IMG/VR virus record: IMGVR_UViG_3300040758_000214 | Coordinates: 32,001-96,000 of that record | Length of the DNA stretch: 64,000 nucleotides | Reading direction: 5' to 3' (one strand) | From: a virus | Shown: positions 1 through 64,000 of the stretch, piece by piece | How positions within the stretch are numbered: position 1 is the first letter of the stretch | How the letters are laid out: each line of letters starts with the position of its first letter | Translations under genes and position numbers: made by a program | The notes under the pieces: generated by a model | Database searches by the model: none | What the model saw: only the letters and a program-made list of their open reading frames with translations | What the model was told of the DNA's origin: nothing

Positions 1-183
1 AAGTGCTTCCCCATCTCCTCTTATAATTTCTTTAAACACTTCTTTAATTCCATCATCTGTCTCATCAAATATAATTTTTAAATCTTCAACAAATGTTGGT
101 CTTAAGGATGTCAAGAAATTAGTAAATTTATCTATAGATAATTTTTCTGAATGATGTTTCTCAAAATCAATAACTTTTCCCAT
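1..183 (-). CDS. hypothetical protein (partial, runs off window start)
   Basis: ATG at 183 just after the stop of the nucleotidase gene; frame open to position 1 (MGKVIDFEKHHSEK...). Confidence 0.6.
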   Translation of the reverse strand, partial: MGKVIDFEKHHSEKLSIDKFTNFLTSLRPTFVEDLKIIFDETDDGIKEVFKEIIRGDGEAL

Positions 184-185
184 AA

Positions 186-764
186 TTAATCCCTATTATA
201 AGCTTCTAATAATTTTTTATCAACTTCCTCTAAATTCATTCCATTATATTTAATGACATTTGGATGATTAAAAGATATATTTCTTTTATTTACAGGCATT
301 ATTACTAAACCTCTTGGTCTATACTCCAACCAATTCAAAATATATTCTGGAAAATCATCTACTAAAACTCTCCCGTATACTAATCCTTTATTATGAGTTA
401 TCGTCACTCCATCAATATAATCTTTTAAATGTGTATTACACCAATCTATTTTTTCAGACCATGCATGACTTTTACTTGAAGGACCTTTTGTTAAAATTGA
501 AATATTAAAACCAATAATTTTACATGCATCTAAAATATCCCAGCCAAGTCTTAATCTATTTAATTTTGACCACCATCCAACTTGTTTAGTTATCATTTGT
601 CTTCTAGCTTCTAAATATGAAGGCATATGCATATAATTAAATACTTCTTCAACCTCAGGTTCCCAATATGAATGTAATTTTTTTAAGTCTAATAATAATT
701 GTCCATCATAATCTGCTAAAGTTCCGTCTAAATCAAATAATGCTATTTGTGGATGTGGATTCAT
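186..764 (-). CDS. HAD-family 5'(3')-deoxyribonucleotidase (NT5C-like)
   Basis: Motif I FDLDGTLADY, 'AWSEKIDW', motif IV VLVDDFP. Confidence 0.8.
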   Translation of the reverse strand: MNPHPQIALFDLDGTLADYDGQLLLDLKKLHSYWEPEVEEVFNYMHMPSYLEARRQMITKQVGWWSKLNRLRLGWDILDACKIIGFNISILTKGPSSKSHAWSEKIDWCNTHLKDYIDGVTITHNKGLVYGRVLVDDFPEYILNWLEYRPRGLVIMPVNKRNISFNHPNVIKYNGMNLEEVDKKLLEAYNRD

Positions 765-779
765 TTTATATCCTTTCTT

Positions 780-1847
780 CTAAATTTCTGGAATTGGTCT
801 ACTGAAAAATTTAATATCATTAAATTGTGATAAATCACTACTTGCAATAAGACTTCCATGCCCTTTTAAATTAATATGAAATCCATATATATTTTCATAA
901 GGAAACATATTTATAATTTCAGTTGCTTCTTCTAATGCACCACATGGAATCTTAGAATGAGTAAATGGTGCATTTTTAATATAAACATGACTATGAATCA
1001 TATAATTTATATTTTTATAAAAGTTATATAATGATAATTGAATAGGTGAATCTACAGATGGTTTATGTTCCCCATAATATTCAACTATTGCTGAATTAAG
1101 ATTACATGCGATAAATCCTTTTGTTGATAAATCTCTTTTATCTATATTTCTTTTAGATACAAAGACTTTATCTTTTACTTTCATAGATGGGAATCCTCTT
1201 TCACATCTATAAGATGCATTACCTAAAAATCTAGATGTGTTTAATCCATGAATTAATTCATGAAATTCATTTGCATATTCATTAATTATTTCAATAAATT
1301 TTGCATTTTCGGGGCTTGGTATTTTAAATGAATCTCCAACTTTTATACTGGGAATCCTATGAAAACTGAGTAATTCAACAATTCTATTAAATAATGAATA
1401 AACTACTTTTTCTATATTAACTTCATTGATTATAAAACAATTTCCCAATGGATCTAATATTGTAACATTTATCATATTAGTTGTACTTTGCCAAAACTCT
1501 ATTATCAAATTAGATTTGGTTTGTAATGCTCTACTAATAATATCCATACAATTATATTTATTATCTCTATTATTTTTAGAAGTAACTAAAATACAAGTTG
1601 GATTCTTTTCTTTAATTTTATTTACAATTTTTTCTTCTTCATTTGGAACATTAGGAAACCATAAAATTACGTCATAAAGTACAAAGTTATTTGAATTTAT
1701 AATAGATTCTAAATTAAAGAAAAATCCTCCATTAAAATAATCAAACCAATTAAATTTTAGAGATATTGAATCAATAACTTTTTCAATATAATGTGATGTT
1801 TTTCCTCCTTTTCTATCAAAAGTACCTCCAATTAATAATATTCTCAT
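780..1847 (-). CDS. class II aldolase/adducin-domain protein with N-terminal extension
   Basis: C-terminal KPSVD...IHSHV...LKGHGSL metal-binding pattern of class II aldolases. Confidence 0.65.
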   Translation of the reverse strand: MRILLIGGTFDRKGGKTSHYIEKVIDSISLKFNWFDYFNGGFFFNLESIINSNNFVLYDVILWFPNVPNEEEKIVNKIKEKNPTCILVTSKNNRDNKYNCMDIISRALQTKSNLIIEFWQSTTNMINVTILDPLGNCFIINEVNIEKVVYSLFNRIVELLSFHRIPSIKVGDSFKIPSPENAKFIEIINEYANEFHELIHGLNTSRFLGNASYRCERGFPSMKVKDKVFVSKRNIDKRDLSTKGFIACNLNSAIVEYYGEHKPSVDSPIQLSLYNFYKNINYMIHSHVYIKNAPFTHSKIPCGALEEATEIINMFPYENIYGFHINLKGHGSLIASSDLSQFNDIKFFSRPIPEI

Positions 1848-1860
1848 GCTTACCTCTAAT

Positions 1861-2433
1861 TCATAGTAATTTTAAATGCCCCGTTATTTTATCTATTTCT
1901 TCAGAATTAGCCGGACCAATTGTTATACAAGTATTAGTAGGAACACCATGGAACTCTGTAGTTCCATTATCGGTTATAAGAATACAAGGAAGATCAGCTA
2001 GTTTTGCTAAACTATATAATTTTAATAATTCAACTTCACTATCACATTGCAGGCATACTTTAGCAAAAGATTCTTCAAGCCATTCGACCATTTCTTTAGT
2101 TAACCTAAAAGTTACATCCACTTCTTTATAATCATTTTCGTCTATACTATTAATATATATTCTTTTTTTATCAATTATTCTCCGTGTAAAAATACCTAAA
2201 GCTGCATGTTGCCCTTGTGAATTTTCCTTCCCACGTCTCATTTTAAGATCTTTGCGGATTACAGTTACCATCTTAATATCATAATGATTTTTATTAACTA
2301 ATTCACATTTAGCATCTTTATCCATTGGACATTTATTACATTCTCCATCCTGAAAAAGATGAGGCTTAGATCCTCCACAATTAATTGCTTCATCACATTT
2401 CAATCGTTTGTTACATTGATATAAATCAGTCAT
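1861..2433 (-). CDS. pth2: peptidyl-tRNA hydrolase Pth2 family with Cys-rich N-terminal extension
   Basis: VIRKDLKMRRGK..SQGQHA, KVCL, DNGTTEF..TCITIGP, IDKITGHLKLL are the Pth2 signature. Confidence 0.9.
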   Translation of the reverse strand: MTDLYQCNKRLKCDEAINCGGSKPHLFQDGECNKCPMDKDAKCELVNKNHYDIKMVTVIRKDLKMRRGKENSQGQHAALGIFTRRIIDKKRIYINSIDENDYKEVDVTFRLTKEMVEWLEESFAKVCLQCDSEVELLKLYSLAKLADLPCILITDNGTTEFHGVPTNTCITIGPANSEEIDKITGHLKLL

Positions 2434-2606
2434 AATTAATTATCCTTTACTAAATTTTTATTTAAAGTCTTACGATACATTCCTTTAATTTTATGACTGG
2501 AATTCATCCATATTCTTTTTCCTTGTTTAAAATTTATTGTAGTTCCACCCCATATTTTTCTAATTAATTTAACAGATCTTCCTCTCATGGTATTCTCCTT
2601 TTCAGT

Positions 2607-2831
2607 TTAATAAATGTGTTCACCATCATTTAACTCATCACATGGCAATTCTTCTTGAAATGTATCTAATTTTTTAGTTGATATAAAAGCAGAACCATGA
2701 CTATGATTAAAACAATGTAAATGAGCTTTTAATTTAGCAATTAAATAAAAGTGACTTTGTCCTACTAACCGAGTATGATCTTTTCCCCACCTGTCATAAA
2801 AAGGAGTTAAATCTCCATATACATAATACAT
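2607..2831 (-). CDS. hypothetical protein
   Basis: ORF in a tightly packed minus-strand run. Confidence 0.55.
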   Translation of the reverse strand: MYYVYGDLTPFYDRWGKDHTRLVGQSHFYLIAKLKAHLHCFNHSHGSAFISTKKLDTFQEELPCDELNDGEHIY

Positions 2832-2833
2832 AT

Positions 2834-3220
2834 TTAATCTCCTAATAGATAGATTTCTAAATCATAATCATCTACAAAACCACTTTCCCAATCTCTAGAT
2901 ATGTTTACCATACGAACTGAATAAAGTTTCTCATTTTCTATTTCTGGAAATATAACATTTCCACATGCAATACTTTCATTTATATCATCCATTAACCACA
3001 TACAATTAGAACATCCAGGACAAGATTGTCTTTTTAATAATCTTATCCCTTGTCTTAATTCCACTCTATTTTTAACTTTGAATAAACTTTTATAACCTTT
3101 GAAAACTAATCCAATACATGAATTAGAAACTACAGTTACATCAAATATTAAATTATCCATAAATTTATCCTGTAATAAATAGTGATTTAACTTGACTTTG
3201 ATGTAATTGAATAGTTTCAT
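2834..3220 (-). CDS. hypothetical protein with CPGC-x2-C motif
   Basis: ORF track; SCPGCSNC motif. Confidence 0.6.
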   Translation of the reverse strand: MKLFNYIKVKLNHYLLQDKFMDNLIFDVTVVSNSCIGLVFKGYKSLFKVKNRVELRQGIRLLKRQSCPGCSNCMWLMDDINESIACGNVIFPEIENEKLYSVRMVNISRDWESGFVDDYDLEIYLLGD

Positions 3221-3340
3221 CTACATCTAATCTCAAATCATAGCTCATTAATATTTCTTCTTCTGTTTCTAAAAATTCAGGAATTATTAAATAAATAAGA
3301 GATTCATTATTCTTGTTCATGTTATATTCTCCTTATAGGT

Positions 3341-3586
3341 TTAATCCCAACCTCTTTCTTTGGGAATTAATTTAACTATTTCTTTTAAGTTTATAGCAAA
3401 TGACCCTTCAATAGTTAAGGTATATTTGTCATCATTTAAATTAGTCCATGAAAAGTTAACATTTCCTTCACTTATTAATTCATTTACTAAATTTATTAAT
3501 CTCTTATGATCTTTTATTTTAATTTCAAGTTTAAAATCAAGAGGCGAATCTGTTACACTCTTATCCGTAGATTTAGATTTTGACAT
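3341..3586 (-). CDS. hypothetical protein
   Basis: ORF overlapping the upstream gene, with RBS. Confidence 0.55.
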   Translation of the reverse strand: MSKSKSTDKSVTDSPLDFKLEIKIKDHKRLINLVNELISEGNVNFSWTNLNDDKYTLTIEGSFAINLKEIVKLIPKERGWD

Positions 3587-3875
3587 TATTATTTTCCTTT
3601 TTTAAAATGTATTCACCCATTCTACAATTAGTATTTTTACTTTGTTCAATTTGGCCATGAGAATAACACGGAGTTTTCTTATACCATTTATAATCATGGA
3701 TTCTACATGAATAATTCCCAGGTTTATCTCCTATTAAATGTTTACATGCAACTCTTTCACCTGAATGAAATGTAATATTATCTTTCTTAAGTCCTTTTTC
3801 TGGATCATTAACTATCATTACACATAAATTTATACAACAATATCCACATCTTAGACATATCATTATATCCTCCAT
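3573..3875 (-). CDS. YkgJ-like cysteine-cluster (Zn/Fe-S) protein
   Basis: CLRCGYCC...CKHL...CRIH...PC pattern. Confidence 0.65.
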   Translation of the reverse strand: MEDIMICLRCGYCCINLCVMIVNDPEKGLKKDNITFHSGERVACKHLIGDKPGNYSCRIHDYKWYKKTPCYSHGQIEQSKNTNCRMGEYILKKENNNVKI

Positions 3876-3917
3876 GCTTTATATTTTTCATCTAGTTCTT
3901 TGAATGATTGATAATCA

Positions 3918-4160
3918 CTATGGATTTGATAAGTTAATGCTCTGAGATATATAATTAATGACTTTTTCACAACATTTTTCATGAATGATACAATTTGGAA
4001 ACATAACATAATTATTAAATACTAAATAAATTGTTTCTCCTTCTTTAATAATATTATTACATAAAGGACAATAATATTTCGCATTATAAGGAACTTTACA
4101 TGAAACCATTTTTTTATACATACAAAATGATCCATCTTCAAATTTAACAGTTTCTGTCAT
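3918..4160 (-). CDS. small Zn-finger-like protein
   Basis: CPLC...HEKC. Confidence 0.55.
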   Translation of the reverse strand: MTETVKFEDGSFCMYKKMVSCKVPYNAKYYCPLCNNIIKEGETIYLVFNNYVMFPNCIIHEKCCEKVINYISQSINLSNP

Positions 4161-4273
4161 AAATTGGTCCTTTTTTTATAAATAGAGTATCACAATTACT
4201 ATAAGTGTTTGTATAATCATAAATGATAAACCAAGTCCTTGAATTCCAATATTTTCAAACATTATTTCTCTCC

Positions 4274-4675
4274 TTATTTAAAAAATCTCCAAAATTCTTC
4301 TGGTTCGAATTTTTCAGCCATTCTCACTTGTTCTTTAGCTTCTTTAATTTGTTTATTCATTACCTTTTTATCACCTTCTAAAATATCTTTTCTTACATCT
4401 TCTATTGTGGATCCAACAAAAGCTCCAGTTTCACTTTCTGCAACATAAGTTTTTCCTTTAGGTGATATAATCAAGTAACCTTTCTTTCCTTTTCCTAAAT
4501 CAAAGATTTGATTGTCATTAATTTCTATTTCAGTTTTAATTGGTCGATGAACTTTTCCGCCCATAGTAAAAGGAAAATAACCAATTGACCAGATTGTAAT
4601 TTTCTTTTTTTCATTACCATGCATTGGTTCGAAACATGTTCCAGAATAATCTACACTCATAATTAATCCTTTCAA
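4274..4675 (-). CDS. hypothetical phage protein
   Basis: ORF track; the real start is probably the ATG a few codons in. Confidence 0.6.
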   Translation of the reverse strand: MKGLIMSVDYSGTCFEPMHGNEKKKITIWSIGYFPFTMGGKVHRPIKTEIEINDNQIFDLGKGKKGYLIISPKGKTYVAESETGAFVGSTIEDVRKDILEGDKKVMNKQIKEAKEQVRMAEKFEPEEFWRFFK

Positions 4676-4677
4676 TT

Positions 4678-4977
4678 TTAAAATGGTAATTCTTTAATAA
4701 ATAAAATACTCACCTTGTCAGAATTTGTATCTTTAGCAATTTTATTTCTCATCCATTCAAAATCTTCATAATTTTTAATTAATATATCTTTTTCTTTACC
4801 TGTTCTTGATATAATAACATTATGGTATTTAAATTTAGTACTTCCATTATTTTGTGAAATATAAGTAATCAAATATTTTTTAGTTACTTCTTGATTCGAT
4901 GAATAAATTGCTAAACTTAAAAATAAAAATATTAGTAAGAATACACAACATATTGCTATTAACTCTATTTTTTTCAT
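4678..4977 (-). CDS. membrane-anchored hypothetical protein
   Basis: N-terminal hydrophobic helix. Confidence 0.6.
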   Translation of the reverse strand: MKKIELIAICCVFLLIFLFLSLAIYSSNQEVTKKYLITYISQNNGSTKFKYHNVIISRTGKEKDILIKNYEDFEWMRNKIAKDTNSDKVSILFIKELPF

Positions 4978-4995
4978 ATATTCCTTTCTTTATTC

Positions 4996-5826
4996 CTATT
5001 CCATAATCACATAAGGTTTGGATTGTTCAAGAAATCTTAGAACTTTTATTAAATCAAATTTTTCATTACTATGTGATCTTACTAAGGTTTCTACATCAAT
5101 CCACATTTTCAAATCTTTTATAACAGACCAATTAATATCTTGACTTTTAAGCTTAGCCATTTTTTCTAGTAAACTATAAAAATTATTTACAACCTTTGAT
5201 ATTTTTTCTAATTCACCATTTACATTATCAGGAGATAATCCACCTGCAAATCCTATTGGCATTGTTGTTGAAATTAAGTTACCATTTGAATCCATTGGTA
5301 ACTTCCATTCAACAGGAAGTATTCCTGCTCCATGAGATAAATCATACAAAGCTGAAACATTTAGATTTTTATTTAATGCTGCAATCAATGGTTCATTATT
5401 AGCTTCATCAAATTGAAATATTATTTGTTGACTAATTGTATTAACTGCTTTTATAATTTGTGAAAATCTATCAATATTACAATTATGTTTCACTCCATGT
5501 GTGTTTAATTGCCATCTATTTGCAATAAGACTAAAATTTCTTGGAACATCTAAGCTGATCCATCTTCCTAAGAATATTTGTTCAACCCATTCTCCGCATA
5601 AATGACCTGACACATTAATTGCTTTTTCAGATTCTAAACATAACTCAGAAAACTCTTCTATCCATTTTGTTGAGGGGAATCTTCTTCTATATCTGGTTGA
5701 ATTTTTTGATTGTAAGATTCCCCATTCAACATATGGAAATTCTCCAGAAATTTGTATTAAATCTTTTGGATTTATAGAGTCATCAGCTCCTGTGATTGTA
5801 ACCTTATTTAAAAATTGTTTATTCAT
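4996..5826 (-). CDS. TrpF/phosphoribosylanthranilate isomerase-like TIM-barrel protein
   Basis: LYDLSHGAG, GFAGGLSPDNV and WIDVET resemble PRAI C-terminal motifs. Confidence 0.65.
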   Translation of the reverse strand: MNKQFLNKVTITGADDSINPKDLIQISGEFPYVEWGILQSKNSTRYRRRFPSTKWIEEFSELCLESEKAINVSGHLCGEWVEQIFLGRWISLDVPRNFSLIANRWQLNTHGVKHNCNIDRFSQIIKAVNTISQQIIFQFDEANNEPLIAALNKNLNVSALYDLSHGAGILPVEWKLPMDSNGNLISTTMPIGFAGGLSPDNVNGELEKISKVVNNFYSLLEKMAKLKSQDINWSVIKDLKMWIDVETLVRSHSNEKFDLIKVLRFLEQSKPYVIME

Positions 5827-5934
5827 TTATTTATCCTTTTCAAAAATATTTACAAAATAAATATCCACAAATACATATACCAATACATACACTTATACAC
5901 TCTAATAAATGTTGTAAATTAGGCCCTATTTCTA

Positions 5935-6204
5935 TCATCTTTTATTCTCCCTTTCAGTAAATAATTCACATCCTCCATGATGATGAGAAATCATTCCGTT
6001 ATTATTCAATTCTATATTATGCTCTACAATACAACAATATATTCTGGTTGTGTGAGTACATCTATTATTATCAATCCAAGGATGAGAAAATAACTCAATA
6101 AGACTTGAGCATATACAACAACATTCTTCTCCCATACTTGTATTTTTTAATTCATTTAATCCAATATGGCATACAGAATTATCTTCTACTCTATAATCAA
6201 TCAT
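5935..6204 (-). CDS. Cys/His-rich hypothetical protein
   Basis: ORF track. Confidence 0.5.
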   Translation of the reverse strand: MIDYRVEDNSVCHIGLNELKNTSMGEECCCICSSLIELFSHPWIDNNRCTHTTRIYCCIVEHNIELNNNGMISHHHGGCELFTERENKR

Positions 6205-6232
6205 TAGATTTCCTTTCTCGATACTTTTTATT

Positions 6233-6247
6233 TAGAACAAATATTAA
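6233..6247 (+). promoter_or_regulatory. putative phage late promoter TAGAACAAATATTAA
   Basis: Recurring intergenic motif, directly upstream of the RBS (AAGGAG) of the GIY-YIG gene. Confidence 0.55.
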
Positions 6248-6259
6248 AGGAGACTTAGA

Positions 6260-7051
6260 ATGAAACATACAATATATCAAGTAACAAATTTAATTGATAA
6301 TAAAATTTATATAGGTAAACATAGTACTAATAATATTAATGATTCTTACTTAGGATCAGGTGAATATTTGAATCGAGCAATTAAAAAATATGGCAAAGAA
6401 AATTTTAAAAAAGAAATTCTTTATATTTTTGATACAGAAGAAGAATCATTATTAAAAGAAATGGAAATAGTCAATAAAGAATTTGTATCTAGAAAAGATA
6501 CCTATAATGTAACATTAGGTGGTCGGGGTTCATTTTTTCATTTAAAAGGAATTCCAAAATCAGAAGAAACTAGAAAGAAAATAGGTGATTCATTCCGAGG
6601 AATTCCTAGACCTAAGGAAATTGGTGATAAAATAAAAGCTTCATTAACTGGTAGAAAAAGATCAGAAGAAACCAAAGAAAAACTTAGAAAACCTAAATCA
6701 GAAGAACATAAATTAAAAATGTCAATTAATAGAAAGAATATGAATTTAACTGGAGAAAGAAATCCATTTTTTAATAAACAACATTCTGAAGAATCTAAAA
6801 TTAAAATTGGGAATAGAGATTATTCCAAACAAAGTGGTAAAACCCATTATTTATCTAAAACTTATTTATTAATTTCTCCAAAGAATGAAGAATTTATTTT
6901 ATATGGAGGAGAAGTATCTAAATTCTGTAAATCAAATAAGTTGAGTGAGTCATTGCTTAGAAAGAATATAAATAAATCAGTTAAAATTAAAAATATCCAT
7001 AATTGTAAATATCCAAATACAGAAGGATATTCTTTAAATGTGATGGTCTAA
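6260..7051 (+). mobile_element. free-standing GIY-YIG homing endonuclease with NUMOD3 repeats
   Basis: TIYQVTN..KIYIGKH, YLGSG, YNVTLGG; repeated (H/K)SEE(T/S)K NUMOD3 motifs; opposite strand to neighbours. Confidence 0.9.
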
Positions 7052-7546
7052 AATAGGTTTATCTTTTAATTTAGCTATAATTTGTTCAAAAGAAAAAGGA
7101 TAATAATTATTACAATCTACACCAACATCCATTGATTTACCAATTCCCTCCAATTGACCATGACTATGACCATAGGTATGAATTGATCCATAGTGTGATC
7201 TATTCCAAACTCTATGCGCATAGTGAGACATATAAATATATTGATCATTAATTTTTGTAAAATAAGTATCTTTTACGAATTGAAATCCTGCAGTATAAAC
7301 ATCTTTGGAATCATGATTTCCTAATATGAGGATCCAACATCCCGACAATCTTTGTAAATATTTTTTAGGATCTTTCCATGCAAAATCCCCAAGACAATAT
7401 ACTATATCGTTAGATTTAATCATTGAATTATAGTTTTGTATAAGTGTTTCATCATGTTCTTCTATTGTATCAAATGGGCGACAATGATGCTTAATTATTA
7501 AGTTAGAGTGTCCCATGTGACAATCTGATGTGAACCATGTATTCAT
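7034..7546 (-). CDS. calcineurin-like metallophosphoesterase
   Basis: FTSDCHMGH, LGDFA, LGNHD, HYA, YGHSH motifs. Confidence 0.9.
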   Translation of the reverse strand: MNTWFTSDCHMGHSNLIIKHHCRPFDTIEEHDETLIQNYNSMIKSNDIVYCLGDFAWKDPKKYLQRLSGCWILILGNHDSKDVYTAGFQFVKDTYFTKINDQYIYMSHYAHRVWNRSHYGSIHTYGHSHGQLEGIGKSMDVGVDCNNYYPFSFEQIIAKLKDKPILDHHI

Positions 7547-7713
7547 AAAATTGTTTTAACTCCTATTTCTAAACCACAATCTGGATTAGGACATTTATAG
7601 ACATTACATTTTAATTCTGGCTTATAATCTTTCTTTATCATCAAATGATGACATTTAGTGCAATCAGGATGTCCTTCTATCCATCGTATATCTTTCTTTT
7701 CAAATACTTTCAT

Positions 7714-8031
7714 TTATACATCCTCTGTAAAAAAGGTATTAATCCAACAAATTTTTCTTTGCATCATTCCTACTTGTGTTGGTAAATCTTGATCTCCCCA
7801 ATTATATAATGATTCCATAATGGAATCAAATGTTTCTACATCATCTACACTGTATTCAAAGTCTAATGCAATAATCTCTAAATCATTATCCCTTTCCTTT
7901 TCAAAGAAACTTGATTCTTTAATAACTTTAGCAATTCTTTTTCCAGCTTCTTTTACATCTATTTCATCACTTTCTAATTTTTTCCAAATATCTTTTATAT
8001 TTAATTCATATCGCCAATTTGCCATAATCAT
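7714..8031 (-). CDS. hypothetical phage protein
   Basis: ORF track. Confidence 0.6.
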   Translation of the reverse strand: MIMANWRYELNIKDIWKKLESDEIDVKEAGKRIAKVIKESSFFEKERDNDLEIIALDFEYSVDDVETFDSIMESLYNWGDQDLPTQVGMMQRKICWINTFFTEDV

Positions 8032-8086
8032 TCCTTTCTAAAATAAAGCAATTATTGAAATATACACTTTTCATTATTTTTATCAA

Positions 8087-8320
8087 TCATCTACATAACT
8101 TTTCTAATTCAAGTCTCATTTGTTGCCTGATTCGATTTCCATCTTTGCTATTGAATTTGAGATATTCTCTTACAAATTCTTTAAGGTTTGAAAGTTCTAA
8201 TTCTTTCTTTATTAGATCATCATAATCTTTTTGAGGGAGTATAATAAGATATTCTTTATTACTTACTCCTAGATCTTTACCTAAAATAGCTCCAATCATT
8301 TTATATTCCTCTCTATACAT
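8087..8320 (-). CDS. hypothetical protein
   Basis: ORF track. Confidence 0.5.
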   Translation of the reverse strand: MYREEYKMIGAILGKDLGVSNKEYLIILPQKDYDDLIKKELELSNLKEFVREYLKFNSKDGNRIRQQMRLELEKLCR

Positions 8321-9012
8321 ATTTGAGTTATAAATTCATCTTTATCTAAATTATAAGCAACCAAACATCCACACCCAACTTGAGATTTATAATTATTCAA
8401 GGCAGTAAAACATCCATTATCCAATCTTATATAATATTTTTCATGATTGATAATCTGATTAATAGGAGTTATTGTATGACCAACGATTAAAATTTTACCA
8501 CATAATTTAGATTCATCAATATTATTATTAGACATCCATAGATGATTACATTTCAAAAATCCTAGATTTGAATCTTCTATTATTCTTTTAATAGGATCAG
8601 TATATATAAAAGCTAATCCTCCATGAACTAAAATAATATCTTCTGCGATTAAATATAAAGGAAGATTTTTAATCCAAGAAATATAAAAATCAGGAATTTC
8701 TCCGCTAAAACTTTGTATTGTATTATATCCACCATTATCAATCCACCAACCTAATTCTTGAGTGTCCTTAGATTGATCATAATCACATACCTCTAATAGC
8801 ATTGATTCGTGATTACCCATAATAGATAGCCAATCATATCCTTCTAATTGTTTATTAATAATAAAGTCAAGGACGGCTTTACTATTAGGACCTCTATCAA
8901 TTAAGTCTCCAACAAATCTTACTGTATCTTCTTTAGACGGATTTATCTTTTCAATTAAGGCTTTAAGAGTTTCGATACATCCATGAACATCACCAATAAA
9001 AATACGATTCAT
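8296..9012 (-). CDS. Ser/Thr protein phosphatase (lambda PP/PrpA-like)
   Basis: IGDVHG, GDLIDRGP, GNHE, VHGG, GHT, LDNG motifs. Confidence 0.9.
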   Translation of the reverse strand: MNRIFIGDVHGCIETLKALIEKINPSKEDTVRFVGDLIDRGPNSKAVLDFIINKQLEGYDWLSIMGNHESMLLEVCDYDQSKDTQELGWWIDNGGYNTIQSFSGEIPDFYISWIKNLPLYLIAEDIILVHGGLAFIYTDPIKRIIEDSNLGFLKCNHLWMSNNNIDESKLCGKILIVGHTITPINQIINHEKYYIRLDNGCFTALNNYKSQVGCGCLVAYNLDKDEFITQICIERNIK

Positions 9013-9165
9013 ATTTATCCTTTATAAAATTTAATAAGATGAACTAAAAATGTAACACCATAAAAAATTGAGGCAAATAAAATAGTATCTTTATAACGTC
9101 TTAGAACATTTAATTCCCACCATAAAAGAAAAAATATAGTTCCCCAAATAACAGAAATTGGTATA

Positions 9166-10530
9166 TCAATTGACATTGGATTTCTCCTCATAAAACTCTT
9201 TAATGATTTTTGTTAAATCTTCTTTATTATTCAATTCTGGATTTTCTAAAACTTGGTCCATCAAATAGTTTAAAATTTCACCTATTATTTTACTGGGTTT
9301 AATATTTAGAATTTCTTGAATATCATTGCCGTCTAATTCTAAATCATTAAAACATCCAACTTGATTAGGTCTATTAACTTCAATTTTGAACATTCTATTT
9401 AATTTCTTAGTTTTATAAAATCTTTTTTTCTTATCAAGATTATATCTTCCAGATGTATCACAAAAATTTACTCTTAATAAATCTTTATAATGTAATGACC
9501 TTTCATTTAATATTCTTAGAATTCTTCTTATACATTTTTGAGTTAATTCATCTGGAGGCATAACTCTCATATGTAAATCTGTTAATCCGGTAATAAAATT
9601 AATCTCTTTAGAACTAAATGTTAATTTTAATAATTCTTCTTTTAATTGTTTAGCCCCTATATGAGCATGATCTAAAAAGAAATAATCATTAGTTCTTGGA
9701 TTTATTTTACATACTAAAGGTTTTCCTACATCATGTAAATAAGCAGATAATTTAACTAATTTATTTTTTATTGGAGCACTATCTCCACTTAACATTAAAT
9801 GTGTAAAAATATCTTCTACATGATGTGGGCCATGAGGATGATTATAACATGAAGTCATTGATGGAAATATATGTTCCAATCCCCCTATTGAATGTAATGA
9901 TTCAAAAAATATTGATGCTTTTTTTATTTCCATTGCCTTAAGAATTTCAAGTCTAATTCTTTCAGGATTAACATGAGATTCAATAGTACTTGAATATTCC
10001 TTTAAAGCTTTAAATGTTTCAGATTCAAATTCTCCATCAATTTTTGCTTTAAATCTACATGCTCTAATAATCCTATTTGGGTCTTCAAATATTCTTTTAT
10101 GAGGATCTCCAATAAATCTTATAATCTTTTTTTCTAAATCTTCTCTACCATTATGATAGTCAATTATTTTATCTTTAATTGGATCATATGCGATAGAATT
10201 TATGGTTAGATCTCTCCTTGCCAAATCTTCTTGTAAGGATGGAGTAAAATTAATTTGAACTGATTTATCATCTAATCCATTATATTCATCTGTTCGATAT
10301 GTAGCAACTTCAATATCATTAATTAATAAAACTCCAAAACTTTTTCCCACTTCTTTTATACTACATTTATAATTTTTGAAAATTGAAGATATTTCATCTG
10401 GAGTTGCATTTGTAACTATATCATAGTCCTTAGATTTTAAACCTAAAATCATATCCCTAACACAGCCTCCTACGAAATAAACTTCAAATTTATTAGTATG
10501 TAAAATTTTAATTATTTCAATTGCTGTCAT
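9166..10530 (-). CDS. cca: CCA-adding tRNA nucleotidyltransferase / poly(A) polymerase family with HD domain
   Basis: VGGCVRD..DYD, DLARRDLTINS, EDPNRIIRACRF, ERIRLE, LHDVGK. Confidence 0.9.
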   Translation of the reverse strand: MTAIEIIKILHTNKFEVYFVGGCVRDMILGLKSKDYDIVTNATPDEISSIFKNYKCSIKEVGKSFGVLLINDIEVATYRTDEYNGLDDKSVQINFTPSLQEDLARRDLTINSIAYDPIKDKIIDYHNGREDLEKKIIRFIGDPHKRIFEDPNRIIRACRFKAKIDGEFESETFKALKEYSSTIESHVNPERIRLEILKAMEIKKASIFFESLHSIGGLEHIFPSMTSCYNHPHGPHHVEDIFTHLMLSGDSAPIKNKLVKLSAYLHDVGKPLVCKINPRTNDYFFLDHAHIGAKQLKEELLKLTFSSKEINFITGLTDLHMRVMPPDELTQKCIRRILRILNERSLHYKDLLRVNFCDTSGRYNLDKKKRFYKTKKLNRMFKIEVNRPNQVGCFNDLELDGNDIQEILNIKPSKIIGEILNYLMDQVLENPELNNKEDLTKIIKEFYEEKSNVN

Positions 10531-10673
10531 TTTATTATCCTATTAAATATTATATGCTATCAAAAATCCACCAATAAAACATCCTAAATTATTTCCAAAA
10601 ATTGCATTCTCTCCATTTTTAAAATCATCTATTATTAGAAGAATTCCTATTAATATACAAATTGTTCTGATGA

Positions 10674-11021
10674 TCATATATACTCCTTTAATAATATTAA
10701 TGTTAAAAATAAAGTTGACATATGTAACATTTGGTCAAATCCTATAACTACAAAGAACCAATGTCTTTCTTCTTTTTGCCAAAGATAAGATGTAATTCGA
10801 CTTGTAATAGCATCAATTATAAAATGACATATTCCATTAATTAATGCATAAAGAGGATTGATAAAAATAAATAATACAGTATAAACGACAGAATGAATAC
10901 CAAGCCATTTCCAACTTTTACTTTTATTCAACGCCATCTTATCATTTTGAAATAGAAAATCTGAAATAAAATGAAGAATAACAATTGTTAAAATTATATT
11001 CAAATTTATAGATTGTGTCAT
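10674..11021 (-). CDS. DUF3307-like membrane protein
   Basis: HFISDFLFQ, H..VY, HFIID, GFDQMLH pattern. Confidence 0.75.
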   Translation of the reverse strand: MTQSINLNIILTIVILHFISDFLFQNDKMALNKSKSWKWLGIHSVVYTVLFIFINPLYALINGICHFIIDAITSRITSYLWQKEERHWFFVVIGFDQMLHMSTLFLTLILLKEYI

Positions 11022-11073
11022 ATTAAAGTCTCCTGGTTTATTTTGTTCTAATTTTAATAAAAAATTGCTATAA

Positions 11074-11114
11074 AAATTGGGGCATTAATATATAAAATAC
11101 CAATGCCCCAATTT
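11074..11114. terminator. intrinsic terminator-like hairpin
   Basis: 13-bp inverted repeat aaattggggcatt/aatgccccaattt between genes. Confidence 0.65.
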
Positions 11115-11122
11115 CTATTAAA

Positions 11123-11551
11123 TTATTTATTTTCTTTTTGAATTGGTGGATCCATTTCAGAAATCCATTGATCAAGTTTTAATCGAATAATTTTAGCTGC
11201 ATCATTCGGAATTTTTTGGATATCTTGATTATTGCTTATTTTGGGGATTAAATAAATTGCAGCCGCTTCATTTTCATTTGGTATTATAATACAAAGAAAG
11301 ATTGTTACTATTGCAAAAGGTATAAACCTTTTAGTTAATTTTGCCCATAAATTAAGCCAACCTTGCCATTCTTTTCTATTATATAAATTAGTACTTTCAG
11401 ACATATTAGGATCATCCTGAAATTTTACATATGCTATTAACCATGCGATTGAAAAGACAATAACAGTAATAATTCCAATTACCATAAAGAAAATTGATAT
11501 ATTATTTATTGTATCTAATCTTGTAAACAAATAAATTTGCATTGTAGTCAT
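11123..11551 (-). CDS. two-TM membrane protein
   Basis: Two hydrophobic segments. Confidence 0.65.
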   Translation of the reverse strand: MTTMQIYLFTRLDTINNISIFFMVIGIITVIVFSIAWLIAYVKFQDDPNMSESTNLYNRKEWQGWLNLWAKLTKRFIPFAIVTIFLCIIIPNENEAAAIYLIPKISNNQDIQKIPNDAAKIIRLKLDQWISEMDPPIQKENK

Positions 11552-11578
11552 AACTTTTTCTCCTTAGTTAAATTGATT

Positions 11579-11890
11579 TTAAAATTTTTGAATTGGTCCA
11601 AATCTATATTCCAACCACGGTTGAATTGCAAGTAATGGTTTATCTCCATAGCGATATCTTAATTCTAAGGTATCACATAATACTGGTTCCTCCCCAAAAT
11701 GTACAACATTTCCTTTACGAATTAAAGAAGCCCACCAGTTATTTCCTGTATCCAATGTCCAGAAATCTTCAGTCTTTTTAAAAGGTATTTCTTTGGTATA
11801 TCGAGACCCTTGAATGATTTCTGTGATTGCTTTCATTAGATCTCCTTCAACCCAATCATTCTGTAATTGAATTCTGACTGTATCACTCAT
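11579..11890 (-). CDS. hypothetical protein
   Basis: ORF with RBS. Confidence 0.6.
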   Translation of the reverse strand: MSDTVRIQLQNDWVEGDLMKAITEIIQGSRYTKEIPFKKTEDFWTLDTGNNWWASLIRKGNVVHFGEEPVLCDTLELRYRYGDKPLLAIQPWLEYRFGPIQKF

Positions 11891-12033
11891 ATGATTATTT
11901 CTCCTTTTTTATTATTATACTATACATCATATTTTTATTATATTTAAAATTTTTAGTATATGGTTGGTAATGACTCCCATTAAATACATAAAGTATATCC
12001 TTTAAAATTTTAGGTTTTTTCTTTATCATTTCT

Positions 12034-12435
12034 TTACTCCTCAATTATTATATTTGGTACACCACCAGGAAATACACTCCAAAATTGTCTCGGAACTTCA
12101 AATTTAACTTTACCAATTGCAATTCCTAAACAAACTAGTTCATCACAACTTCTGTGATAATCTGTCCAAGGCATTGTATTTTTATCATAAGCCATATTTA
12201 AAAATGACCATCCAGTTTTACTAAAAAACATTGGATGTAATTCTTTTAAGAAAGTTATGATTTGATCTCTGAATTTTTCAATTCTTTCACTACAAAATTT
12301 TGTCTTAATTACTACACCTTCAACTTCAATGAAATTTTTTGTTATTGGTTGTAATGCCAAATCCAATTCTACATTTTTAAATAAACAACTCATAAAAATT
12401 GTATGAACTGCTATTTCTGTAAGGATAGTTTTCAT
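12034..12435 (-). CDS. conserved hypothetical phage protein
   Basis: ORF with RBS; GWSFLN...PGGVP. Confidence 0.65.
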   Translation of the reverse strand: MKTILTEIAVHTIFMSCLFKNVELDLALQPITKNFIEVEGVVIKTKFCSERIEKFRDQIITFLKELHPMFFSKTGWSFLNMAYDKNTMPWTDYHRSCDELVCLGIAIGKVKFEVPRQFWSVFPGGVPNIIIEE

Positions 12436-12545
12436 GATATTCTCCTTAAATTATGTTAGTACTAAATATAGAAAAACAATGATAACTAACCATATTAATA
12501 ATTCATGATCTCTGTAATATTGAAGACAAAGATTACTAAATTCTC

Positions 12546-12791
12546 TCATTTCCATTCACCAGAACTTATTAAACGTTCTTGATCTACTTGATAATGGTAA
12601 TTTGCAAGGAAACTAAATTTTGGAGTTTCATCATCAATCCATTCAACTGTAGCAAAAGGTTCATTGAATAATGTAATTCTCCCATCATCGTGAAATATAC
12701 ATCTATCAGAGTTTAGTATATGAAGTTTGTCATATAAAAAATGCATCATTCTTCCAATATTTTTTCCTTTATATTGACTATAAAATCCCAT
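12546..12791 (-). CDS. hypothetical protein
   Basis: ORF with RBS. Confidence 0.55.
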   Translation of the reverse strand: MGFYSQYKGKNIGRMMHFLYDKLHILNSDRCIFHDDGRITLFNEPFATVEWIDDETPKFSFLANYHYQVDQERLISSGEWK

Positions 12792-12828
12792 GATATATTC
12801 CTTTCTTTTATTTAATAAATTCCCTTAG

Positions 12829-13149
12829 TTATTTATCATTGATTAACCATTGTTCAATCATTTCGATTCTTTTTAATGCGAATTCTGGGTAGTTTTGTGG
12901 AAATTTTTGAACTGTCAAAAAAGCTCTTGTAACTCCAAAATATTTATTTCTCCAATTAATACAAGGAGTTCTGTTATAATTTCTTATAAATCCTTCCTTT
13001 GTCCATTGACATTCTTCACAATTTCTAACATTATTTTTTATTCCTACGACTTCACATAAAGGACAGTCATTATTATGATCATTAGGTTCTCTGCCTTCTT
13101 TATAATAATGTAATAACTCTTCAAGAGCTTCCTTCATTTTATTTGTCAT
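12829..13149 (-). CDS. Cys-rich hypothetical protein
   Basis: CPLC..CEEC..C; first gene downstream of the candidate early promoter. Confidence 0.6.
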   Translation of the reverse strand: MTNKMKEALEELLHYYKEGREPNDHNNDCPLCEVVGIKNNVRNCEECQWTKEGFIRNYNRTPCINWRNKYFGVTRAFLTVQKFPQNYPEFALKRIEMIEQWLINDK

Positions 13150-13191
13150 TTTTAATGTCCTTTCTTTTAAAATAAATTCCTCACCTTGGTT

Positions 13192-13205
13192 ATTAATATA
13201 TATAG
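13192..13205 (-). promoter_or_regulatory. putative phage early promoter CTATATATATTAAT
   Basis: Identical 14-mer in three intergenic regions (13192, 29505, 35178), each pointing into a gene start. Confidence 0.55.
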
Positions 13206-13233
13206 CATTTCTTTTCTAACTTAATTAATTTTT

Positions 13234-13248
13234 TAGAACAAATTAAAA
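13234..13248 (+). promoter_or_regulatory. putative late promoter TAGAACAAATTAAAA
   Basis: Motif copy upstream of the structural operon; a second variant at 13308-13322. Confidence 0.5.
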
Positions 13249-13387
13249 AGGGTTATACTTTCTAATTTTTAGAGAATTTTAAAAAGTATCTGAATTAAAA
13301 GGGATTATGGAACATATTAATAGTATATGGATCGTGGAAATTTAAAGTTTAAGATGGTAAATCCATCTTAGAGGAGGCTTACATATT

Positions 13388-14104
13388 ATGAAGTATTCAT
13401 TTGCTGCATTAGGAGAAAATATATTAACTCGTAAATTCGGAGGATCAGCTTCTACGGGTGCTGCGGAGCCATATATTTCTGGCTATTTTTTCGTCTGGTT
13501 TGACAGACTACCTAATAACCTTATTAACTATACTCAATTAGGAAATAGTGGTCTTTCCTCTCTTAGTGATTGCCAAAATATTTTAAGTGCAAGTTGTACA
13601 GGTTGTACGCCCCCAGGCGGCACTTTAAACAAGGTTGAATATACCGGACTAGGTGGTGTTAAGTGGGCAGTTCCTGGTCATATTGATTATCAAAATTCGG
13701 TATCCTTAAAATTCATTGAATTTTATAGAACTCCAATTCTTGATATTATGCATGGGTGGGTAAAAATGATTAGAGATTATAGAACTGGTACTACAGATCT
13801 TCAAGCTGATGATTCTGGTCAGGGATATACGAAAAATGATTACTCTGGGACGATATACTATTGGACTACAACTCCTGACGCAAAAAATGTTGAGTATTTT
13901 GCATGTTATGATGGATGTTTCCCTGCAAAAGATCCACAAGATTTATATCATGGTGATGTTGAAACTGTAGGAAGATTAGATGTTGAAATTGAATTTAACG
14001 TAGATTATATTTGGCATGAACCTTGGGTTAGAGAAAAATGTCAGAGTTTAGTTTCTGTATTCCAAGCAGCAAAGCAGACTGTTCAAAATTATCAGGAACC
14101 TTAA
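13388..14104 (+). CDS. tail tube protein (T4 gp19-like fold)
   Basis: Size, 'VPGHIDY..SVSLKFIE', 'YDGCFP', 'EIEFNVD' tube-like pattern; first gene of the structural operon. Confidence 0.65.
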   Translation: MKYSFAALGENILTRKFGGSASTGAAEPYISGYFFVWFDRLPNNLINYTQLGNSGLSSLSDCQNILSASCTGCTPPGGTLNKVEYTGLGGVKWAVPGHIDYQNSVSLKFIEFYRTPILDIMHGWVKMIRDYRTGTTDLQADDSGQGYTKNDYSGTIYYWTTTPDAKNVEYFACYDGCFPAKDPQDLYHGDVETVGRLDVEIEFNVDYIWHEPWVREKCQSLVSVFQAAKQTVQNYQEP

Positions 14105-14145
14105 TATTTACAATGTCAATATTTGGCATTAGGAGGAATTTATAA

Positions 14146-14838
14146 ATGGAACTAACTGGCATGAAAATAAATGAACAAGATATGGAATGGGCGTGCAAGC
14201 AATATTTACTTGATCAAATTCCTTCTAGTAAATATATTCAATAAAATTCAACAGTAGATCAAAGACAACAATTTAAAGAATGGATTAAAAAAGCATCTTT
14301 AAAAGAAATTTTAGTTATTATAGAACAAGATAGTAAAAATAATATGTATTTAAATAAGGGATGGAAATATATTTATGGAGTAGGTTTAGCTGCGGCATTA
14401 GGTGGAATGGTTGGGGCCGCATCTTCTTATACTAGGAAAGGAGATGCTCTAGCCGTAGGTTCTATGTTGGCTAGCGCATCTACATTATTATATTATTTTT
14501 ATAAACGAAAAAAAGATCCATGTCATCAAAAATGCAAAGATGCATCGACTACACATAAATTTGGGGAATTAGAAAGATCTTTAAGGTATCAAATATGTAG
14601 AACAGAGTGTTCTATAGTTGCTGCAAAAGATGTATTAAGGCAAGTAACAAGTCAAAAAGGAAAATGCAGTAGTACAGAAAAACCAGAAAAATGTTTAAAA
14701 TCTTTATCTAAATTAGAATTAAAATGGAGACGTAAAATAGAAAACTTAGAAGATATATTACGTGATCTTAAACATAGATTTTCTACAGGAAAAACTAAAA
14801 CATCACCTATTAAATTACAACCTGCTTTTAAAAGTTAA
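14146..14838 (+). pseudogene. Cys-rich family A paralog interrupted by in-frame TAA at 14242-14244
   Basis: ATG at 14146 with AGGAGG; MEWACKQ homologous to 17401/20052; in frame with ORF 14344..14838. Confidence 0.7.
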
Positions 14839-14854
14839 TGGAGATTAAACCCAA

Positions 14855-15610
14855 ATGAGTGCTATATCTGATTCCCTATTATTTCTTATCACATTACGCA
14901 AGACAATGTGTGAATTTATAGACAATTCTAAAATAAGTGATATTGATAAAGCTAAGGGTAAAAATTTTATAATGAATGAAGGTAGTGATTATGAGATTTT
15001 AACTTTAGCAGTAAGAGGACAAAGACCAACAGAAAAATATAATATAGTTGAAGAAAAGAAATTATTTGAAGATATTAAAAATTGTGTATCTAAGAATAGT
15101 GAAACTTTTAATAAACTATTATCTGAAAAAGTTGCAAAGGATTTTGCTAAAGATTTAACTCCATTATCTGAATATGGATTAACTTCTTGTGTTCCTATTA
15201 TGAATTTTATAATAGAACAACAAGTTTGGGGAAATGTTCAAAAAGCTGCAAGGGCTGAAAGATGGAAGGGAGTTGATGCAGGTATTGCAAAATTGAGGGC
15301 TACAAATGATATGTATGCTAAGAATAAAAAATTTAGCAAACAAGTTGGTGGAGCTTTATTAGCTGCTATGATTGCCTATGCGGCTTATAAAATATACAAG
15401 AATAAATTCAGTGCAGCAGCTAAAGCATGTAAAGGAAAGACTGGTCCTGAAAAAACTTTATGTATGAATAACTTTAAGGTTGCTGCAATTAAAGCACAAA
15501 TTGCTCAATTGAAGTCCGGTTCGTCTGGATGTAATTCATCTAAAGATCCTGTAAAATGTAAAGCTGTTATATTGGCTAAAATTAAGAAACTTGAAGGGAA
15601 ACTTAAGTAA
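14855..15610 (+). CDS. Cys-rich family B paralog (putative virion/internal protein)
   Basis: SLLF..RKT, NFIMNE.SDYEI, TM segment, AAKAC...C...C...C; paralog of 15641 and 16473. Confidence 0.75.
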   Translation: MSAISDSLLFLITLRKTMCEFIDNSKISDIDKAKGKNFIMNEGSDYEILTLAVRGQRPTEKYNIVEEKKLFEDIKNCVSKNSETFNKLLSEKVAKDFAKDLTPLSEYGLTSCVPIMNFIIEQQVWGNVQKAARAERWKGVDAGIAKLRATNDMYAKNKKFSKQVGGALLAAMIAYAAYKIYKNKFSAAAKACKGKTGPEKTLCMNNFKVAAIKAQIAQLKSGSSGCNSSKDPVKCKAVILAKIKKLEGKLK

Positions 15611-15640
15611 TTTCAATGTAGGGCGGGGGTTATACTTTAG

Positions 15641-16465
15641 ATGAATAATTCATTACTTTTTACATTAGCCATTAGGAGAACTTTGTGTGAGTTCCTCAGC
15701 TATAGTCAGTTAGACTTAAAGGCTAAGAAATATTCTAAACATTTTGTTATGTATGAAGCAACTGATTATGAAATTATGTCGTTATTAATGACCGGAGATT
15801 ATCCTGTTAAGAAGTATAACCCTCTCAAAGAAGAAAAGTTATATAATCAATGTAAAAATATTATCTTAGAAAACATATCTGAAATCTCACCTTATATAGA
15901 AAAATCAATTTTAAAAAATATTATCACTGAATTAGCTCCTATTAAAGGTTCGTCTAATGTTTTATTAAAAGAATATATTAATGAGCAAATACAAGTCAAA
16001 CATCAAATAGATCCCCAAGGAAGACCAAATTGGAAAGCAATTGCTGGTGCTGCGTTTACTGCGGGAATGGCTGCAAATGTGGGAAATCCTTTAGGTAAAG
16101 ATTTATATGAATATGGTAAGAAAAATGCTAGGCAGGGATTAGCATCTCTTATGTCATATTTAAAATCTACAAATGGCAAAATGGTTGGATCTGTAATGGC
16201 TGCATCTTTGATTGTATATGCTTCTATAATTATATATCATAAATATTTTTCAAATGCAGCAGTTACATGTAAAAATTTAAAAGGAAATGAGAAAGATCAT
16301 TGTGTTAAAAAAATAAAAATGAATGCTTTAAAAAATCAAATTAATACATTAAAACAAGGAAGTTCTGCATGTTATAGTAAAGAGAATCAAGACAAATGCC
16401 AAAGAGTTATTAAAATGAAAATTCTAAAACTCCAACTTAGATTACAAAAATTGGAGCGGAGTTAA
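15641..16465 (+). CDS. Cys-rich family B paralog
   Basis: Same motifs as 14855. Confidence 0.75.
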   Translation: MNNSLLFTLAIRRTLCEFLSYSQLDLKAKKYSKHFVMYEATDYEIMSLLMTGDYPVKKYNPLKEEKLYNQCKNIILENISEISPYIEKSILKNIITELAPIKGSSNVLLKEYINEQIQVKHQIDPQGRPNWKAIAGAAFTAGMAANVGNPLGKDLYEYGKKNARQGLASLMSYLKSTNGKMVGSVMAASLIVYASIIIYHKYFSNAAVTCKNLKGNEKDHCVKKIKMNALKNQINTLKQGSSACYSKENQDKCQRVIKMKILKLQLRLQKLERS

Positions 16466-16472
16466 ACATATA

Positions 16473-17390
16473 ATGAAAAATATTAAAGATTCAATGTTAT
16501 TTTTATTAATCACTAGAAAAACCATAAGTGATTTAATTGTTAGTGAATCTAATTTAAATCCTTCAGATAAAGTTTTAGCAAAAAATTTTATTATGAATGA
16601 AGCTACTGATTATGAAATTATGTCTGTATTAATGGAAAGTCAATTACCTAATGAACAATATAATGATATTAAAGAAGATAAATTATTTGAATCTTTAAAA
16701 AAATGTATATTAATAAATGAAAAAGTATTATCTAAATATATACCTAAAGAAACAATTCAATGTGTTTTAGAAATTGATTCAGTTTCTCAATATGGATTTT
16801 CTTCATCTATTCCTATAATGGAATATATGATTGAACAATATCAAGCTGATATGAGTGATGATGATTATCGTCATAGTGGTGGAAGTAATGTTGTAGGAAA
16901 AGCGGGCGAGGCAGGAATGACTGCTTTAATAATGAGGCCAAGAGGTGGATATAAACGAGCATTTACAAGATATAAAAATAGAAAATTACCAAAACAAATT
17001 GCAGCTGCAAAAGCATTACCGGCTAAAACAATGAATTTTTTAAGAACTGGAAGACAAGCTGCAATGAATGGAATTTCATCTGTTGTTAATTTTGCTAAAT
17101 CTGGTCCTGGAAAAGTATTAGGAATAGTTGCAATTGTTGCTTTAGTTGCTTTAGCTGCAAATAAAATTTATAGAGAAAAATTAAGTCAAGCAGCAAAAGC
17201 GTGTTCTAAATATACTGGCCCTGAAAAACAAAATTGTATGAGAGGATTTAAAAGAACAGCTCTTTCTGCTCAAATTGCTCAATTAAAAGCTGGATTAGCT
17301 GCATGTAAAGGAACAAATAATCCAGAAGGTTGCCAAAATAAAATTGCTAAAAAAGTAGCATCATTACAAAGGAAAATATCTAAAATATAA
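16473..17390 (+). CDS. Cys-rich family B paralog
   Basis: Same motifs as 14855. Confidence 0.75.
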   Translation: MKNIKDSMLFLLITRKTISDLIVSESNLNPSDKVLAKNFIMNEATDYEIMSVLMESQLPNEQYNDIKEDKLFESLKKCILINEKVLSKYIPKETIQCVLEIDSVSQYGFSSSIPIMEYMIEQYQADMSDDDYRHSGGSNVVGKAGEAGMTALIMRPRGGYKRAFTRYKNRKLPKQIAAAKALPAKTMNFLRTGRQAAMNGISSVVNFAKSGPGKVLGIVAIVALVALAANKIYREKLSQAAKACSKYTGPEKQNCMRGFKRTALSAQIAQLKAGLAACKGTNNPEGCQNKIAKKVASLQRKISKI

Positions 17391-17400
17391 AGAGGATAAT

Positions 17401-18102
17401 ATGGAACCTAAACTTGATAAGAAAGCTCTTGAATGGGCTTGTAAACAATTAATATTAACTTCTGCAAAAAATAGTAAATATTTAAAAGAAAATTCTGAAA
17501 GTAAAGAAAGAATATTATTTGCTAAATGGGTTAAGGGATTAACATATAATCAAACATTAGGAATTTTATTTGAGCAAAATTATAAACCAAATACTCAAAA
17601 AATTAGAGATATTGAAGACGCCTATGCTATATTATCATTATTAGGATTTGCTTCATATCTAGGAACAGGAGCTGCAACATTAAAAAATATATTTCAAGAT
17701 AGAACGGGTAGAGCTGGAATATATTTTGCATCACATATATTAACTACAGCTTCTATGATTTTATATTATAAATATAAACAATATAAAGATCCTTGTTATC
17801 AAAAATGTAAGAATGTTTTACCTGCGCATATTAGAAATAGATATGAAGAACGTCACAGTTTAGAGGATCTACCTGAATATAATGTTTGTACTACTAAATG
17901 CGCATTAGACGCTGCTATTAATATATTAAGACAAATTAAAGGAGAAAAAGGAAAATGTTCTAGAACAGAAAAACCAGAAAAATGTATAGAACGATTAAAT
18001 AAATTAGAAATAAAATGGACTGAAAAAGTTAAAGATTTAAAAGATAGTTTGATAAAATATGAAAAAGAAGCTAGAGAGGAAAGAGAAACTCGTAAATATT
18101 AA
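17401..18102 (+). CDS. Cys-rich family A paralog
   Basis: KLDKKALEWACKQ; DPCYQKC...C...C...KGKC..TEKPEKC. Confidence 0.75.
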   Translation: MEPKLDKKALEWACKQLILTSAKNSKYLKENSESKERILFAKWVKGLTYNQTLGILFEQNYKPNTQKIRDIEDAYAILSLLGFASYLGTGAATLKNIFQDRTGRAGIYFASHILTTASMILYYKYKQYKDPCYQKCKNVLPAHIRNRYEERHSLEDLPEYNVCTTKCALDAAINILRQIKGEKGKCSRTEKPEKCIERLNKLEIKWTEKVKDLKDSLIKYEKEAREERETRKY

Positions 18103-18128
18103 ATCAACCAACGAAAGGAAATCAAAAA

Positions 18129-18917
18129 ATGTTTAGAGGATTCAATTTAAAGTATCCGGAATACGAAGTAATCACACCTCAGACTAAAAGATCATTTACT
18201 TTGAGGTCATTGAATGTCAGTGAAGAAGAGAATATGAAAGGGAGTATGATGACTCCATTGAAAATTACGGAGCATCTTAATTCATGTATTTATGAAGTCT
18301 TAATTAAAAAGCCAGATGATATTACTGACTTTAAATCTTTTTTAACTAAGACTACAATTAAAGATAGAGAAGCTTTATTGTATGGTCTTTATCATATTAC
18401 ATATGAAGAGATTAGAAATTATGAAATAAAATGTGCAGCATGTAAAAAGGATTATCCTGTTACAGCTAAAGCATCTGATATGTTTGGATTCAATATTTAT
18501 CCTAGTGATGATAATATATTAGACATACGTATTAGAGTTGATCTTCCTATATCTAAAGGTATTTCAGTTTATATTAAACAACCATCTTTAGAAGATGAAG
18601 TTTCATCTTTAAAAAATTATGCAACTTTAGCTGGAACTAATATGGATATTATCACTCAAACATTAATAATTGATAGATTTGAACAAAGTACTGATTCACC
18701 TGACCCAATTATTTATGATCAACGTGGTGATATTATAGATGCATATAGAAGTTTACCTTCTAAAGACAGAAAAGAAATCAATGCTAAATATACTGAAAAT
18801 TTTGGTAAATATGGTATTGAATTAAAAATGAGAACTTTCTGTCCATCATGTTCCAATGAGGAGGTAATCAATATCGACCTTGTCGAAAACTTTTTTCGTA
18901 TGGTGTACACGGTATGA
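18129..18917 (+). CDS. baseplate hub assembly protein / tail chaperone (T4 gp26-like)
   Basis: YPEYEVITP...RSLNVSEE, two CxxC motifs, FF near the C-terminus; lies upstream of gp25. Confidence 0.7.
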   Translation: MFRGFNLKYPEYEVITPQTKRSFTLRSLNVSEEENMKGSMMTPLKITEHLNSCIYEVLIKKPDDITDFKSFLTKTTIKDREALLYGLYHITYEEIRNYEIKCAACKKDYPVTAKASDMFGFNIYPSDDNILDIRIRVDLPISKGISVYIKQPSLEDEVSSLKNYATLAGTNMDIITQTLIIDRFEQSTDSPDPIIYDQRGDIIDAYRSLPSKDRKEINAKYTENFGKYGIELKMRTFCPSCSNEEVINIDLVENFFRMVYTV

Positions 18918-19098
18918 TAATATAAGTGAGTTTAAGAAAAATTTACAAGAAAATATTTTTGCATGTAAAGAATTAACTGGAGAAGGATATATAGACATAA
19001 TGTCCTTACCTGTTGAAAGATTCTATGGTCTTATAAAATGGAAAACAGACTTAGAAAAAGATAAGCAAAAGATGATGAACGAAAAAATACAAAAATAG
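18880..19098 (+). CDS. gp51-like small baseplate assembly protein (possibly made by +1 frameshift)
   Basis: YIDIMSLPVERF resembles the small gp51-type partner; only a TTG start upstream of the conserved region. Confidence 0.55.
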   Translation: MSKTFFVWCTRYDNISEFKKNLQENIFACKELTGEGYIDIMSLPVERFYGLIKWKTDLEKDKQKMMNEKIQK

Positions 19099-19108
19099 GA
19101 TATAATAA

Positions 19109-19543
19109 ATGGCCTCAATTCTAGACAAATTTATTAATAACTCTATAGGTGCACGTGGTAGGATTACAGATTATACATCTACTATTACACCATCTGGAGA
19201 CTTTGATAGAATTTATGAATTAAATGCTATTTTAATGTCATGGAATACTATATTAATTACTCCATTAAGAAGTTATACATATGATCCTGATTTTGGTTCT
19301 GAGTTATATAAATATGTATTTGAACCGTGTGATGATTTTACAAAAGATGAAATTCAAAATGAGATTAAATTAAGATTAACAACATATGATGATAGAGCTT
19401 CTATTGAATCAATTGATATTTCATATTTTCCTAATAAAAAAGGATTCACTGTAAATATAATAGCAAATTATCAAGGAACTACTGGGAGTTTAAATACTCC
19501 TATAGATCAATCTACATATTACAATTTCTTGAGATCTCAATGA
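19109..19543 (+). CDS. baseplate wedge protein GpW/gp25 family
   Basis: ILITP..SY.YDPDFGSELYKYVFEP...YDDR. Confidence 0.85.
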   Translation: MASILDKFINNSIGARGRITDYTSTITPSGDFDRIYELNAILMSWNTILITPLRSYTYDPDFGSELYKYVFEPCDDFTKDEIQNEIKLRLTTYDDRASIESIDISYFPNKKGFTVNIIANYQGTTGSLNTPIDQSTYYNFLRSQ

Positions 19544-20040
19544 AAATATTCTATTATTTTGTATTAAAGAATTATCGTGGATTATTTCGTAAAAAGTTTG
19601 TTGGGAATACCCACTTATTCTTAATTCCTAGAGCTGGTGATGATTATCTATATTTAGCCCTTTTAGGAAATATTGTAGATGAAGATAATTCATATGCTTG
19701 CGTATTAATATCAAGAATTCCTGATGATTTATTAGATGAAATAATTAATGGTGAACATAAACATTTTGGTGAAAGATTTGAATTAATTGATGAAATAAAA
19801 GTGAACACTATTAATGAGAATAAAGGTGAATATGAAATAAAAGTATTAAGTAAAAGTCAGCATATTCTTTCCGATTTAGAAATGATATATAATGAAGACT
19901 TAAGTTCAAATTCAAAAAGGATTTATATTATTAAAGGTAAATTAAATTTATCAACAGAAGATGTTGGATTAGATTCAACACTTAGAATTGATGCTTATAA
20001 AAAGTTAGCATTAGTTTCTAATAAAAATAGGAAAGTCTGA
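19540..20040 (+). CDS. hypothetical protein
   Basis: ATGA overlap with the gp25 stop. Confidence 0.65.
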   Translation: MKIFYYFVLKNYRGLFRKKFVGNTHLFLIPRAGDDYLYLALLGNIVDEDNSYACVLISRIPDDLLDEIINGEHKHFGERFELIDEIKVNTINENKGEYEIKVLSKSQHILSDLEMIYNEDLSSNSKRIYIIKGKLNLSTEDVGLDSTLRIDAYKKLALVSNKNRKV

Positions 20041-20051
20041 TCGGGGAGGAT

Positions 20052-20630
20052 ATGATGACTAAAGAAATTAAACTTGATAAAAAAGCTCTTGAATGGGCTT
20101 GTAAACAATTAATGATAAACTCAGCTAAAAATGATAAAGTAATTAAAGAAAGTACTTCATTATCGGAACATGTAAAATTCATTAGTTGGATTAATGAATT
20201 ATCTTATATTCAAACCTTAATGTTATTCTTTGATAATAAATATATTAAAGTTAATGAACAACATGTAGCTGAGCCTCAGATTAGACAAAAAGAGTCTAAA
20301 ATTAAAACTGCTCTAAAATATGGATTGGCTGGTGTTGCTGGAGGTATGGTTAATAATGGAACAGGATTAGCTGCAATGTTAGTTTATTATTTTTATAGAA
20401 GATCAAATGATGTTTGTCACAATCAATGTAAAACATCAGCTGATAGTAAGAAATGCCAATATATTTGCAGAGTTACTGCAGCTAATCAAGTTTTAAATAA
20501 TATTAAATCTGAAATAGGTAAATGTAATAAAATGTCTAAACCTGATAAATGTAGAAATAATTTACAAAAGATGGCTAATAAATGGAACAAAATATTGATG
20601 CATAATAAGGCTAAGTTGGATCAATTATAA
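20052..20630 (+). CDS. Cys-rich family A paralog
   Basis: KLDKKALEWACKQ; Gly-rich TM segment; six-Cys C-domain. Confidence 0.75.
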   Translation: MMTKEIKLDKKALEWACKQLMINSAKNDKVIKESTSLSEHVKFISWINELSYIQTLMLFFDNKYIKVNEQHVAEPQIRQKESKIKTALKYGLAGVAGGMVNNGTGLAAMLVYYFYRRSNDVCHNQCKTSADSKKCQYICRVTAANQVLNNIKSEIGKCNKMSKPDKCRNNLQKMANKWNKILMHNKAKLDQL

Positions 20631-20633
20631 ATA

Positions 20634-21362
20634 ATGGAGGATAGAAAACAAATGGAAAAGAAAGTGGTAAAAAAGGAAGTTAAGAAAGAAGTAAAGAAAC
20701 CTGTTCAAGAATCAAAAGAAATAGTTCTTGATAAAAAGGCTTTAGAATATGCTATTAGAAAAATGTTATTCTCCTCTATTTCTGAGAGTAAAATTCTAAG
20801 AGAAAAATTATCTTTTGATGACCATATTAAACTTTGCGAATGGACTACTAAACTTACTTATGAAAATTTAATCCTTGTTTATTTAGGTGAGAATCCTAAG
20901 TCTAAATTAAATGAACAAGATGCAGGTAAAATTAGAGATTTTGAAGGAAGAGCTAAAACCGCTATGAAATATGGCTTTGCTGGTCTTGCCGGTGGATATG
21001 GTATTAAAAAGGCTGCTGGTAAAATAGGTGTTGCATCTAAACTTCCTGGTGCAACTAAAACTATTGGCGCAGCAATGTTGGCATTTTATATATTTAGAAA
21101 ATTTACAGATCCATGTTTTAGAAAATGTTTAGGTACAGGCACTTTAGGTGTAATGGGCAAGAAACATAAACTTTGTAAATATGAATGCCAAATTAATGCA
21201 ATAAAAACTGTATTAGGGCAGCTCAGAAGTCAAAAGAGTGTATGTGCTAAAACTCATAATCCAGAAAAGTGCCTAAGGCAATTATCTAAGCTCGAAATTA
21301 AATGGGCTAAAAAATTACAAGAAACTTTAGCTAAATTTAATGAAACCCGTGCAAAGATATAA
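20634..21362 (+). CDS. Cys-rich family A paralog
   Basis: LDKKALEY; KYG.AG.AGG; DPC..KC...PEKC. Confidence 0.75.
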   Translation: MEDRKQMEKKVVKKEVKKEVKKPVQESKEIVLDKKALEYAIRKMLFSSISESKILREKLSFDDHIKLCEWTTKLTYENLILVYLGENPKSKLNEQDAGKIRDFEGRAKTAMKYGFAGLAGGYGIKKAAGKIGVASKLPGATKTIGAAMLAFYIFRKFTDPCFRKCLGTGTLGVMGKKHKLCKYECQINAIKTVLGQLRSQKSVCAKTHNPEKCLRQLSKLEIKWAKKLQETLAKFNETRAKI

Positions 21363-21897
21363 ATCAATAAAGTCATTTATATTAGAGACAATTTCTAAGA
21401 GTAAAATATTACGAAAGAAATTGTCTCTATCAGAACATCTAAAATTGTATAAATGGGCTACACAATTAAATGAAGATCAACTATGTGATTATTTATTTGA
21501 ATCTAATCATATTCCTAATTACACAGTTCAAAAAATTTTAGATGTAGGATTGGCTGCTGCAGTAATAGCACCTATTCCTGGGAGTGAATGGTTATTTTTA
21601 GCTGTAAGATATTTAGAAGAAAATTTTAGTAAACAGTGTTTGAAAAAATGTGAATCAAGAAAACATGAAAAGCAAATTTGCTATTGGAGCTGTCATCTGG
21701 ATTCAATAATTAAAGTTAGAACAATTATAGAACAAGAATATAATAAATGTCGTTATGAACCATTAGAAAAATCAAAAAATAAATGTTTTAAAAAACTAGG
21801 ATATTTATTAGGTAGATGGAAAGATAGAGAATTAAAAATTAAAAATAAAGTAGATATAATGCAAAGAATGAAAGTCATTAATAGACTACGGAGATAA
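21340..21897 (+). CDS. Cys-rich family A paralog (divergent)
   Basis: SKILRKKLSLSEHLKL..W shared with 20634/20052; six-Cys C-domain. Confidence 0.7.
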   Translation: MKPVQRYKSIKSFILETISKSKILRKKLSLSEHLKLYKWATQLNEDQLCDYLFESNHIPNYTVQKILDVGLAAAVIAPIPGSEWLFLAVRYLEENFSKQCLKKCESRKHEKQICYWSCHLDSIIKVRTIIEQEYNKCRYEPLEKSKNKCFKKLGYLLGRWKDRELKIKNKVDIMQRMKVINRLRR

Positions 21898-21902
21898 TCA
21901 TA

Positions 21903-22544
21903 ATGCAATTGTATAACAGAATATATGATTACATTAAAGACTATCAAAGTTTAGTATATGACACATATAGCAAACATGTAGTTGCATATCCTATTACATA
22001 TTATCATTTAGATATAACTACAGTTGTATGGGATGATAAGAACCTCATGGGCGGATACTATGAAAGGATTGGTGAATTATCAGGATTGAAATGGGATAAA
22101 ATATTATTGCTTCCTGTTTATTATACTGAAGAAATGATTGCTCAATGGAATGCTGAAGATATAGGTTATGTATCATTTACTGAAACTTATGCCATTATTC
22201 CTGAGACTTATGGATTTATACCTTATCCAAATGATGTAATAAAAATAGATCAATTGTATCAACCACAACCTGATAATAAATATACTATTTATACATGTAC
22301 TGGAGTTTCAAAAAGTACAACAGATAAAGTTTTTTATAAATTACATTTTGAGGTTGAACAATCTAGAACTCCAGCTGATATGGATTTACAATTATCAAAT
22401 ACTTATACATGGTTAGATTATACTAAAAAGATTCATACTTTAAATGATGCAACATTCTTAACAAATATGTTATCTAAAAATCAACAATTGAAGGAAAATT
22501 CAAAAATAAAGTATGATAAGAATGTAGGATATTATTTTTTATAA
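21903..22544 (+). CDS. putative virion structural protein (neck/head-closure-like)
   Basis: Structural operon context; beta-rich composition; family not firmly recognised. Confidence 0.4.
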   Translation: MQLYNRIYDYIKDYQSLVYDTYSKHVVAYPITYYHLDITTVVWDDKNLMGGYYERIGELSGLKWDKILLLPVYYTEEMIAQWNAEDIGYVSFTETYAIIPETYGFIPYPNDVIKIDQLYQPQPDNKYTIYTCTGVSKSTTDKVFYKLHFEVEQSRTPADMDLQLSNTYTWLDYTKKIHTLNDATFLTNMLSKNQQLKENSKIKYDKNVGYYFL

Positions 22545-22554
22545 GAAAGGAAAA

Positions 22555-22929
22555 GTGATGAACAAATTAATTTCATTATTTATTCTATTATTTATAATGG
22601 GATCTTATAATTTAGTTTATGCAATAGATGGATTTATATCTGCAGAAATTGATTCAGATGTTTATGGTAAACATTTAGCTCCAGATTTTCAAGGGCAATT
22701 AGGACAAGTGTTTGGTGATTATAGAATTTATGGAGCTTTTGAAAGATGTAATGAAACTCCAATATTTACTAATAGTGATGAACATTACAGACTTGGAATT
22801 GAATATAATCATTTTGATAACTTAAAATTAGAAGCTGGGCCTGGATTATATCACGGACGAGCTTTTTTATTTGGGAAAATTACATACTCATTTGATACAT
22901 CGAGGAAAGGAGATGCCAAAACTAAATAA
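22555..22929 (+). CDS. secreted protein, possible small outer-membrane beta-barrel
   Basis: Signal peptide (..VYA/ID), amphipathic beta strands, GKITYSF near the C-terminus. Confidence 0.5.
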   Translation: MMNKLISLFILLFIMGSYNLVYAIDGFISAEIDSDVYGKHLAPDFQGQLGQVFGDYRIYGAFERCNETPIFTNSDEHYRLGIEYNHFDNLKLEAGPGLYHGRAFLFGKITYSFDTSRKGDAKTK

Positions 22930-23263
22930 TTGGATTGATAAAATTTGTATTACTATATCTGATTTATTAGGAACTAATTTTTGTATATTTATATTTATAC
23001 TTATAGCATTTGTTCCTTTATATTATCAAACACCAAAAACAATATCAGAATGGCAAAATTGGTTAAGCCAAACATGTATTCAATTAGTCGCTCTTGCAGT
23101 ATTACAAAAAGGAACTAAAATTGAAGGTAATCGTACATATAATATGCAAAAAGAAACTCATGATACAGTAATGAATGAATTTGCTGAAGTTAAAGAAATG
23201 CATGAGTTCTTACTGAAAGAGATAAAAGAAACTAAAATATATTGTAAAGGATGCAAGAATTAG
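22913..23263 (+). CDS. DUF1003-like membrane protein
   Basis: WIDKI...GT..CIFIF; WLSQ..IQLVAL; ATG at 22913 preceded by purine-rich GAGGAAAGGAG. Confidence 0.55.
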   Translation: MPKLNNWIDKICITISDLLGTNFCIFIFILIAFVPLYYQTPKTISEWQNWLSQTCIQLVALAVLQKGTKIEGNRTYNMQKETHDTVMNEFAEVKEMHEFLLKEIKETKIYCKGCKN

Positions 23264-23308
23264 CAACAAACTATCCTTAGTATTTTTATAAAATTTATTC
23301 GATTTGCT

Positions 23309-23492
23309 ATAGGTATTTCTTGATGTATTTTTAACATTTTAGTTATAGCAACAAACTAAAATAGAATAAAGAAGTAACATATCATTAAATGTTTGTTGTT
23401 CAAAAATATGTACTAAAATATAAAATCGTACGTTTTTCCATAGGCGTTTCTTGATTTATTTTTAACATTTTGAATTTAGCACACAACTAAAA
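23309..23492. repeat. imperfect 53-bp direct repeat (23309-23361 and 23440-23492)
   Basis: 43/53 identical by manual alignment; partial third copy TAGCAACAAACTA at 23261-23273. Confidence 0.8.
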
Positions 23493-23517
23493 ATATTTTT
23501 AGAGGTTAAAGACCAAA

Positions 23518-23694
23518 ATGAGTAAATTTAAAACAATTGTTGAGGCTTTAATTGCATCATCAAATTATATACTAAGAGACATAGAAATTACTGATGATAA
23601 GATAGTTGCCGATTCTGGTAAAAAAGTTATTGCTAAAATTGAACTTGCAGTTGACACTCTTTTAAAAATAAGAAAAGAAGATAAGGATAAATAA
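23518..23694 (+). CDS. small hypothetical protein (58 aa, not in ORF track)
   Basis: AGAGG RBS, ATG at 23518, MSKFKTIVEALIASS...KDK*; stop 3 nt before the gp6-like start. Confidence 0.6.
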   Translation: MSKFKTIVEALIASSNYILRDIEITDDKIVADSGKKVIAKIELAVDTLLKIRKEDKDK

Positions 23695-23697
23695 ATA

Positions 23698-26205
23698 ATG
23701 GCAAGTACTCCTACGACTGACACACAGACCAGTATTTCTAATCAAGTATATTTATCCCGTGATAATATCCGTAATCAAATAATTGAATTAGCTCAAACTT
23801 ATCTAGATTTAAAAGATGTTGATTTAACAAAGTCTTCTTTCTTATCTTTTATAATTAATGTAATGTCTACATTAACATCCAATCTTTTATTTTATGAAGC
23901 AAGTGTATTTAGAGAATTCTTTTTAACGCAAGCACAGCTTCCCTCATCGGTATTAAATTTATCGACCTTTATAGGATATACACCAAAACTTGCATCGTAC
24001 TCAGTGGCAGAATTATTGGTTACAGTACCATTAACTTTTGATAGTTCTAATATAACTTTTGATATTCCATCTCAATTTAATTTTTATGCAAATGATTTAA
24101 CCTTTCAAACATATTTTGATTCTTTAGTTACTGTAACCAATAATAATTCTGCAACTATACTTTGCACTGAGAATAATAAAATATTTAATTTACCAGTATA
24201 TATAGATACAACATCTACAAATACTCTTTCATTTATATTACCTGTAAATCAATATCAAACTGTAGTTCAAGAATTTCAATTAGATTCTGACATACAGACT
24301 TATCAATTTGTCTCATTGGATGTTCCATTTTCAGGACAAATTGCAGATATTTTAGTTGAAGTAAATTATCCAAATAGTTTAGCATGGATTACATATACAC
24401 AATTTAATAGTTTATATTTAATGGCTGCTACAGATTTAGGATATACAATAAAAAGGACAACCTCTGGTGTAACATTGAATTTTGGAAATGGTTTAATTGG
24501 ATTCCAACCTATTCCCGGTTCTTCAGTAAGAGTTACTATTGAATTAACAGAAGGTGAAAATGGAAATGTAATTGCTGGTTCTATATCTCAAGGGGATAGA
24601 TTATATACTCAAAGTGATAATGTTACAGAATTGGTTAGTTATACAGTTTCTAATCCAACTTCATCTAGTGGCGGAGCAGATGAGGAATCTTCTGATCAAA
24701 TTAAATCAAATGCAATTAAAAATTTAGTATCTATGAATAGATTAGTTTCAGAAACTGACTATTTGTATGCAGATGTAGTATTACAAACTTCACCAATAAC
24801 TACACCATTTCCTGTATTAAAAAGATCAGATGTTAAAATTAATGAGATTCAATTATATAGTGCTATTAATTATTTAAGTGGAATAGTTCCTACAAGAAAT
24901 TTAGTTTATAATACAAATACTGGAAATTTAAATATTCCAAGAGGAACTATTATAAACGATAATGGAACTAATTTTTATACTTTATTTGATTTAAATGTAG
25001 ATTTAATAAATAGTTGTACTTATTATAATTATACAGTTTATCAAATTACTCAGGTTGTTTCATTATTATCAAGTTATGGATCTACATATAATTTAGTTGC
25101 AAATGCTTTAACGATTACTAAAAATTTAGATTCTTCTGTTACATTAGATTTAGGTTATCAATCTACAGAATCTGATTATCAAACTGCATCATGTACGATG
25201 ACTATTCAACAAGGAAATCTTAGTTATAGTTTTTCCAATGATTATAATAATAGCCAATTCACTTATACATTTCCATCTTATTTAAATGTACCTGATGGTA
25301 GCTTAACTTTTATTTTTACAATATCTCATAATAATACTACAATATCTCAGTATTCTGTTAATTCAATTATTAGACAAGATTTAAGTCAATTTATGTTATC
25401 CAATACTTTAATAGATGGAACAAGTGTTATTATATATGATATTCCTGGAATTGAACAAGATTATTATGATGACTTATCTACAGTTTCATCTAAAAGAGAT
25501 TTTGAATTAAATGTATTACAATCAATGTTAACTTCATTTAATTTCTCTAATTATAGAATGATGACAGATTTTACAAATATTAAATTTACAAATACATCTG
25601 GTTTAATGATGAATATGCAATTAAATACTACAACACAAAAAGATGTAAAAGATATTTATTTGACTGCAGTTCCTTCTAATCCAACTCTTGGTGATAGATA
25701 TATTGTAACAGGAGCAGAAGGTGGAGCATGGTCTGGACAAAATTGGACTATTGCTCAATGTATTCATACAAGCCCAACATCATGGTCATTCCAAACATGT
25801 TCTACAGATGATATAGTCTATGTTACAAATAAAGGATTAAAATATATTTTTAGTGAAGGAACTTGGGTTCTTCCAAATTATCAAATACCATTACAAATTT
25901 CATTAGAAGTATTTAGATCTCCAATTTATTTTGGTGGAGATAATGATTTAGCTAATGCAATCACAACTGCATTATTAACTGCATTTAGTTCTAGATTTGG
26001 ATCCAATATTGAATTATATAGATCCGAAATAATTTCAATTGTTCAATCCATAGATGGTGTAAACCATTGTAGATTAATTACTCCAGCTTCTAATATTTTC
26101 TTTAATTTTAGTATAGATAATTTTACTCAAGACCAATTATTAAATTATGGACCTGAATATGTATTCTTTACAGCAGATGATATTACAGTAAAGGTCATAC
26201 AATAA
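23698..26205 (+). CDS. baseplate wedge subunit (T4 gp6/baseplate J-like) with DUF2793-like insertion
   Basis: EFFLTQAQ..SV, FGNG..G..P, GGADEES..IK.NA, LVS..DY; internal P..GDRYIV..GAW segment. Confidence 0.8.
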   Translation: MASTPTTDTQTSISNQVYLSRDNIRNQIIELAQTYLDLKDVDLTKSSFLSFIINVMSTLTSNLLFYEASVFREFFLTQAQLPSSVLNLSTFIGYTPKLASYSVAELLVTVPLTFDSSNITFDIPSQFNFYANDLTFQTYFDSLVTVTNNNSATILCTENNKIFNLPVYIDTTSTNTLSFILPVNQYQTVVQEFQLDSDIQTYQFVSLDVPFSGQIADILVEVNYPNSLAWITYTQFNSLYLMAATDLGYTIKRTTSGVTLNFGNGLIGFQPIPGSSVRVTIELTEGENGNVIAGSISQGDRLYTQSDNVTELVSYTVSNPTSSSGGADEESSDQIKSNAIKNLVSMNRLVSETDYLYADVVLQTSPITTPFPVLKRSDVKINEIQLYSAINYLSGIVPTRNLVYNTNTGNLNIPRGTIINDNGTNFYTLFDLNVDLINSCTYYNYTVYQITQVVSLLSSYGSTYNLVANALTITKNLDSSVTLDLGYQSTESDYQTASCTMTIQQGNLSYSFSNDYNNSQFTYTFPSYLNVPDGSLTFIFTISHNNTTISQYSVNSIIRQDLSQFMLSNTLIDGTSVIIYDIPGIEQDYYDDLSTVSSKRDFELNVLQSMLTSFNFSNYRMMTDFTNIKFTNTSGLMMNMQLNTTTQKDVKDIYLTAVPSNPTLGDRYIVTGAEGGAWSGQNWTIAQCIHTSPTSWSFQTCSTDDIVYVTNKGLKYIFSEGTWVLPNYQIPLQISLEVFRSPIYFGGDNDLANAITTALLTAFSSRFGSNIELYRSEIISIVQSIDGVNHCRLITPASNIFFNFSIDNFTQDQLLNYGPEYVFFTADDITVKVIQ

Positions 26206-27314
26206 TGAATATATTACTTCAAAATGCTAATATTGATGATAGAAAATTAAAGTCATATCTCATTAATGTTGTAGCCAATGAATTGACTAATCTTTCTGAG
26301 CCATGTTATTTTCCGAAGTTAAAAGTCCATTATTTTCAAATTTTACATCTTTGTAATTTAACTGAAAATGAAGTAAAAGATTCAGTTCAAAGATTCTATA
26401 AAGACACCCCTATTATAGAAAAAGAGTGGAAACTCGAACAGAATGTTTATTCTACTTTATTAATTGCCTTAATGAGTTATTATCTAAATAAAAAAGATAT
26501 ACAAACATACAATTCTTTAATGTTATATTTTGTTGTAATGATGTATACTAATCTTATGTTAAGTCATATAAGATATTGTAATCCAGATATATTTAGATAT
26601 ACTTTAGAGCATTTAAATAAAACTCATTTATTTAGTAGAGAAAAAACTATATCAGGCGCATTATTTTTTATTGGTAGAGAAATGTCTAGAAGATATCCAA
26701 ATACATTTCAAGAGTTAAATGATCCAATGTTGGTTAGTAAATTCATAAGAGAGTGTAGACATAGAATTTCTCAAAGTGTTAAAAGTTTTAGAGAATTATA
26801 CTATAGAACTAAAGAAGAAGGAGTTGGATTTAAAAATCCAATGGAAGATGAAGAAGGAACTGAAATTAGTCCCATTGATAGAAAAGGTGAAGTTATAGAA
26901 AAAGTAGTAAAAAAAATAACCATGTATAAAGAAGTAGATAGGAAAGCCCTTGAAGATGCAAGAAAGATAACAAAAATACGAGAATCTTTAGCTACAATGA
27001 TAGTTCATGAATTATCCGATATAAAGTATTCCGATGATGTTAAGATGATCCTAGAACTATTTGTGAAGGATTTAAAGGATGTTAAATCTGTATGTGATAA
27101 AGAATTTTATAAGTATGTCCGGTCTCTAATGGCAATTAAAAAGACTCTACAAAAAGTATTTTTTAAACAACAAGTCGTTGTCTTACTTGAAAAAATATTT
27201 ACAAGATTAGATTATATGCAAGCCTTTCATAATTTTACTACACAAACTCAGTTCTTTATTTTATCCTTCCTTGCTTTTTATATCACCATAGTATTTAGAA
27301 ATTTTGTTTGTTAA
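26205..27314 (+). CDS. conserved jumbo-phage helical protein (putative virion protein)
   Basis: Long ORF coupled to gp6-like gene; function not recognised. Confidence 0.5.
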   Translation: MNILLQNANIDDRKLKSYLINVVANELTNLSEPCYFPKLKVHYFQILHLCNLTENEVKDSVQRFYKDTPIIEKEWKLEQNVYSTLLIALMSYYLNKKDIQTYNSLMLYFVVMMYTNLMLSHIRYCNPDIFRYTLEHLNKTHLFSREKTISGALFFIGREMSRRYPNTFQELNDPMLVSKFIRECRHRISQSVKSFRELYYRTKEEGVGFKNPMEDEEGTEISPIDRKGEVIEKVVKKITMYKEVDRKALEDARKITKIRESLATMIVHELSDIKYSDDVKMILELFVKDLKDVKSVCDKEFYKYVRSLMAIKKTLQKVFFKQQVVVLLEKIFTRLDYMQAFHNFTTQTQFFILSFLAFYITIVFRNFVC

Positions 27315-28852
27315 AATCTTGGTATATAATTCTGTACCTTGGTAATAGCTTTAGCAGAACTTACTACAGAATTTGCAGTTGATGTTGCTTCATTCACTAT
27401 TCCTTTTGCAGTATTCTCCGCTTCTTTAGCCACGCCTAATGCTGTTTTTTCCAATTCCCCGGGTATTGCAGTTACCTCATTTATTATTCCTTTAGCCTCC
27501 GCTATAGCACCTTGAACTGTTCCTTTAATTTCATTAATATTACTTTGAACTTCTGCAACAACTCCGGTTACTGTAGACCTTATATTTGCAATAGTTTGGT
27601 GCACATTAGAAATTACAGATCCTAAACTCACAGGTTGTTCTTGTTGCAATGTAGTAAAAGTACTCATATCAGAATTATTAATCCTAGAAGCTGAAGAAGT
27701 TTCTGTAGGAATAGTTGTAGGAGTATTTGATGGAGTTGTAGGTGTTGTATCAGTGGAATTAGTTATTATAGAATTAGTTTCGGAACTAAATTGAACATCC
27801 GGACTTTCTGCTCGAACTGTTCTTTTTTCTCTTAACACAGTTAAATATTGCCCTATGGAAGGTCTGTCTGGACTTTTACCTGTAATTAAACTTGTATATA
27901 ATGATTGGAATTCAATTCTTACATCTATCATTGTGGGTCTTTGATTATATGCAATCATATTTTCCATACCCAATTGCACCGATATTCCTGATATTGCAGC
28001 AGGATTCATAATAAATAAACCTTTACATTTAATATTACATAAAAATGGAAAACCATAAACATTATCCTCTTTTGCCATTTGAATTGGTGTGCCCAAAGTA
28101 AGAAGAGCTGCTAATGGTGCCAATAAATAATTTTCATGCATTTTATCATTTGCAGGAACTGGATTATGTAATCTTACAGTTATAGAAAATGTAGGTACAA
28201 AACTACTTCCCTTCCATACATGAGGGAAATCAATTCTATTTCCTGCCATTACTTCATCCATTAATGTTGTTACTCTTTCTGCTACTCCTTTATTTCCTAA
28301 TTGAGTTCCTAATTTTCCAATAAAATCGGTTGCCGATTGTTTAGCTCCTAATATTCCAGCCCCCAATGTTTTTGCAATTTCACCTTGTGACCCAGCCAAA
28401 GCCCCAGCTATTTTACTAACACCTTCAGATGCAGTTCTAGTTCCTGTCATAAAAGCTATTTCACTTGCTCCTTGTGATGCAACATCTGTAGACTTTTGTA
28501 AAAAACTTTCACCCCATTCATTATTTACAGATAATGAAGGAAAATTATCTGCTATAAATGCAATTTGAATTGGAAAATTAATTGAATATCCAACTTTTTC
28601 TAATTCCGCTTTATATTGTTCTTTAGCATCTTTTAAAGTAAATAAAGTTAAACCTTGCTGAAAGTTTGGAATACTTGGTATAATTTTTAATATTGGCATA
28701 GAATTCAAAATCATATTACTAGACATTTCATCTTGAGGGGGTAATCCAATAATTAATGGAACTTCAGCTCTTATAGTTTCTTTATTTGAAGATGTAGGAG
28801 CTTGACTTTTATTATTCTTAATTACTTTTGTACCTTGACTTGGTGTTGCCAT
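27311..28852 (-). CDS. tail tube initiator/baseplate cap-like structural protein with low-complexity C-terminus
   Basis: IDFPHVW..S.F...FSI.V.L, PFL, 'PTMIDVRIEF' tube-fold pattern; Thr/Pro linker and amphipathic repeats. Confidence 0.55.
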   Translation of the reverse strand: MATPSQGTKVIKNNKSQAPTSSNKETIRAEVPLIIGLPPQDEMSSNMILNSMPILKIIPSIPNFQQGLTLFTLKDAKEQYKAELEKVGYSINFPIQIAFIADNFPSLSVNNEWGESFLQKSTDVASQGASEIAFMTGTRTASEGVSKIAGALAGSQGEIAKTLGAGILGAKQSATDFIGKLGTQLGNKGVAERVTTLMDEVMAGNRIDFPHVWKGSSFVPTFSITVRLHNPVPANDKMHENYLLAPLAALLTLGTPIQMAKEDNVYGFPFLCNIKCKGLFIMNPAAISGISVQLGMENMIAYNQRPTMIDVRIEFQSLYTSLITGKSPDRPSIGQYLTVLREKRTVRAESPDVQFSSETNSIITNSTDTTPTTPSNTPTTIPTETSSASRINNSDMSTFTTLQQEQPVSLGSVISNVHQTIANIRSTVTGVVAEVQSNINEIKGTVQGAIAEAKGIINEVTAIPGELEKTALGVAKEAENTAKGIVNEATSTANSVVSSAKAITKVQNYIPRF

Positions 28853-28887
28853 TAATTTAATCTCCCATTTTTAAACATTTTCAAAAA

Positions 28888-28919
28888 AAAAATAAACCCG
28901 GTGAATTGGATTTATTTTT
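28888..28919 (-). terminator. intrinsic terminator after lipoprotein gene
   Basis: Minus strand aaaaataaatcc-loop-gggtttattttt followed by a T-run. Confidence 0.5.
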
Positions 28920-28937
28920 GAATATTATATTTTTTTG

Positions 28938-29462
28938 TCATTTGTGGTTGATTTCTTCTTTTTTTAATTCATCTATTACTTTATCTGCCAGTTGTGAAGT
29001 CCATTCTGCTAAATCTTTTTCAGATTCTTGAACCCAAGCTAATTCAGAATTGTATTTTTTAAAATTTTCTTTGGCTTGCATATATTCATTGCAATCATCT
29101 TTATATCCATACCATCCTTCTTTACATGCAACCCATCCTTCTAAATAATGTCTCTTCTGTATATATTCATTTAATTCATTAATCATATTAATATCTTCAT
29201 TTTCTTTTTCAACCAAAAGATCCATTAAAAATTTCTGAACTGCTATGTAATTATCGCCATATTGTTTTATATCTACTTGTGATTTAGGAGTTAATTCAAT
29301 GGAAAATCCTTTAGACATTGCATTACCTTTAATTATATCTTTCATAGTCGAAATATAAAGTTGACATTTTTCATGTTCTATTTTTGCTTTTTCTTCTTTA
29401 CTTTGCCCACATCCACATACTAAACATATTGTAATTATTCCAAATATTAATTTTCGTAACAT
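28938..29462 (-). CDS. putative lipoprotein
   Basis: Signal peptide with lipobox-like LVCGC. Confidence 0.7.
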   Translation of the reverse strand: MLRKLIFGIITICLVCGCGQSKEEKAKIEHEKCQLYISTMKDIIKGNAMSKGFSIELTPKSQVDIKQYGDNYIAVQKFLMDLLVEKENEDINMINELNEYIQKRHYLEGWVACKEGWYGYKDDCNEYMQAKENFKKYNSELAWVQESEKDLAEWTSQLADKVIDELKKEEINHK

Positions 29463-29504
29463 AATATATCTCCTTTATTATAAATTAATTTTAAATTCTT
29501 AGTA

Positions 29505-29518
29505 ATTAATATATATAG
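29505..29518 (-). promoter_or_regulatory. putative early promoter CTATATATATTAAT
   Basis: Exact motif copy upstream of the lipoprotein gene. Confidence 0.55.
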
Positions 29519-29537
29519 AAGATATAGATATAATGAT

Positions 29538-32500
29538 TTAAAATAGATTACCATGAGCAACATTATGTAATTCTGCATCAAATGGATTTTGATGTTGCCC
29601 ACTATTATTTGTAGTATTTATATTTTTTATAGATGATGCAACATTATTTGTGCTTACCACTAAATTATTTCCAAGTGTTGTTAAATTTCCCATTGCTGCA
29701 GCTTGAAATTTTTCATTTGAATTTTTCATAGCGTCTATCTGCAACGATTCTTTAGCAACATGCATATCTACTAATTCTTTTTTAGAGAATGCATTATAAT
29801 ATTTTTTAACTTTTTCTATATATTGGCGTGTTTCTTTTACTGGATGAGAAGCTCCTCTTCCCCCACCATTATAATAGCCTAAAGCTTTATCTAAATTACC
29901 ATGATATTTGTTTAATAAATATAATAAAAATTTAGTTCCCCCCCTTACATTTTGTACCGGATCATATGCATTTGTGACGCCCAGTTGCCTTGCAGTAGGA
30001 GGCATTAATTGCATTAATCCCTGGGCTCCTCTACTAGATGTAGCATTTGGGTTTCCCCCACTCTCCGCTTGAATGACGGCTTTTACTAAATCACTACCAT
30101 TAACTCCCCAATTTTTAAAGTCAAATGTTTTACCAAATCCTAGATCATCAATACTCCATCCTTTTTTTCCAGTCCTAGCAGCTGGATTTTTAGAAGCAGG
30201 TGCATTTGGAGCAGGTCTCATATTATTAGGAACTGCACCATTTCCAATATTAACTTCAGGAAATAATTTAGAAAATTGAGATAACCATTCACCACCTTTC
30301 CATCCAATTATTGCTCCTCCTAATATACCCATTGGATTCCCACCAGTGGCAACAGCTCCCAAAGATGCACCAATTACAGCCCCTTCTATTTTCATAGATC
30401 GTTTACTTAAAAAACTAAAAGTAGATTGAACAACATCTTCAATTGTATCAACCGGATGTTGAATAACTTTCATAGCTCTCATTGCAATACTTTCTATTCC
30501 TTCCCACATTCCATTCAATGATTTAGCAATTCTTTCAGGTCCAATATATCCAAATATTCCACCTATTAAAGCTCCAACAGGAGGCCCAAATGGGGGAGCC
30601 AACATTCCAATGACCATACCTCTCATTGCACCAAAGAATGCACCTTCCATTTTTCCTAAGAATCCATGGAATCCTCCTTTAGATTGACCATAATCTCCAC
30701 CACCTAAATATCCACCTAAAGTAGAGAAACTTTTTTGAGCACCAGTTGCTTTACCACCAAACCATTCATTAGACTTTCCCTCGCCAGCAAAGGCATTCAT
30801 TAGGGAATCTACAATTCCTAATATTCCAGCTCCTTTTAAACCACCTCTAGCAATTGCACCTTTATTATTCCATAGACCTTTTGCTCCACCCCATAATCCT
30901 TTACCTAAAAATTTTGCTCCGGACCATGCCATTTTACCCATAGCTAAAGGTATAGTCCACTTAAAGAATTTTAAAAGTTTAAATATTTTTTCTCCGCCCC
31001 AAAATCCAGCCTTGAATATAGGACCTAAAAATGGTATTCCTCCTAAGAAACCTTTTACTCCTGAATATAATGCCATTATCATTAAACCTAGATCACTAAA
31101 GAAACCTTTACCTTTTTTATACATAGTATGAACACCTTCTTTAGTTCCTTCGGTTGCATCTTGAATTTTCTTTAATCGTTTATCCATTGTACTATTTTTG
31201 GCAACATCTATATATTCCGCATCAATATATCCGGCTCCACCTGTCAATAATTTTTGACCGCCACCAATTTGACCATATTTTCCTCTTCTAAATTTATTTG
31301 CTATCCAACCAAACATTCCGCCTAAACCTATTGCTGAGGCTACGGCTCTAATTCTTTGATAATTTGTATATGTTTGATTCCCAGGAGGTGCAACATCTTC
31401 ACCTGTAATTTTTTCACTTAATCTTCTTAAGTAGAAAATCATTTGGTCATATCTTTCCATACTTCTTACATAAGTTATAGCTAAAATATTGGCCATATTT
31501 TCTTGAACATTTGTGGAATGTGGTAATTCTCTTTCATACCTATTTCTAACTTTGAATAAGAATTTTGGTATTTTATTAAATACTGAATCTAAGACATGTA
31601 ATCCTGTTGCTACTTTTCTAAAGAATGGATTTTGCATTACATATTTAATTAAGTGAGATTTAAGATCAAGTCCCATTCCAGTCATTGCTAATTTTAAACT
31701 AAATAATGTATTATAAATTTTAGATAACCAACCACCTTTATCTAAGCTAACTTTACTATTCAATAATTGTTCTGTTGAATATTTTCCTTTTTTAAATAAT
31801 TTACTTATTGGAGAAACTACTTCACCAGCATGAACGTATACAACTCCACCTTTAGATATTAATCCTCCGGATTGTAATTTTGGAATATTTTTTGCTCTAA
31901 TACTTGCATTGGAAGGTGAATCAAAATAATCATCGGATTCATTTAATCCTTGTTTTTTTCTACGTCTTCTTGCTCTAAATTCTTCAAATGTAATTGCGGA
32001 TTTAAATCTTTCCCAACCATATCTTATATATTGTCCTATACCAGATAAAGCTCTACCAATATTTTGTTTCATTCTTTCAGCTGCATTTCTAAATACATCT
32101 GTTTCCATAAATTTAGCTGCAAAATATCCAAAGATAGGTGTTGATTGTGATAGAGCCATTGCAACCATATTTTGTTTATTAAAACTCACATCTTGACTTA
32201 TAGCTCTACTATATTGAGCAATTGCATCTTTTGTAGATCTAGCGGTTGCGGATGTAATTTTTATAACACCTCTGGATAATGTATCAATGGTCATACTAAA
32301 TTTACTTAATATTTTAGTTACAGATGATGTAACTTCTTTAACACTTCTATCATTATATCCGGCTTGGTCAATGTATTTATAACTCGATCCCATTGAGCCA
32401 ATATTAGCGGAGGACCTATTAATATCTCTTCTGGTATCCATATTCATTCTATTAATATTCGCAGCGACAGAATTAATATTTGCTACTTCTGCTATTTCAG

Positions 32501-32543
32501 CTTTGGATAATGTAGTCTTTACTGGTTTTTTTGGAGGAGCCAT
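29538..32543 (-). CDS. tape measure protein with C-terminal lytic transglycosylase (SLT) domain
   Basis: Long Gly/Ala-rich helical protein; [21 protein letters not shown]...YNGG SLT motifs. Confidence 0.85.
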
Positions 32544-32556
32544 TCTTTATTTCCCC

Positions 32557-33441
32557 TTATGCTTTACTTGCTAAGAATGAAATCATTTTGTTATATTTAC
32601 TAGATTTATCTGACTCTGATAATATACATATAACTTCTGAAGGAATAAATAATTCTTGAATATGAATTGATGGGACAATATTATTAAATTCTGATTTATA
32701 TACGTCTTTAATAGGATCTAATATATCAGAATATTTAGATCTTGATTTAAGCATATCCATCATTCCATAATGAATATACATCATAACTACATTGCAATAT
32801 TTAAGTAATAAATTTTCAAAATCATCTGTATTTAATTCTGTAATTTTAGAAAAGTTTTCAAATATTATTTCATATAATTTTCTCGTGCTATACATTCTGG
32901 TTAACTCAAAATAATTATACATAAAATTAATAATATTTTTTGTTTCTTTTGTTATATCACCTTTTAACTTAAATACTTTTGTAAAATAAGGAACATAAAA
33001 TTTCAATAATGTTTCACCAAATAATGATATAAATTGTTTAGGATATTCACTTGAAAACATATGAGTTAATTCATGTATAGTTGTTTCTGCTAAAAAATCT
33101 GCATATTTTTGAGTTATAATATTTTCTTTATGGTCTATTAAAATACATATTTTTTTCTCTTCTGGTAAATAAAATCCTACAATATGTTTAGCTTCTGAAG
33201 GTAAATCTTTAAGTTCTAATTCAAATACTCTTAAGAAAACCTTCGTATAATAACACGGGATTAATTTCTTTTTTTCAACTAATCTTATATAATCATTAGC
33301 ATAAGGTTTACTTCTATTACCAATTTTAATAGCATCAATAAATTTTTTAGTTAAAGTTGAAGATGTGTATAAAGGATGATCATTATATTCTGCAACCTTT
33401 TTTAAACTTATATCTATAGCAAGTTCATTAATGTTATCCAT
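32557..33441 (-). CDS. zincin-like metallopeptidase
   Basis: VGFY upstream of TIHELTHM (HExxH). Confidence 0.6.
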   Translation of the reverse strand: MDNINELAIDISLKKVAEYNDHPLYTSSTLTKKFIDAIKIGNRSKPYANDYIRLVEKKKLIPCYYTKVFLRVFELELKDLPSEAKHIVGFYLPEEKKICILIDHKENIITQKYADFLAETTIHELTHMFSSEYPKQFISLFGETLLKFYVPYFTKVFKLKGDITKETKNIINFMYNYFELTRMYSTRKLYEIIFENFSKITELNTDDFENLLLKYCNVVMMYIHYGMMDMLKSRSKYSDILDPIKDVYKSEFNNIVPSIHIQELFIPSEVICILSESDKSSKYNKMISFLASKA

Positions 33442-33442
33442 G

Positions 33443-35092
33443 TTACTCCTGATTATATAAACTTAAAATATCTACAAAGCCTTGATGTTCATCTAAATGT
33501 TCTTTGATATCTTTTATTAATTTATCATTATCCATTTCACCAGAATAAACATCTTCATTCATTCCAATTATATCAGAGAATACACTTTCATATTCAACTG
33601 AATGTTGTAACACTAAAGGTGGATCCCATTTTCTTACATAAAAAGCGCAACCTGTTGCTAATGCTAAATCATCTTTACTTCCAATGTCAGCTTCAACTCT
33701 TCCTTTCTTTTCAGTTAAACCAATTAATTCTAATGCTAATCTTTTTGATTTTACAATTTCTGGGAACTCTGTAATGTAAGAATATAAGGAATCTATAATT
33801 AAAGGTCTTGTTTTACTATTATTACTTAACCCTCTTCTCATTTGGCTACCTTGAGTTTTAGATGTAGTGACTCTTGGATTAACAGCTCCTGCAACCTTTT
33901 CTTTATAAAGCATAATCATATATTCACTATTATCAATTTCTTCAGCAACATTATTTCCATAACCACATGTTGTTTCAATAACACAACATCCAGGATATGT
34001 AGAACATGCTAATTTAACAATTTTAGAAAAATCCATAACTTTACACTTTGTATGATATTCCCATACTTGTTCTAAAGTTTCATAATCCCAAACTGTTATA
34101 GCAGAAAAATCTCCTCCATATTCAGAAGCTGTATCAACTCCTATTAAATAAAATTTTCCTTGTATAGGTTTTTGAAATACCCATATTTCACCACCAAATA
34201 TTTTACTTTTTTCAATTGGATCTACAGTATTATTTTGTAATGATATAATCGTTTTTTCATCAAAGAATGATCCTTGTCCTGATAAGAACTTTAGATCAAG
34301 TTCCTGCATTATTTTCTTTTCATCATTACCTGCAAGTCTTCTTTGTGTTTCATACCATTCTGGATCTTCTGCTAATTCTTTAACATCTTTCCAATGTATA
34401 ATAAAATCTTTAAAGATATCAGTTTTGGCTACAGCTGAACAATATCTTTCATAGAACCATTTTCCTCTACCAATTGTCTTATTAGGAGTAGATAATATAA
34501 CAGTTCCATAAGGAATTCCAGCTTTTTTAGCTTGTCTATGATTTGTAGATAAAGTTGAAATCATCCCCGTCCATGCTTCATCCATATTTGAAATAAATGC
34601 TGCTTCATCTATTATTAATAATGTAATGGCTTTACCTCTAAATGTATTTTCTGGTTTTTGTGGGTTAACACAAGCGGTATAAGTCTTACATCCATTTTTT
34701 AATAAATAAGATTGCTCTGATTCTTTTGTATATTTAGGTCTCATCCACTCTGGTAATTTAGAAATCATAGATCTCATAAATCTAACAAAGTCTGTTGCTT
34801 CAGTAGGATTTTTAGAAAGAACTCCAATAACAACATTTTTGAAAAATACTTGGAGCCATACTCCATATACTTGAACAATTGTAGATATTCCAATTTGTCT
34901 TGATTTTAAAACTAATACATATTTCTCTATATCTATTGTATTAATTAATTCAATCTGAGGTTTATATGGACTAAATAATACATCACCTCCTGGTAATTCA
35001 AGATAAATATAATTTCTACAAAAGTATTCAAATGATGCTTTACATTTAAGAAATTCTTGTATACACCATTTCTTATCTATTTTAGTTGCCAT
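33443..35092 (-). CDS. terL: terminase large subunit (T4 gp17-like)
   Basis: LKSRQIGIST Walker A, LIIDEAAF Walker B, STP, IGVDTA, DDLALA nuclease motifs. Confidence 0.95.
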   Translation of the reverse strand: MATKIDKKWCIQEFLKCKASFEYFCRNYIYLELPGGDVLFSPYKPQIELINTIDIEKYVLVLKSRQIGISTIVQVYGVWLQVFFKNVVIGVLSKNPTEATDFVRFMRSMISKLPEWMRPKYTKESEQSYLLKNGCKTYTACVNPQKPENTFRGKAITLLIIDEAAFISNMDEAWTGMISTLSTNHRQAKKAGIPYGTVILSTPNKTIGRGKWFYERYCSAVAKTDIFKDFIIHWKDVKELAEDPEWYETQRRLAGNDEKKIMQELDLKFLSGQGSFFDEKTIISLQNNTVDPIEKSKIFGGEIWVFQKPIQGKFYLIGVDTASEYGGDFSAITVWDYETLEQVWEYHTKCKVMDFSKIVKLACSTYPGCCVIETTCGYGNNVAEEIDNSEYMIMLYKEKVAGAVNPRVTTSKTQGSQMRRGLSNNSKTRPLIIDSLYSYITEFPEIVKSKRLALELIGLTEKKGRVEADIGSKDDLALATGCAFYVRKWDPPLVLQHSVEYESVFSDIIGMNEDVYSGEMDNDKLIKDIKEHLDEHQGFVDILSLYNQE

Positions 35093-35135
35093 TCTTTTAT
35101 TTTAATTTCCTTTTAAAAATAGTATGAAGATCCTT

Positions 35136-35150
35136 CTAATATTTGTTCTA
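35136..35150 (-). promoter_or_regulatory. putative late promoter TAGAACAAATATTAG
   Basis: Motif copy upstream of terminase. Confidence 0.55.
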
Positions 35151-35177
35151 AACTATTTTTAAGTATGGATTAATTTA

Positions 35178-35191
35178 CTATATATATTAAT
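35178..35191 (+). promoter_or_regulatory. putative early promoter CTATATATATTAAT
   Basis: Exact motif copy upstream of the small ORF at 35236. Confidence 0.5.
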
Positions 35192-35235
35192 ACCTGAGAG
35201 TTGAGTTGTTATGTTATTTGTGTTAGGAGTAAAAA

Positions 35236-35307
35236 ATGTATCAATGGAATCTGCTTGTGTATGTTTGTATGAACTATGGAGATGTGGGAGTGCAACACAA
35301 CAAGTAA
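35236..35307 (+). CDS. 23-aa micropeptide MYQWNLLVYVCMNYGDVGVQHNK
   Basis: TAGGAG RBS before the ATG; flanked by the promoter motif and a hairpin. Confidence 0.4.
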   Translation: MYQWNLLVYVCMNYGDVGVQHNK

Positions 35308-35339
35308 GAGGGTAAAATAATTTATTTTATATATAGGCA

Positions 35340-35369
35340 AGGGAACTAGATTATTAAATCTAGTTCCCT
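35340..35369. terminator. hairpin terminator (possibly bidirectional)
   Basis: 13-bp perfect inverted repeat agggaactagatt/aatctagttccct. Confidence 0.7.
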
Positions 35370-35395
35370 ATCGGGAATTTTTATTGTTAATTTTT

Positions 35396-36628
35396 TTAGC
35401 TTGATTGATTAGTTCTCATTAAATTAGTAATACAAGTCGTTTGCCATCCCCCGCCTTGTTTTTGAAAATTAATATCGCTTGACTTAAGAATATATTTTCC
35501 AGACAAATTTGTATGTTCAATAATTTTAGTGTTAAATTTAACTGACTCTCCTACATTTATTAATTGAAGGATAGGAAGATTTCTTTCAATTCCAACTATG
35601 ATAGTTGATAGATTTGAAATTTTTTTTGATATATTTGCTATAATTGAAGTATTTGAATTTTCATATCCAGTTTCATTTATTTCATATGTAATTCTATTTG
35701 ACAATTCTGGATCAAAATCTATGTTATTATTTTTTGATATAAGTCCATTTTTTTGGCATATAGTTTGTAAATCATTTTCTAATAATGTAAATAATTTATC
35801 ACTAGGTTTTGCTATAAATCTTGTAGTTTTTGATATAGTCGAAAATCTTTGATTTCCTACATAATTATTTTTAATTGGAGCATAAGTATAGAAGTTTTTA
35901 CCATCACTACATGTACTTATTATTTTAGAATTATCTTTATCATCTAATGCTAATTGATATATTGTAAATGTTTGATTTTTATTCATTTTGGATGCTAAAT
36001 TTTTTATGTATAATTTATTATCATACTGACAAAATATAATACTGGCTCCGGAGTATAATCCAAATTTTTCATCCAAATATTGAATTGTTTTATATAATGT
36101 AGTTGGAGGAATTAATACTTGATCAATTATTTGAGTATTCTCTCCATCACTATCATATATTAAAGTTGAATTTGATTTCTTGCATAGATCTTGAATTATT
36201 TGTCTTAATGTTTGATTAAGATATACATTGTTTACATGATTAGTTATAGTCTTAAAAGGTTTTCTTGGAATAGTTATAATATTAATTAAAGTTCTATCAA
36301 TTTGTTTATTTTGTGATAATTGATCTTTATTAGTTATACTATAATCATTTCTTATCATCATCAATTCAAAGTCCAATTGTTCTGATACAAAAGATTGTTC
36401 TCTAGTTAATTTAATTGATAATTTAATAGGATCTTGACCATATAATTTAGTAAGAATAATATCATTTGAATCCATAAATAATTCGAGATTAAGTATTTGA
36501 TAAGGAGAATTAATAGATGAAACTAATCTTACTCTATTCAAATCTGCAGAATAATCTTTATCTTTTATTCGTAAAGATATATAGTATTGAACCTTATCAA
36601 ATGACGCACCCTTAATAATATTAGACAT
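35396..36628 (-). CDS. baseplate hub protein (T4 gp27/VgrG-like fold), putative
   Basis: ~410 aa, 'QTLRQIIQDL', 'VLIPP', 'LSGKYILKS' hub-like pattern; preceded by the late motif. Confidence 0.55.
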   Translation of the reverse strand: MSNIIKGASFDKVQYYISLRIKDKDYSADLNRVRLVSSINSPYQILNLELFMDSNDIILTKLYGQDPIKLSIKLTREQSFVSEQLDFELMMIRNDYSITNKDQLSQNKQIDRTLINIITIPRKPFKTITNHVNNVYLNQTLRQIIQDLCKKSNSTLIYDSDGENTQIIDQVLIPPTTLYKTIQYLDEKFGLYSGASIIFCQYDNKLYIKNLASKMNKNQTFTIYQLALDDKDNSKIISTCSDGKNFYTYAPIKNNYVGNQRFSTISKTTRFIAKPSDKLFTLLENDLQTICQKNGLISKNNNIDFDPELSNRITYEINETGYENSNTSIIANISKKISNLSTIIVGIERNLPILQLINVGESVKFNTKIIEHTNLSGKYILKSSDINFQKQGGGWQTTCITNLMRTNQSS

Positions 36629-36641
36629 ATAATTCTCCTCT

Positions 36642-36656
36642 TTAATATATGTTCTA
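36642..36656 (-). promoter_or_regulatory. putative late promoter TAGAACATATATTAA
   Basis: Motif immediately upstream of the GAGGAG RBS of the hub gene. Confidence 0.55.
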
Positions 36657-36673
36657 AAAATAGAACCAAAAAA

Positions 36674-36704
36674 AAACAGAGAGGGTTTAATTAGCTCTCT
36701 GTTT
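36674..36704 (-). terminator. intrinsic terminator
   Basis: aaacagagag/ctctctgttt stem with a T-run on the minus strand. Confidence 0.7.
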
Positions 36705-36712
36705 ATTAAACT

Positions 36713-37072
36713 TTATTTCTTTGATCTTTCTATTGTAACAGCAACATGAATTGCCATATCCAAGCCTTCTTTAGTAGGTTCAATTCTAAGAAATGGACTT
36801 TTCTTATTTGGATTATTACAAAAATGTGGGTCGATACTCCCTTGTATTTTTAAATTATCTAATGTAGTATTCTTATACAACATTATCTTATGTCCTTCAT
36901 AATTCTTACAATCAGGATAACATATCTCCAATATTAAAGTCGACCCTACTTGTGTTGAGGATATAATTTCATAATTATTAGGATCAGGATTTGGGAGATA
37001 TATTTTTCTTATCTTTCTTTCATGTGGTTCTTCGTAAGTACTTGCAGATCTATTAAATAATCTAATTCCCAT
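36713..37072 (-). CDS. conserved hypothetical phage protein
   Basis: NPDP.NY, YPDC.NYEG.KI, DPHF motifs. Confidence 0.65.
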   Translation of the reverse strand: MGIRLFNRSASTYEEPHERKIRKIYLPNPDPNNYEIISSTQVGSTLILEICYPDCKNYEGHKIMLYKNTTLDNLKIQGSIDPHFCNNPNKKSPFLRIEPTKEGLDMAIHVAVTIERSKK

Positions 37073-37085
37073 AATAAATCACCTT

Positions 37086-37331
37086 TTATCTAATTCTCCA
37101 ACAGCGTATTCCTTCAGGAACAGTTCTAGTAGTGAATACATAAGGACTATTCCTTCTAGCCTCTGCTAATATTCTTGTTTGAATCATTTTTCTGTGATAT
37201 GTATTATTACTTTCACAATTTATAAGAAATGAATCATTTCTTTCCATGATCTGAAAGGGATAAATACTGGGAGTTCTTCTTCGATTTCGGTTAATTGGCG
37301 GAATGTAAATATTCTTTTCAATTTCAATCAT
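37086..37331 (-). CDS. small putative DNA-binding protein
   Basis: IEKNI.IP...YPF..M...DSF...GIRCWR. Confidence 0.6.
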   Translation of the reverse strand: MIEIEKNIYIPPINRNRRRTPSIYPFQIMERNDSFLINCESNNTYHRKMIQTRILAEARRNSPYVFTTRTVPEGIRCWRIR

Positions 37332-37348
37332 TCAATTCTCCTTTATTT

Positions 37349-37472
37349 TATTTGGTGGCTCGGTTTCTTTCGCACTTCGTTTACAGAACCTTTACGATAG
37401 AAGGTGTAGGGCTTACACGAACTTAAACCGACTGTAACCCGGACCGATAGTTTTGTCTGACACCACCAAATA
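37349..37472 (-). ncRNA. candidate structured RNA (nested stems plus pseudoknot); strand uncertain
   Basis: GC-rich intergenic island closed by a 10-bp stem TATTTGGTGG/CCACCAAATA, with several internal complementary pairs. Confidence 0.55.
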
Positions 37473-37477
37473 TTTAT

Positions 37478-38542
37478 TTAGTTTGAAGGATTCAAAATGG
37501 CTAATGCATCTGTAATTTGGGATGGAATTACAAGAACACGTTCTGCAACATCTTCCATTAGAAGTTTAGCATTAATATTCTTTTCAAGGGTTGAAAATTT
37601 ACAAATAGCATTAAACAATTTCCAAGATGAAAGTGTTTCCCCTTCATTTACAACAGTTGAAAGATAATTGGAAATATCAACTCTTCTTTTCTTTCCAACT
37701 TTTTCAATTAAATCCATCATTCTTAAAAGATCATCATCTGTTACTGGAGTATTAAAATTAGTCTGGATTAAACTCAATGCATTCTGAGAAAATGCTTGTA
37801 CATAATTTCCAACCGCCGCAGATAATTCACTATGAGCTGATGTTAAATGAATTTGACGAATTGAACTAAGTTTATTTCTAAATCCAAAAGAAATAGATTT
37901 TTCATCACCTTCTAAAACTACAAACCCAAATGAGATTGTAATAGCTTTACGCCCATTATAACTATTTGTTACAATTACTTCTGGATATACATCCCCAACC
38001 TGAGGAATATTGGATACATTTTGAATAACCATTTCATGATACATATAATCCAATGTTGGAGGAATCATAGTATATTCTCTAAATATTGGAGTCTGTATTT
38101 CAGAAATCATTTCTCTAATTTTATTATTTAATGTATCATTGCCTGTAAATTGATAATTATTAGAAACTATACATACATATTTTGGATTACTTGTTTCTTC
38201 ATTTTCTCCTGCGATTGGTCTGGTATATAATCCTAAGAAAGGTACATCAATACTATCAATGGTTTTTAACTCTTTATAAAACACCTCACCAAAAGAATCT
38301 CTATAATTATAAATTCCTGGTTCTGTTAAAGTTAAACCCATTTCTTCATATGCTTCATTGAATTTTCTGTGCGTTGATGTCGTAGTCGGTGATTGCTGTG
38401 TATCACCTTCAGTAGCTTCACCTTGCTCAATTAAATTATTAATAATATCACTTGCTCTGGTTAAATTTTCATTAATCACTGGTTCATTAATTTCTTGAGT
38501 TGGATCTAAATTAATTGCAGTTTCTTCCATTTTATTCTCCAT
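37478..38542 (-). CDS. DUF932-like protein
   Basis: VSNNY, GD..P.V.VTNSYNG, IH, W.LFNAI pattern. Confidence 0.6.
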   Translation of the reverse strand: MENKMEETAINLDPTQEINEPVINENLTRASDIINNLIEQGEATEGDTQQSPTTTSTHRKFNEAYEEMGLTLTEPGIYNYRDSFGEVFYKELKTIDSIDVPFLGLYTRPIAGENEETSNPKYVCIVSNNYQFTGNDTLNNKIREMISEIQTPIFREYTMIPPTLDYMYHEMVIQNVSNIPQVGDVYPEVIVTNSYNGRKAITISFGFVVLEGDEKSISFGFRNKLSSIRQIHLTSAHSELSAAVGNYVQAFSQNALSLIQTNFNTPVTDDDLLRMMDLIEKVGKKRRVDISNYLSTVVNEGETLSSWKLFNAICKFSTLEKNINAKLLMEDVAERVLVIPSQITDALAILNPSN

Positions 38543-38688
38543 TAGGTTAGTTGTTAATTCTCAAAAATGAATACCACTTTTCACATGTAGGGCATTTCCA
38601 TAGTTTATATGATTTTATTTGTTCTATTGTTGGATACTGTTCTTCAAAAATTGGATCGTAATGTTCACAGGTTGTCATTATATTATTC

Positions 38689-39378
38689 TCATTTATTTAA
38701 TAGAATTGGAGCTACTTTATAAAATCCAGATAAACGAATTATTAAAGTATCAATTCTATCTTCTAAATCACCGATTTTTTCTTCTTGAAATCTTTGATGT
38801 GATTCACTTCCTTCAACTGTAATTCCCTGATCATTTGTATAACTTGTAGATGTATTTATTGTATTATGAACTGAGGTTAGTGTTACCGGAGATGTATGAA
38901 TTCCATTAAAGAATGATTCACTTGTTATAACATAAGAATCACTATATTCAATAATTGGGTCTTTACTTTTTTCATATTGAGCTGTTATAATAATTAGACC
39001 ATCCTCTTCTTTATCTTTTCTATGTTTTCTAACTTCAGAATCTTTTTCTATAAATTTAAATTTATTACCTTTGGATAAATTTCCATTATCAAGAAATCGT
39101 TCTAATTCAATAGATTCTCCTTTTCTTAGTATAAGTCCATCACTGGTTACAGATCTTCCATCTATACTAATTTTTACTAAAGCTCTTCTATTCTCATCTG
39201 TGTTATTTAATTTGATTTTATATTCCTCATCGAATGGAAGTTTTACACTAATATTTTTGGAATCTTTATTATCGTTATAAGTCATTCCTCCATTAGGAAT
39301 ATAAACTTTAACTATAGCAAATGAATAAACAGGAATTAAAAGAATAGAAAGAATTAACGAAAAGATTATTTTGTTCAT
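38689..39378 (-). CDS. secreted Ig-like hypothetical protein
   Basis: Signal peptide; EY.I.L.N, ISIDG, LERF, FKF. Confidence 0.6.
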   Translation of the reverse strand: MNKIIFSLILSILLIPVYSFAIVKVYIPNGGMTYNDNKDSKNISVKLPFDEEYKIKLNNTDENRRALVKISIDGRSVTSDGLILRKGESIELERFLDNGNLSKGNKFKFIEKDSEVRKHRKDKEEDGLIIITAQYEKSKDPIIEYSDSYVITSESFFNGIHTSPVTLTSVHNTINTSTSYTNDQGITVEGSESHQRFQEEKIGDLEDRIDTLIIRLSGFYKVAPILLNK

Positions 39379-39391
39379 ATTTTAAATCTCC

Positions 39392-39667
39392 TTACTTCTT
39401 TTTAGGATCTTTAGCTTTGTCAACTGCGGATTTTAATTTTGCATCTTCTTCAGTTTTAGCTATAGCATCTAATTTTGCTTTGGTTTCTTCTGAGTCTTTT
39501 TGAAGTTGGGTATACTCATTTTTTATAGATGTAAATTGATTGTCTAAAACTTGCATACGATTAATATCATACGCATAACGATATGATAACAATTCTTTTT
39601 CATCCGCAGCTTTAGCTATTCCTGCAATCCCAATTATCAATAATGCTGCAATAAATAATTTTTTCAT
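39392..39667 (-). CDS. secreted coiled-coil protein
   Basis: Signal peptide AKA/A; heptad repeats. Confidence 0.65.
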   Translation of the reverse strand: MKKLFIAALLIIGIAGIAKAADEKELLSYRYAYDINRMQVLDNQFTSIKNEYTQLQKDSEETKAKLDAIAKTEEDAKLKSAVDKAKDPKKK

Positions 39668-39821
39668 TTTTGTTTCTCCTTTTTTTAGTTTAAAATTTGA
39701 TATGTTATAAATCCAGCAACCAAAATTCCTAAAATTAACCCATACGATGTTACAGTTTTACTAATTCCTAACATTCCCACAAAAATCCATACTCCAGCAA
39801 TAGCAATACCTGTTCCAATTG

Positions 39822-40544
39822 TCATATGAACTCCAAAACTATACTTTCTGTAAATGGTTTAATATAATAATCAAAGTACTTTTGTTTATCAATATCATCA
39901 GTACATAAAATATTAGCAGTTGATTGTGTTATTTCAATTTCTCCATATCTTTTTAAGAATACATTAAATTTATTATCATCTATTGGAATACAGAATAATA
40001 ATGGATCTTCTGAATATAAAAGTTCATCTTTAATTTTTTGTAAACTTTTAAATAATGAAACTTTATCAAGATAATTTATATTTAATATTTTCTTATACAT
40101 ATTATCCATTTCAGAATATTTATGAGAAACTCCTTTAACAAAATATTGATTTTTATCTTTGGCAATATATTTAGATCTATCTATAGAAATTATAAAAACT
40201 TCAAATACATTTTTCAATTCTAAATTTAAGTGATAATCAGTTTTAGTTAATAATCTCTTTATTATAATCCCATCATATTGCCTTATGATTAAATCATCTT
40301 CTAAAATTTCATTTCTCAATAAATATTCTGAAATTGTAGAATTGGTAATATCTCTTAGAACAGAAGTTATTTTTGGATTATCTCGCATCAACAAACCAAT
40401 TTGTGTATTTCTCACTTCCTTATCATTTTCATTTATATTCGACATATTAAATCCAAGACTTTTTAATATTGAATAGTGGCAATGAGAAATATCATAAGAA
40501 TATATTTGTTGAAGGAATAGTTTACAGTTACGATTGATTTCCAT
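39822..40544 (-). CDS. divergent family B DNA polymerase-like catalytic module
   Basis: YDIS.C.YSIL (motif A-like), IRQYDGIII (motif C-like), VKG, DKQKYFDYY; no exonuclease domain. Confidence 0.55.
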   Translation of the reverse strand: MEINRNCKLFLQQIYSYDISHCHYSILKSLGFNMSNINENDKEVRNTQIGLLMRDNPKITSVLRDITNSTISEYLLRNEILEDDLIIRQYDGIIIKRLLTKTDYHLNLELKNVFEVFIISIDRSKYIAKDKNQYFVKGVSHKYSEMDNMYKKILNINYLDKVSLFKSLQKIKDELLYSEDPLLFCIPIDDNKFNVFLKRYGEIEITQSTANILCTDDIDKQKYFDYYIKPFTESIVLEFI

Positions 40545-40776
40545 AATCAATTCTTCCAGCTGGGATAACTTCACCTTGTATAATTTTAGGTTCATATGAC
40601 AATTCAGCTTCAACCCAAAAACAATTCACTAATCCATCAAGATCTTCTAACGTATAATCCATACTTTCTTTTTCTGTTTCTTTTGAAGATCCTGCAGATG
40701 ACCATTCACCGTTTTCATTTATTGATACTGCTATTTTTATTTTTGTAGTTGTTGTTTTAACTTTTATAGGTTCCAT
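40528..40776 (-). CDS. hypothetical protein
   Basis: ORF with RBS. Confidence 0.6.
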   Translation of the reverse strand: MEPIKVKTTTTKIKIAVSINENGEWSSAGSSKETEKESMDYTLEDLDGLVNCFWVEAELSYEPKIIQGEVIPAGRIDYGNQS

Positions 40777-40788
40777 GTATTATCCTTT

Positions 40789-41550
40789 CTAATTCTCATT
40801 AAATACATACATCAAAGTATCATCTATTAATAAGAGATGATTAATATCAATAACTCCAATTTCTCTTTCATTAAACCAAGTAACTAAATCTTGATTGGTT
40901 GAAATTTTAGATACATATTTCTGTAATTGTTTATAAAGAAGTTGAGCAGGTTCAATGTTTGCAGGATTAGGTAATTTATTAAGAATACTTTGAGCATCAG
41001 GAAGAACCAATTCAACAACATCTTCTGACTTCTTCATTTTTGTTTTTGCATAAGGAATTAGATTTCCACTCCCATCTTCTATACAAAATACATTTATCAA
41101 TCCTGTTTTAACTCCATATGATTTAATAAAGATATTATTATAAGGAGCTGGTGCACGATAAATAATCCTAAAAATATCATGATTAAATATATTCATTTTT
41201 TCAGGTGAGAAATTCATAACTTTTCTCGATGAAGTTTCTTTGAATATAAATATATCTCTTACTTCTTCATTATCAGCATCTATAGGAAATGAAAAAGCCA
41301 TTGTGTCTCTTGGATCAATTCCCCTTATAGTTAATCTTGTTGAAAATACATGCATTTGTTCAATTCTTGCTTTATTGGATTCAAACCAATCGACTAATGG
41401 GACTGTAGTTAATTGAGGTGCACTTTGATTATTCTCTGTAGTTTCCCTCTGTACTTCAGTTTCTTCTGGTTGAATCATATTCTCTCCCGCGTGATTTGCA
41501 TTAGTATCATCTTCCATATTCTTAATCATCTCAGCTAAATTTTCAGTCAT
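40789..41550 (-). CDS. hypothetical protein
   Basis: Long ORF with RBS. Confidence 0.7.
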   Translation of the reverse strand: MTENLAEMIKNMEDDTNANHAGENMIQPEETEVQRETTENNQSAPQLTTVPLVDWFESNKARIEQMHVFSTRLTIRGIDPRDTMAFSFPIDADNEEVRDIFIFKETSSRKVMNFSPEKMNIFNHDIFRIIYRAPAPYNNIFIKSYGVKTGLINVFCIEDGSGNLIPYAKTKMKKSEDVVELVLPDAQSILNKLPNPANIEPAQLLYKQLQKYVSKISTNQDLVTWFNEREIGVIDINHLLLIDDTLMYVFNEN

Positions 41551-41573
41551 TTTTACTTTCTCCTTTAGGTTAG

Positions 41574-41765
41574 TTAATCAAAATCAGAATCTTCATATTC
41601 TATTCTTCCCTTACATCCATTTGAACTATTTGTAAATCCTGCAGTGCATGGTTCACCATTTTCTGGATATTTTGGTCTAAAACCAGATCGTCTTTCATTA
41701 AGTACAAATTCTTCTTTAGTAACTTTTTTTTCTTCTTGATCATAAAATTTTATAAAATATTTCAT
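41574..41765 (-). CDS. hypothetical protein
   Basis: ORF track. Confidence 0.55.
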   Translation of the reverse strand: MKYFIKFYDQEEKKVTKEEFVLNERRSGFRPKYPENGEPCTAGFTNSSNGCKGRIEYEDSDFD

Positions 41766-42086
41766 TTAGAATCCTTTAAGGCATCAATCTCTCTTTTATT
41801 ACATTCAATTTTAAGTCCATATGGTCTGGTACAACATCCTGGTCTACAATCTAAAACATATCGATCTTCCCAAGGGTCTTTAATTATTTTTTTTAACTTT
41901 ACATTTATGCTCGGCAATAATAATTATATCATTCTTTTCCATATTAATATGATCCTTGACATGGTTGAGCACTAAAACGATTTTTACCATCATTTTTATA
42001 TACAACTTCGTATTCAATTCCTTCAACCATAAATTTCTTACCTATTTCAGGAAGTTTAGGTTTTTCTTTGTCTGACTTTTTAATAA

Positions 42087-42431
42087 TTACTGGTCCATTT
42101 TCCATTTGTTTTTTACTCCTTCCTTCCTCCAATCTTCAGGATTAATATCAGAACATAATTCTAATGCAGCTCCAGCTAAAGCCATAACTTTTACAAGATA
42201 AGCATATGTATCAACCGGAGCTGAATTTTGCTCATCCCATTCCTTACAAGTTAATAACCAATCTGGTAAATCACGACTCCAATTTTCAACGTAACTTCTC
42301 TTAGCTTTTTCCAAATATATTTCAACGAATTGTAAAAATGATGCTACATTAAAACTAGGATTCTTTCCAAATACTTTGTTTTGATATTCTCTTTCTTTCA
42401 CATACAAATCTAATATCGTCTGACAATCCAT
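42087..42431 (-). CDS. hypothetical protein (MazG/dUTPase-like all-helical, tentative)
   Basis: ER.YQ.K.FG...LVKVMALAGAALE. Confidence 0.45.
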   Translation of the reverse strand: MDCQTILDLYVKEREYQNKVFGKNPSFNVASFLQFVEIYLEKAKRSYVENWSRDLPDWLLTCKEWDEQNSAPVDTYAYLVKVMALAGAALELCSDINPEDWRKEGVKNKWKMDQ

Positions 42432-42777
42432 TTATCTCCTTTTCTGATAACACTCTTAGATTTTTTAGTGGTAAATTCTCAATGAAAAAACTTTTAGATT
42501 TTCCTTGTTCTTTTCCTGTTAATACTAAGCATTCAAAATATCTTCTGATATAAGGCGGTGAATAATCATATAAAATTTTTTTATATCTTAAAGTAATTAA
42601 TGCTTTTTGTTTTCTTAAATATTTAGGTATTTTTTCTCTTTGTGTACCTCTAGGATTTGATGTTTCAACAAATTCTACTATATCTCCAACTTTAGTCTTT
42701 CTCGGATTTTCAATTGTATAAATTCTTCCAAACAATATATCTAAAAATGTTTTTAAATTATTAGTGGGTATAAACAT
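42355..42777 (-). CDS. hypothetical protein
   Basis: ORF track. Confidence 0.55.
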   Translation of the reverse strand: MFIPTNNLKTFLDILFGRIYTIENPRKTKVGDIVEFVETSNPRGTQREKIPKYLRKQKALITLRYKKILYDYSPPYIRRYFECLVLTGKEQGKSKSFFIENLPLKNLRVLSEKEINGLSDDIRFVCERKRISKQSIWKES

Positions 42778-42779
42778 AA

Positions 42780-43662
42780 CTATTCCTTTACAAAATCACA
42801 ATAATATTCATAATATCTATTTACTCGATTACTAAACACTTTTCCTCTTATTACATCTTTACTCCCACATATAACATGATTTAAAAGTTCATCACATAAT
42901 AAACAATCTTTACATTTTTTACAACCAGGTAAATTAAATGTTCTATCTGGATATATACCTACATTTTCACCAAACTTAATTATTTGTATACTTTGCATAT
43001 ATTAATCACCTGTATTTAAAGACTGACAAATATATCCAGAATCTGTCTTTGTAAATACTGTTTTAAACTTTTCTATTTTTTTAGATCCACATATAATGTG
43101 TTCTACAAGTTCATCAACAAAAATAGCATCTTTACATTTTTTACATTGAGAAAAATCTTCAAGAAAATCAGCAGGCCATACCTCATTTTCCCATTCTATA
43201 GCTTGTATAGTTTTCATAATCAATCCTTAGTATTTAAATAGAAACACTTATAATGCCTACAATCATCATCTAATTTAAATACTTTATATTTTTCTATCTT
43301 TTCAGATCCGCATATAATATGGCCTATAAGTTCATCAATGAGAATAATATCTTTACAATTTTTACATTCAAAAATAAACTTCATTCCATCATAAATAGGA
43401 AAAACTTTATTATTCCATTTAACGAATTGAATAGATTTCATAATTAATCACCAGTATTTAAATAATTACAAATATAGTCGCCATTCTCATCTAATTTAAA
43501 TATACTACAATTTTTTATCCTTTGAGACCCACATATAACATGTTGTATAAGTTCATCTACAAGAATAGCATCTTTACATTTTTTACAATGGCTACAACAA
43601 TCATGATTGTATCTAATACTTTCAATTTTATTATCCCATTTTGCATATTGTATAGTCTTCAT
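42780..43662 (-). repeat. tandem array of four paralogous ~72-aa Cys/His proteins (42780-42998, 43002-43223, 43220-43441, 43444-43662)
   Basis: Shared M(K/Q)(T/S)IQ, CKxCKD, DEL..H.ICGS, YxC; ~221-bp period. Confidence 0.9.
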
Positions 43663-43664
43663 AA

Positions 43665-44078
43665 TTAATCACCAATATTAAATTTCTTCAAAGTTCCTTT
43701 GATGTTTTCTTCTAATTCTAATTTGACCATATCATTAAAGACATCAATTCCTTGCTCAGTAAATTTAATTAATTCGTATAGAAAGTTTATTGTAATTTGG
43801 CAATATTGTTCTGGTGTTAATTTTACTATTTTTTGTTTGTCTGGCTTCTGGTTCCAAATATAACTATTACTTAATTCACTTTCAAATTCATTTTTTGGGT
43901 ATAATGTTGAAACTTTTTGATCCCTTAAATCTATAGAACATTCTAAATTATTACTTCATGCTACTTTCATATTTTCGGATATATTTTTAAATATATCTAA
44001 TAAATCAACTCCAACGCCTTTACCAACTAAACTCGGATACATCAAAGAAAGATAATCTATTCCAAAATCAGGATTCAT
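43665..44078 (-). pseudogene. 138-codon reading frame with a single in-frame TGA (43956-43958)
   Basis: GAGGAG RBS, ATG at 44078; frame open to TAA at 43665 except codon 41; exactly fills the intergenic gap. Confidence 0.65.
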
Positions 44079-44089
44079 AAGTTACTCCT

Positions 44090-44404
44090 CTACTCAATTT
44101 TATATTTTTCAAATATAATTTTTATTGATTGTTTAATTTCTTCTATGGCAGGACTTTGTAAAATATCATTTTCACAATGTAATAATTTTTCCATTAAATC
44201 TACCATAAAATATCTTAATTCATCCAGGTCACCTTTTAAAGTTCCACCGTATCTATTCTTTATAATAGATACTTTATATTTACCATCATTATTAAAATTA
44301 CGTCGAATTCCAAAAACTAAATCTGAACTATACATTTTTTCAGTTGATGTAGATCTTTCGCCAGTATCAATAGCATAATCACCGTGAATCATAATACTCT
44401 CCAA
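44090..44404 (-). CDS. hypothetical protein with DnaB C-terminal-like motif
   Basis: SDLVFGIRR...SIIKNRYG; no Walker A. Confidence 0.4.
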   Translation of the reverse strand: MESIMIHGDYAIDTGERSTSTEKMYSSDLVFGIRRNFNNDGKYKVSIIKNRYGGTLKGDLDELRYFMVDLMEKLLHCENDILQSPAIEEIKQSIKIIFEKYKIE

Positions 44405-45259
44405 TCATAAGTACATTAATCCTGACAATCCTCCTTCTATTCCTTTCCAATTAATTGCAATTGCTTCTGATGGATGTATTGATTCCTCATGGGTACATTT
44501 TACTAACCAATCAAGAATATTATTATTTGTATCTAAAGAATGACTTATCTTTCGGATTGAGTCTTCTACAAACATTGGATTCTCAGCGGCAATTCTTGCT
44601 ACTTCTTGTTCATCAACTCTTTTTAAAATGGGATAAGGAATTGTTTTTACAGAATCTTCGGTATTACAAATTAATTCTTCTAACCATACTATTTGAGGAA
44701 GATTAACTTCAACTAAAATTTCAGCATAACATCTTTGAGCATGAGGAAATCCCATAGATCCAGTTGATTCTAATGCAGCACAAAGAGATGCAGAACATGG
44801 GCAATATGAAGCATATTGAACTTTAACTTTTTCAAAGAATCTAAATGATTTATCAGTCAATCTTCCTTCAAATGAACATTCATAAAATTGTGGAGCACAA
44901 TGATCACTTAATGGAGATTTTTTATTTAATTGTAAGTCAAATTCAAATTTGATAAAACTATCTGTATCATCATTAACATTTAATTTAAAATCTTCTAAAA
45001 TAGCATGTAATGTTTGATGTTTTAATGGTTCATTTAAATAAGGGATTAAATTTCTATGTAATCTTGACATCGAAATTCCCTTTGTATCTTTATTTAAATT
45101 TGTTGTCATATTCACTTTAGCTACAACTTCATGTTGACCTGTAAAATATGATTCTAGTTTAATTGGAACTCTTACATTTTGTACTCCAACTTGATAGATA
45201 GGAATTTCAATTTCTGGTTTACTACATTGAATGTCCGGTAAATTTTTCATGTTATTCAA
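44405..45259 (-). CDS. folE2: GTP cyclohydrolase IB (FolE2)
   Basis: LPDIQ, VGV, KGISMSR, SYCPCS, HAQR, LKRVDE, NPMFVED, EESIH. Confidence 0.92.
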   Translation of the reverse strand: MNNMKNLPDIQCSKPEIEIPIYQVGVQNVRVPIKLESYFTGQHEVVAKVNMTTNLNKDTKGISMSRLHRNLIPYLNEPLKHQTLHAILEDFKLNVNDDTDSFIKFEFDLQLNKKSPLSDHCAPQFYECSFEGRLTDKSFRFFEKVKVQYASYCPCSASLCAALESTGSMGFPHAQRCYAEILVEVNLPQIVWLEELICNTEDSVKTIPYPILKRVDEQEVARIAAENPMFVEDSIRKISHSLDTNNNILDWLVKCTHEESIHPSEAIAINWKGIEGGLSGLMYL

Positions 45260-45278
45260 ATTATTTATCTCCTTTAAA

Positions 45279-45314
45279 AAGTACAGGTTAGGTATTTCTA
45301 TCTAACCTGTACTT
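45279..45314. terminator. hairpin terminator
   Basis: 13-bp inverted repeat aagtacaggttag/ctaacctgtactt. Confidence 0.7.
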
Positions 45315-45360
45315 AAACTAAAAATTAGACGTTCTACACGTACTTTACAATAAATGAATA

Positions 45361-47145
45361 TTAGGATGCATCTTTATCTTTATCGGAGTCGTAGAAATTA
45401 GAAACATTTGTTGCGCCTAATTTTGTAGCACCATAATAAGAATTAATACCTCTTGTTACAGTAAATGCTGCTTTACTCACACCAGCAGCGGTTGCATCAA
45501 AATCAGTAATATTTCCTTTCTTAATTCTAAGAGTCTTTTGAATATCTTCAAGATTCTGATTAGCCCCAATGTATGTGAAAGTCCATTTTCCTGTCTCTTG
45601 TAGAGATTCAATTAAATTTCCAATACTTCTTTGATCTCTATATTTCTTAGAATTATTTTCATCACCATCTGTGAGAATTACAAATAAATAATTTGTATTA
45701 TCACCTAATTCCTCTTTCTGATATTTTTCAACAGTTAATCCAATTGCATCCCACAATGCAGTCATTCCCGCAGGTCGATATGTTTCATAACCAATTTTCT
45801 TTAAATCATCACCAGGTTTTCTCCATAGAATAGGACTTCTTACTGAATTTGAAAAGGTCACTAAGCTTACATGACTTTCAATATCATTTGAATTTTCTTT
45901 TATTGCATCAACCTGTTGATTAAATAAATCAATTATTGGATCTTTAATAGTCATCATAGATCCAGATTCATCTAAAATAATAGCAACTTCATTTCTTGCT
46001 TTTCCCGCCCTTACTGCATAATAAGATTCAGAAACTTCTTGTGTTGTTTCATATACTCTCTTACGAATTGAAACTCCAACTTCACCTACACCTGGTTGAA
46101 AAAGAACCATTCTATCCCACTTAGTTCGTTTTCCAGTTTGAATATAATCTCTTTCCCACTTTACATTTTCAAGCCATGTTGGAAGTTTATCATTACCATT
46201 ATTATCCTTCCCAAATTTATGATATGCAAACTCTACTGTGCGAGTTGCAAAAGTCAATTTAGGGATAATTGTGTATGTTAAGAATCTTCTACGATTTGAT
46301 AATTCAATCAACATTTCTTGATTATGCTCATATGTAGGATATGTTGAATTATTATCAGGGACATCTATTGCGACTTCAAAACTCTGAATTTTAATCTTTT
46401 TACCAGGAATTTTTTCAGATGCAGCCCATTCAATTCCAGCTCCATCAGGATATTTTATTCCCTCTTCCAACATCTTTTTGACTTCTGAGAAATAATATTT
46501 TGATTCCTCAGAAAGTCTATTGATTAAAGCTTTCGTCATAAAATAATACTGTCCGTAGAAGCTTATCCATCTATTTGGATGTATAAATTCATTGAAGTGA
46601 ATTTTATTTCCATCACATATATTGTTCTCAAGAAGGAATTTATTTTCTTCAGCGTTCTCGATGAATTGTAGGTCACTCCACCCTTCATGCCACATTCCAT
46701 CAAGATCTGTAATACTGAAGTTCCTATAATCTCCAACATTTTCACTTGTAACAACATTCATATCTTTAATTCTCAAACTGAAGGAAAATGTTTCTTTATT
46801 TGCAACAAGATTAAGAACTTGACCATGCCTATTTTCAGTAGAAATAATTCCCTGACCTTCTTTTATTTTTGTTGCTCTCATCGAAGTATATTGGGGTATG
46901 TTAATTACTGCATTACGCTCAGCTAATTCAAACAGAAAGCAGCTTAAGTCTAAATCTGTAGTCTTAGTTCCATCGTCTGGATCGTATGCTATTCCCGGTT
47001 TTCGGGAATGCATATTGTACCGCCACCAATTTACAACTTCTCCAATTATAGGTCTTATATCTTTTGACCTATCAAGAATACATTCCATTACAGAGTTATC
47101 AAGAATTGTCTTTAATGTGGTTGCTACTTTCTTAGTTTTACTCAT
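45361..47145 (-). CDS. protein with C-terminal vWA domain
   Basis: MIDAS ILDESGSM, GMTALWDAIG, ILTDGDENNS, WTFTYIGAN. Confidence 0.85.
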   Translation of the reverse strand: MSKTKKVATTLKTILDNSVMECILDRSKDIRPIIGEVVNWWRYNMHSRKPGIAYDPDDGTKTTDLDLSCFLFELAERNAVINIPQYTSMRATKIKEGQGIISTENRHGQVLNLVANKETFSFSLRIKDMNVVTSENVGDYRNFSITDLDGMWHEGWSDLQFIENAEENKFLLENNICDGNKIHFNEFIHPNRWISFYGQYYFMTKALINRLSEESKYYFSEVKKMLEEGIKYPDGAGIEWAASEKIPGKKIKIQSFEVAIDVPDNNSTYPTYEHNQEMLIELSNRRRFLTYTIIPKLTFATRTVEFAYHKFGKDNNGNDKLPTWLENVKWERDYIQTGKRTKWDRMVLFQPGVGEVGVSIRKRVYETTQEVSESYYAVRAGKARNEVAIILDESGSMMTIKDPIIDLFNQQVDAIKENSNDIESHVSLVTFSNSVRSPILWRKPGDDLKKIGYETYRPAGMTALWDAIGLTVEKYQKEELGDNTNYLFVILTDGDENNSKKYRDQRSIGNLIESLQETGKWTFTYIGANQNLEDIQKTLRIKKGNITDFDATAAGVSKAAFTVTRGINSYYGATKLGATNVSNFYDSDKDKDAS

Positions 47146-47361
47146 TGTAATTCTCCTTTTTGATTTTTGTTTGATTTGTTTTATCCTGCATCATACATTC
47201 TTATATAATATCCACAATTTGAACAACATACATCTCCATCATGCATTGCCATATCATAATTTCTAACTTCTGTTTGAATAGGCGAATCTCCACATTTAGG
47301 ACATTTATCAGGAATTCCCCTTGAGTTTATTCCATGGTTTATTTCCATTAATTATCCTCTT

Positions 47362-47643
47362 TTAAAATGAATGGCCCCAACTTCTCCAACCAAGTTTGAA
47401 ATACTTTAATAAAATATCTCTTACTTCCCCATTTGTAATTGATTTAAATTGAGAACAATCTATATGTCTATGATTTTTATTTGTAGTTTCACACATTAGA
47501 AGTTTATTATTTAAATCTCTTAGAAAAACTATAGCTTTACTATCTTGATCCTGATCTGGATATATCCAAATTGGATTACAGACACGCTCAGAAAGTTGTT
47601 CCATAATCTCTTCTATTAATTTTTCATCTGTTGTTTCATACAT
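47362..47643 (-). CDS. hypothetical protein
   Basis: ORF track. Confidence 0.55.
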   Translation of the reverse strand: MYETTDEKLIEEIMEQLSERVCNPIWIYPDQDQDSKAIVFLRDLNNKLLMCETTNKNHRHIDCSQFKSITNGEVRDILLKYFKLGWRSWGHSF

Positions 47644-47645
47644 AT

Positions 47646-48395
47646 TTATCCTTTCAATGCAGCTAATCTTGATGATACATCTTTTGGTTTTTCATTTTCA
47701 CCAGATGCTTCTTTTAATGCAGCAGATATATTTTCATCTTCCTTTTCTATATCTGATTTAGTTAAAGATTCAACTCTTAAATTAGCAGCTGCAGCTTCAT
47801 TTCTATCTTTATTTGCTTTAGATTGAAAAGAATTTAATACAACATTTAAATCATTTTTATCTGAACTTAATCCTGCTTTTATTTCAGCCGCATCACTTTT
47901 TAATTGAGACCTTTCTTTTTCAATAGATGCTCTAACCATATCTTGTTTTGCTTTATCAATGGCCTTATGTGCAGCTTCCATCTTTACTGTAAACTCTTTT
48001 AAATACGACGCAACCTCATTATAGATTTCTTCAGCTTCTTGACAATCTTGTTTTTCACTATCAACATCAGGTTTAAGTTCTTCAAGTTTATTTAATAATT
48101 CGTTTAAACTCTTTTCAACATTTGGATCTTGTGTTTCATTAAATTTCTTTTCTAAAATTTCAGCAGCTTTAATTCTTTGTTGATATGCTTTTTCTAAGTC
48201 ATTGTATTTATCTTGTTCTTTTTGAAGGTTATTCCTTGCAGTTGCAACCTTTAAACTTAATTCATCAAATTTCTGTTTAAATACTTCCATCTGAGCTTCA
48301 CTGGCAGTTTCAGGATCGAACTTAACAAGAAAACTTGTAAATTCATTTACTCCATGTTTTACTTCTTCACCAAAAAACTTTTTAAGAAATGACAT
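47646..48395 (-). CDS. PspA/IM30 (ESCRT-III superfamily)-like coiled-coil protein
   Basis: Amphipathic MSFLKKFF N-terminus, DPE, long coiled coil, C-terminal VSSRLAALK. Confidence 0.7.
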   Translation of the reverse strand: MSFLKKFFGEEVKHGVNEFTSFLVKFDPETASEAQMEVFKQKFDELSLKVATARNNLQKEQDKYNDLEKAYQQRIKAAEILEKKFNETQDPNVEKSLNELLNKLEELKPDVDSEKQDCQEAEEIYNEVASYLKEFTVKMEAAHKAIDKAKQDMVRASIEKERSQLKSDAAEIKAGLSSDKNDLNVVLNSFQSKANKDRNEAAAANLRVESLTKSDIEKEDENISAALKEASGENEKPKDVSSRLAALKG

Positions 48396-48399
48396 TTAA

Positions 48400-48723
48400 T
48401 TATTCTCCTTCATATTTTATTTGAATTTGTTTTAACTTTTTGATATTAATATTAATTATATCATCATCTCCCATATCTTCAAATACAATTAAATCTAAAT
48501 CCTCAATTATTTCTAAACAAATATCTGCTAATTCATCACCAATACATCCAACTTTAAGAGTATTTGTTTTTTCATTTAATAATAAAACAAATTTATTTAT
48601 TATTTCTTCAAATTGTTTATCATTGAGACCATCAGAATATTCTTCTATTTCCAATTTTTTACTTCGTAATATATTCTCAATATCATCAGGAATATAAACA
48701 ATATAATTTGAAGGATAACTCAT
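48400..48723 (-). CDS. hypothetical acidic protein
   Basis: ORF with RBS. Confidence 0.55.
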   Translation of the reverse strand: MSYPSNYIVYIPDDIENILRSKKLEIEEYSDGLNDKQFEEIINKFVLLLNEKTNTLKVGCIGDELADICLEIIEDLDLIVFEDMGDDDIININIKKLKQIQIKYEGE

Positions 48724-48735
48724 TTATTTCTCCTT

Positions 48736-48981
48736 TTATTTTGGGGCATCTCTATTTGGACCACCAGGAACAGATACTTGAACACTAGAAGCTAATACTC
48801 CATCGCCAATAATTTCTATACGTCCTTCATCATAATATTGTCCATCTATACTTTTACCATCTTTATCTATTTTTGGGACTAAACAATATTGGTCACAACC
48901 ATATAAGTATTGAACTCTAGCTGTGATAATCCCTTCAAAATTTGTGATTTTATCTTTACCAAGTTTGCCCAATTCAATCAT
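48736..48981 (-). CDS. conserved small phage protein
   Basis: D.ITNFEG.ITAR..YLYGC.QY...P...YDEGR. Confidence 0.65.
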   Translation of the reverse strand: MIELGKLGKDKITNFEGIITARVQYLYGCDQYCLVPKIDKDGKSIDGQYYDEGRIEIIGDGVLASSVQVSVPGGPNRDAPK

Positions 48982-48982
48982 T

Positions 48983-49219
48983 TTATTTTTCCCCTTTAAA
49001 TTTATATTCCCATTTATTTTTCCATTTTATTACCAAATTATGATAACTTGAATCATATTCTAAAAGTACAAGTATTTCATTTAAAAGACTTTCTAAATTC
49101 TTTACATAATTTAATTCTCTTTCTATTCTAATATTTTCTTTAGTCTTTATACATTCTTCACAATACTCATCTTCTAAAATAAATTTATTATGATTTGAAC
49201 AATAATATCCATATTCCAT
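48983..49219 (-). CDS. hypothetical protein
   Basis: ORF track. Confidence 0.5.
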   Translation of the reverse strand: MEYGYYCSNHNKFILEDEYCEECIKTKENIRIERELNYVKNLESLLNEILVLLEYDSSYHNLVIKWKNKWEYKFKGEK

Positions 49220-49228
49220 AATATTTCC

Positions 49229-49936
49229 TCATATTACAGTAATGAAAGATGGGTCTAAAGGAATACCTATAAGAATTCTTATGTATTCACCTTCATCATC
49301 ATTTTCTTGACTGACTATACAATACTCTGATACATCTTCATTTATTGCTCTACCATAAAAAACCATTTCATGATCAGTCTCCATTTCATTAGAATTAAAT
49401 GGATCAATTGAAATATGTTCCTTCATGTAAATAGGATCAACTTTTTCTCCTCCATGTTCAGGTAAAGTCCTAAGATATGTAATTCCACCTGGAGTATTAA
49501 AATCTTTATATCCTAAAAGTCCATTTTCATCATTTATCCACATATCCCAATCATTAGAATTTTCTGGATAAACTTCATCTATTACTTTTAAATATAAAAT
49601 TTCAATTATATCACCATTAGCCTTATCTTGAACTAATTGAATCATTGCATCTTGGTCATTTTGATATTGTAAATAAAATCTATAAATCTTAAAATCTCCT
49701 CCTAGATTTATATCAATTTGACCAATAGACACAATCTTTCCTTCACCATTAGGAGTCATAACTAAAAGATTATCTTCTCCAGCTAAGATAAAAGGAGTAT
49801 TATCAATTAATACTCCCCTATCTAAAGCAAAATTTAAAGGAAGATTCAAATCAAATCTTTCTTTTTTCTCTACAAAGAATCCTTTTAATCTTTCCATCTT
49901 TCTTTTATTTGCAGCTTTTAATAATTGTAATATCAT
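49229..49936 (-). CDS. DUF2491 (YjfK-like) protein
   Basis: LPL, SIGQID, IYRFYL, MIQL, W..W, YLR, FYGR, EY..VS, IGIPL pattern; near the PspA-like gene. Confidence 0.65.
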   Translation of the reverse strand: MILQLLKAANKRKMERLKGFFVEKKERFDLNLPLNFALDRGVLIDNTPFILAGEDNLLVMTPNGEGKIVSIGQIDINLGGDFKIYRFYLQYQNDQDAMIQLVQDKANGDIIEILYLKVIDEVYPENSNDWDMWINDENGLLGYKDFNTPGGITYLRTLPEHGGEKVDPIYMKEHISIDPFNSNEMETDHEMVFYGRAINEDVSEYCIVSQENDDEGEYIRILIGIPLDPSFITVI

Positions 49937-50259
49937 ACAAGTCCTTTCAATCCATATAAAATTTCAAAATTCCAATCTTTGTATTTATTAATTATACCTG
50001 TAAATTCTTCTTCTGATATATCAATAAACTTACTTTTATCATCAAAACACCAATCTATAGTAGGGTCTTCGCATATAGTCTCATATACTTGAAAATTTGA
50101 ATTTTCATTATTACTATCATCATGGGCTGAATCATAAAAATTACCAGTCAAAATTATTCTTTTATTAGTATTATTAATAATATTAGTATCAGTTATAACT
50201 ATTACATTTCCATGATATTTAATATTATTTTTTAATGCAGTTGCAATTATTTCACTCAT
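49933..50259 (-). CDS. hypothetical protein
   Basis: ORF track. Confidence 0.55.
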   Translation of the reverse strand: MSEIIATALKNNIKYHGNVIVITDTNIINNTNKRIILTGNFYDSAHDDSNNENSNFQVYETICEDPTIDWCFDDKSKFIDISEEEFTGIINKYKDWNFEILYGLKGLV

Positions 50260-50546
50260 AATTTATCTCCATTGTAGGATCTTTTAATATAATAAGTTCC
50301 AAAAGGTGATATTTTATATTCTTCTCTAAATTTTGGTAACTCCCAATGAGATAATCTATGAACTTGCAGAATAAGTTTATTTTTAGATTCTTCTTTTGCA
50401 ACCAGAACACAGATTAAATAATCACCAGTTTTAACTTTATTATTATATAAACTTATTCCATGAAATTTATCTACATTATTAATATTAACATCCGGTTCAT
50501 CATATAAACATGGATCACTAATGTCATTAATCTTTCTATTTTTCAT
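50256..50546 (-). CDS. hypothetical protein
   Basis: ORF with RBS. Confidence 0.55.
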   Translation of the reverse strand: MKNRKINDISDPCLYDEPDVNINNVDKFHGISLYNNKVKTGDYLICVLVAKEESKNKLILQVHRLSHWELPKFREEYKISPFGTYYIKRSYNGDKL

Positions 50547-50761
50547 CTATTCTCCTTTTTTATTTATAATAGTTTCCATAATATAAACATACGAATATTA
50601 TTATTCCTTTTATTAATTGACCTAAAATTGCACCAAATTGATTTTCTGGTTTATTATGATATTCATTATGTTTATCCTTAATTATTGAATAAATCCCCCC
50701 CTATTAATAACCATATTAAGTAACATGTAAGAATAATTCTAAAATTAATCATATATACTCC

Positions 50762-51742
50762 TTATTTTCCAAATCCTAATTTAGATCCATCATATGAATT
50801 TGGTATAGATTTCATCTTTTTCAATCTTTCAATAGTTTCATCATATTCTCTACCTAGACAAAATATTGCAATGACTAATTCTTTTAAATGGGCTACAGAT
50901 AAATCATGTGTATCTATAACCCATTTTTCAAGATCTTCATCATTCATTTCATCTTGAGATACTCTTGTTCTTAAATAAAATCTTCTTGCTTCAATTGAAG
51001 GCATCCCAATTTTGATAACTTCATCAAAGCGACTGGGCCGATTTACTATCCTAGAATCCAATCGTTCAGGGTAGTTCGTTGTCGCAAGATGAACTACATT
51101 ATTAATTTGATTTTCTCCATCTAATAACGATAAAATTCCCGATTCACCATAATTATTGATTAATTCATCAATATCTTCCTCAACAACGATCAAAGGTCGA
51201 CTTGGCTCTATCAATCTGATAATTCTGAGAGCTTCAGATGCAATATTTGGATTCTTACAAATTAAAACAATTCCTCCTCGTTTAATTATATTTTCGATTA
51301 AAAGCATCACAGTAACTGTCTTTCCGCTGCCCGGCGGCCCCCACAAAATTATCCCTCTTTTGTGTAATTGTTTTCTAGAAATAAATTTATCCCTAGCCGA
51401 CCAGAATATATCAATCGAATTTAATACTTTTGCACTAGCAGAGTCAGGAAGTCTTAATAATTCATCAGTAACCATTACAACTTTTTGAAGGTGAACTCTT
51501 CCATAATCATCTATGGCGGCACTATATGATCCAACTGGCAAATTATTAATTGTTCTCTGTGATGAAATATAAGTATCTCCAGCACTTATTAACCATTGAG
51601 AAAATCCTCCATCATTATGAGGGACTTTACCACATTTAAGAATAGATGAGCCAGCCTCAGTTTCAGGTCCATCACAATTAGAATCATCTTTTTTTATTTC
51701 AGAACCAATTTTTTCTATGAACTCATTTAGATCATCACTCAT
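50762..51742 (-). CDS. AAA+ ATPase (single module)
   Basis: GPPGSGKT, VVEEDID, ATTNYPE.LD, RPSRFD. Confidence 0.9.
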   Translation of the reverse strand: MSDDLNEFIEKIGSEIKKDDSNCDGPETEAGSSILKCGKVPHNDGGFSQWLISAGDTYISSQRTINNLPVGSYSAAIDDYGRVHLQKVVMVTDELLRLPDSASAKVLNSIDIFWSARDKFISRKQLHKRGIILWGPPGSGKTVTVMLLIENIIKRGGIVLICKNPNIASEALRIIRLIEPSRPLIVVEEDIDELINNYGESGILSLLDGENQINNVVHLATTNYPERLDSRIVNRPSRFDEVIKIGMPSIEARRFYLRTRVSQDEMNDEDLEKWVIDTHDLSVAHLKELVIAIFCLGREYDETIERLKKMKSIPNSYDGSKLGFGK

Positions 51743-51774
51743 TATTTATATCCTTTTTTTTGTTTAATTTTCAA

Positions 51775-52746
51775 TTACAATAACATCCAAACAACAACTA
51801 TTGCTGCGGCAATACCAACTCCTACTCCAATATTTCTTAACAAATGACTTTCAGGTTTTGGTGTAGCCATTGGATCCATCTGAGTAGGAGGATTGGGTTG
51901 ATTATTATTTGCATCTTCTACTGCTTTGGATGATAATGCAACATCTTTCATTGTTGGAGGAATATAATTAGGATCTTTTGGTTGACCACTCAATCCATTC
52001 GCTTGATTATCCATTTGATTCAATTTAGCTTTTAATTCAGCATTATCCTGTGCAAGACGATTTGCTTCATTTCTCCATTGAATCATGTCTGGATCTTGTT
52101 GATGTGAATAATACATCATTGCATATTGACGATCATTAATGTGGTCTAACATGAACCATAATGCCATACCATCCCACATTCCAAAATACGGATATGTATT
52201 ATATGCATAATAAGGCGTTGCATAATGATATCCACCATAAAATGAATTTCTATGGACATAATAAGTTCCAGGTGTTACATGATAAACATTTACAACTCTA
52301 TATGCAGTTTGTCTTGAAGAATTTGAATAATGATAATTAGAAGGTGGAGTTTTAAATTTACTTTGTTCTGCTTTATATGATGATAAAGCTTTTGATGATT
52401 CTGCTTTACTCACTCCAGTATTCATTCTTGATTGCATTGCAGTCTTTGGTACATTTGATGTTGGTTTAATTGCTGCTTTTGCTCCACCTGAATTTCCATA
52501 CCCGGAAGGTTTGGAAGTTTGAACTGCAGATGGTTTAAATGCACTATTTGAATATGACCTTGATGGAGACGTTGGAGCAGAATATGAACGACTTGGACTG
52601 CTATTTGAATATGACCTGGATGAATATGAACTTCCTCTAGAATAAGATCTCCCGCCTCCTCCGCCACCAGAAAAACCTTTAGCGAAGGATAAATCCGAAA
52701 TTGTTAAAGTTAATAAAATGGTTAAAAGTATACTAATGCGTTTCAT
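51775..52746 (-). CDS. Gly/Ser/Tyr-rich exported protein with C-terminal TM anchor
   Basis: Signal peptide then KGFSGGGGGGRSYSRGSS; Tyr-rich middle; C-terminal hydrophobic helix. Confidence 0.7.
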   Translation of the reverse strand: MKRISILLTILLTLTISDLSFAKGFSGGGGGGRSYSRGSSYSSRSYSNSSPSRSYSAPTSPSRSYSNSAFKPSAVQTSKPSGYGNSGGAKAAIKPTSNVPKTAMQSRMNTGVSKAESSKALSSYKAEQSKFKTPPSNYHYSNSSRQTAYRVVNVYHVTPGTYYVHRNSFYGGYHYATPYYAYNTYPYFGMWDGMALWFMLDHINDRQYAMMYYSHQQDPDMIQWRNEANRLAQDNAELKAKLNQMDNQANGLSGQPKDPNYIPPTMKDVALSSKAVEDANNNQPNPPTQMDPMATPKPESHLLRNIGVGVGIAAAIVVVWMLL

Positions 52747-52767
52747 TTGTTTCTCCTTGAATTTAAT

Positions 52768-55700
52768 TTATTTTTGTATTCCAATTACTGTAAGATAATT
52801 ATGTAAAAGTTTTACAGTTTCTGGACATCCATCTATGACTTTTGTTTCTTTATGATCAGAATCAATCATTTGTTTAATCCATTGGTTCTTCTTATCAATG
52901 CAATCAGACTTTGTAGTTAAGATCTCTCTTAAATTTTCGGTTGCATCTTGCGCTATTAAGCAGGCGAGTTCCATTTCGCCCGCGCGTTGGCCACCAGGAG
53001 GCTTTAAACCCTTATTTAAAATTCCTTTTCGTTTTGTATTTCCACCTCCAATTGGTTGTAGAGTCTTTTTCATATACAGACCAATTCCTCTTGCAGTCAT
53101 TTTGCTTTCAGCAATATGAAGCATACGAAAAAAGTACATCCAACCACATGCAATCATATTCTCAGTAAAACAATCAAATTCAGGGAGATAAACTTTTTGC
53201 TCATATTTACTTCCAGTGAATTCCATTGCAATTTTAAGCATTTCTTTAGTACATGATTCAAATGGGGGTTGAATTATTGTTAACTCTTCAATAAATTCTT
53301 TAGTTACAATTAAGGGGACTCTTTCTATAAATTGACTAGAATACCACTTTCCTTTTGTATTATCTATCATGGAAATAAATGTAATTAAATAACTCTTTAT
53401 ATCATCTTGAGATTTATCAGAATCTATCATTTGAATTAATTGCTTCTTTAAATTTTCTAAGGCTAATCCTAAATGTAATTCAAATATTTGTCCGATATTC
53501 ATTCTAGATGGCACACCTAGAGCATTTATACAAATATCAACATGTCTTCCATCTTCTAATCTTGGCATTTTATCATGTGGAACAATTCTTGAAATTACTC
53601 CTTTATTTCCATGACGATTTCCTATTTTATCTCCTACTGCAATACTTCTTGTATATACTCCATACATTTCTACATACATTCCATTAATTTTCTCATTTTT
53701 ACTTTTATATTTTCCGGTATGAGAAAATTTATCTAAATCATGATCTCTTATAAATTGTAAAGCTTCATCCTTTGGTAATGAATCATAAATAGGTTTTTGT
53801 AATTCTTTTTCATATTCAATTTGACTTTGAATTTTCTTTTCAACCCAATCATTAAATTCTGGTATTTCTTTATTCCATTCATTTGCATAAATATTAACTT
53901 CATTTACACCAACGACTTGTTTCTTAATTGTTAATGGAATAGCTTCTTCAAAGATTGATGAAAAGTCCATTGGTCCACTTGGTATTTCTTTTAAAATTGC
54001 ATAAGGAGTTCCTGCTTTAAGAACTTCAAAATTTAAAGGAGATTTACTTTTTGTTGCTTTTGGATTTGGTAAAGGTTTATAAATCTTTTTCTTTGTTCTC
54101 CTTTCTTCTTCTAATTCATCTTTAGTTCTATAAGGAAGATTAAATAAAACTTTACTCGGTGATAATGTAAATGATAAATCTATAAAATGAATAGAAGTAA
54201 AGACGTCTTTTCCATTTATTAATCTATCAGATATTAAAATTCCATCTTCAAAATTATATCCATCATATGATGTAACTGCAGTTAATAAATTTTTACCAAT
54301 ATTTATTTTACCATTTTTACAAAAACTAGATTCAATTAAAATATCTCCGGCTTTAAATTTATCTCCAACTTTAAAATAAATTGAATCAATTAAATCTAAA
54401 TTTTCAACATATATTTTTCTATAAAAAGTATCAAAAATATCTACGGTTTTATCATCATATACTACAATCATATGATTAGAATCTAAAAATATTACTTCTC
54501 CATTTTGTTTAGCTCTTCTTACAAATTGAGTTTGATCTGTATATAATCCTTCACATCCACTTTGAATCATTGGAATATCAAAATCTGTAAGACAAATTGA
54601 TTGCCTCATTTGAGAAGATGCCATTTGTAATCTTGTTTGGTCATCATGTTCTAAAAATGGAACTAATGATACAGGAATTGAAATAGGTTGTAATTCTAAA
54701 TATTCATCTGTAAATTTTAAATTTGAGTCAAGAATAGTATTTGGAATTAAATTTTGTAATACTCCACAATTTTCTCTATCTGGAGTATCTACAGGACATA
54801 CTCTACCAAACATAGAAGGGGTAATATCTCTTAAATGTTTAGGTACATTTTCTCTATCAAATCCTCCCGGTCCAACTAAACTTGTTCTTGATAATTTTGT
54901 TAATTCATCAATAGGATTAATTGAAAAGTCAAATTGGACTATATCAGACACATTACAATCTGATAATATCTGAGTTGAATTAATATTAAATTTAGGAGAT
55001 TTGGCAGTTCTATTTGACATACAAAAATCAAATATCGTTTTAGAAACCTTAGCTAAAACGATATATTCAAAACATCTAATTCTTTTATTAATATAATTTG
55101 TATCATCTATTTTTTCAGATTGTATTACATCAATCAATTCTTCTAAAATAGATTGAGTTCTAAAGAATTTAGAAGACATAATATCACACTTTAATATAAT
55201 ATCTAAAGCATATATCATATCTTGACCTTTTTGTGTTGGATCATATTTAGAACTAAATTTTCCTAGTTCTTTAATAAAATCATCTTGTGAATAATCTTCT
55301 GATGTATCATAATATCCTTTTAAATCATAAACTAATTTTTCAATCAATGTGTTTGGTGATTCATATTCCATATCTTTTAAACCAAATTTTTGATCTAAAT
55401 AATCTAATCCATAATATGATAATAATAGAAGAGAAAGAGGAACTATTTTATTTAAAAAACTCACTCTAATAAAAGGTTCCTCTTTAAATTCAATCACTGT
55501 AAGAGTTGCACAATTAGTTCTAATCTTAATTGTTTTTCCCCTTGTTACAACAGGAATATCAAACAATTGAAATAATGGAATCTTTCTCTTTCCATTAATA
55601 TAAAAGTAATTCCCATCTATTAATTTTGGAATAGACATTGATAAATTTATTTCTGCAGTAAGTTTTTTAAATTTAATAACAATATTCTTTTTTAATGTCC

Positions 55701-55890
55701 TATCCAATTCTCCTTCCATTGAAAATCTATGATCCCTTATCCCAAAATCAACAATTTCAAAACCAAGTTCTTCAGCTGGAACTAATATTTGTCTAATCTT
55801 ATTTTCTAAATCCTGATATTCATCTTTTCTAATTGTAAATATATTTTTGTTTAAATTGTGCAATTTGTAAAAAGGATTTATTAAGTCCAT
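52768..55890 (-). CDS. rpoB: phage multisubunit RNA polymerase beta subunit
   Basis: FYINGK, GRVCPVDTPD..NCG, PFLEHDD..R, QMRQ, GYNFEDG, GDKIGNRHGNKGV, SRMNIGQ, GGQRAGEME. Confidence 0.95.
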   Translation of the reverse strand: MDLINPFYKLHNLNKNIFTIRKDEYQDLENKIRQILVPAEELGFEIVDFGIRDHRFSMEGELDRTLKKNIVIKFKKLTAEINLSMSIPKLIDGNYFYINGKRKIPLFQLFDIPVVTRGKTIKIRTNCATLTVIEFKEEPFIRVSFLNKIVPLSLLLLSYYGLDYLDQKFGLKDMEYESPNTLIEKLVYDLKGYYDTSEDYSQDDFIKELGKFSSKYDPTQKGQDMIYALDIILKCDIMSSKFFRTQSILEELIDVIQSEKIDDTNYINKRIRCFEYIVLAKVSKTIFDFCMSNRTAKSPKFNINSTQILSDCNVSDIVQFDFSINPIDELTKLSRTSLVGPGGFDRENVPKHLRDITPSMFGRVCPVDTPDRENCGVLQNLIPNTILDSNLKFTDEYLELQPISIPVSLVPFLEHDDQTRLQMASSQMRQSICLTDFDIPMIQSGCEGLYTDQTQFVRRAKQNGEVIFLDSNHMIVVYDDKTVDIFDTFYRKIYVENLDLIDSIYFKVGDKFKAGDILIESSFCKNGKINIGKNLLTAVTSYDGYNFEDGILISDRLINGKDVFTSIHFIDLSFTLSPSKVLFNLPYRTKDELEEERRTKKKIYKPLPNPKATKSKSPLNFEVLKAGTPYAILKEIPSGPMDFSSIFEEAIPLTIKKQVVGVNEVNIYANEWNKEIPEFNDWVEKKIQSQIEYEKELQKPIYDSLPKDEALQFIRDHDLDKFSHTGKYKSKNEKINGMYVEMYGVYTRSIAVGDKIGNRHGNKGVISRIVPHDKMPRLEDGRHVDICINALGVPSRMNIGQIFELHLGLALENLKKQLIQMIDSDKSQDDIKSYLITFISMIDNTKGKWYSSQFIERVPLIVTKEFIEELTIIQPPFESCTKEMLKIAMEFTGSKYEQKVYLPEFDCFTENMIACGWMYFFRMLHIAESKMTARGIGLYMKKTLQPIGGGNTKRKGILNKGLKPPGGQRAGEMELACLIAQDATENLREILTTKSDCIDKKNQWIKQMIDSDHKETKVIDGCPETVKLLHNYLTVIGIQK

Positions 55891-55938
55891 TCATGTCTCC
55901 TTTTGGTTTAGTTAAAGTATGGATTGTATGATTTTCAA

Positions 55939-56280
55939 TTAAATATGACGTTGTGAATAATTGTTACAATAAACCATTATTGCCTCATATAATGCTAATT
56001 TAAAATCTCTATTAGAAGTAGTAACAATCAATGTATGTTCTTTAGTATAATATAACTTAACATCAGTTATTTTATTTCCACAACAACAAATATTCTCACT
56101 AAAATTTATAGATAATCCGATTGAATTGATTCTTTGTATAGTGCTTTCAACTAAGATTGAGCTTCCTAAATAATTTGGAAGATATCCAAAGTTTCCCCAA
56201 GGATCACACCATCTATTTGCAGAATCCTTTATCATTCCAAAAACTTTTTCAGCAATTTCTTCATTTGTAATTTTATTCAT
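55939..56280 (-). CDS. hypothetical protein (phage ABA-sandwich-like, tentative)
   Basis: EIAEKVFG...LPNY; inserted between beta' and beta. Confidence 0.5.
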   Translation of the reverse strand: MNKITNEEIAEKVFGMIKDSANRWCDPWGNFGYLPNYLGSSILVESTIQRINSIGLSINFSENICCCGNKITDVKLYYTKEHTLIVTTSNRDFKLALYEAIMVYCNNYSQRHI

Positions 56281-58980
56281 TTAAAACTCCCCTAATAATA
56301 TTTTGTCAAAAATTCCCTCATAGTTTCCAGAATTTAAAAGTCCCTTAATTATTGCAGATTTGGGATTCGAAAAAGCAATAGCAAGTAACCATGACTCATT
56401 TGTTGGAGCACTTTGGATTGAAAGGAACTTCGGTGTAACTTTATCTCTATTTTTCATTAATCTCCATTTATAATGTCCGACCCACATTAATTGCGATACA
56501 ATAGATTCAAAATGAACATGAAGTATTCCTTTGCTATTATTATAAACATCGAATAAATCAGAAACTAAATCTTCAGCAGTTTGGTCTTTTTTAAATTTAT
56601 GGAATAAATCAGACACAATTTTTAAATCACTAATTACATCTGATTGTTCCATATCAACAGATCCTTCTTTAATATTTGCTACACCTGATAAGTGGAAGGT
56701 ACGTAAGGTCAATTGTGTAGTGCACTCCCCCAAAGATTGCGCTCCAAGGATACCTATATACTTACTATCATTTAATTTATGAGTATTTCCATAACATGTT
56801 AGACAAATTTCTGGTGATGTGCAATATATTGGGCTTCTCACTTTTAACATTTGACCAACTAATTCTGAGCATTTATTTAATGTAATTAATTCTAATTTAT
56901 CATTATTTAAATAATATTTATTCACTAACATTTTTGCTTTATTTAAATTTTTAACATATACATTTAAATAATCTTTAGTTTCGCAATCCTTTAAATTTTT
57001 ATTTAATAAAAGATTAACTCCAGTGAATATTAATTTTCTTGATAAATATCCAGAAGTTCCAGTATTTAAAGCAACATCTAATAATCCTTTTCTACAACCA
57101 TAAGTTGAATTGAAGAATTCTTCTTCTGTTAATCCATCAAGTAAATTATTTTTAATTGCTTTAGGATATATTTCTCCATTAAAATTAGATACATATCCTC
57201 TGGTTAAAATCATTTGTTTTGCCTGATCCCAATTTCCACGAGCTCCTGAGTCAATTAAGTACGAATACTCAAAATTTTCTCTTAATGAATTTTCAATTTC
57301 AGGACTTGATAATTTATTAATTTGAGTCATTATATCATTAGACTCATAAATTGAATCTTTCAATTCTTGAACATTTGGAATTTCACAATGATTTAGAGAA
57401 ATAGTAGGAGCAAAAATTGTTGCATATTTGAATCCAACTTCTTTAATTTTATCTAGAGTTTGAACTGTTATATTTTCTGGCCAATTATTTTTAATACCAT
57501 TTAATATTTTTATCAGATTCTTTTTTATAACTATTTCATTTATTACCGGAAAATCTTCTGGCAAACATTCATTAAAGATTTTCATTCCTTCTGTAATTTC
57601 AATTCCTTTATATACAACTTTATTTAATAATGATGAAATTTTATTAGATGTAAGTGCATATAATCCCAATATTATATCTTGAGAAGGAACTGTAGCTAAA
57701 CTTTCATTTGCAGGACTTGTTAAATTTTTAGTAACTATTAATTTATCTAATGTTTCTTGTTTTGTCTTTTCTGTGATGGGAATATACACAGCCATCTGGT
57801 CTCCATCAAAATCTGCATTGAATCCTGAGCAAACTAATGGATGAATTTTAATAACATTATCTAATGAAGTTTTAATTTTAAATCCACAAATACTAAGTCT
57901 ATGAAGAGATGGTTGTCTATTTAACAAACATACTTCACCTTTAACAATTTCAGAGATATCATTGAATAAATCTGGTTTTTTCAATTCGATACAATTATCT
58001 ATAAAATCAATTGCATCATTTAATAATTTAAATTTACTATGTTCTATTAATCTTTTTGCTAATGGTAATTTGAATAACTCTAAAACCATAACATATGGAA
58101 GAACACATTCATCTAAATTTAATTTTGGATCAGGAATAATAACTGCTCTTCCTGAGAAATCAATTCTTTTACCTAATATATTTCCTCTTATTAATCCTTC
58201 TTTTTTACTAAGTTTTGTAACTATATGCGCATATAATTCATTTACATCTTTTTGTAATTGCCTAAAATATTGATAATAGAATTGTTTACTATGTTCTATA
58301 TCTACAATTGTATTTTGCATTGTTTCTTTTTTTGTTAAAATTTGCATATAATATCTATTTATTTCATCTACAATTTGATTATTCTTTTCAGATCCTTTTG
58401 CAGCTGGTCTTAAATCAGGTGGTAAAACTATAATATTTCTTATTAATAATGTATCAATATTATCTCTAATTAATTTCCATGCAGGAATATCATCTGCTAA
58501 TGCTATTGAAATTCCATTAACCATTTCATAAATTGCTTCAGTTCTTTCCCATATTCTACATCCTGCTTTTACATTTTCTAATTCCTTTACTACAACATAA
58601 TCATCTCCATCTTTATATAAAATACTTTTTTCATCTTTTAATAATAAGTCTATAGAATTCATTAAAGATGAGCCACCTAAAGTGGTAAGTAAATCATAAA
58701 ATACTGGATTCATAACTTTAATTGGAATTACAATTTTGGCAAATCTTCTTCTTCTTTCATAACTATTTACAATATCAACTTGACATACATTACATGCTCC
58801 ACCATCTGCTCTAGATATACCAAAGTAAGTTCCACACTGACAAGTATAGTTTCTTAATGGTCCAAAAATCTGTTCAGAAAATAAACCATTAGGATGATAA
58901 TTCTTTTTGTCCATCATTTTAATGGATGAAACTTCCTTTAAATTTTCACAGAAAGCATTGATGTTTAGAAGAGTTGGCAT
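56281..58980 (-). CDS. rpoC: phage multisubunit RNA polymerase beta' subunit
   Basis: GLFSEQIFGP, CQCG..CNVC, VLPPDLRP, GKRIDFSGR, NRQPSLH, catalytic NADFDGD, GYLSRKL, TQLTLRTFH. Confidence 0.97.
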   Translation of the reverse strand: MPTLLNINAFCENLKEVSSIKMMDKKNYHPNGLFSEQIFGPLRNYTCQCGTYFGISRADGGACNVCQVDIVNSYERRRRFAKIVIPIKVMNPVFYDLLTTLGGSSLMNSIDLLLKDEKSILYKDGDDYVVVKELENVKAGCRIWERTEAIYEMVNGISIALADDIPAWKLIRDNIDTLLIRNIIVLPPDLRPAAKGSEKNNQIVDEINRYYMQILTKKETMQNTIVDIEHSKQFYYQYFRQLQKDVNELYAHIVTKLSKKEGLIRGNILGKRIDFSGRAVIIPDPKLNLDECVLPYVMVLELFKLPLAKRLIEHSKFKLLNDAIDFIDNCIELKKPDLFNDISEIVKGEVCLLNRQPSLHRLSICGFKIKTSLDNVIKIHPLVCSGFNADFDGDQMAVYIPITEKTKQETLDKLIVTKNLTSPANESLATVPSQDIILGLYALTSNKISSLLNKVVYKGIEITEGMKIFNECLPEDFPVINEIVIKKNLIKILNGIKNNWPENITVQTLDKIKEVGFKYATIFAPTISLNHCEIPNVQELKDSIYESNDIMTQINKLSSPEIENSLRENFEYSYLIDSGARGNWDQAKQMILTRGYVSNFNGEIYPKAIKNNLLDGLTEEEFFNSTYGCRKGLLDVALNTGTSGYLSRKLIFTGVNLLLNKNLKDCETKDYLNVYVKNLNKAKMLVNKYYLNNDKLELITLNKCSELVGQMLKVRSPIYCTSPEICLTCYGNTHKLNDSKYIGILGAQSLGECTTQLTLRTFHLSGVANIKEGSVDMEQSDVISDLKIVSDLFHKFKKDQTAEDLVSDLFDVYNNSKGILHVHFESIVSQLMWVGHYKWRLMKNRDKVTPKFLSIQSAPTNESWLLAIAFSNPKSAIIKGLLNSGNYEGIFDKILLGEF

Positions 58981-59008
58981 CTCTTAGCTCCTTTATTTAA
59001 TTTTATTA

Positions 59009-59266
59009 TTAAAAATTTTCGATTATATATGTAGCTAATGCATTGAAGTGTTCTTTTACAATTTGTGCTGTGATTTTATGTATCTCGGGAATAATTTCTT
59101 GAACTATTTCTTTTACTTCATCTCTTGTTAAAATTTCTCCTTTTTCTTCAAGAGCTATATTTATTTTACTTTCAATTTCAGAATCTAATAATTCATAAAA
59201 TGAATTTTTTGATTCTATTAATCCTTTATTTTTTTTCATCAGAAACTCCTTTAACCTGCTTTTCAA
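59009..59266 (-). CDS. hypothetical protein (start uncertain)
   Basis: ORF track. Confidence 0.5.
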   Translation of the reverse strand: MKSRLKEFLMKKNKGLIESKNSFYELLDSEIESKINIALEEKGEILTRDEVKEIVQEIIPEIHKITAQIVKEHFNALATYIIENF

Positions 59267-59408
59267 TTAATTTTTTTGTACGAATCGAAAAAACATCTAC
59301 CATCATTCCGAAAGACTTATTCACAAACTTTTTTAAACTATCAGAAATATCATCAATTAATTCATGAGCTGTTGTTTCTAATTTACTTTTTTCTTTATTA
59401 TCAGGCAT
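59226..59408 (-). CDS. hypothetical protein
   Basis: ORF with RBS. Confidence 0.5.
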   Translation of the reverse strand: MPDNKEKSKLETTAHELIDDISDSLKKFVNKSFGMMVDVFSIRTKKLIEKQVKGVSDEKK

Positions 59409-59904
59409 ATATCAATTTCTCCTTTTCTACATCATTTTCATCATAACCATTTATGTTCCAAATAAATCTTTTATTATTTTTTTGTTTTTCTTTATGAATT
59501 CTAAAACTAAAATTTTTTGGATCTGATATATTAATAAATTCAAAACAATTCCAATATGATTTATAAAAGGTATTATAATTATAAGTTAAGAATTGATGTT
59601 CTATTATTTCTAAATCAGAATCTATTTCAAATAAATTTTGTTTAAAGAATTCTTGTATACAAAATATATTGGTAACTGGATTTTTATTTGGGTGAGGATT
59701 TTTAAACATTATAGATTCCAAATATCCATTTTTTAATTTTATCTCATATTTATTAATAATGAATTTATAAGGTATTTTTATTATTTCATATTTTTTTTCA
59801 TTCTTAATTAATATTTTAGGAATAATGAAACAATTAACTTTTATATGAATGATATTGATCTTATTTTCAACACTTGCTTTAATCAATTCTATTTTGTTTA
59901 GCAT
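59401..59904 (-). CDS. E2 (UBC)-like protein, prokaryotic type
   Basis: HPN-x8-C (PHPNKNPVTNIFCI), matching the E2 active-site layout; directly downstream of a ThiF-like gene. Confidence 0.5.
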   Translation of the reverse strand: MLNKIELIKASVENKINIIHIKVNCFIIPKILIKNEKKYEIIKIPYKFIINKYEIKLKNGYLESIMFKNPHPNKNPVTNIFCIQEFFKQNLFEIDSDLEIIEHQFLTYNYNTFYKSYWNCFEFINISDPKNFSFRIHKEKQKNNKRFIWNINGYDENDVEKEKLIYA

Positions 59905-59918
59905 AAGTATATGTCTCC

Positions 59919-60791
59919 TTATGCCGAAATAGTTTGAGTAATAATTTTTACTAAATATTTATTCTGTCTTGCTAAAGGCATACAAACTCTATAAGTCATA
60001 TTTTTATCTATTAACATTGATAAAATCTGTTCTCTAACATCATCAACATCTTTTAATTGTGTCATTCTTATTTCTTTTATATTTTCTTTTTTTTCATCTT
60101 TTAGAGAAAATAATATTGGAAACTTTTTATTTCTTTCTATAATATCGGATACATGAAGATCTAAATCTTCTAATATTTCATCACTATCATGACTTTCAAA
60201 TATAACATTGACTCCATCATTATAATTTTTAAATTCATAAAAGTCAGATTTTGTTAAATCTAAATCAATTGAATATAATTTTTTTAAATCTACTAATTCT
60301 TTAATCATTCCACTTTCAAAATATTGAGTAGCCATTAATGCAGCCATTTCAATTTTAGATTTACTAAGTTCTACAGAATATCTTGTATTTACTAATGGCT
60401 TATATGTAATATTTTTTCTACAATCTAAAACTAAAAAATCCGAATATTGAAAATACATTTTAACATCAACTCTATTATTTCTATTATTAAAATTATCAGT
60501 GCAATCTATAATTAAATCAATATTATTCGGGATTATAGTATGATCTATAAAATTTGTTTTAGAAACAATAACTTTAATATCTTTATAATCTCTAAGTATT
60601 TTATTTCTAATTGGATAAACTTTTCCTTGCCCGATATCATTTTGATTATATAATGAATTAATCAAATTTTTCTCATTGACAATATCTGAATCATATAATA
60701 ATAATTCTTTAACACAACCAGATTTAGCTAAATGATATGAAAAGAAACTCCCCAACGATCCAACTCCAGCAATTAAAATCCTATTAAACAT
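59919..60791 (-). CDS. ThiF/E1-like adenylyltransferase (divergent, second copy)
   Basis: GVGSLGS, YDSDIVNEKNL, DIGQGKV, IIDCTD; lacks the RQ motif. Confidence 0.75.
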   Translation of the reverse strand: MFNRILIAGVGSLGSFFSYHLAKSGCVKELLLYDSDIVNEKNLINSLYNQNDIGQGKVYPIRNKILRDYKDIKVIVSKTNFIDHTIIPNNIDLIIDCTDNFNNRNNRVDVKMYFQYSDFLVLDCRKNITYKPLVNTRYSVELSKSKIEMAALMATQYFESGMIKELVDLKKLYSIDLDLTKSDFYEFKNYNDGVNVIFESHDSDEILEDLDLHVSDIIERNKKFPILFSLKDEKKENIKEIRMTQLKDVDDVREQILSMLIDKNMTYRVCMPLARQNKYLVKIITQTISA

Positions 60792-60801
60792 AATACTCCT
60801 T

Positions 60802-61035
60802 CTACTGCTTGAAATTCTCCATCCGTTCTACAATATCATTAATTTCGCCTTGTAAAAACTTAACTTCTGACAAACTAAGTCTTCCTAGTTTTAAAAATTT
60901 TCCGTCATTTGATATTCTTGTCAATTGTAATTTAGGGGCTCCACCCTTATAAGAATAAACTTCACCTTTAATATTAACATCATCTTCTAAAGGTTTAATT
61001 TCAAATAATAATTTGTCATCTTCTTGATTATACAT
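60802..61035 (-). CDS. small PC4-like putative ssDNA-binding protein
   Basis: VYSY.GG.PKLQLTR...KLGRL pattern. Confidence 0.45.
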   Translation of the reverse strand: MYNQEDDKLLFEIKPLEDDVNIKGEVYSYKGGAPKLQLTRISNDGKFLKLGRLSLSEVKFLQGEINDIVERMENFKQ

Positions 61036-61054
61036 TTATATCTCCTATGTTTAA

Positions 61055-61086
61055 TGAAAAGGGATATTTTTACATATCCCTTTTCA
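61055..61086. terminator. hairpin terminator
   Basis: tgaaaagggatat/atatcccttttca inverted repeat. Confidence 0.65.
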
Positions 61087-61105
61087 ATTTTATTAAACAA
61101 CTTTA

Positions 61106-61567
61106 TTATTCGGAATAGATATCTATATGATCAGGCATGTATTCACTTTTGAATTGAAAATATTTTGCTGCTACTTTTATGGGATAACTCTTTGGAACAT
61201 CTATTTTTATTCCAGATTTATCATTTTTCTTTGCTGGACAAAATAATAAATTATTTTGAATGGCTTCTTGTGCAGCTCTTTCTAATTTTTCAGAATCTGA
61301 AATAATAATTTTTTCAATCCAAAATTCAACATTCCTATCAGGGATTATTTCATATGAATTTTCTCCGCTCATTAAAGCTTTCATTGCTCTTCCAAAAGCA
61401 ATATTTCTAGATTTCTTTCTAATATGATTATCTAGAATTGAACAGATAGAAATTCCCCTTGCAATTAATTTTCTATCTGCATCTTCAATTTCACATACTG
61501 TAAATGCATTATTTAGTATGTCAGTTTTTTTATATGAATATCTTATTCTTAGATTACTCACGTCCAT
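61106..61567 (-). CDS. hypothetical phage protein
   Basis: TVC...ARGISICS..D....RNIA.GRA. Confidence 0.6.
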   Translation of the reverse strand: MDVSNLRIRYSYKKTDILNNAFTVCEIEDADRKLIARGISICSILDNHIRKKSRNIAFGRAMKALMSGENSYEIIPDRNVEFWIEKIIISDSEKLERAAQEAIQNNLLFCPAKKNDKSGIKIDVPKSYPIKVAAKYFQFKSEYMPDHIDIYSE

Positions 61568-61591
61568 ATCTATCTCCAGACTATGTTTTTT

Positions 61592-61623
61592 AGGGATGCA
61601 TTACTTTAATATAATGCATCCCT
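61592..61623. terminator. hairpin downstream of Ubl gene
   Basis: agggatgcatta/taatgcatccct inverted repeat. Confidence 0.65.
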
Positions 61624-61638
61624 TCCAATTAATAAAAA

Positions 61639-62283
61639 TTACCCTTTACGGCCACTAGTTTTCAGATATTCAAGATTATCATTTTCCTGAATAACATAAT
61701 TCAATCCTACTTCTTTTCCACACGCAAGGGCACGAGGAATATTGCTACCAATATTCAGAACTTCCTTAAGAAACTCTGCAACCTGTCCAACAGTTTTTCC
61801 GATTACATTAAAATTCCCAGAGGAAGCTCCACAAGAAACATGAATAGTGGATTTAATTCTATCGGATGAAGAATTAGGATTAACAACAGTATTCTTCATT
61901 GTTATTTCCATCGTAGAAATACCACCAATTGACGGACCAGTAACTGTGGATCTTACAGGAGCACTAGCCACACCAATCTTAGAAAGAATAGCTGCAACTA
62001 ATTCATCCTTAGGTTTTTTACTCATTCCAGAAATACTAAGTTCCTGACAAATTTCACGAAGATCAGAATTGGTCAACTCTAGAAGACCTTCTTTTGTATA
62101 ACGAGGAGCTGTAGCAGAAGAAGTCTGATTGTTGGCGGTTGAACCAGCCTTGGATAAAATTGCTTCCATGATAACATCTTTACGTGCTTTACTCATTCCA
62201 GTGATACCAAGACTCTGGCAAATTTCACGAAGCTCACCATTGGTTTTTTCAACTAATTCGCCATAATTATAAGTTCTTGCCAT
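61639..62283 (-). CDS. ubiquitin-like (beta-grasp) protein fused to two Rho-N/HeH repeats
   Basis: Two repeats LREICQ.L.I.GMSK..KD....AIL; C-terminal ~70 aa with GKTV..V...L...LNI, V..NY.I.END.LEY, ending KTSGRKG. Confidence 0.75.
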   Translation of the reverse strand: MARTYNYGELVEKTNGELREICQSLGITGMSKARKDVIMEAILSKAGSTANNQTSSATAPRYTKEGLLELTNSDLREICQELSISGMSKKPKDELVAAILSKIGVASAPVRSTVTGPSIGGISTMEITMKNTVVNPNSSSDRIKSTIHVSCGASSGNFNVIGKTVGQVAEFLKEVLNIGSNIPRALACGKEVGLNYVIQENDNLEYLKTSGRKG

Positions 62284-62376
62284 TTGTAATTCTCCTATTC
62301 ATTTTTTGGTTTTTACTACAATTAAAGTTATCCTTGTATAGAAAGGATTCTTAATTTAAAATTGTATAATTTGGTC

Positions 62377-63066
62377 TTACTTTTTCAATTCTCTAGACTT
62401 TGAATCTACTTTCATTGTTGTAATGTCAAAATATGCTTCTGAGTTTTTATAATTTTCCTGCAATACATTATAAAACGCACAGCACATTAGTGTTGCCGCA
62501 GCTAAATTGGTAAAATATAATTGAGGTTCACCAGCTGCAGATAATTCTTGGCAACTCATTTCATCTGGTGATTTATCATCAGGTTCATCAATTTCTGGAT
62601 GATAATCAGTCAAACTTGGCGTTAAATCTTCACCTCCTTTTCTTACATATATTTGAACATTACCATCTACATAATCATTCCCCCCGGAGATTAATGTAAT
62701 GTTGTTCAAACTTTTTGAATAATCTGATACAAGTTTTCTAGTTTTATGATTATCAACCGCTAAAAATACAGTATCACCATCTTCAATCAAAGTATCAATT
62801 ACATCTTTATTTACATAAAATGGAAATGATTTAAATTCAATATTATTAAATTTAGATTGAAGTTCAAATGATTTCACTTGTGCCTTATTTCCCATATTGG
62901 AAAAATCTTGTCTTTCAAAATTTTTGGTTTCATATTCATCACCATCAATTAAAGTCACATTTGCTTTGGTATTTGAATAATTAATAAACCTTGAAATTTT
63001 TTCTGATAAAATAGATCCAATTCCTCCTAATCCAATAATTTTAATCGTATGGCCAGAGTGGTACAC
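62377..63066 (-). CDS. E1/ThiF-family Ubl-activating enzyme
   Basis: GLGGIGS, IDGD...NFERQ, NKA, AVDNHKTR, SGGN, candidate catalytic Cys in MSCQE. Confidence 0.9.
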   Translation of the reverse strand: MYHSGHTIKIIGLGGIGSILSEKISRFINYSNTKANVTLIDGDEYETKNFERQDFSNMGNKAQVKSFELQSKFNNIEFKSFPFYVNKDVIDTLIEDGDTVFLAVDNHKTRKLVSDYSKSLNNITLISGGNDYVDGNVQIYVRKGGEDLTPSLTDYHPEIDEPDDKSPDEMSCQELSAAGEPQLYFTNLAAATLMCCAFYNVLQENYKNSEAYFDITTMKVDSKSRELKK

Positions 63067-64000
63067 TTATAAGCTCCTCTGTTTCTATAATTTTACTACG
63101 ATCATCTTTTTCTTTTTTGGTTATAAATGTATCATCTTTTTTGCATTTTTTAATCATACCTAATAATTCTTTTTCATCTTTAGCAAACTTTAAATTACAT
63201 TTATAACATGGATTAAAATATTTAGATTGTTGTGATTTAATGGCAGATGATGATATAGTTTGAGGTAAATTAGGTGTATGAATAGTTTTCTTTTGATTAT
63301 ACTCATGATCATCTACACCACCATTAACTCTATTCATATACCTATAAAACCACATATCATTTTCAAGGTCATCATTTATATTTCCACCATATCCACCATC
63401 ACTATAAAAACTATATCCATTATTATGTTGTCCATATCCTCCAAAACTATAAGCTTTTCTGAAATTATATTTCTCAACATTTATTAACCATTTTGGATCA
63501 CATTCTACACTTGATAAATGTTGTGAAATTATATATCCTGTTGTAGTTTTCATTTCCTTTTGATAAACTTTTTCTTTCCCAATTACTTCATATTTTGGTC
63601 TAAACATTGACTTAAAATATTTTGTATATTCAGTTTTATAAACTCCATCAATATAATCCAATGGATCAACTTCAACTCTATAACCATTTGACGCTATGGA
63701 TGCTACAATTTTATGAGTATCAGAATCAATTTCTCCAACAGTAATATGCAAACCATCAAAATCTTCTTCATCATGAGTATCTGTTCCAGAGTGAAAGGCG
63801 CTGAATCCTGGATGACTATGAATTGAACATACTGGTTGATAATTTTTTATAGATATCTGATAATTATCTTCCACATTAACACTTGCTCCTGAAACTGATT
63901 GCTCTGGAATATGCACCTTAAATGCCTTTTTCTTTGGATTATAATAAATAATTGCTAATCCTTCTGCTCTATGCCCATGATATACTTTTTTGAAAAAGTC
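63041..64000 (-). CDS. JAB/MPN+ metalloprotease (deubiquitinase-like), 5' truncated by window end
   Basis: HSHPGFSAFHSGTD (HxH-x7-S-x2-D), GLHIT; frame stays open 63917-64000 (DFFKKVYHGHRAEGLAIIYY) with the candidate catalytic Glu. Confidence 0.88.
   Translation of the reverse strand, partial: DFFKKVYHGHRAEGLAIIYYNPKKKAFKVHIPEQSVSGASVNVEDNYQISIKNYQPVCSIHSHPGFSAFHSGTDTHDEEDFDGLHITVGEIDSDTHKIVASIASNGYRVEVDPLDYIDGVYKTEYTKYFKSMFRPKYEVIGKEKVYQKEMKTTTGYIISQHLSSVECDPKWLINVEKYNFRKAYSFGGYGQHNNGYSFYSDGGYGGNINDDLENDMWFYRYMNRVNGGVDDHEYNQKKTIHTPNLPQTISSSAIKSQQSKYFNPCYKCNLKFAKDEKELLGMIKKCKKDDTFITKKEKDDRSKIIETEELISVPLWPYD

Follow-up and report, generated by a model that had tools for sequence, protein, structure and literature searches.

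A modular family of cationic, cysteine-paired proteins encoded in the tail operon of uncultured T4-like giant phages

Eight paralogous genes lie interspersed with tail and baseplate genes in the stretch of viral DNA analysed here (64,000 nucleotides, hereafter the window), which raises the question of what their products do and where in the phage they reside. The initial annotation described them as capsid-packaged proteins that are processed by a prohead protease, ejected at infection and perhaps active as bacteriocin-like effectors. As detailed below, the proteins belong to a large, undescribed, modular family found solely in one clade of uncultured, distant T4-like giant phages, and the eight are more likely to be tail-borne and released at infection than to be processed capsid cargo, because the proposed protease site fails.

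Eight paralogs between tube, hub and wedge genes

All eight homologous open reading frames were confirmed at their originally annotated coordinates, as was their division into five six-cysteine proteins (class A, starting at 14146/14344, 17401, 20052, 20634 and 21340) and three four-cysteine proteins (class B, starting at 14855, 15641 and 16473). When the entire 143-kb contig was searched with a profile, a check suggested at that stage, these eight and no more were returned. They are indeed interleaved with tail-tube, gp26-like hub, gp25-like and gp6-like genes, with which they form one plus-strand operon. The features are as follows:

13388..14104, plus strand, tail-tube-like gene (phrog_21400, phrog_21257, phrog_45)
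14146..14838, plus strand, class-A paralog, interrupted in frame by TAA at 14242-14244, N-terminal part 14146-14241
14855..15610, plus strand, class-B paralog, 251 aa, with N-domain (residues 1-121), disordered basic linker and hydrophobic helix
15641..16465, plus strand, class-B paralog, 274 aa, hydrophobic helix with a Kyte-Doolittle (KD) value of 2.01
16473..17390, plus strand, class-B paralog, 305 aa, hydrophobic helix with a KD value of 2.19
17401..18102, plus strand, class-A paralog, 233 aa, twin C-x3-C plus C-x8-C, final gene 5' of the hub gene
18129..18917, plus strand, gp26-like baseplate hub gene (PF12322), two invariant CxxC pairs
19109..19543, plus strand, gp25-like wedge or sheath-initiator gene (phrog_261, E 1.1e-18; phrog_43, E 9.4e-14)
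20052..20630, plus strand, class-A paralog, 192 aa, second slot, preceded by the gp25-like gene and a 166-aa gene
20634..21362, plus strand, class-A paralog, 242 aa, Lys/Glu-rich N-terminal extension
21340..21897, plus strand, class-A paralog, 185 aa, 23-nt overlap with the preceding gene
23698..26205, plus strand, gp6-like wedge gene with DUF2793 domain (phrog_219, PF10983)
29538..32543, minus strand, 1001-aa protein (phrog_2013, phrog_669, phrog_1506)

The tube gene shows a mean column identity of 63% (alignment A4). Against Pfam, the gp25-like gene scores under the curated cut-offs (PF04965, 26.4 bits with a cut-off of 27.2; PF10934, 26.3 bits with a cut-off of 32.9). The 1001-aa protein combines Gly-rich hydrophobic stretches with a C-terminal lytic transglycosylase domain and is likely a tape measure or tail lysin; hhalign found no homology between it and the paralog family. 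The operon also holds one signal-peptide ORF and one membrane ORF at 22555-23263.

Gaps between the genes of the window measure 7-30 nt, most copies are preceded by a Shine-Dalgarno sequence and a search inside the paralog cluster for a plus-strand terminator yielded no convincing one. We take the paralogs to share a transcript with the tube, hub and wedge genes. The first copy is a class-A paralog as annotated, but its reading frame is interrupted: the profile match spans one internal TAA, and the ORF 3' of it (14344-14838) still codes for the hydrophobic segment as well as the six-Cys module. A strong Shine-Dalgarno sequence is found at 14146 only, the start at 14344 being without one, and a positional ortholog is absent from the related loci L001 and L010. 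This is probably a decaying extra copy. The other copies are old and each has been retained in its own right, as judged from their best matches, which are positional orthologs rather than neighbours. The product of 16473..17390 is 65% identical to that of L001:1110-2015 as opposed to 34% to a paralog in the window; the corresponding orthologs are L001:306-1106 for 15641..16465 (57% identity), L010:15399-16205 for 20634..21362 (41%) and L010:16198-16749 for 21340..21897 (45%). The homologs P0002 and P0003 share 49-52% identity with 17401..18102.

Anatomy and distribution of the family

The three-part anatomy first noted for the eight proteins holds for all of them: a helical N-domain comes first, then a hydrophobic helix rich in Ala and Gly, and finally a strongly cationic helical C-module with paired cysteines. 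The N-domain comprises about 120 residues and is acidic in class B, and about 60 residues in class A; a flexible linker of highly variable length, basic in class B, connects it to the conserved C-module of about 90 residues, which begins with the moderately hydrophobic helix and continues with the cationic ones. In the protein encoded by 14855..15610 this module is a four-Cys, three-helix unit (residues 166-250) with a charge of +15. The cysteines follow the pattern C-x3-C...C-x3-C...C-x8-C in class A and C-x10-C-x22-C-x8-C in class B. Four Cys columns are invariant in all eight window paralogs, the four of class B in 60/60 class-B proteins, and the six of class A are all invariant or nearly so. 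They occur as pairs, two in class B and three in class A, that flank turns of the cationic helices, and we read them as putative intramolecular disulfide staples. The net charge of the C-module ranges from +7 to +16 in the window copies (median +15 in homologs), and class B has complementary charges (median -8 for the N-domain, +15 for the C-module).

Structure prediction, likewise proposed with the original description, agrees with this layout. For both class B (14855..15610; pLDDT 83.8, pTM 0.81) and class A (17401..18102; pLDDT 88.0, pTM 0.83), AlphaFold2 placed a linker between an N-domain made up entirely of helices and a C-module that is helical as well. Since these models are compact and confident in spite of a 35-residue disordered linker, they point to packing of the N-domain against the C-module. 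Structure searches gave no specific structural relative. A B-A fusion in L001, a hybrid of an A-type N-domain with a B-type C-module in L010 and head-cluster relatives that share the C-module alone indicate that N- and C-modules are interchangeable.

At E<=1e-3 the family counts 1,722 clusters; the stricter threshold of E<=1e-10 leaves 806. The eight proteins and 103 homologs gave no Pfam or PHROG match, and the family matched nothing in the PDB or in cultured phages. The clade is T4-like by its terminase, portal, capsid protein and protease. In 58 of 61 related IMG/VR contigs the tube gene is succeeded by one or more family copies, and 50 of the 61 loci contain the hub gene. The recurring order is tube, at least one class-B copy, hub, gp25-like gene, a 213-aa protein and gp6-like gene; it is also found in L001, L002, L003, L006, L008 and L009. 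Loci read ORF by ORF carry at least 1-5 copies per slot, and one locus has more tblastn matches. Family members diverge faster (25-57% identity) than tube and hub genes (about 45-76%). The complete relative G001 has copies in the tail module only. G004 and G002 possess additional ones outside the tail region; an endolysin gene lies about 6 kb from one such set, and some are near secreted or lipoprotein-like ORFs and small membrane proteins.

Taking a Kyte-Doolittle value of 1.6 over 19 residues as transmembrane grade, the hydrophobic segment that had been described for all eight proteins is present, but it reaches this grade in just three copies (15641, 16473 and 21340) and, family-wide, in 71 of 156 proteins. 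For most members it would be a borderline membrane span. These figures bear on a comparison with holins, spanins and further membrane proteins of lysis cassettes, whose hallmarks are a strong transmembrane segment and a place in such a cassette, as do the tail-operon position and the endolysin near some of the G004 and G002 copies. They also bear on the idea that the proteins act in the host membrane of the infected cell, with the helix serving as a signal anchor for a Cys domain oxidised in the periplasm and with roles in the timing of lysis, in the exclusion of superinfecting phages or in baseplate assembly at the membrane. An oxidising compartment would be the easiest account of the invariant Cys pairs, and the surroundings of the extra G004 and G002 copies, together with the signal-peptide and membrane ORFs at 22555-23263, fit such a role. 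However, most of the segments are too weak to span a membrane, an exported domain would have to carry a charge of about +15, lysines occur on both flanks of the helix, the models pack N- and C-domains together (pTM >0.8) as is unexpected across a membrane, and the constant gene position is that of a structural operon, not of a lysis cassette. We regard a host-membrane function as improbable.

The C-x3-C...C-x3-C arrangement on two antiparallel helices is shared by class A with the small Tim proteins Tim9 and Tim10 and plant alpha-hairpinins, in which two nested disulfides staple the hairpin; in class A the disulfides are predicted only, and class B retains the inner pair alone. The four class-A residues concerned, Cys 132, 136, 163 and 167, are located at the ends of helices H106-136 and H158-183. 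Context, size and the extra C-x8-C pair all set class A apart from these proteins, and profile matches to Tim10 (E 0.4-0.8) and vicilin-derived hairpins (E 0.7-0.9) were not significant. The resemblance of the twin C-x3-C hairpin to alpha-hairpinin antimicrobial peptides, along with the cationic and hydrophobic nature of the module, could speak for bacteriocin-like effectors, as the initial annotation had considered, here secreted ones set free from lysed cells. We hold this to be very improbable: besides the insignificant match to vicilin-derived hairpins, leader peptides, export signals, immunity genes and export genes were not found, and every relative has these genes at a constant place within its tail operon.

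The candidate cleavage site and the head-cluster branch

Packaging of all eight proteins in the capsid had been suggested by tetrads of the type hydrophobic-x-E-(Q/S), such as IIEQ and INEQ, at the boundary of an N-terminal propeptide; a T4-type protease would cut after their Glu before ejection with the DNA. Such strings do occur in all eight sequences, but those in 20052 and 20634 stem from non-homologous columns: the homologous column reads FFDN in the former and LGEN in the latter, and a downstream NEQ had been used instead. Nor is the site conserved among homologs, the glutamate being retained in only 15 of 60 class-B and 11 of 43 class-A proteins, an outcome that the initial annotation had itself named as refuting. 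An [IL]-x-E motif is present at the junction in 47/59 sequences as compared with up to 49/60 in control windows within the N-domain, and the h-x-E-(Q/S) motif has a background of 0.23 per 100 aa across ORFs of the same genome. By the Glu counts, the column mismatch and the equally rich control windows, the eight lack a propeptide ending in a conserved L/I-X-E site.

The T4-type prohead protease invoked for this processing is encoded in related genomes of the clade. Peptidase_S77 (PF03420) was detected in G001 (41.4 bits), G003 and G002, above the cut-off in G001 and G003, while a search of the window's own 46%-complete contig gave no match. The T4 enzyme, gp21, cleaves after L/I-X-E, and the basic T4 internal proteins bear N-terminal targeting peptides (PMC9026906). 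In four relatives (G002, L083, L084 and L085), a sister branch with the same C-module is encoded between the portal and capsid genes, with 2-5 proteins per relative, adjoining the T4-type prohead protease. The C-modules of the head-cluster and tail branches align with an hhalign probability of 100 (E 9.5e-40), whereas the N-domains of the two branches gave no alignment in the profile comparison. Among the longer head-cluster members, 17 of 18 show a conserved LLxTG motif followed by [IL]-x-E (alignment A6), and the N-termini of capsid proteins read LQE-V, LTE-V and LME-A. When the alignments are compared by eye, the L-T-E of head-cluster members takes the place of P-x-E-K-Y-N in tail class B. 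Because the sister branch resides inside the head-core cluster beside the protease, a capsid-packaged, processed form of the C-module is plausible somewhere in the family, i.e., in this branch.

These findings on the sister branch and the protease, and the gp21 precedent, can also be cited in favour of capsid packaging of the eight tail-operon proteins, as can the phiKZ-like ejection or inner-body proteins. The latter, exemplified by SPN3US gp53 and gp54, are paralogous virion proteins that lose long propeptides (111-254 residues) by a cut after Glu and are delivered into the host (PMC10052503, PMC5694885); those of gp53 and gp54 have 125 and 137 residues (PMC10052503). They differ from the clade's proteins in their A/S-X-E motif, capsid location and unrelated lineage. 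Membership of the eight in this ejection family was rejected, as the eight and 103 homologs gave no PHROG or Pfam match and the protease of the clade is of T4 type. T4 internal proteins are likewise small, basic, fast-evolving paralogs of a T4-type phage, with an N-terminal targeting peptide cut at L/I-X-E and ejection with the DNA, and their neighbourhood of portal, protease and capsid protein genes is that of the head-cluster branch. The eight show no sequence or PHROG similarity to them, reside in a tail operon and lack a conserved site; moreover, to our knowledge, T4 internal proteins have no large folded N-domain, hydrophobic helix or invariant Cys pairs, all of which are present here. 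T4 internal-protein genes are scattered and not all in the head cluster, which helps the case for capsid packaging and means that gene position is indirect evidence for tail loading. Against capsid packaging stand, in addition to the failed site and the unaligned N-domains with their different motif at the L-T-E position, the location of the genes between tube, hub and wedge genes, the absence of a protease gene within 10 kb of the tail-module locus in all 61 contigs, the confinement of the G001 copies to the tail module and the missing protease match in the window's contig. For the eight, the claim of capsid packaging and processing was not supported, and we rate it as rather unlikely.

Proposed tail loading and its alternatives

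The explanation that we tentatively favour, at somewhat less than even odds, is that these are tail-loaded proteins, released at infection, in which interchangeable N-terminal address domains are joined to one shared C-module that is cationic and active on membranes. The N-domain would dock the protein in the assembling tail, in the hub cavity or tube lumen, and shield the hydrophobic helix; upon sheath contraction the protein would exit the virion, and the site of action of the C-module would then be the inner membrane of the host or the incoming end of the DNA. The family itself, its modular build, its constant gene position and its branch in the head-core cluster are observations; that the proteins are part of the virion, form disulfides, are released and act on membranes is inferred. 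Fast divergence and variable copy number are reminiscent of ejected or internal phage proteins. Several points count against tail loading: the marginal helix, the extra copies off the tail genes, the lack of a specific structural relative and the Cys pairs, which would stay reduced in the cytoplasm, the site of tail assembly. Genes for a phage Erv1 or DsbA-like protein (Thioredoxin_4) were not found in five clade genomes, one of them complete.

An assembly-only role is unlikely but fits some of the same evidence. The basic helical hairpin would bind the acidic inner surface of the tube or, for the head-cluster branch, that of the capsid shell, in the manner of scaffolding-protein C-termini or tail-chaperone T domains, and the proteins would be removed before or during maturation and never ejected. 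The slot between tube and hub, universal in the clade, suits such adaptors, as does the position of head-cluster members next to an acidic scaffold-like protein and the protease, and the C-module is similar in kind to the coat-binding end of the P22 scaffolding protein, a strongly basic helix-loop-helix. However, a protein working solely in the reducing cytoplasm would have little use for invariant Cys pairs at helix turns, and variable copy number and fast divergence are unusual for a chaperone. Tail assembly chaperones (lambda G/GT, P2 E/E') are small and acidic, and are encoded directly upstream of the tape measure with a programmed frameshift. This identity was rejected, since the tape-measure-like gene is about 8 kb off on the other strand and the family proteins are basic overall; the same two points weigh against adaptors.

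Tail loading could be extended, though such an extension is decidedly unlikely: a single conserved 'warhead' module, the hydrophobic Ala/Gly helix with its disulfide-stapled cationic helices, would be directed by exchangeable address domains to the hub or lumen of the tail and, in certain phages, into the core of the capsid, and after sheath contraction the paralogous subunits would assemble in the host inner membrane into the conduit for DNA of these contractile-tailed giant phages, a step still to be explained for T4-like phages generally. Release from the tail so as to form or prime a DNA path across the inner membrane has been proposed for T5 Pb2 and T7 gp14-16, membrane-inserting tape measure or ejection proteins with which the family shares proximity to tube and hub genes and Gly/Ala-rich hydrophobic segments. 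The family differs from these in its short proteins, compact folds and paralog arrays. The size of 185-305 aa, the compact, confidently predicted folds and the separate, unrelated 1001-aa protein at 29538-32543 led us to reject a tape measure identity, which would call for one long, extended, helical protein encoded between tube and hub; given that separate tape-measure-like protein, the family constitutes an addition to the tape measure.

Eight related genes within a tail gene cluster

All long open reading frames between 13388 and 27314 are located on the plus strand. Within this stretch, eight related genes are interspersed with genes for tail and baseplate components. The spacing among the eight amounts to 7-30 nt, most of them have a Shine-Dalgarno sequence, and no convincing plus-strand terminator was found within the cluster. 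The window corresponds to bases 32001-96000 of an IMG/VR virus contig that has a length of 143 kb, is 46% complete according to CheckV and has a G+C content of about 27%.

Gene order in the tail cluster, with a tape-measure-like gene on the opposite strand (window coordinates and strand)
13388, +: tail-tube-like gene (phrog_21400, phrog_45)
Between the genes at 13388 and 18129, +: five family genes (placed by order)
18129, +: gp26-like hub gene (PF12322, 45.6 bits; cut-off, 24.5)
Between the hub gene at 18129 and the gp25-like gene at 19109, +: small ORF (placed by order)
19109, +: gp25-like gene
Directly after the gp25-like gene at 19109, +: gene for a 166-aa protein (placed by order)
Between the 166-aa and 213-aa genes, +: three further family genes (placed by order)
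After the last family gene and before two small ORFs, +: gene for a 213-aa protein (placed by order)
23698, +: gp6-like wedge gene, the last in this order
29538-32543, -: gene for a 1001-aa protein that contains long hydrophobic stretches rich in Gly and has a lytic transglycosylase domain at its C-terminus

The 1001-aa protein is likely a tape measure or a tail lysin, and its gene adjoins that for the large terminase (33443-35092). It was considered as a relative of the family and rejected, as it proved unrelated in direct comparison. The gp26-like hub protein (18129-18917) contains two CxxC pairs, C102/C105 and C238/C241, which are invariant in 36 homologs and suggest a zinc ribbon. Of the two small ORFs in the baseplate operon (22555-22929 and 22871-23263), one encodes a clear signal peptide followed by a beta-rich mature part and the other a membrane segment. 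A homing-endonuclease gene (phrog_314) resides at 6260-7051, and endonuclease-like ORFs, recognized by sequence only, lie between conserved structural genes of two related loci (L048:14043-14867 and 17399-18385; L011:12699-13379 and 16012-16890).

The initial annotation had regarded the eight proteins as paralogs, and this holds. They align with four invariant cysteine columns, and a profile built from them, run over the entire contig, matches these eight places and no others. Class A (14146/14344, 17401, 20052, 20634 and 21340) follows the pattern C-x3-C...C-x3-C...C-x8-C, while class B (14855, 15641 and 16473) is characterized by C-x10-C-x22-C-x8-C, and according to the alignment the four class-B cysteines correspond to Cys 2, 3, 5 and 6 of class A. 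Both classes recur across the family, and many class-B proteins contain exactly four cysteines. In a set of 60 class-B proteins the four cysteines are invariant. The N-domain of this class has near-invariant positions, among them E42, D45, Y46, P58 and E67, and is followed by a linker of 41-147 residues rich in Gly, Ala, Lys, Ser and Thr and by a 91-residue C-module, which consists of an Ala/Gly-rich helix and cationic, Cys-paired helices. Median net charges of the three parts are -8, +8 and +15, respectively. The hydrophobic helix that had been postulated is present as the Ala/Gly-rich segment but is only moderately hydrophobic: a Kyte-Doolittle value of 1.6 over 19 residues is reached by just three of the eight copies in the window (15641, 16473 and 21340) and by 71 of 156 family proteins.

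The first gene is interrupted. The frame starting at 14146 behind a strong AGGAGG meets an in-frame TAA at 14242-14244 after 32 codons, and the ATG at 14344 lacks a ribosome-binding site. Since no ortholog is present at the same position in two related loci (L001 and L010), this first class-A paralog looks like a decaying extra copy. In the single metagenome assembly available, the TAA could reflect a pseudogene, an assembly error or read-through.

Predicted structures and the candidate protease site

AlphaFold2 models computed with the family alignments are confident and all-helical, in agreement with the proposed succession of a helical N-terminal domain and a Cys-paired domain. The model for 14855 (pLDDT 83.8, pTM 0.81) has a folded domain at residues 1-121, disorder at 127-162 and helices at 166-191, 197-228 and 232-250; that for 17401 reached a pLDDT of 88.0 and a pTM of 0.83. 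The cysteines mark the ends of helices and flank the turns between them. Class B has C192 and C203 at one end of its helix bundle, with C226 and C235 located at the opposite end. In class A, C132/C136 lie opposite C163/C167 on antiparallel helices and C186/C195 flank the next turn. This modelled geometry would fit two or three intramolecular staples. A single four-Cys metal site in class B was considered and rejected, as the pairs are located at opposite ends of the modelled three-helix bundle. Because pTM is high despite the long disordered linker, the models suggest an N-domain that is packed against the C-module and shields the hydrophobic helix. If the proteins instead resided in the membrane of the infected cell with an oxidized C-module in the periplasm, they would be constitutive membrane proteins, and the weak hydrophobicity, the charge of +15 and the packed models all speak against this quite improbable explanation.

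In fold searches with both models (PDB Foldseek, BFVD and VIA-align wide), which barely probed the N-domains, all matches were to generic three-helix bundles or hairpins (Foldseek E ≥ 0.19; VIA Z ≤ 8.9, inside the noise range given for helical proteins). PDB sequences gave no significant profile match; the twin C-x3-C of class A matched Tim10 and vicilin-derived hairpin peptides with E values of 0.4-0.9, a likeness that is confined to the motif.

The initial annotation had further proposed that all eight proteins share a candidate prohead-protease site of the type hydrophobic-X-E-(Q/S) at the domain boundary. This claim did not stand up to comparison with homologs and control windows. While IIEQ, INEQ, MIEQ, LFEQ and LFES occupy homologous columns, the corresponding column reads FFDN in 20052 and LGEN in 20634, where the string originally noted is a downstream NEQ. 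The glutamate in question is kept in 15 of 60 class-B and 11 of 43 class-A homologs, and among relatives only the closest (L001 and L002) retain the site as proposed. Conservation is higher at other acidic positions nearby, with Glu in 46/60 class-B proteins at P-[IVL]-[LM]-E and in 35/43 class-A proteins at I-R-D-F-E. This means little, however, because [IL]-x-E occurs at the junction in 47 of 59 class-B proteins, and five control windows taken from the same domain contain it in 19 to 49 of about 60. In the ORFs of the window genome, [ILVMF]-x-E-[QS] is found 0.23 times and [IL]-x-E 1.4 times per 100 residues. A three-residue motif within related helices rich in Glu and Leu cannot support the inference of a protease site. 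Judged by conservation in orthologs, the yardstick proposed along with it, the site is refuted for the family at large, and for the eight window genes this specific claim should be abandoned.

Tail and head gene neighbourhoods in related phages

With the class-B profile, 61 IMG/VR loci were recovered, of which 58 have the tube gene ahead of the family and 50 the hub gene behind it, the remainder being cut by contig ends. Gene order is constant: tube, at least one class-B copy, hub, gp25-like, an optional 166-aa gene, optional family copies, the 213-aa gene and gp6-like. Six further metagenome loci have the same order. The first slot, i.e., the interval from tube to hub, is always occupied, while the second, after the gp25-like gene, is filled in about one quarter of the longer loci. 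Identity to the window proteins is approximately 45-76% for tube and hub and 25-57% for class B. Each window paralog finds its best match in the positional ortholog and not in its neighbour, which argues that the copies are old and have been individually retained. A natural class-B/class-A fusion of 484 aa (L001:2028-3482) and a hybrid of an A-type N-domain with a B-type C-module (L010:12757-13434) provide evidence that the domains are shuffled as modules. No prohead protease was detected within the 10-kb flanks of the 61 tail-module loci.

A T4-type prohead protease is encoded in relatives, i.e., in the complete 312-kb genome G001 (PF03420, 41.4 bits) as well as in G003 and G002. In G002, two family proteins flank the protease between the portal and capsid genes, and the same head position is occupied in three more phages (L083, five copies; L084, three; L085, four). 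The copies in these three phages have exactly four cysteines, with the exception of one six-Cys L084 protein, and net charges of +12 to +18. Profile comparison established that the C-module is common to the head-cluster members and tail class B (probability 100, E 9.5e-40, 98 columns), whereas their N-domains did not align. Short members encoded after the protease carry leaders of about 13 to 26 residues that terminate in Glu (LQE-V, QTE-P, QTE-I, VDE-V), and capsid proteins start with LQE-V, LTE-V or LME-A. Gene order in the head clusters of relatives (L071, L072, L077 and L083-L085) is conserved. The portal gene is followed by that for a very acidic scaffold-like protein, whose C-terminal helix region is conserved, then by the protease gene, by genes for two small coiled-coil proteins of 96-102 and 137-139 aa, and by the capsid gene. 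The capsid protein has an L-x-E motif in its first 9-16 residues.

T4 directs gp67, gp68 and its basic internal proteins to the core of the prohead, and they are cleaved at L/I-X-E (PMC9026906). They share the head neighbourhood of the sister branch, and on account of this portal, protease and capsid context the originally proposed packaging into the capsid with processing is plausible for the head-cluster members, by gene context rather than by motif. For the eight window genes, whose site fails, packaging and processing in the capsid is an unlikely explanation. A family match near the protease is absent from G001 and G003. Unlike the tail-slot branch, which is universal in the clade, the head-cluster branch is therefore not present throughout.

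Distribution and possible function of the family

When 1.84 billion representatives were searched with a family profile, 1,722 clusters matched at E ≤ 1e-3, and 806 still did so at E ≤ 1e-10. Pfam and PHROG scans with the eight proteins, 103 homologs and ten long members gave sub-threshold noise only, and DNA and protein searches of a cultured-phage collection with the region, the gp6-like protein and a class-B protein remained without a match. By terminase, the nearest annotated relatives are Flavobacterium phage immuto, Microcystis phage Mel-JY01, two uncultured huge phages, PA5oct and cyanophages, all at about 30% identity, and the window therefore belongs to a distant T4-like lineage. The family profile found no member in immuto, Mel-JY01, PA5oct or the two huge phages. 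The family is thus absent from Pfam, PHROGs, PDB and every cultured phage searched. Longer fused forms of the C-module were not found, which is weak evidence. Closest in kind are phage internal and ejection proteins; a role as bacteriocin-like effectors, also suggested initially, is very improbable. Overall, the initial observation is confirmed in part, and its functional interpretation is likewise supported in part.

The family is modular, occupies a universal position in the tail operon, folds compactly with complementary charges, diverges fast and varies in copy number, and its invariant, Cys-paired cationic module is reused with different N-domains in head and tail clusters. On this basis we tentatively propose that the N-domain serves as address and shield and the C-module as the active part. 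The window proteins would be built into the tail, either within the cavity of the hub or in the distal part of the tube lumen, and contraction would expel them to act at the inner membrane or on the entering DNA. Alternatively, they may be adaptors for assembly only, with the basic hairpin binding the interior of tube or shell. The Cys pairs speak against a purely cytoplasmic assembly role, and we regard this alternative as unlikely.

The family comprises at least 1,700 sequence clusters unnamed in databases. Throughout a clade of giant phages from the environment it is a constant part of the tail module, and its C-module, which looks active, also recurs in the head-core gene cluster. It may bear on how contractile-tailed phages pass their DNA through the inner membrane and on which virion proteins precede it. 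Should the proteins indeed be tail-borne and released, they would represent ejection proteins of a new class, built simply from an address and a payload, a design that could perhaps be used to bring cargo into the tails or heads of phages. The invariant Cys pairs also prompt the question by what route, and in which place, a protein of a phage particle becomes oxidized; neither an Erv1/ALR nor a DsbA-like (Thioredoxin_4) oxidase was found in five clade genomes, only one of them complete.

Extra family copies also occur outside the tail module (L074:5256-9271 in G004 and L075:5337-6905 in G002). They neighbour a peptidase gene (phrog_16701, papain-like as read from its sequence) and small ORFs for secreted or membrane proteins, with an endolysin gene (phrog_315) about 6 kb away. 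One ORF adjoining the copies in G004 (L074:8070-8411) encodes a secreted protein of 113 aa similar to that of the small operon ORF in the window.

Follow-up and report, generated by a model that had tools for sequence, protein, structure and literature searches.

A candidate ubiquitin-like modifier carrying two HeH/Rho_N modules, encoded with E1, E2 and JAB genes beside the RNA polymerase genes of an uncultured large phage

Bacterial conjugation of ubiquitin-like proteins (Ubls), represented by the Bil, Bub and CBASS Cap2 systems, has been cast as anti-phage defence or as a stress response. The Bil system (BilABCD) has four parts, a Ubl, an E2, a JAB deubiquitinase and an E1 (PMC10557695, 10.1101/2023.09.04.556158, PMC11601603), and counterparts of all four are found at the phage locus described here. 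In Type II BilA a single conserved glycine is the rule (PMC10557695), so a C-terminal GG is not obligatory for every Ubl. The catalogue of N-terminal domains in bacterial Ubls lists N/G-rich tails, coiled coils and DUF1508 and has no Rho_N/HeH module (PMC11601603). No description of a Rho_N-Ubl fusion or of the phage cassette was found in the literature searched, and phage Ubl systems are mentioned neither in a comparative genomics paper on jumbo phages from 2021 nor in a review from 2026.

The window analysed is a stretch of 64,000 nucleotides (positions 32,001 to 96,000 of IMG/VR record IMGVR_UViG_3300040758_000214) from the genome of an uncultured large phage. The gene under study is located on the minus strand (61639..62283, stop codon included) and encodes a polypeptide of 214 amino acids. 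The first-pass annotation had described two Rho_N/HeH modules joined to a Ubl domain by Ser/Thr/Ala linkers. This architecture was borne out by Pfam and by AlphaFold models, in which the N-terminal repeats are helix-loop-helix structures and the C-terminal domain is a beta-grasp. With reasonable though far from complete confidence, the product can be regarded as a modifier built like beads on a string, in which flexible linkers connect two HeH modules and, at the C-terminus, a beta-grasp domain. The full-length model had a pTM of 0.34, at which the relative placement of the domains is not readable. The gene has its own ribosome-binding site, as had been proposed: an AGGAG Shine-Dalgarno sequence (62292..62296, minus strand), read from the sequence, lies 8 nt upstream of the ATG. 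A sigma-70-like promoter candidate (62388-62361, 10/12) at the 93-nt gap 5' of the gene was dropped, because such sites occur at chance density (45 found and 37 expected) in this AT-rich DNA.

Module 1 comprises residues 6-45 (62149..62268, minus strand) and module 2 residues 63-102 (61978..62097, minus strand). Pfam Rho_N (PF07498, clan CL0306) matched the protein in two stretches with an E-value of 3.4e-15 and 56.2 bits (cut-off 24.9), in agreement with the earlier assignment of the repeats to the Rho N-terminal/HeH pattern. When the whole contig was searched in six frames, the two copies scored 31.5 bits (module 1) and 30.0 bits (module 2), each above the cut-off, and no Rho_N was detected beyond these two. 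Module 2 was also recognized by a family-specific HMM. In the AlphaFold model each module consists of two helices (15-25/35-49 and 72-81/92-102) with block pLDDT values of 96-98, corresponding to a helix-extended loop-helix fold. Local alignment of the two modules with BLOSUM62 gave a score of 126, compared with 23.7 +/- 4.6 (maximum 47) in 1000 shuffles. Aligned in register, they share 24 of 41 residues (59%) and 67% of their DNA. "Near-identical", the term originally used for the repeats, was thus an overstatement, and on the basis of these identities the pair is taken to be an old, maintained duplication.

Relatives of the beta-grasp domain, counted as 50%-identity clusters at E <= 0.001, numbered 197. 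Among the best 157 of these, 90 had one HeH copy and 16 had two. The modules were retained in 74+3 of 81 clade members, and the HeH-Ubl design occurs commonly within one phage group. In Rho, the N-terminal helix bundle is positively charged, and its R(M/L)RK block is a proposed RNA-backbone binder (PMC11347177); a conserved SKxRK block in the HeH modules corresponds to it. For Rho-N/SAP HeH domains that occur in proteins of phages and plasmids, dsDNA binding is predicted (PMC5512222). From this record of the HeH clan nucleic-acid binding is considered plausible here, and weak, non-specific binding of DNA or RNA would be the most likely role of the modules.

The alternative role is binding of a protein partner. 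The protein would then still be a conjugated tag, but its HeH modules would not bind nucleic acid and would act as handles for other proteins (for instance the C-terminal region of the E2-domain giant, the second E1/E2 pair or a reader) or as a source of lysines for chain formation. Members of the HeH clan such as LEM do bind proteins, and the net charges of the two modules, 0 and -1, which are modest for a nucleic-acid binder, fit this proposal, whereas the family mean is positive (+2.0, sd 2.1). The copy number of the HeH module varies between 0, 1 and 2 across the relatives without loss of the cassette, and in one relative (L089) a divergent, very acidic region replaces the usual module at the N-terminus; both observations speak for a protein handle. 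The basic SKxRK block argues in the opposite direction, because its counterpart in Rho is the block thought to contact nucleic acid. So do matches of the window protein to the C-terminal ends of PHROG profiles for an Arc-like repressor and for an endonuclease VII family, which suggest that the same module is appended to these DNA-handling phage proteins, and weak DNA-binding-like matches located after the Ubl in a few relatives (NUMOD3, E 0.0016; Trans_reg_C, E 5e-4). Taken together, a purely protein-binding function appears unlikely, but it retains appreciable weight.

The linkers (linker 1, residues 46-62, 62098..62148; linker 2, residues 103-144, 61852..61977; both minus strand) are rich in S, T, A, G, P and N and have low pLDDT. 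In linker 1, which is Ser/Thr/Ala/Asn-rich and flexible, 10-residue blocks averaged 81, 51 and 90, and residues 54-57 were below 50. Part of linker 2 is semi-conserved and may add a beta-strand that packs on the Ubl: the full-length model has a strand at 125-133, with 10-residue block means of 49-88 over residues 111-150, and the same stretch has pLDDT below 50 in the domain-only model. Mean pairwise identity within the family was 30% for linker 2 as against 48% for the HeH modules.

The Ubl domain occupies residues 145-214 (61642..61851, minus strand). A model of this domain alone showed a beta-beta-alpha-beta-beta-beta fold, and its best structural matches were all ubiquitin, SUMO, NEDD8, ISG15, MoaD, TtuB or SAMP1. 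Foldseek gave a best E-value of 8.4e-4 and TM-scores, normalized by target, of 0.62-0.68 (ubiquitin and SUMO rows). The VIA Z values were 8.1 for Fubi, 7.6 for MoaD and 6.8 for the bacterial BilA (8tyz_B). With the full-length model Foldseek returned nothing at E <= 0.001 because the model's three domains lower the score; even so, Ubls already stood at the head of the list, and using the domain alone resolved the matter. A sequence-profile search of the PDB found no Ubl and, for the Rho N-terminus, matches that were no more than marginal, and the Ubl domain of the window protein had no Pfam Ubl or ThiS match. Of 150 family representatives, 39 matched ThiS (best E 1.3e-18), 36 TGS, 9 Ub-Mut7C and 75 Rho_N. 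Among ten stand-alone relatives of 65-73 amino acids no NCBIfam match was obtained. A scan of cellular genomes with the stand-alone relative P0082 alone recovered no more than the 2.4-kb contig of a Saccharibacteria MAG from which this relative comes, and tblastn of the Ubl protein against 50,697 GenBank phage records gave no match. Pfam matches of relatives to FHA and S4, considered as extra domains, were read as chance likeness to a beta-grasp segment, because in the PDB search FHA aligned with the beta-grasp segment 'VNG..V..Y.L..GD.LEF'. CSD matches were seen among the relatives as well.

The protein terminates with ...SGRKG followed by TAA, and the claim that it already ends in glycine proved correct. 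The domain has a conserved G-x-K-G end with a free Gly214, K213 and G214 are invariant in an alignment of 59 sequences, and there is K-G in place of the di-glycine. In 80 IMG/VR loci the Ubl ended exactly at the glycine in 53, which thus need no trimming; 21 had one extra Cys, and a few had tails. One relative (L062) consists of two whole HeH-Ubl units in head-to-tail tandem, and two others (P0019 and P0089) are poly-Ubl chains in which each unit ends with SG[QT]KG. Such tandem and poly-Ubl precursors are expected of a Ubl that is processed after the conserved glycine.

These features bear on the proposal that the protein is no modifier at all but an ordinary DNA- or RNA-binding phage protein, whose beta-grasp acts non-covalently as in TGS or RBD domains and whose E1 and JAB neighbours reflect inherited synteny. 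The TGS matches of 36 relatives and the presence of the RAF RBD among the structural matches are in its favour. It does not account well for a domain that ends at an invariant K-G, which is the C-terminus of the protein in most of the family, nor for the tandem precursors, and wherever upstream DNA is present the Ubl gene is preceded by an E1 gene with an invariant active site. We consider this explanation highly improbable.

In the 80 IMG/VR loci the genes form a block with the order E2-domain giant, JAB, minimal E1, HeH-Ubl, GC-rich hairpin, second E1-like/E2-like pair, beta' and beta. The E1 gene was present in 76, JAB in 76 and the E2-giant in 72; nearly all loci without one of them, including the four without JAB, have scant or zero DNA upstream of the Ubl gene. 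The hairpin noticed downstream of the gene is real: a stem-loop with a 13-bp stem (61592..61623, minus strand; dG -22.2 kcal/mol, z -4.2) starts 15 nt past the stop codon, and a strong GC-rich hairpin is found at the same position in 66 of 69 non-redundant related loci, several of which have a T-run. The stem-loop in the window has no U-tract and is not among the terminator-like sites reported by a scan of its region. It is probably a terminator or an RNA-stability hairpin closing the E2-JAB-E1-Ubl unit. As a repeated genomic element (GGGAT...ATCCC) it was rejected, because only two matches were found, which is at chance level. Between the Ubl gene and rpoC there are the conserved hairpin and 4-6 genes, and the beta' and beta genes lie beside the cassette in 79 of the 80 loci.

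The presumed activating enzyme is a minimal ThiF-type E1 of 229 amino acids (62377..63066, minus strand; Pfam ThiF, E 1.5e-18), with a single ThiF domain at residues 8-222. Its GxGGxG, R52-Q53, VDNH..R and Cys172 are invariant in all 68 orthologues. The JAB/JAMM peptidase (63041..64000, minus strand; Pfam Prok-JAB, E 2e-5) has 395 amino acids; its 5' end is past the window edge, and the full ORF was read in L003. Residues E89, H137, H139, S147 and D150 are invariant in 67/67 orthologues. Directly upstream, past the window edge, is the gene of an 848-aa protein with an N-terminal Prok-E2_D-like domain fused to about 590 further residues. The match of this genome's own protein to Prok-E2_D is weak (E 0.067); a syntenic orthologue (L007) passes the Pfam threshold (30.5 bits, cut-off 25), and Asn160 and Cys168 are invariant in 63/63 orthologues. 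The second E1-like/E2-like pair is encoded between the hairpin and the polymerase genes, and no recognizable E3 was found. PADLOC v2.0.0 (2023) gave no match for the Ubl, JAB or E2 and only weak generic E1-E2 matches for the two ThiF proteins. When polymerase beta was compared with the 50,697 GenBank phage records, the best matches were bacterial-type rpoB at an identity of about 25%, with coverage of the query below 80% in every record.

The E1 scored best with ThiF/MoeB models, and minimal enzymes of this kind also serve sulfur carriers. The protein could accordingly be a ThiS/MoaD/TtuB-like carrier rather than a tag: the E1 would convert it to a thiocarboxylate, for a thiolation reaction the HeH modules would anchor it to DNA or RNA, and the JAB would trim precursors only, as JAB-type enzymes do in CysO/Mec and QbsE/QbsD. 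The single-domain form of the E1, the 39 relatives matching ThiS, and TtuB and MoaD among the structural matches all agree with such a function, as do a radical-SAM gene conserved a few genes upstream in 64 of the 80 loci and the 21 relatives with an extra C-terminal Cys that needs trimming. What speaks against it is the presence in the block of two E2-like proteins with an invariant catalytic Cys, since sulfur-carrier pathways, to our knowledge, operate without E2s. Furthermore, no PP-loop ATPase or rhodanese is encoded on the 143-kb contig (~46% complete), the family contains polyubiquitin-like tandem precursors, and the protein ends in KG, not GG. A sulfur-carrier function is therefore judged improbable.

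The best reading, which we hold to be probable but by no means secure, is a phage-encoded conjugatable Ubl that carries the HeH modules as cargo. Conjugation is a reasonable inference because the E1, E2 domain and JAB of the cassette have invariant catalytic residues (63-68 orthologues). In the pathway we envisage, the 229-aa E1 would adenylate Gly214 and load the Ubl onto Cys172, from which it would be passed to Cys168 of the Prok-E2_D-like domain in the 848-aa protein. The long C-terminal part of this protein would probably select the substrates, to whose lysines the Ubl would be joined, so that a target would gain one or two HeH modules with every conjugation. The JAB peptidase would strip the Ubl off again. 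The first-pass annotation had assigned JAB to deconjugation instead of maturation. This fits the window protein, which ends at the glycine; in relatives whose proteins carry an extra Cys, tails or tandem units, the JAB must also mature the Ubl.

The beta and beta' subunits of RNA polymerase had been proposed as substrates. This is speculation suggested by gene position, because the adjacency may be mere synteny within one clade. In its wider form, the clade would employ Ubl conjugation in transcription or genome handling, with the HeH-Ubl placed on the phage two-subunit polymerase, on host RNA polymerase or on nucleoid proteins; we regard this as decidedly improbable. If polymerase tagging did occur, it would provide a removable, post-translational nucleic-acid-binding appendage, a substitute for the missing accessory subunits, and would account for the continued linkage of the cassette to the polymerase genes.

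A clade of uncultured large tailed phages has a full set of its own, E1, E2, JAB and Ubl, together with another E1/E2-like pair, in a fixed core block that adjoins the phage RNA polymerase genes. Since the Ubl is nearly always accompanied by HeH, the tag would bring a handle, likely for nucleic acid or for a partner, to its targets. If conjugation is confirmed, the questions will be which proteins the virus modifies with its own Ubl system, whether the system counters Ubl-based defence of the host, and whether HeH-Ubl tagging can bring proteins to DNA or to RNA. Protein ligation is a further possible use of the compact set of E1, E2 and Ubl.

Compared with known systems, the cassette resembles Bil beyond its four parts. 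Bil Ubls also have one conserved C-terminal glycine, at times followed by a few residues that the JAB cuts off, and may have one to several beta-grasp domains with variable N-terminal domains; a BilA is among the structural matches of the phage Ubl. The differences are that Bil resides in bacterial defence islands whereas the present genes are phage-encoded, that the Bil E1 has the IAD-AAD-CYS form and the phage E1 is a single ThiF domain, and that the phage has a long fusion on its E2 domain and a second E1-like/E2-like pair. The best curated-family matches of the phage enzymes, besides Pfam Prok-E2_D, were the PRTRC families (TIGR03735, TIGR03736, TIGR03737): PRTRC_A for JAB (E 7e-7, 160 of 192 profile positions, 28.9 bits, cut-off 101.8), PRTRC_ThiF for E1 (E 5e-9, nearly full length, 35.9 bits, cut-off 144.75) and PRTRC_B for the E2 domain (E 0.035, 13.4 bits, cut-off 131.45). 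Because these scores are far below the curated cut-offs, the cassette is not a PRTRC member. PRTRC systems are likewise carried by mobile elements (plasmids and genomic islands), but no ParB-like partner was seen here and the phage Ubl has HeH modules.

With ThiS, MoaD, TtuB and SAMP the phage system shares the beta-grasp, a minimal ThiF-type E1, in some cases a JAB partner, and family members that match Pfam ThiS; it differs in its E2-like proteins, in KG instead of GG, and in that no sulfur-transfer partners were found on the contig. Ubiquitin and SUMO share the fold without detectable sequence relation. The tandem units and extensions of the relatives, cut past the conserved glycine, recall eukaryotic polyubiquitin and ubiquitin-fusion precursors. 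The Rho N-terminal helix bundle, which belongs to the HeH clan with SAP and LEM, has the same helix-extended loop-helix and the equivalent basic block, whereas the phage protein has neither the OB-fold RNA-binding domain nor the ATPase of Rho, and its charge-neutral module is fused to a Ubl. Finally, the SAP-domain SUMO ligases (PIAS/Siz) also link a HeH/SAP module to a Ubl pathway; there the module is part of the ligase, whereas in the phage HeH is carried by the modifier itself.

The window covers bases 32001-96000 of an IMG/VR virus record 143 kb long (completeness about 46% by CheckV) and has a GC content of about 27%. Since clusters of this protein type in the ESM Atlas are 98-100% viral, mostly Uroviricota, the element is an uncultured large tailed phage. 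The HeH-Ubl gene (61639-62283, minus strand) encodes 214 residues, in which Pfam Rho_N matched two stretches (E 3.4e-15). In a six-frame search of the whole contig the two copies scored 31.5 and 30.0 bits, each above the cut-off of 24.9, and no further Rho_N copy was found. The two Rho-N/HeH repeats recognized in this ORF by the first-pass annotation were thus confirmed, but its term 'near-identical' was too strong: identity between the copies is 59% at the protein level and 67% at the DNA level (BLOSUM62 score 126; shuffles 23.7 +/- 4.6). The pair reads as an old, maintained duplication. The gene's own ribosome-binding site (AGGAG, 8 nt 5' of the ATG) and the downstream hairpin (13-bp stem without U-tract, dG -22.2 kcal/mol, z -4.2), both claimed by the same annotation, were also found.

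An AlphaFold model of the full protein, built on a 59-sequence alignment (mean pLDDT 82.5, pTM 0.34), shows two confident helix-loop-helix modules (block pLDDT 96-98) and an alpha/beta domain at the C-terminus, joined by linkers of low confidence; how the three parts lie relative to one another is not fixed in the model. The C-terminal 95 residues, modelled separately, gave a beta-beta-alpha-beta-beta-beta core (block pLDDT 86-95). When this domain model was compared with the PDB by Foldseek, the listed rows were almost all ubiquitin, SUMO, NEDD8, TtuB and SAMP1 chains or fusions (best E 8.4e-4; TM normalised by target 0.62-0.68 for the ubiquitin and SUMO rows). A structural search independent of Foldseek returned Fubi (Z 8.1), ISG15 (7.8), MoaD (7.6), TtuB (7.2) and the bacterial BilA chain of 8tyz (6.8). 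Taken alone, Z values of 7-8 would be middling support; the beta-grasp assignment is safe because the match list is uniform and the sequence links the domain to the ThiS/MoaD-type superfamily. Structure prediction, proposed earlier as a check, yielded confident HeH modules and a predicted beta-grasp C-terminal domain.

HMMER, run exhaustively with the last 100 residues as query, found 197 relatives (representatives of 50%-identity clusters) with E <= 0.001, among which 60 reached E <= 1e-10. Pfam matches among 150 representatives scanned singly were Rho_N (75), ThiS (39, best E 1.3e-18), TGS (36), SAP (15) and Ub-Mut7C (9), linking the Ubl domain by homology to the ThiS/MoaD-type beta-grasp superfamily. 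A family-specific HMM detected one HeH module in 90 of the best 157 of these relatives, two in 16 and none in 51, so the two-module form is a recurrent minority variant of a common HeH-Ubl design. The HeH-less proteins include stand-alone Ubls of 65-73 aa. The HeH modules are under constraint, their mean pairwise identity being 48%, as against 30% in the linker; the Ubl core reaches 68%.

The C-terminus is exactly K-G in 89 of the same best 157 relatives and K-G-C in 17. Four HeH-less representatives (P0019, P0089, P0010 and P0112) consist of 3-10 Ubl domains in tandem; in the first two, whose sequences were read, every unit terminates in SG[QT]KG. In a related locus (L062, UViG_3300033146_002768) the 319-aa Ubl ORF (L062:9272-10216) contains two whole Rho_N-Ubl units head to tail, the first terminating in AGRKG and the second starting directly after it. 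This ORF is a polyubiquitin-like precursor: polyubiquitin, to which both this tandem and the poly-Ubl chains can be compared, likewise consists of head-to-tail units processed after Gly. Tandem precursors make sense only with a peptidase cutting after the conserved Gly, as for polyubiquitin. Two HeH-less representatives (P0131 and P0156) are Ubl-GNAT acetyltransferase fusions with the junction after the conserved Gly, and three Rho_N-Ubl proteins (P0068, P0091 and the Ubl ORF of locus L080) carry a Lys-rich tail of about 65 residues after GxKG.

Neighbours beyond the window edge were read in locus L003. In the order of transcription, a WYL_2 protein gene is followed by the genes of the 848-aa protein (L003:8222-10768, minus strand, equivalent to window 64221-66767 and past its edge), the JAB (395 aa), the ThiF-type E1 (229 aa) and HeH-Ubl with its hairpin, then by those of 153-aa and 77-aa proteins, a 290-aa ThiF-like protein, a 167-aa protein, small ORFs, and RNA polymerase beta', a 113-aa ORF and beta. 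The same order was found on contigs of relatives whose Ubl domains have only 48-67% identity to this one. Scanning IMG/VR by pattern gave 80 related loci, in which tblastn detected beta' and beta in 79, the second ThiF in 78, E1 and JAB in 76 each and the 848-aa protein in 72. Where an upstream cassette gene is absent, the DNA on that side of the Ubl gene is nearly always short or missing altogether. Locus L092, from a 459-kb contig, is the exception in gene content: it has a HeH-less Ubl, E1, JAB and an E2-like gene, and no polymerase gene within 10 kb. The cassette is preceded by WYL_2 (E 1.4e-8) and radical-SAM (E 5.5e-10) genes (L003:10805-12139, minus strand) and, slightly further upstream, an SbcC-like gene, which travel with it in 66, 64 and 55 of the 80 loci, respectively.

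The cassette enzymes look active as judged from their conserved residues. Invariant are GxGGxG, Arg52-Gln53, VDNH..R and Cys172 of E1 (68 non-redundant orthologues), Asn160 and Cys168 in the E2-like '..N-x7-C' motif of the 848-aa protein (63 orthologues), and Glu89, His137, His139, Ser147 and Asp150 of the JAB (67 orthologues). The E2-like domain occupies the first 260 or so residues of the 848-aa protein. Its match to Pfam Prok-E2_D is weak (E 0.067), and the syntenic orthologue in locus L007 exceeds the cut-off in the same profile region (30.5 bits, E 3.6e-7). The remaining 590 or so residues matched no family; they are a candidate for a substrate-selecting part built into the protein. The second pair of genes (window 59401-60791, minus strand) encodes the 290-aa ThiF-like protein, which retains GxGxxG and D-C-x-D but has RQ replaced, and then the 167-aa protein, which has HPN in 45/45 orthologues and a Cys nine residues on in 44/45, suggesting a second E2. 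The two may act as an E1/E2 pair of their own or as a scaffold partner of the first E1, and a further Ubl was not recognised.

The comparative evidence fits HeH-Ubl being, most likely, a conjugatable modifier, and this reading appears well founded. E1 would adenylate Gly214 and form a thioester through Cys172, and the Ubl would pass to Cys168 of the E2 domain. No E3 was seen, so the remainder of the 848-aa protein would perhaps choose the substrate. The JAB would reverse the modification. It should be dispensable for maturing this HeH-Ubl, as previously proposed, because the protein already terminates at Gly; in relatives with an added Cys, tails or tandem units it would also have to mature the Ubl. 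The minimal ThiF-type E1, the ThiS matches and the presence of a JAB partner are reminiscent of the CysO and QbsE systems and could indicate a sulfur carrier, but two E2-like proteins with invariant Cys, the poly-Ubl precursors in the family and the lack of a PP-loop or rhodanese gene on the (incomplete) contig make this improbable.

Nucleic acid binding by the HeH modules is possible, at somewhat less than an even chance. The module family belongs to the HeH clan, and the conserved SKxRK block is the counterpart of the R(M/L)RK block in the positively charged helix bundle of Rho, a proposed RNA-backbone binder (PMC11347177). For Rho-N/SAP modules in polyvalent proteins of phages and plasmids, dsDNA binding has been predicted (PMC5512222). 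PHROG profiles of an Arc-like repressor and endonuclease VII match HeH-Ubl through their C-terminal ends, so both of those proteins seem to have this module as an appendage. A few relatives have weak, sub-cut-off similarities after the Ubl, NUMOD3-like in the tail of P0091 (E 0.0016) and Trans_reg_C-like (winged-helix-like) in P0102 (E 5e-4), possibly further DNA-binding modules. Against binding are the module net charges, 0 and -1 here (family mean +2.0, sd 2.1), and the divergent, very acidic N-terminal region of the relative in locus L089. A role of the modules in protein interaction instead is rather unlikely. Tethering of targets to nucleic acid through HeH-Ubl is a conjecture.

RNA polymerase as the target, also raised by the first-pass annotation, is a conjecture that we consider very improbable. 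Its sole support is gene adjacency in 79/80 loci, which are not independent observations because their entire gene order is the same across some 20 kb. The polymerase genes (window 52768-58980, minus strand) encode unsplit beta' (899 aa) and beta (1040 aa), beta' being transcribed first. Among GenBank phage records, beta is matched best by bacterial-type rpoB (about 25% identity), none of the records covering 80% of it. The beta' of one related contig contains an intein (1256 aa, Intein_splicing). The post-Ubl hairpin stands between the Ubl and polymerase genes. A stem-loop of -12 kcal/mol or better was present within 90 nt past the Ubl stop in 66 of 69 non-redundant loci (mean energy -22.0 vs -13.2 in coding control windows), with a T-run after it in several. 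The conservation lies in its position and does not extend to its sequence. Its probable function is to close the E2-JAB-E1-Ubl transcription unit or to stabilise the 3' end of that unit. A second strong hairpin (window 61055-61086, 13 pairs, A/T runs on either side) lies between the 77-aa and 153-aa genes. The two hairpins have a common GGGAT...ATCCC core, which was rejected as a recurring element since it occurs only twice in the window, a chance level.

No HeH-Ubl match was found in 50,697 GenBank phage records. A 2006 survey of prokaryotic Ubl systems mentions neither HeH nor SAP, the sole phage Ubl discussed being the lambda-type tail-assembly TAPI, and phage Ubl systems are absent from a 2021 jumbo-phage comparative genomics paper and a 2026 review. 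The literature searched, incomplete in coverage, gave no description of the HeH-Ubl design or the phage cassette, and the system is of real interest to researchers of prokaryotic ubiquitin-like pathways and phage biology. The nearest curated families for the cassette enzymes come from the PRTRC cassette, which occurs on plasmids and islands (JAB vs PRTRC_A, E 7e-7; E1 vs PRTRC_ThiF, E 5e-9; E2 vs PRTRC_B, E 0.035), with all three scores far below the PRTRC curated cut-offs. Unlike HeH-Ubl with its Rho_N modules, the bacterial Bil and Bub Ubls are catalogued with N/G-rich tails, coiled coils and DUF1508 as N-terminal domains, Rho_N not being listed (PMC11601603).
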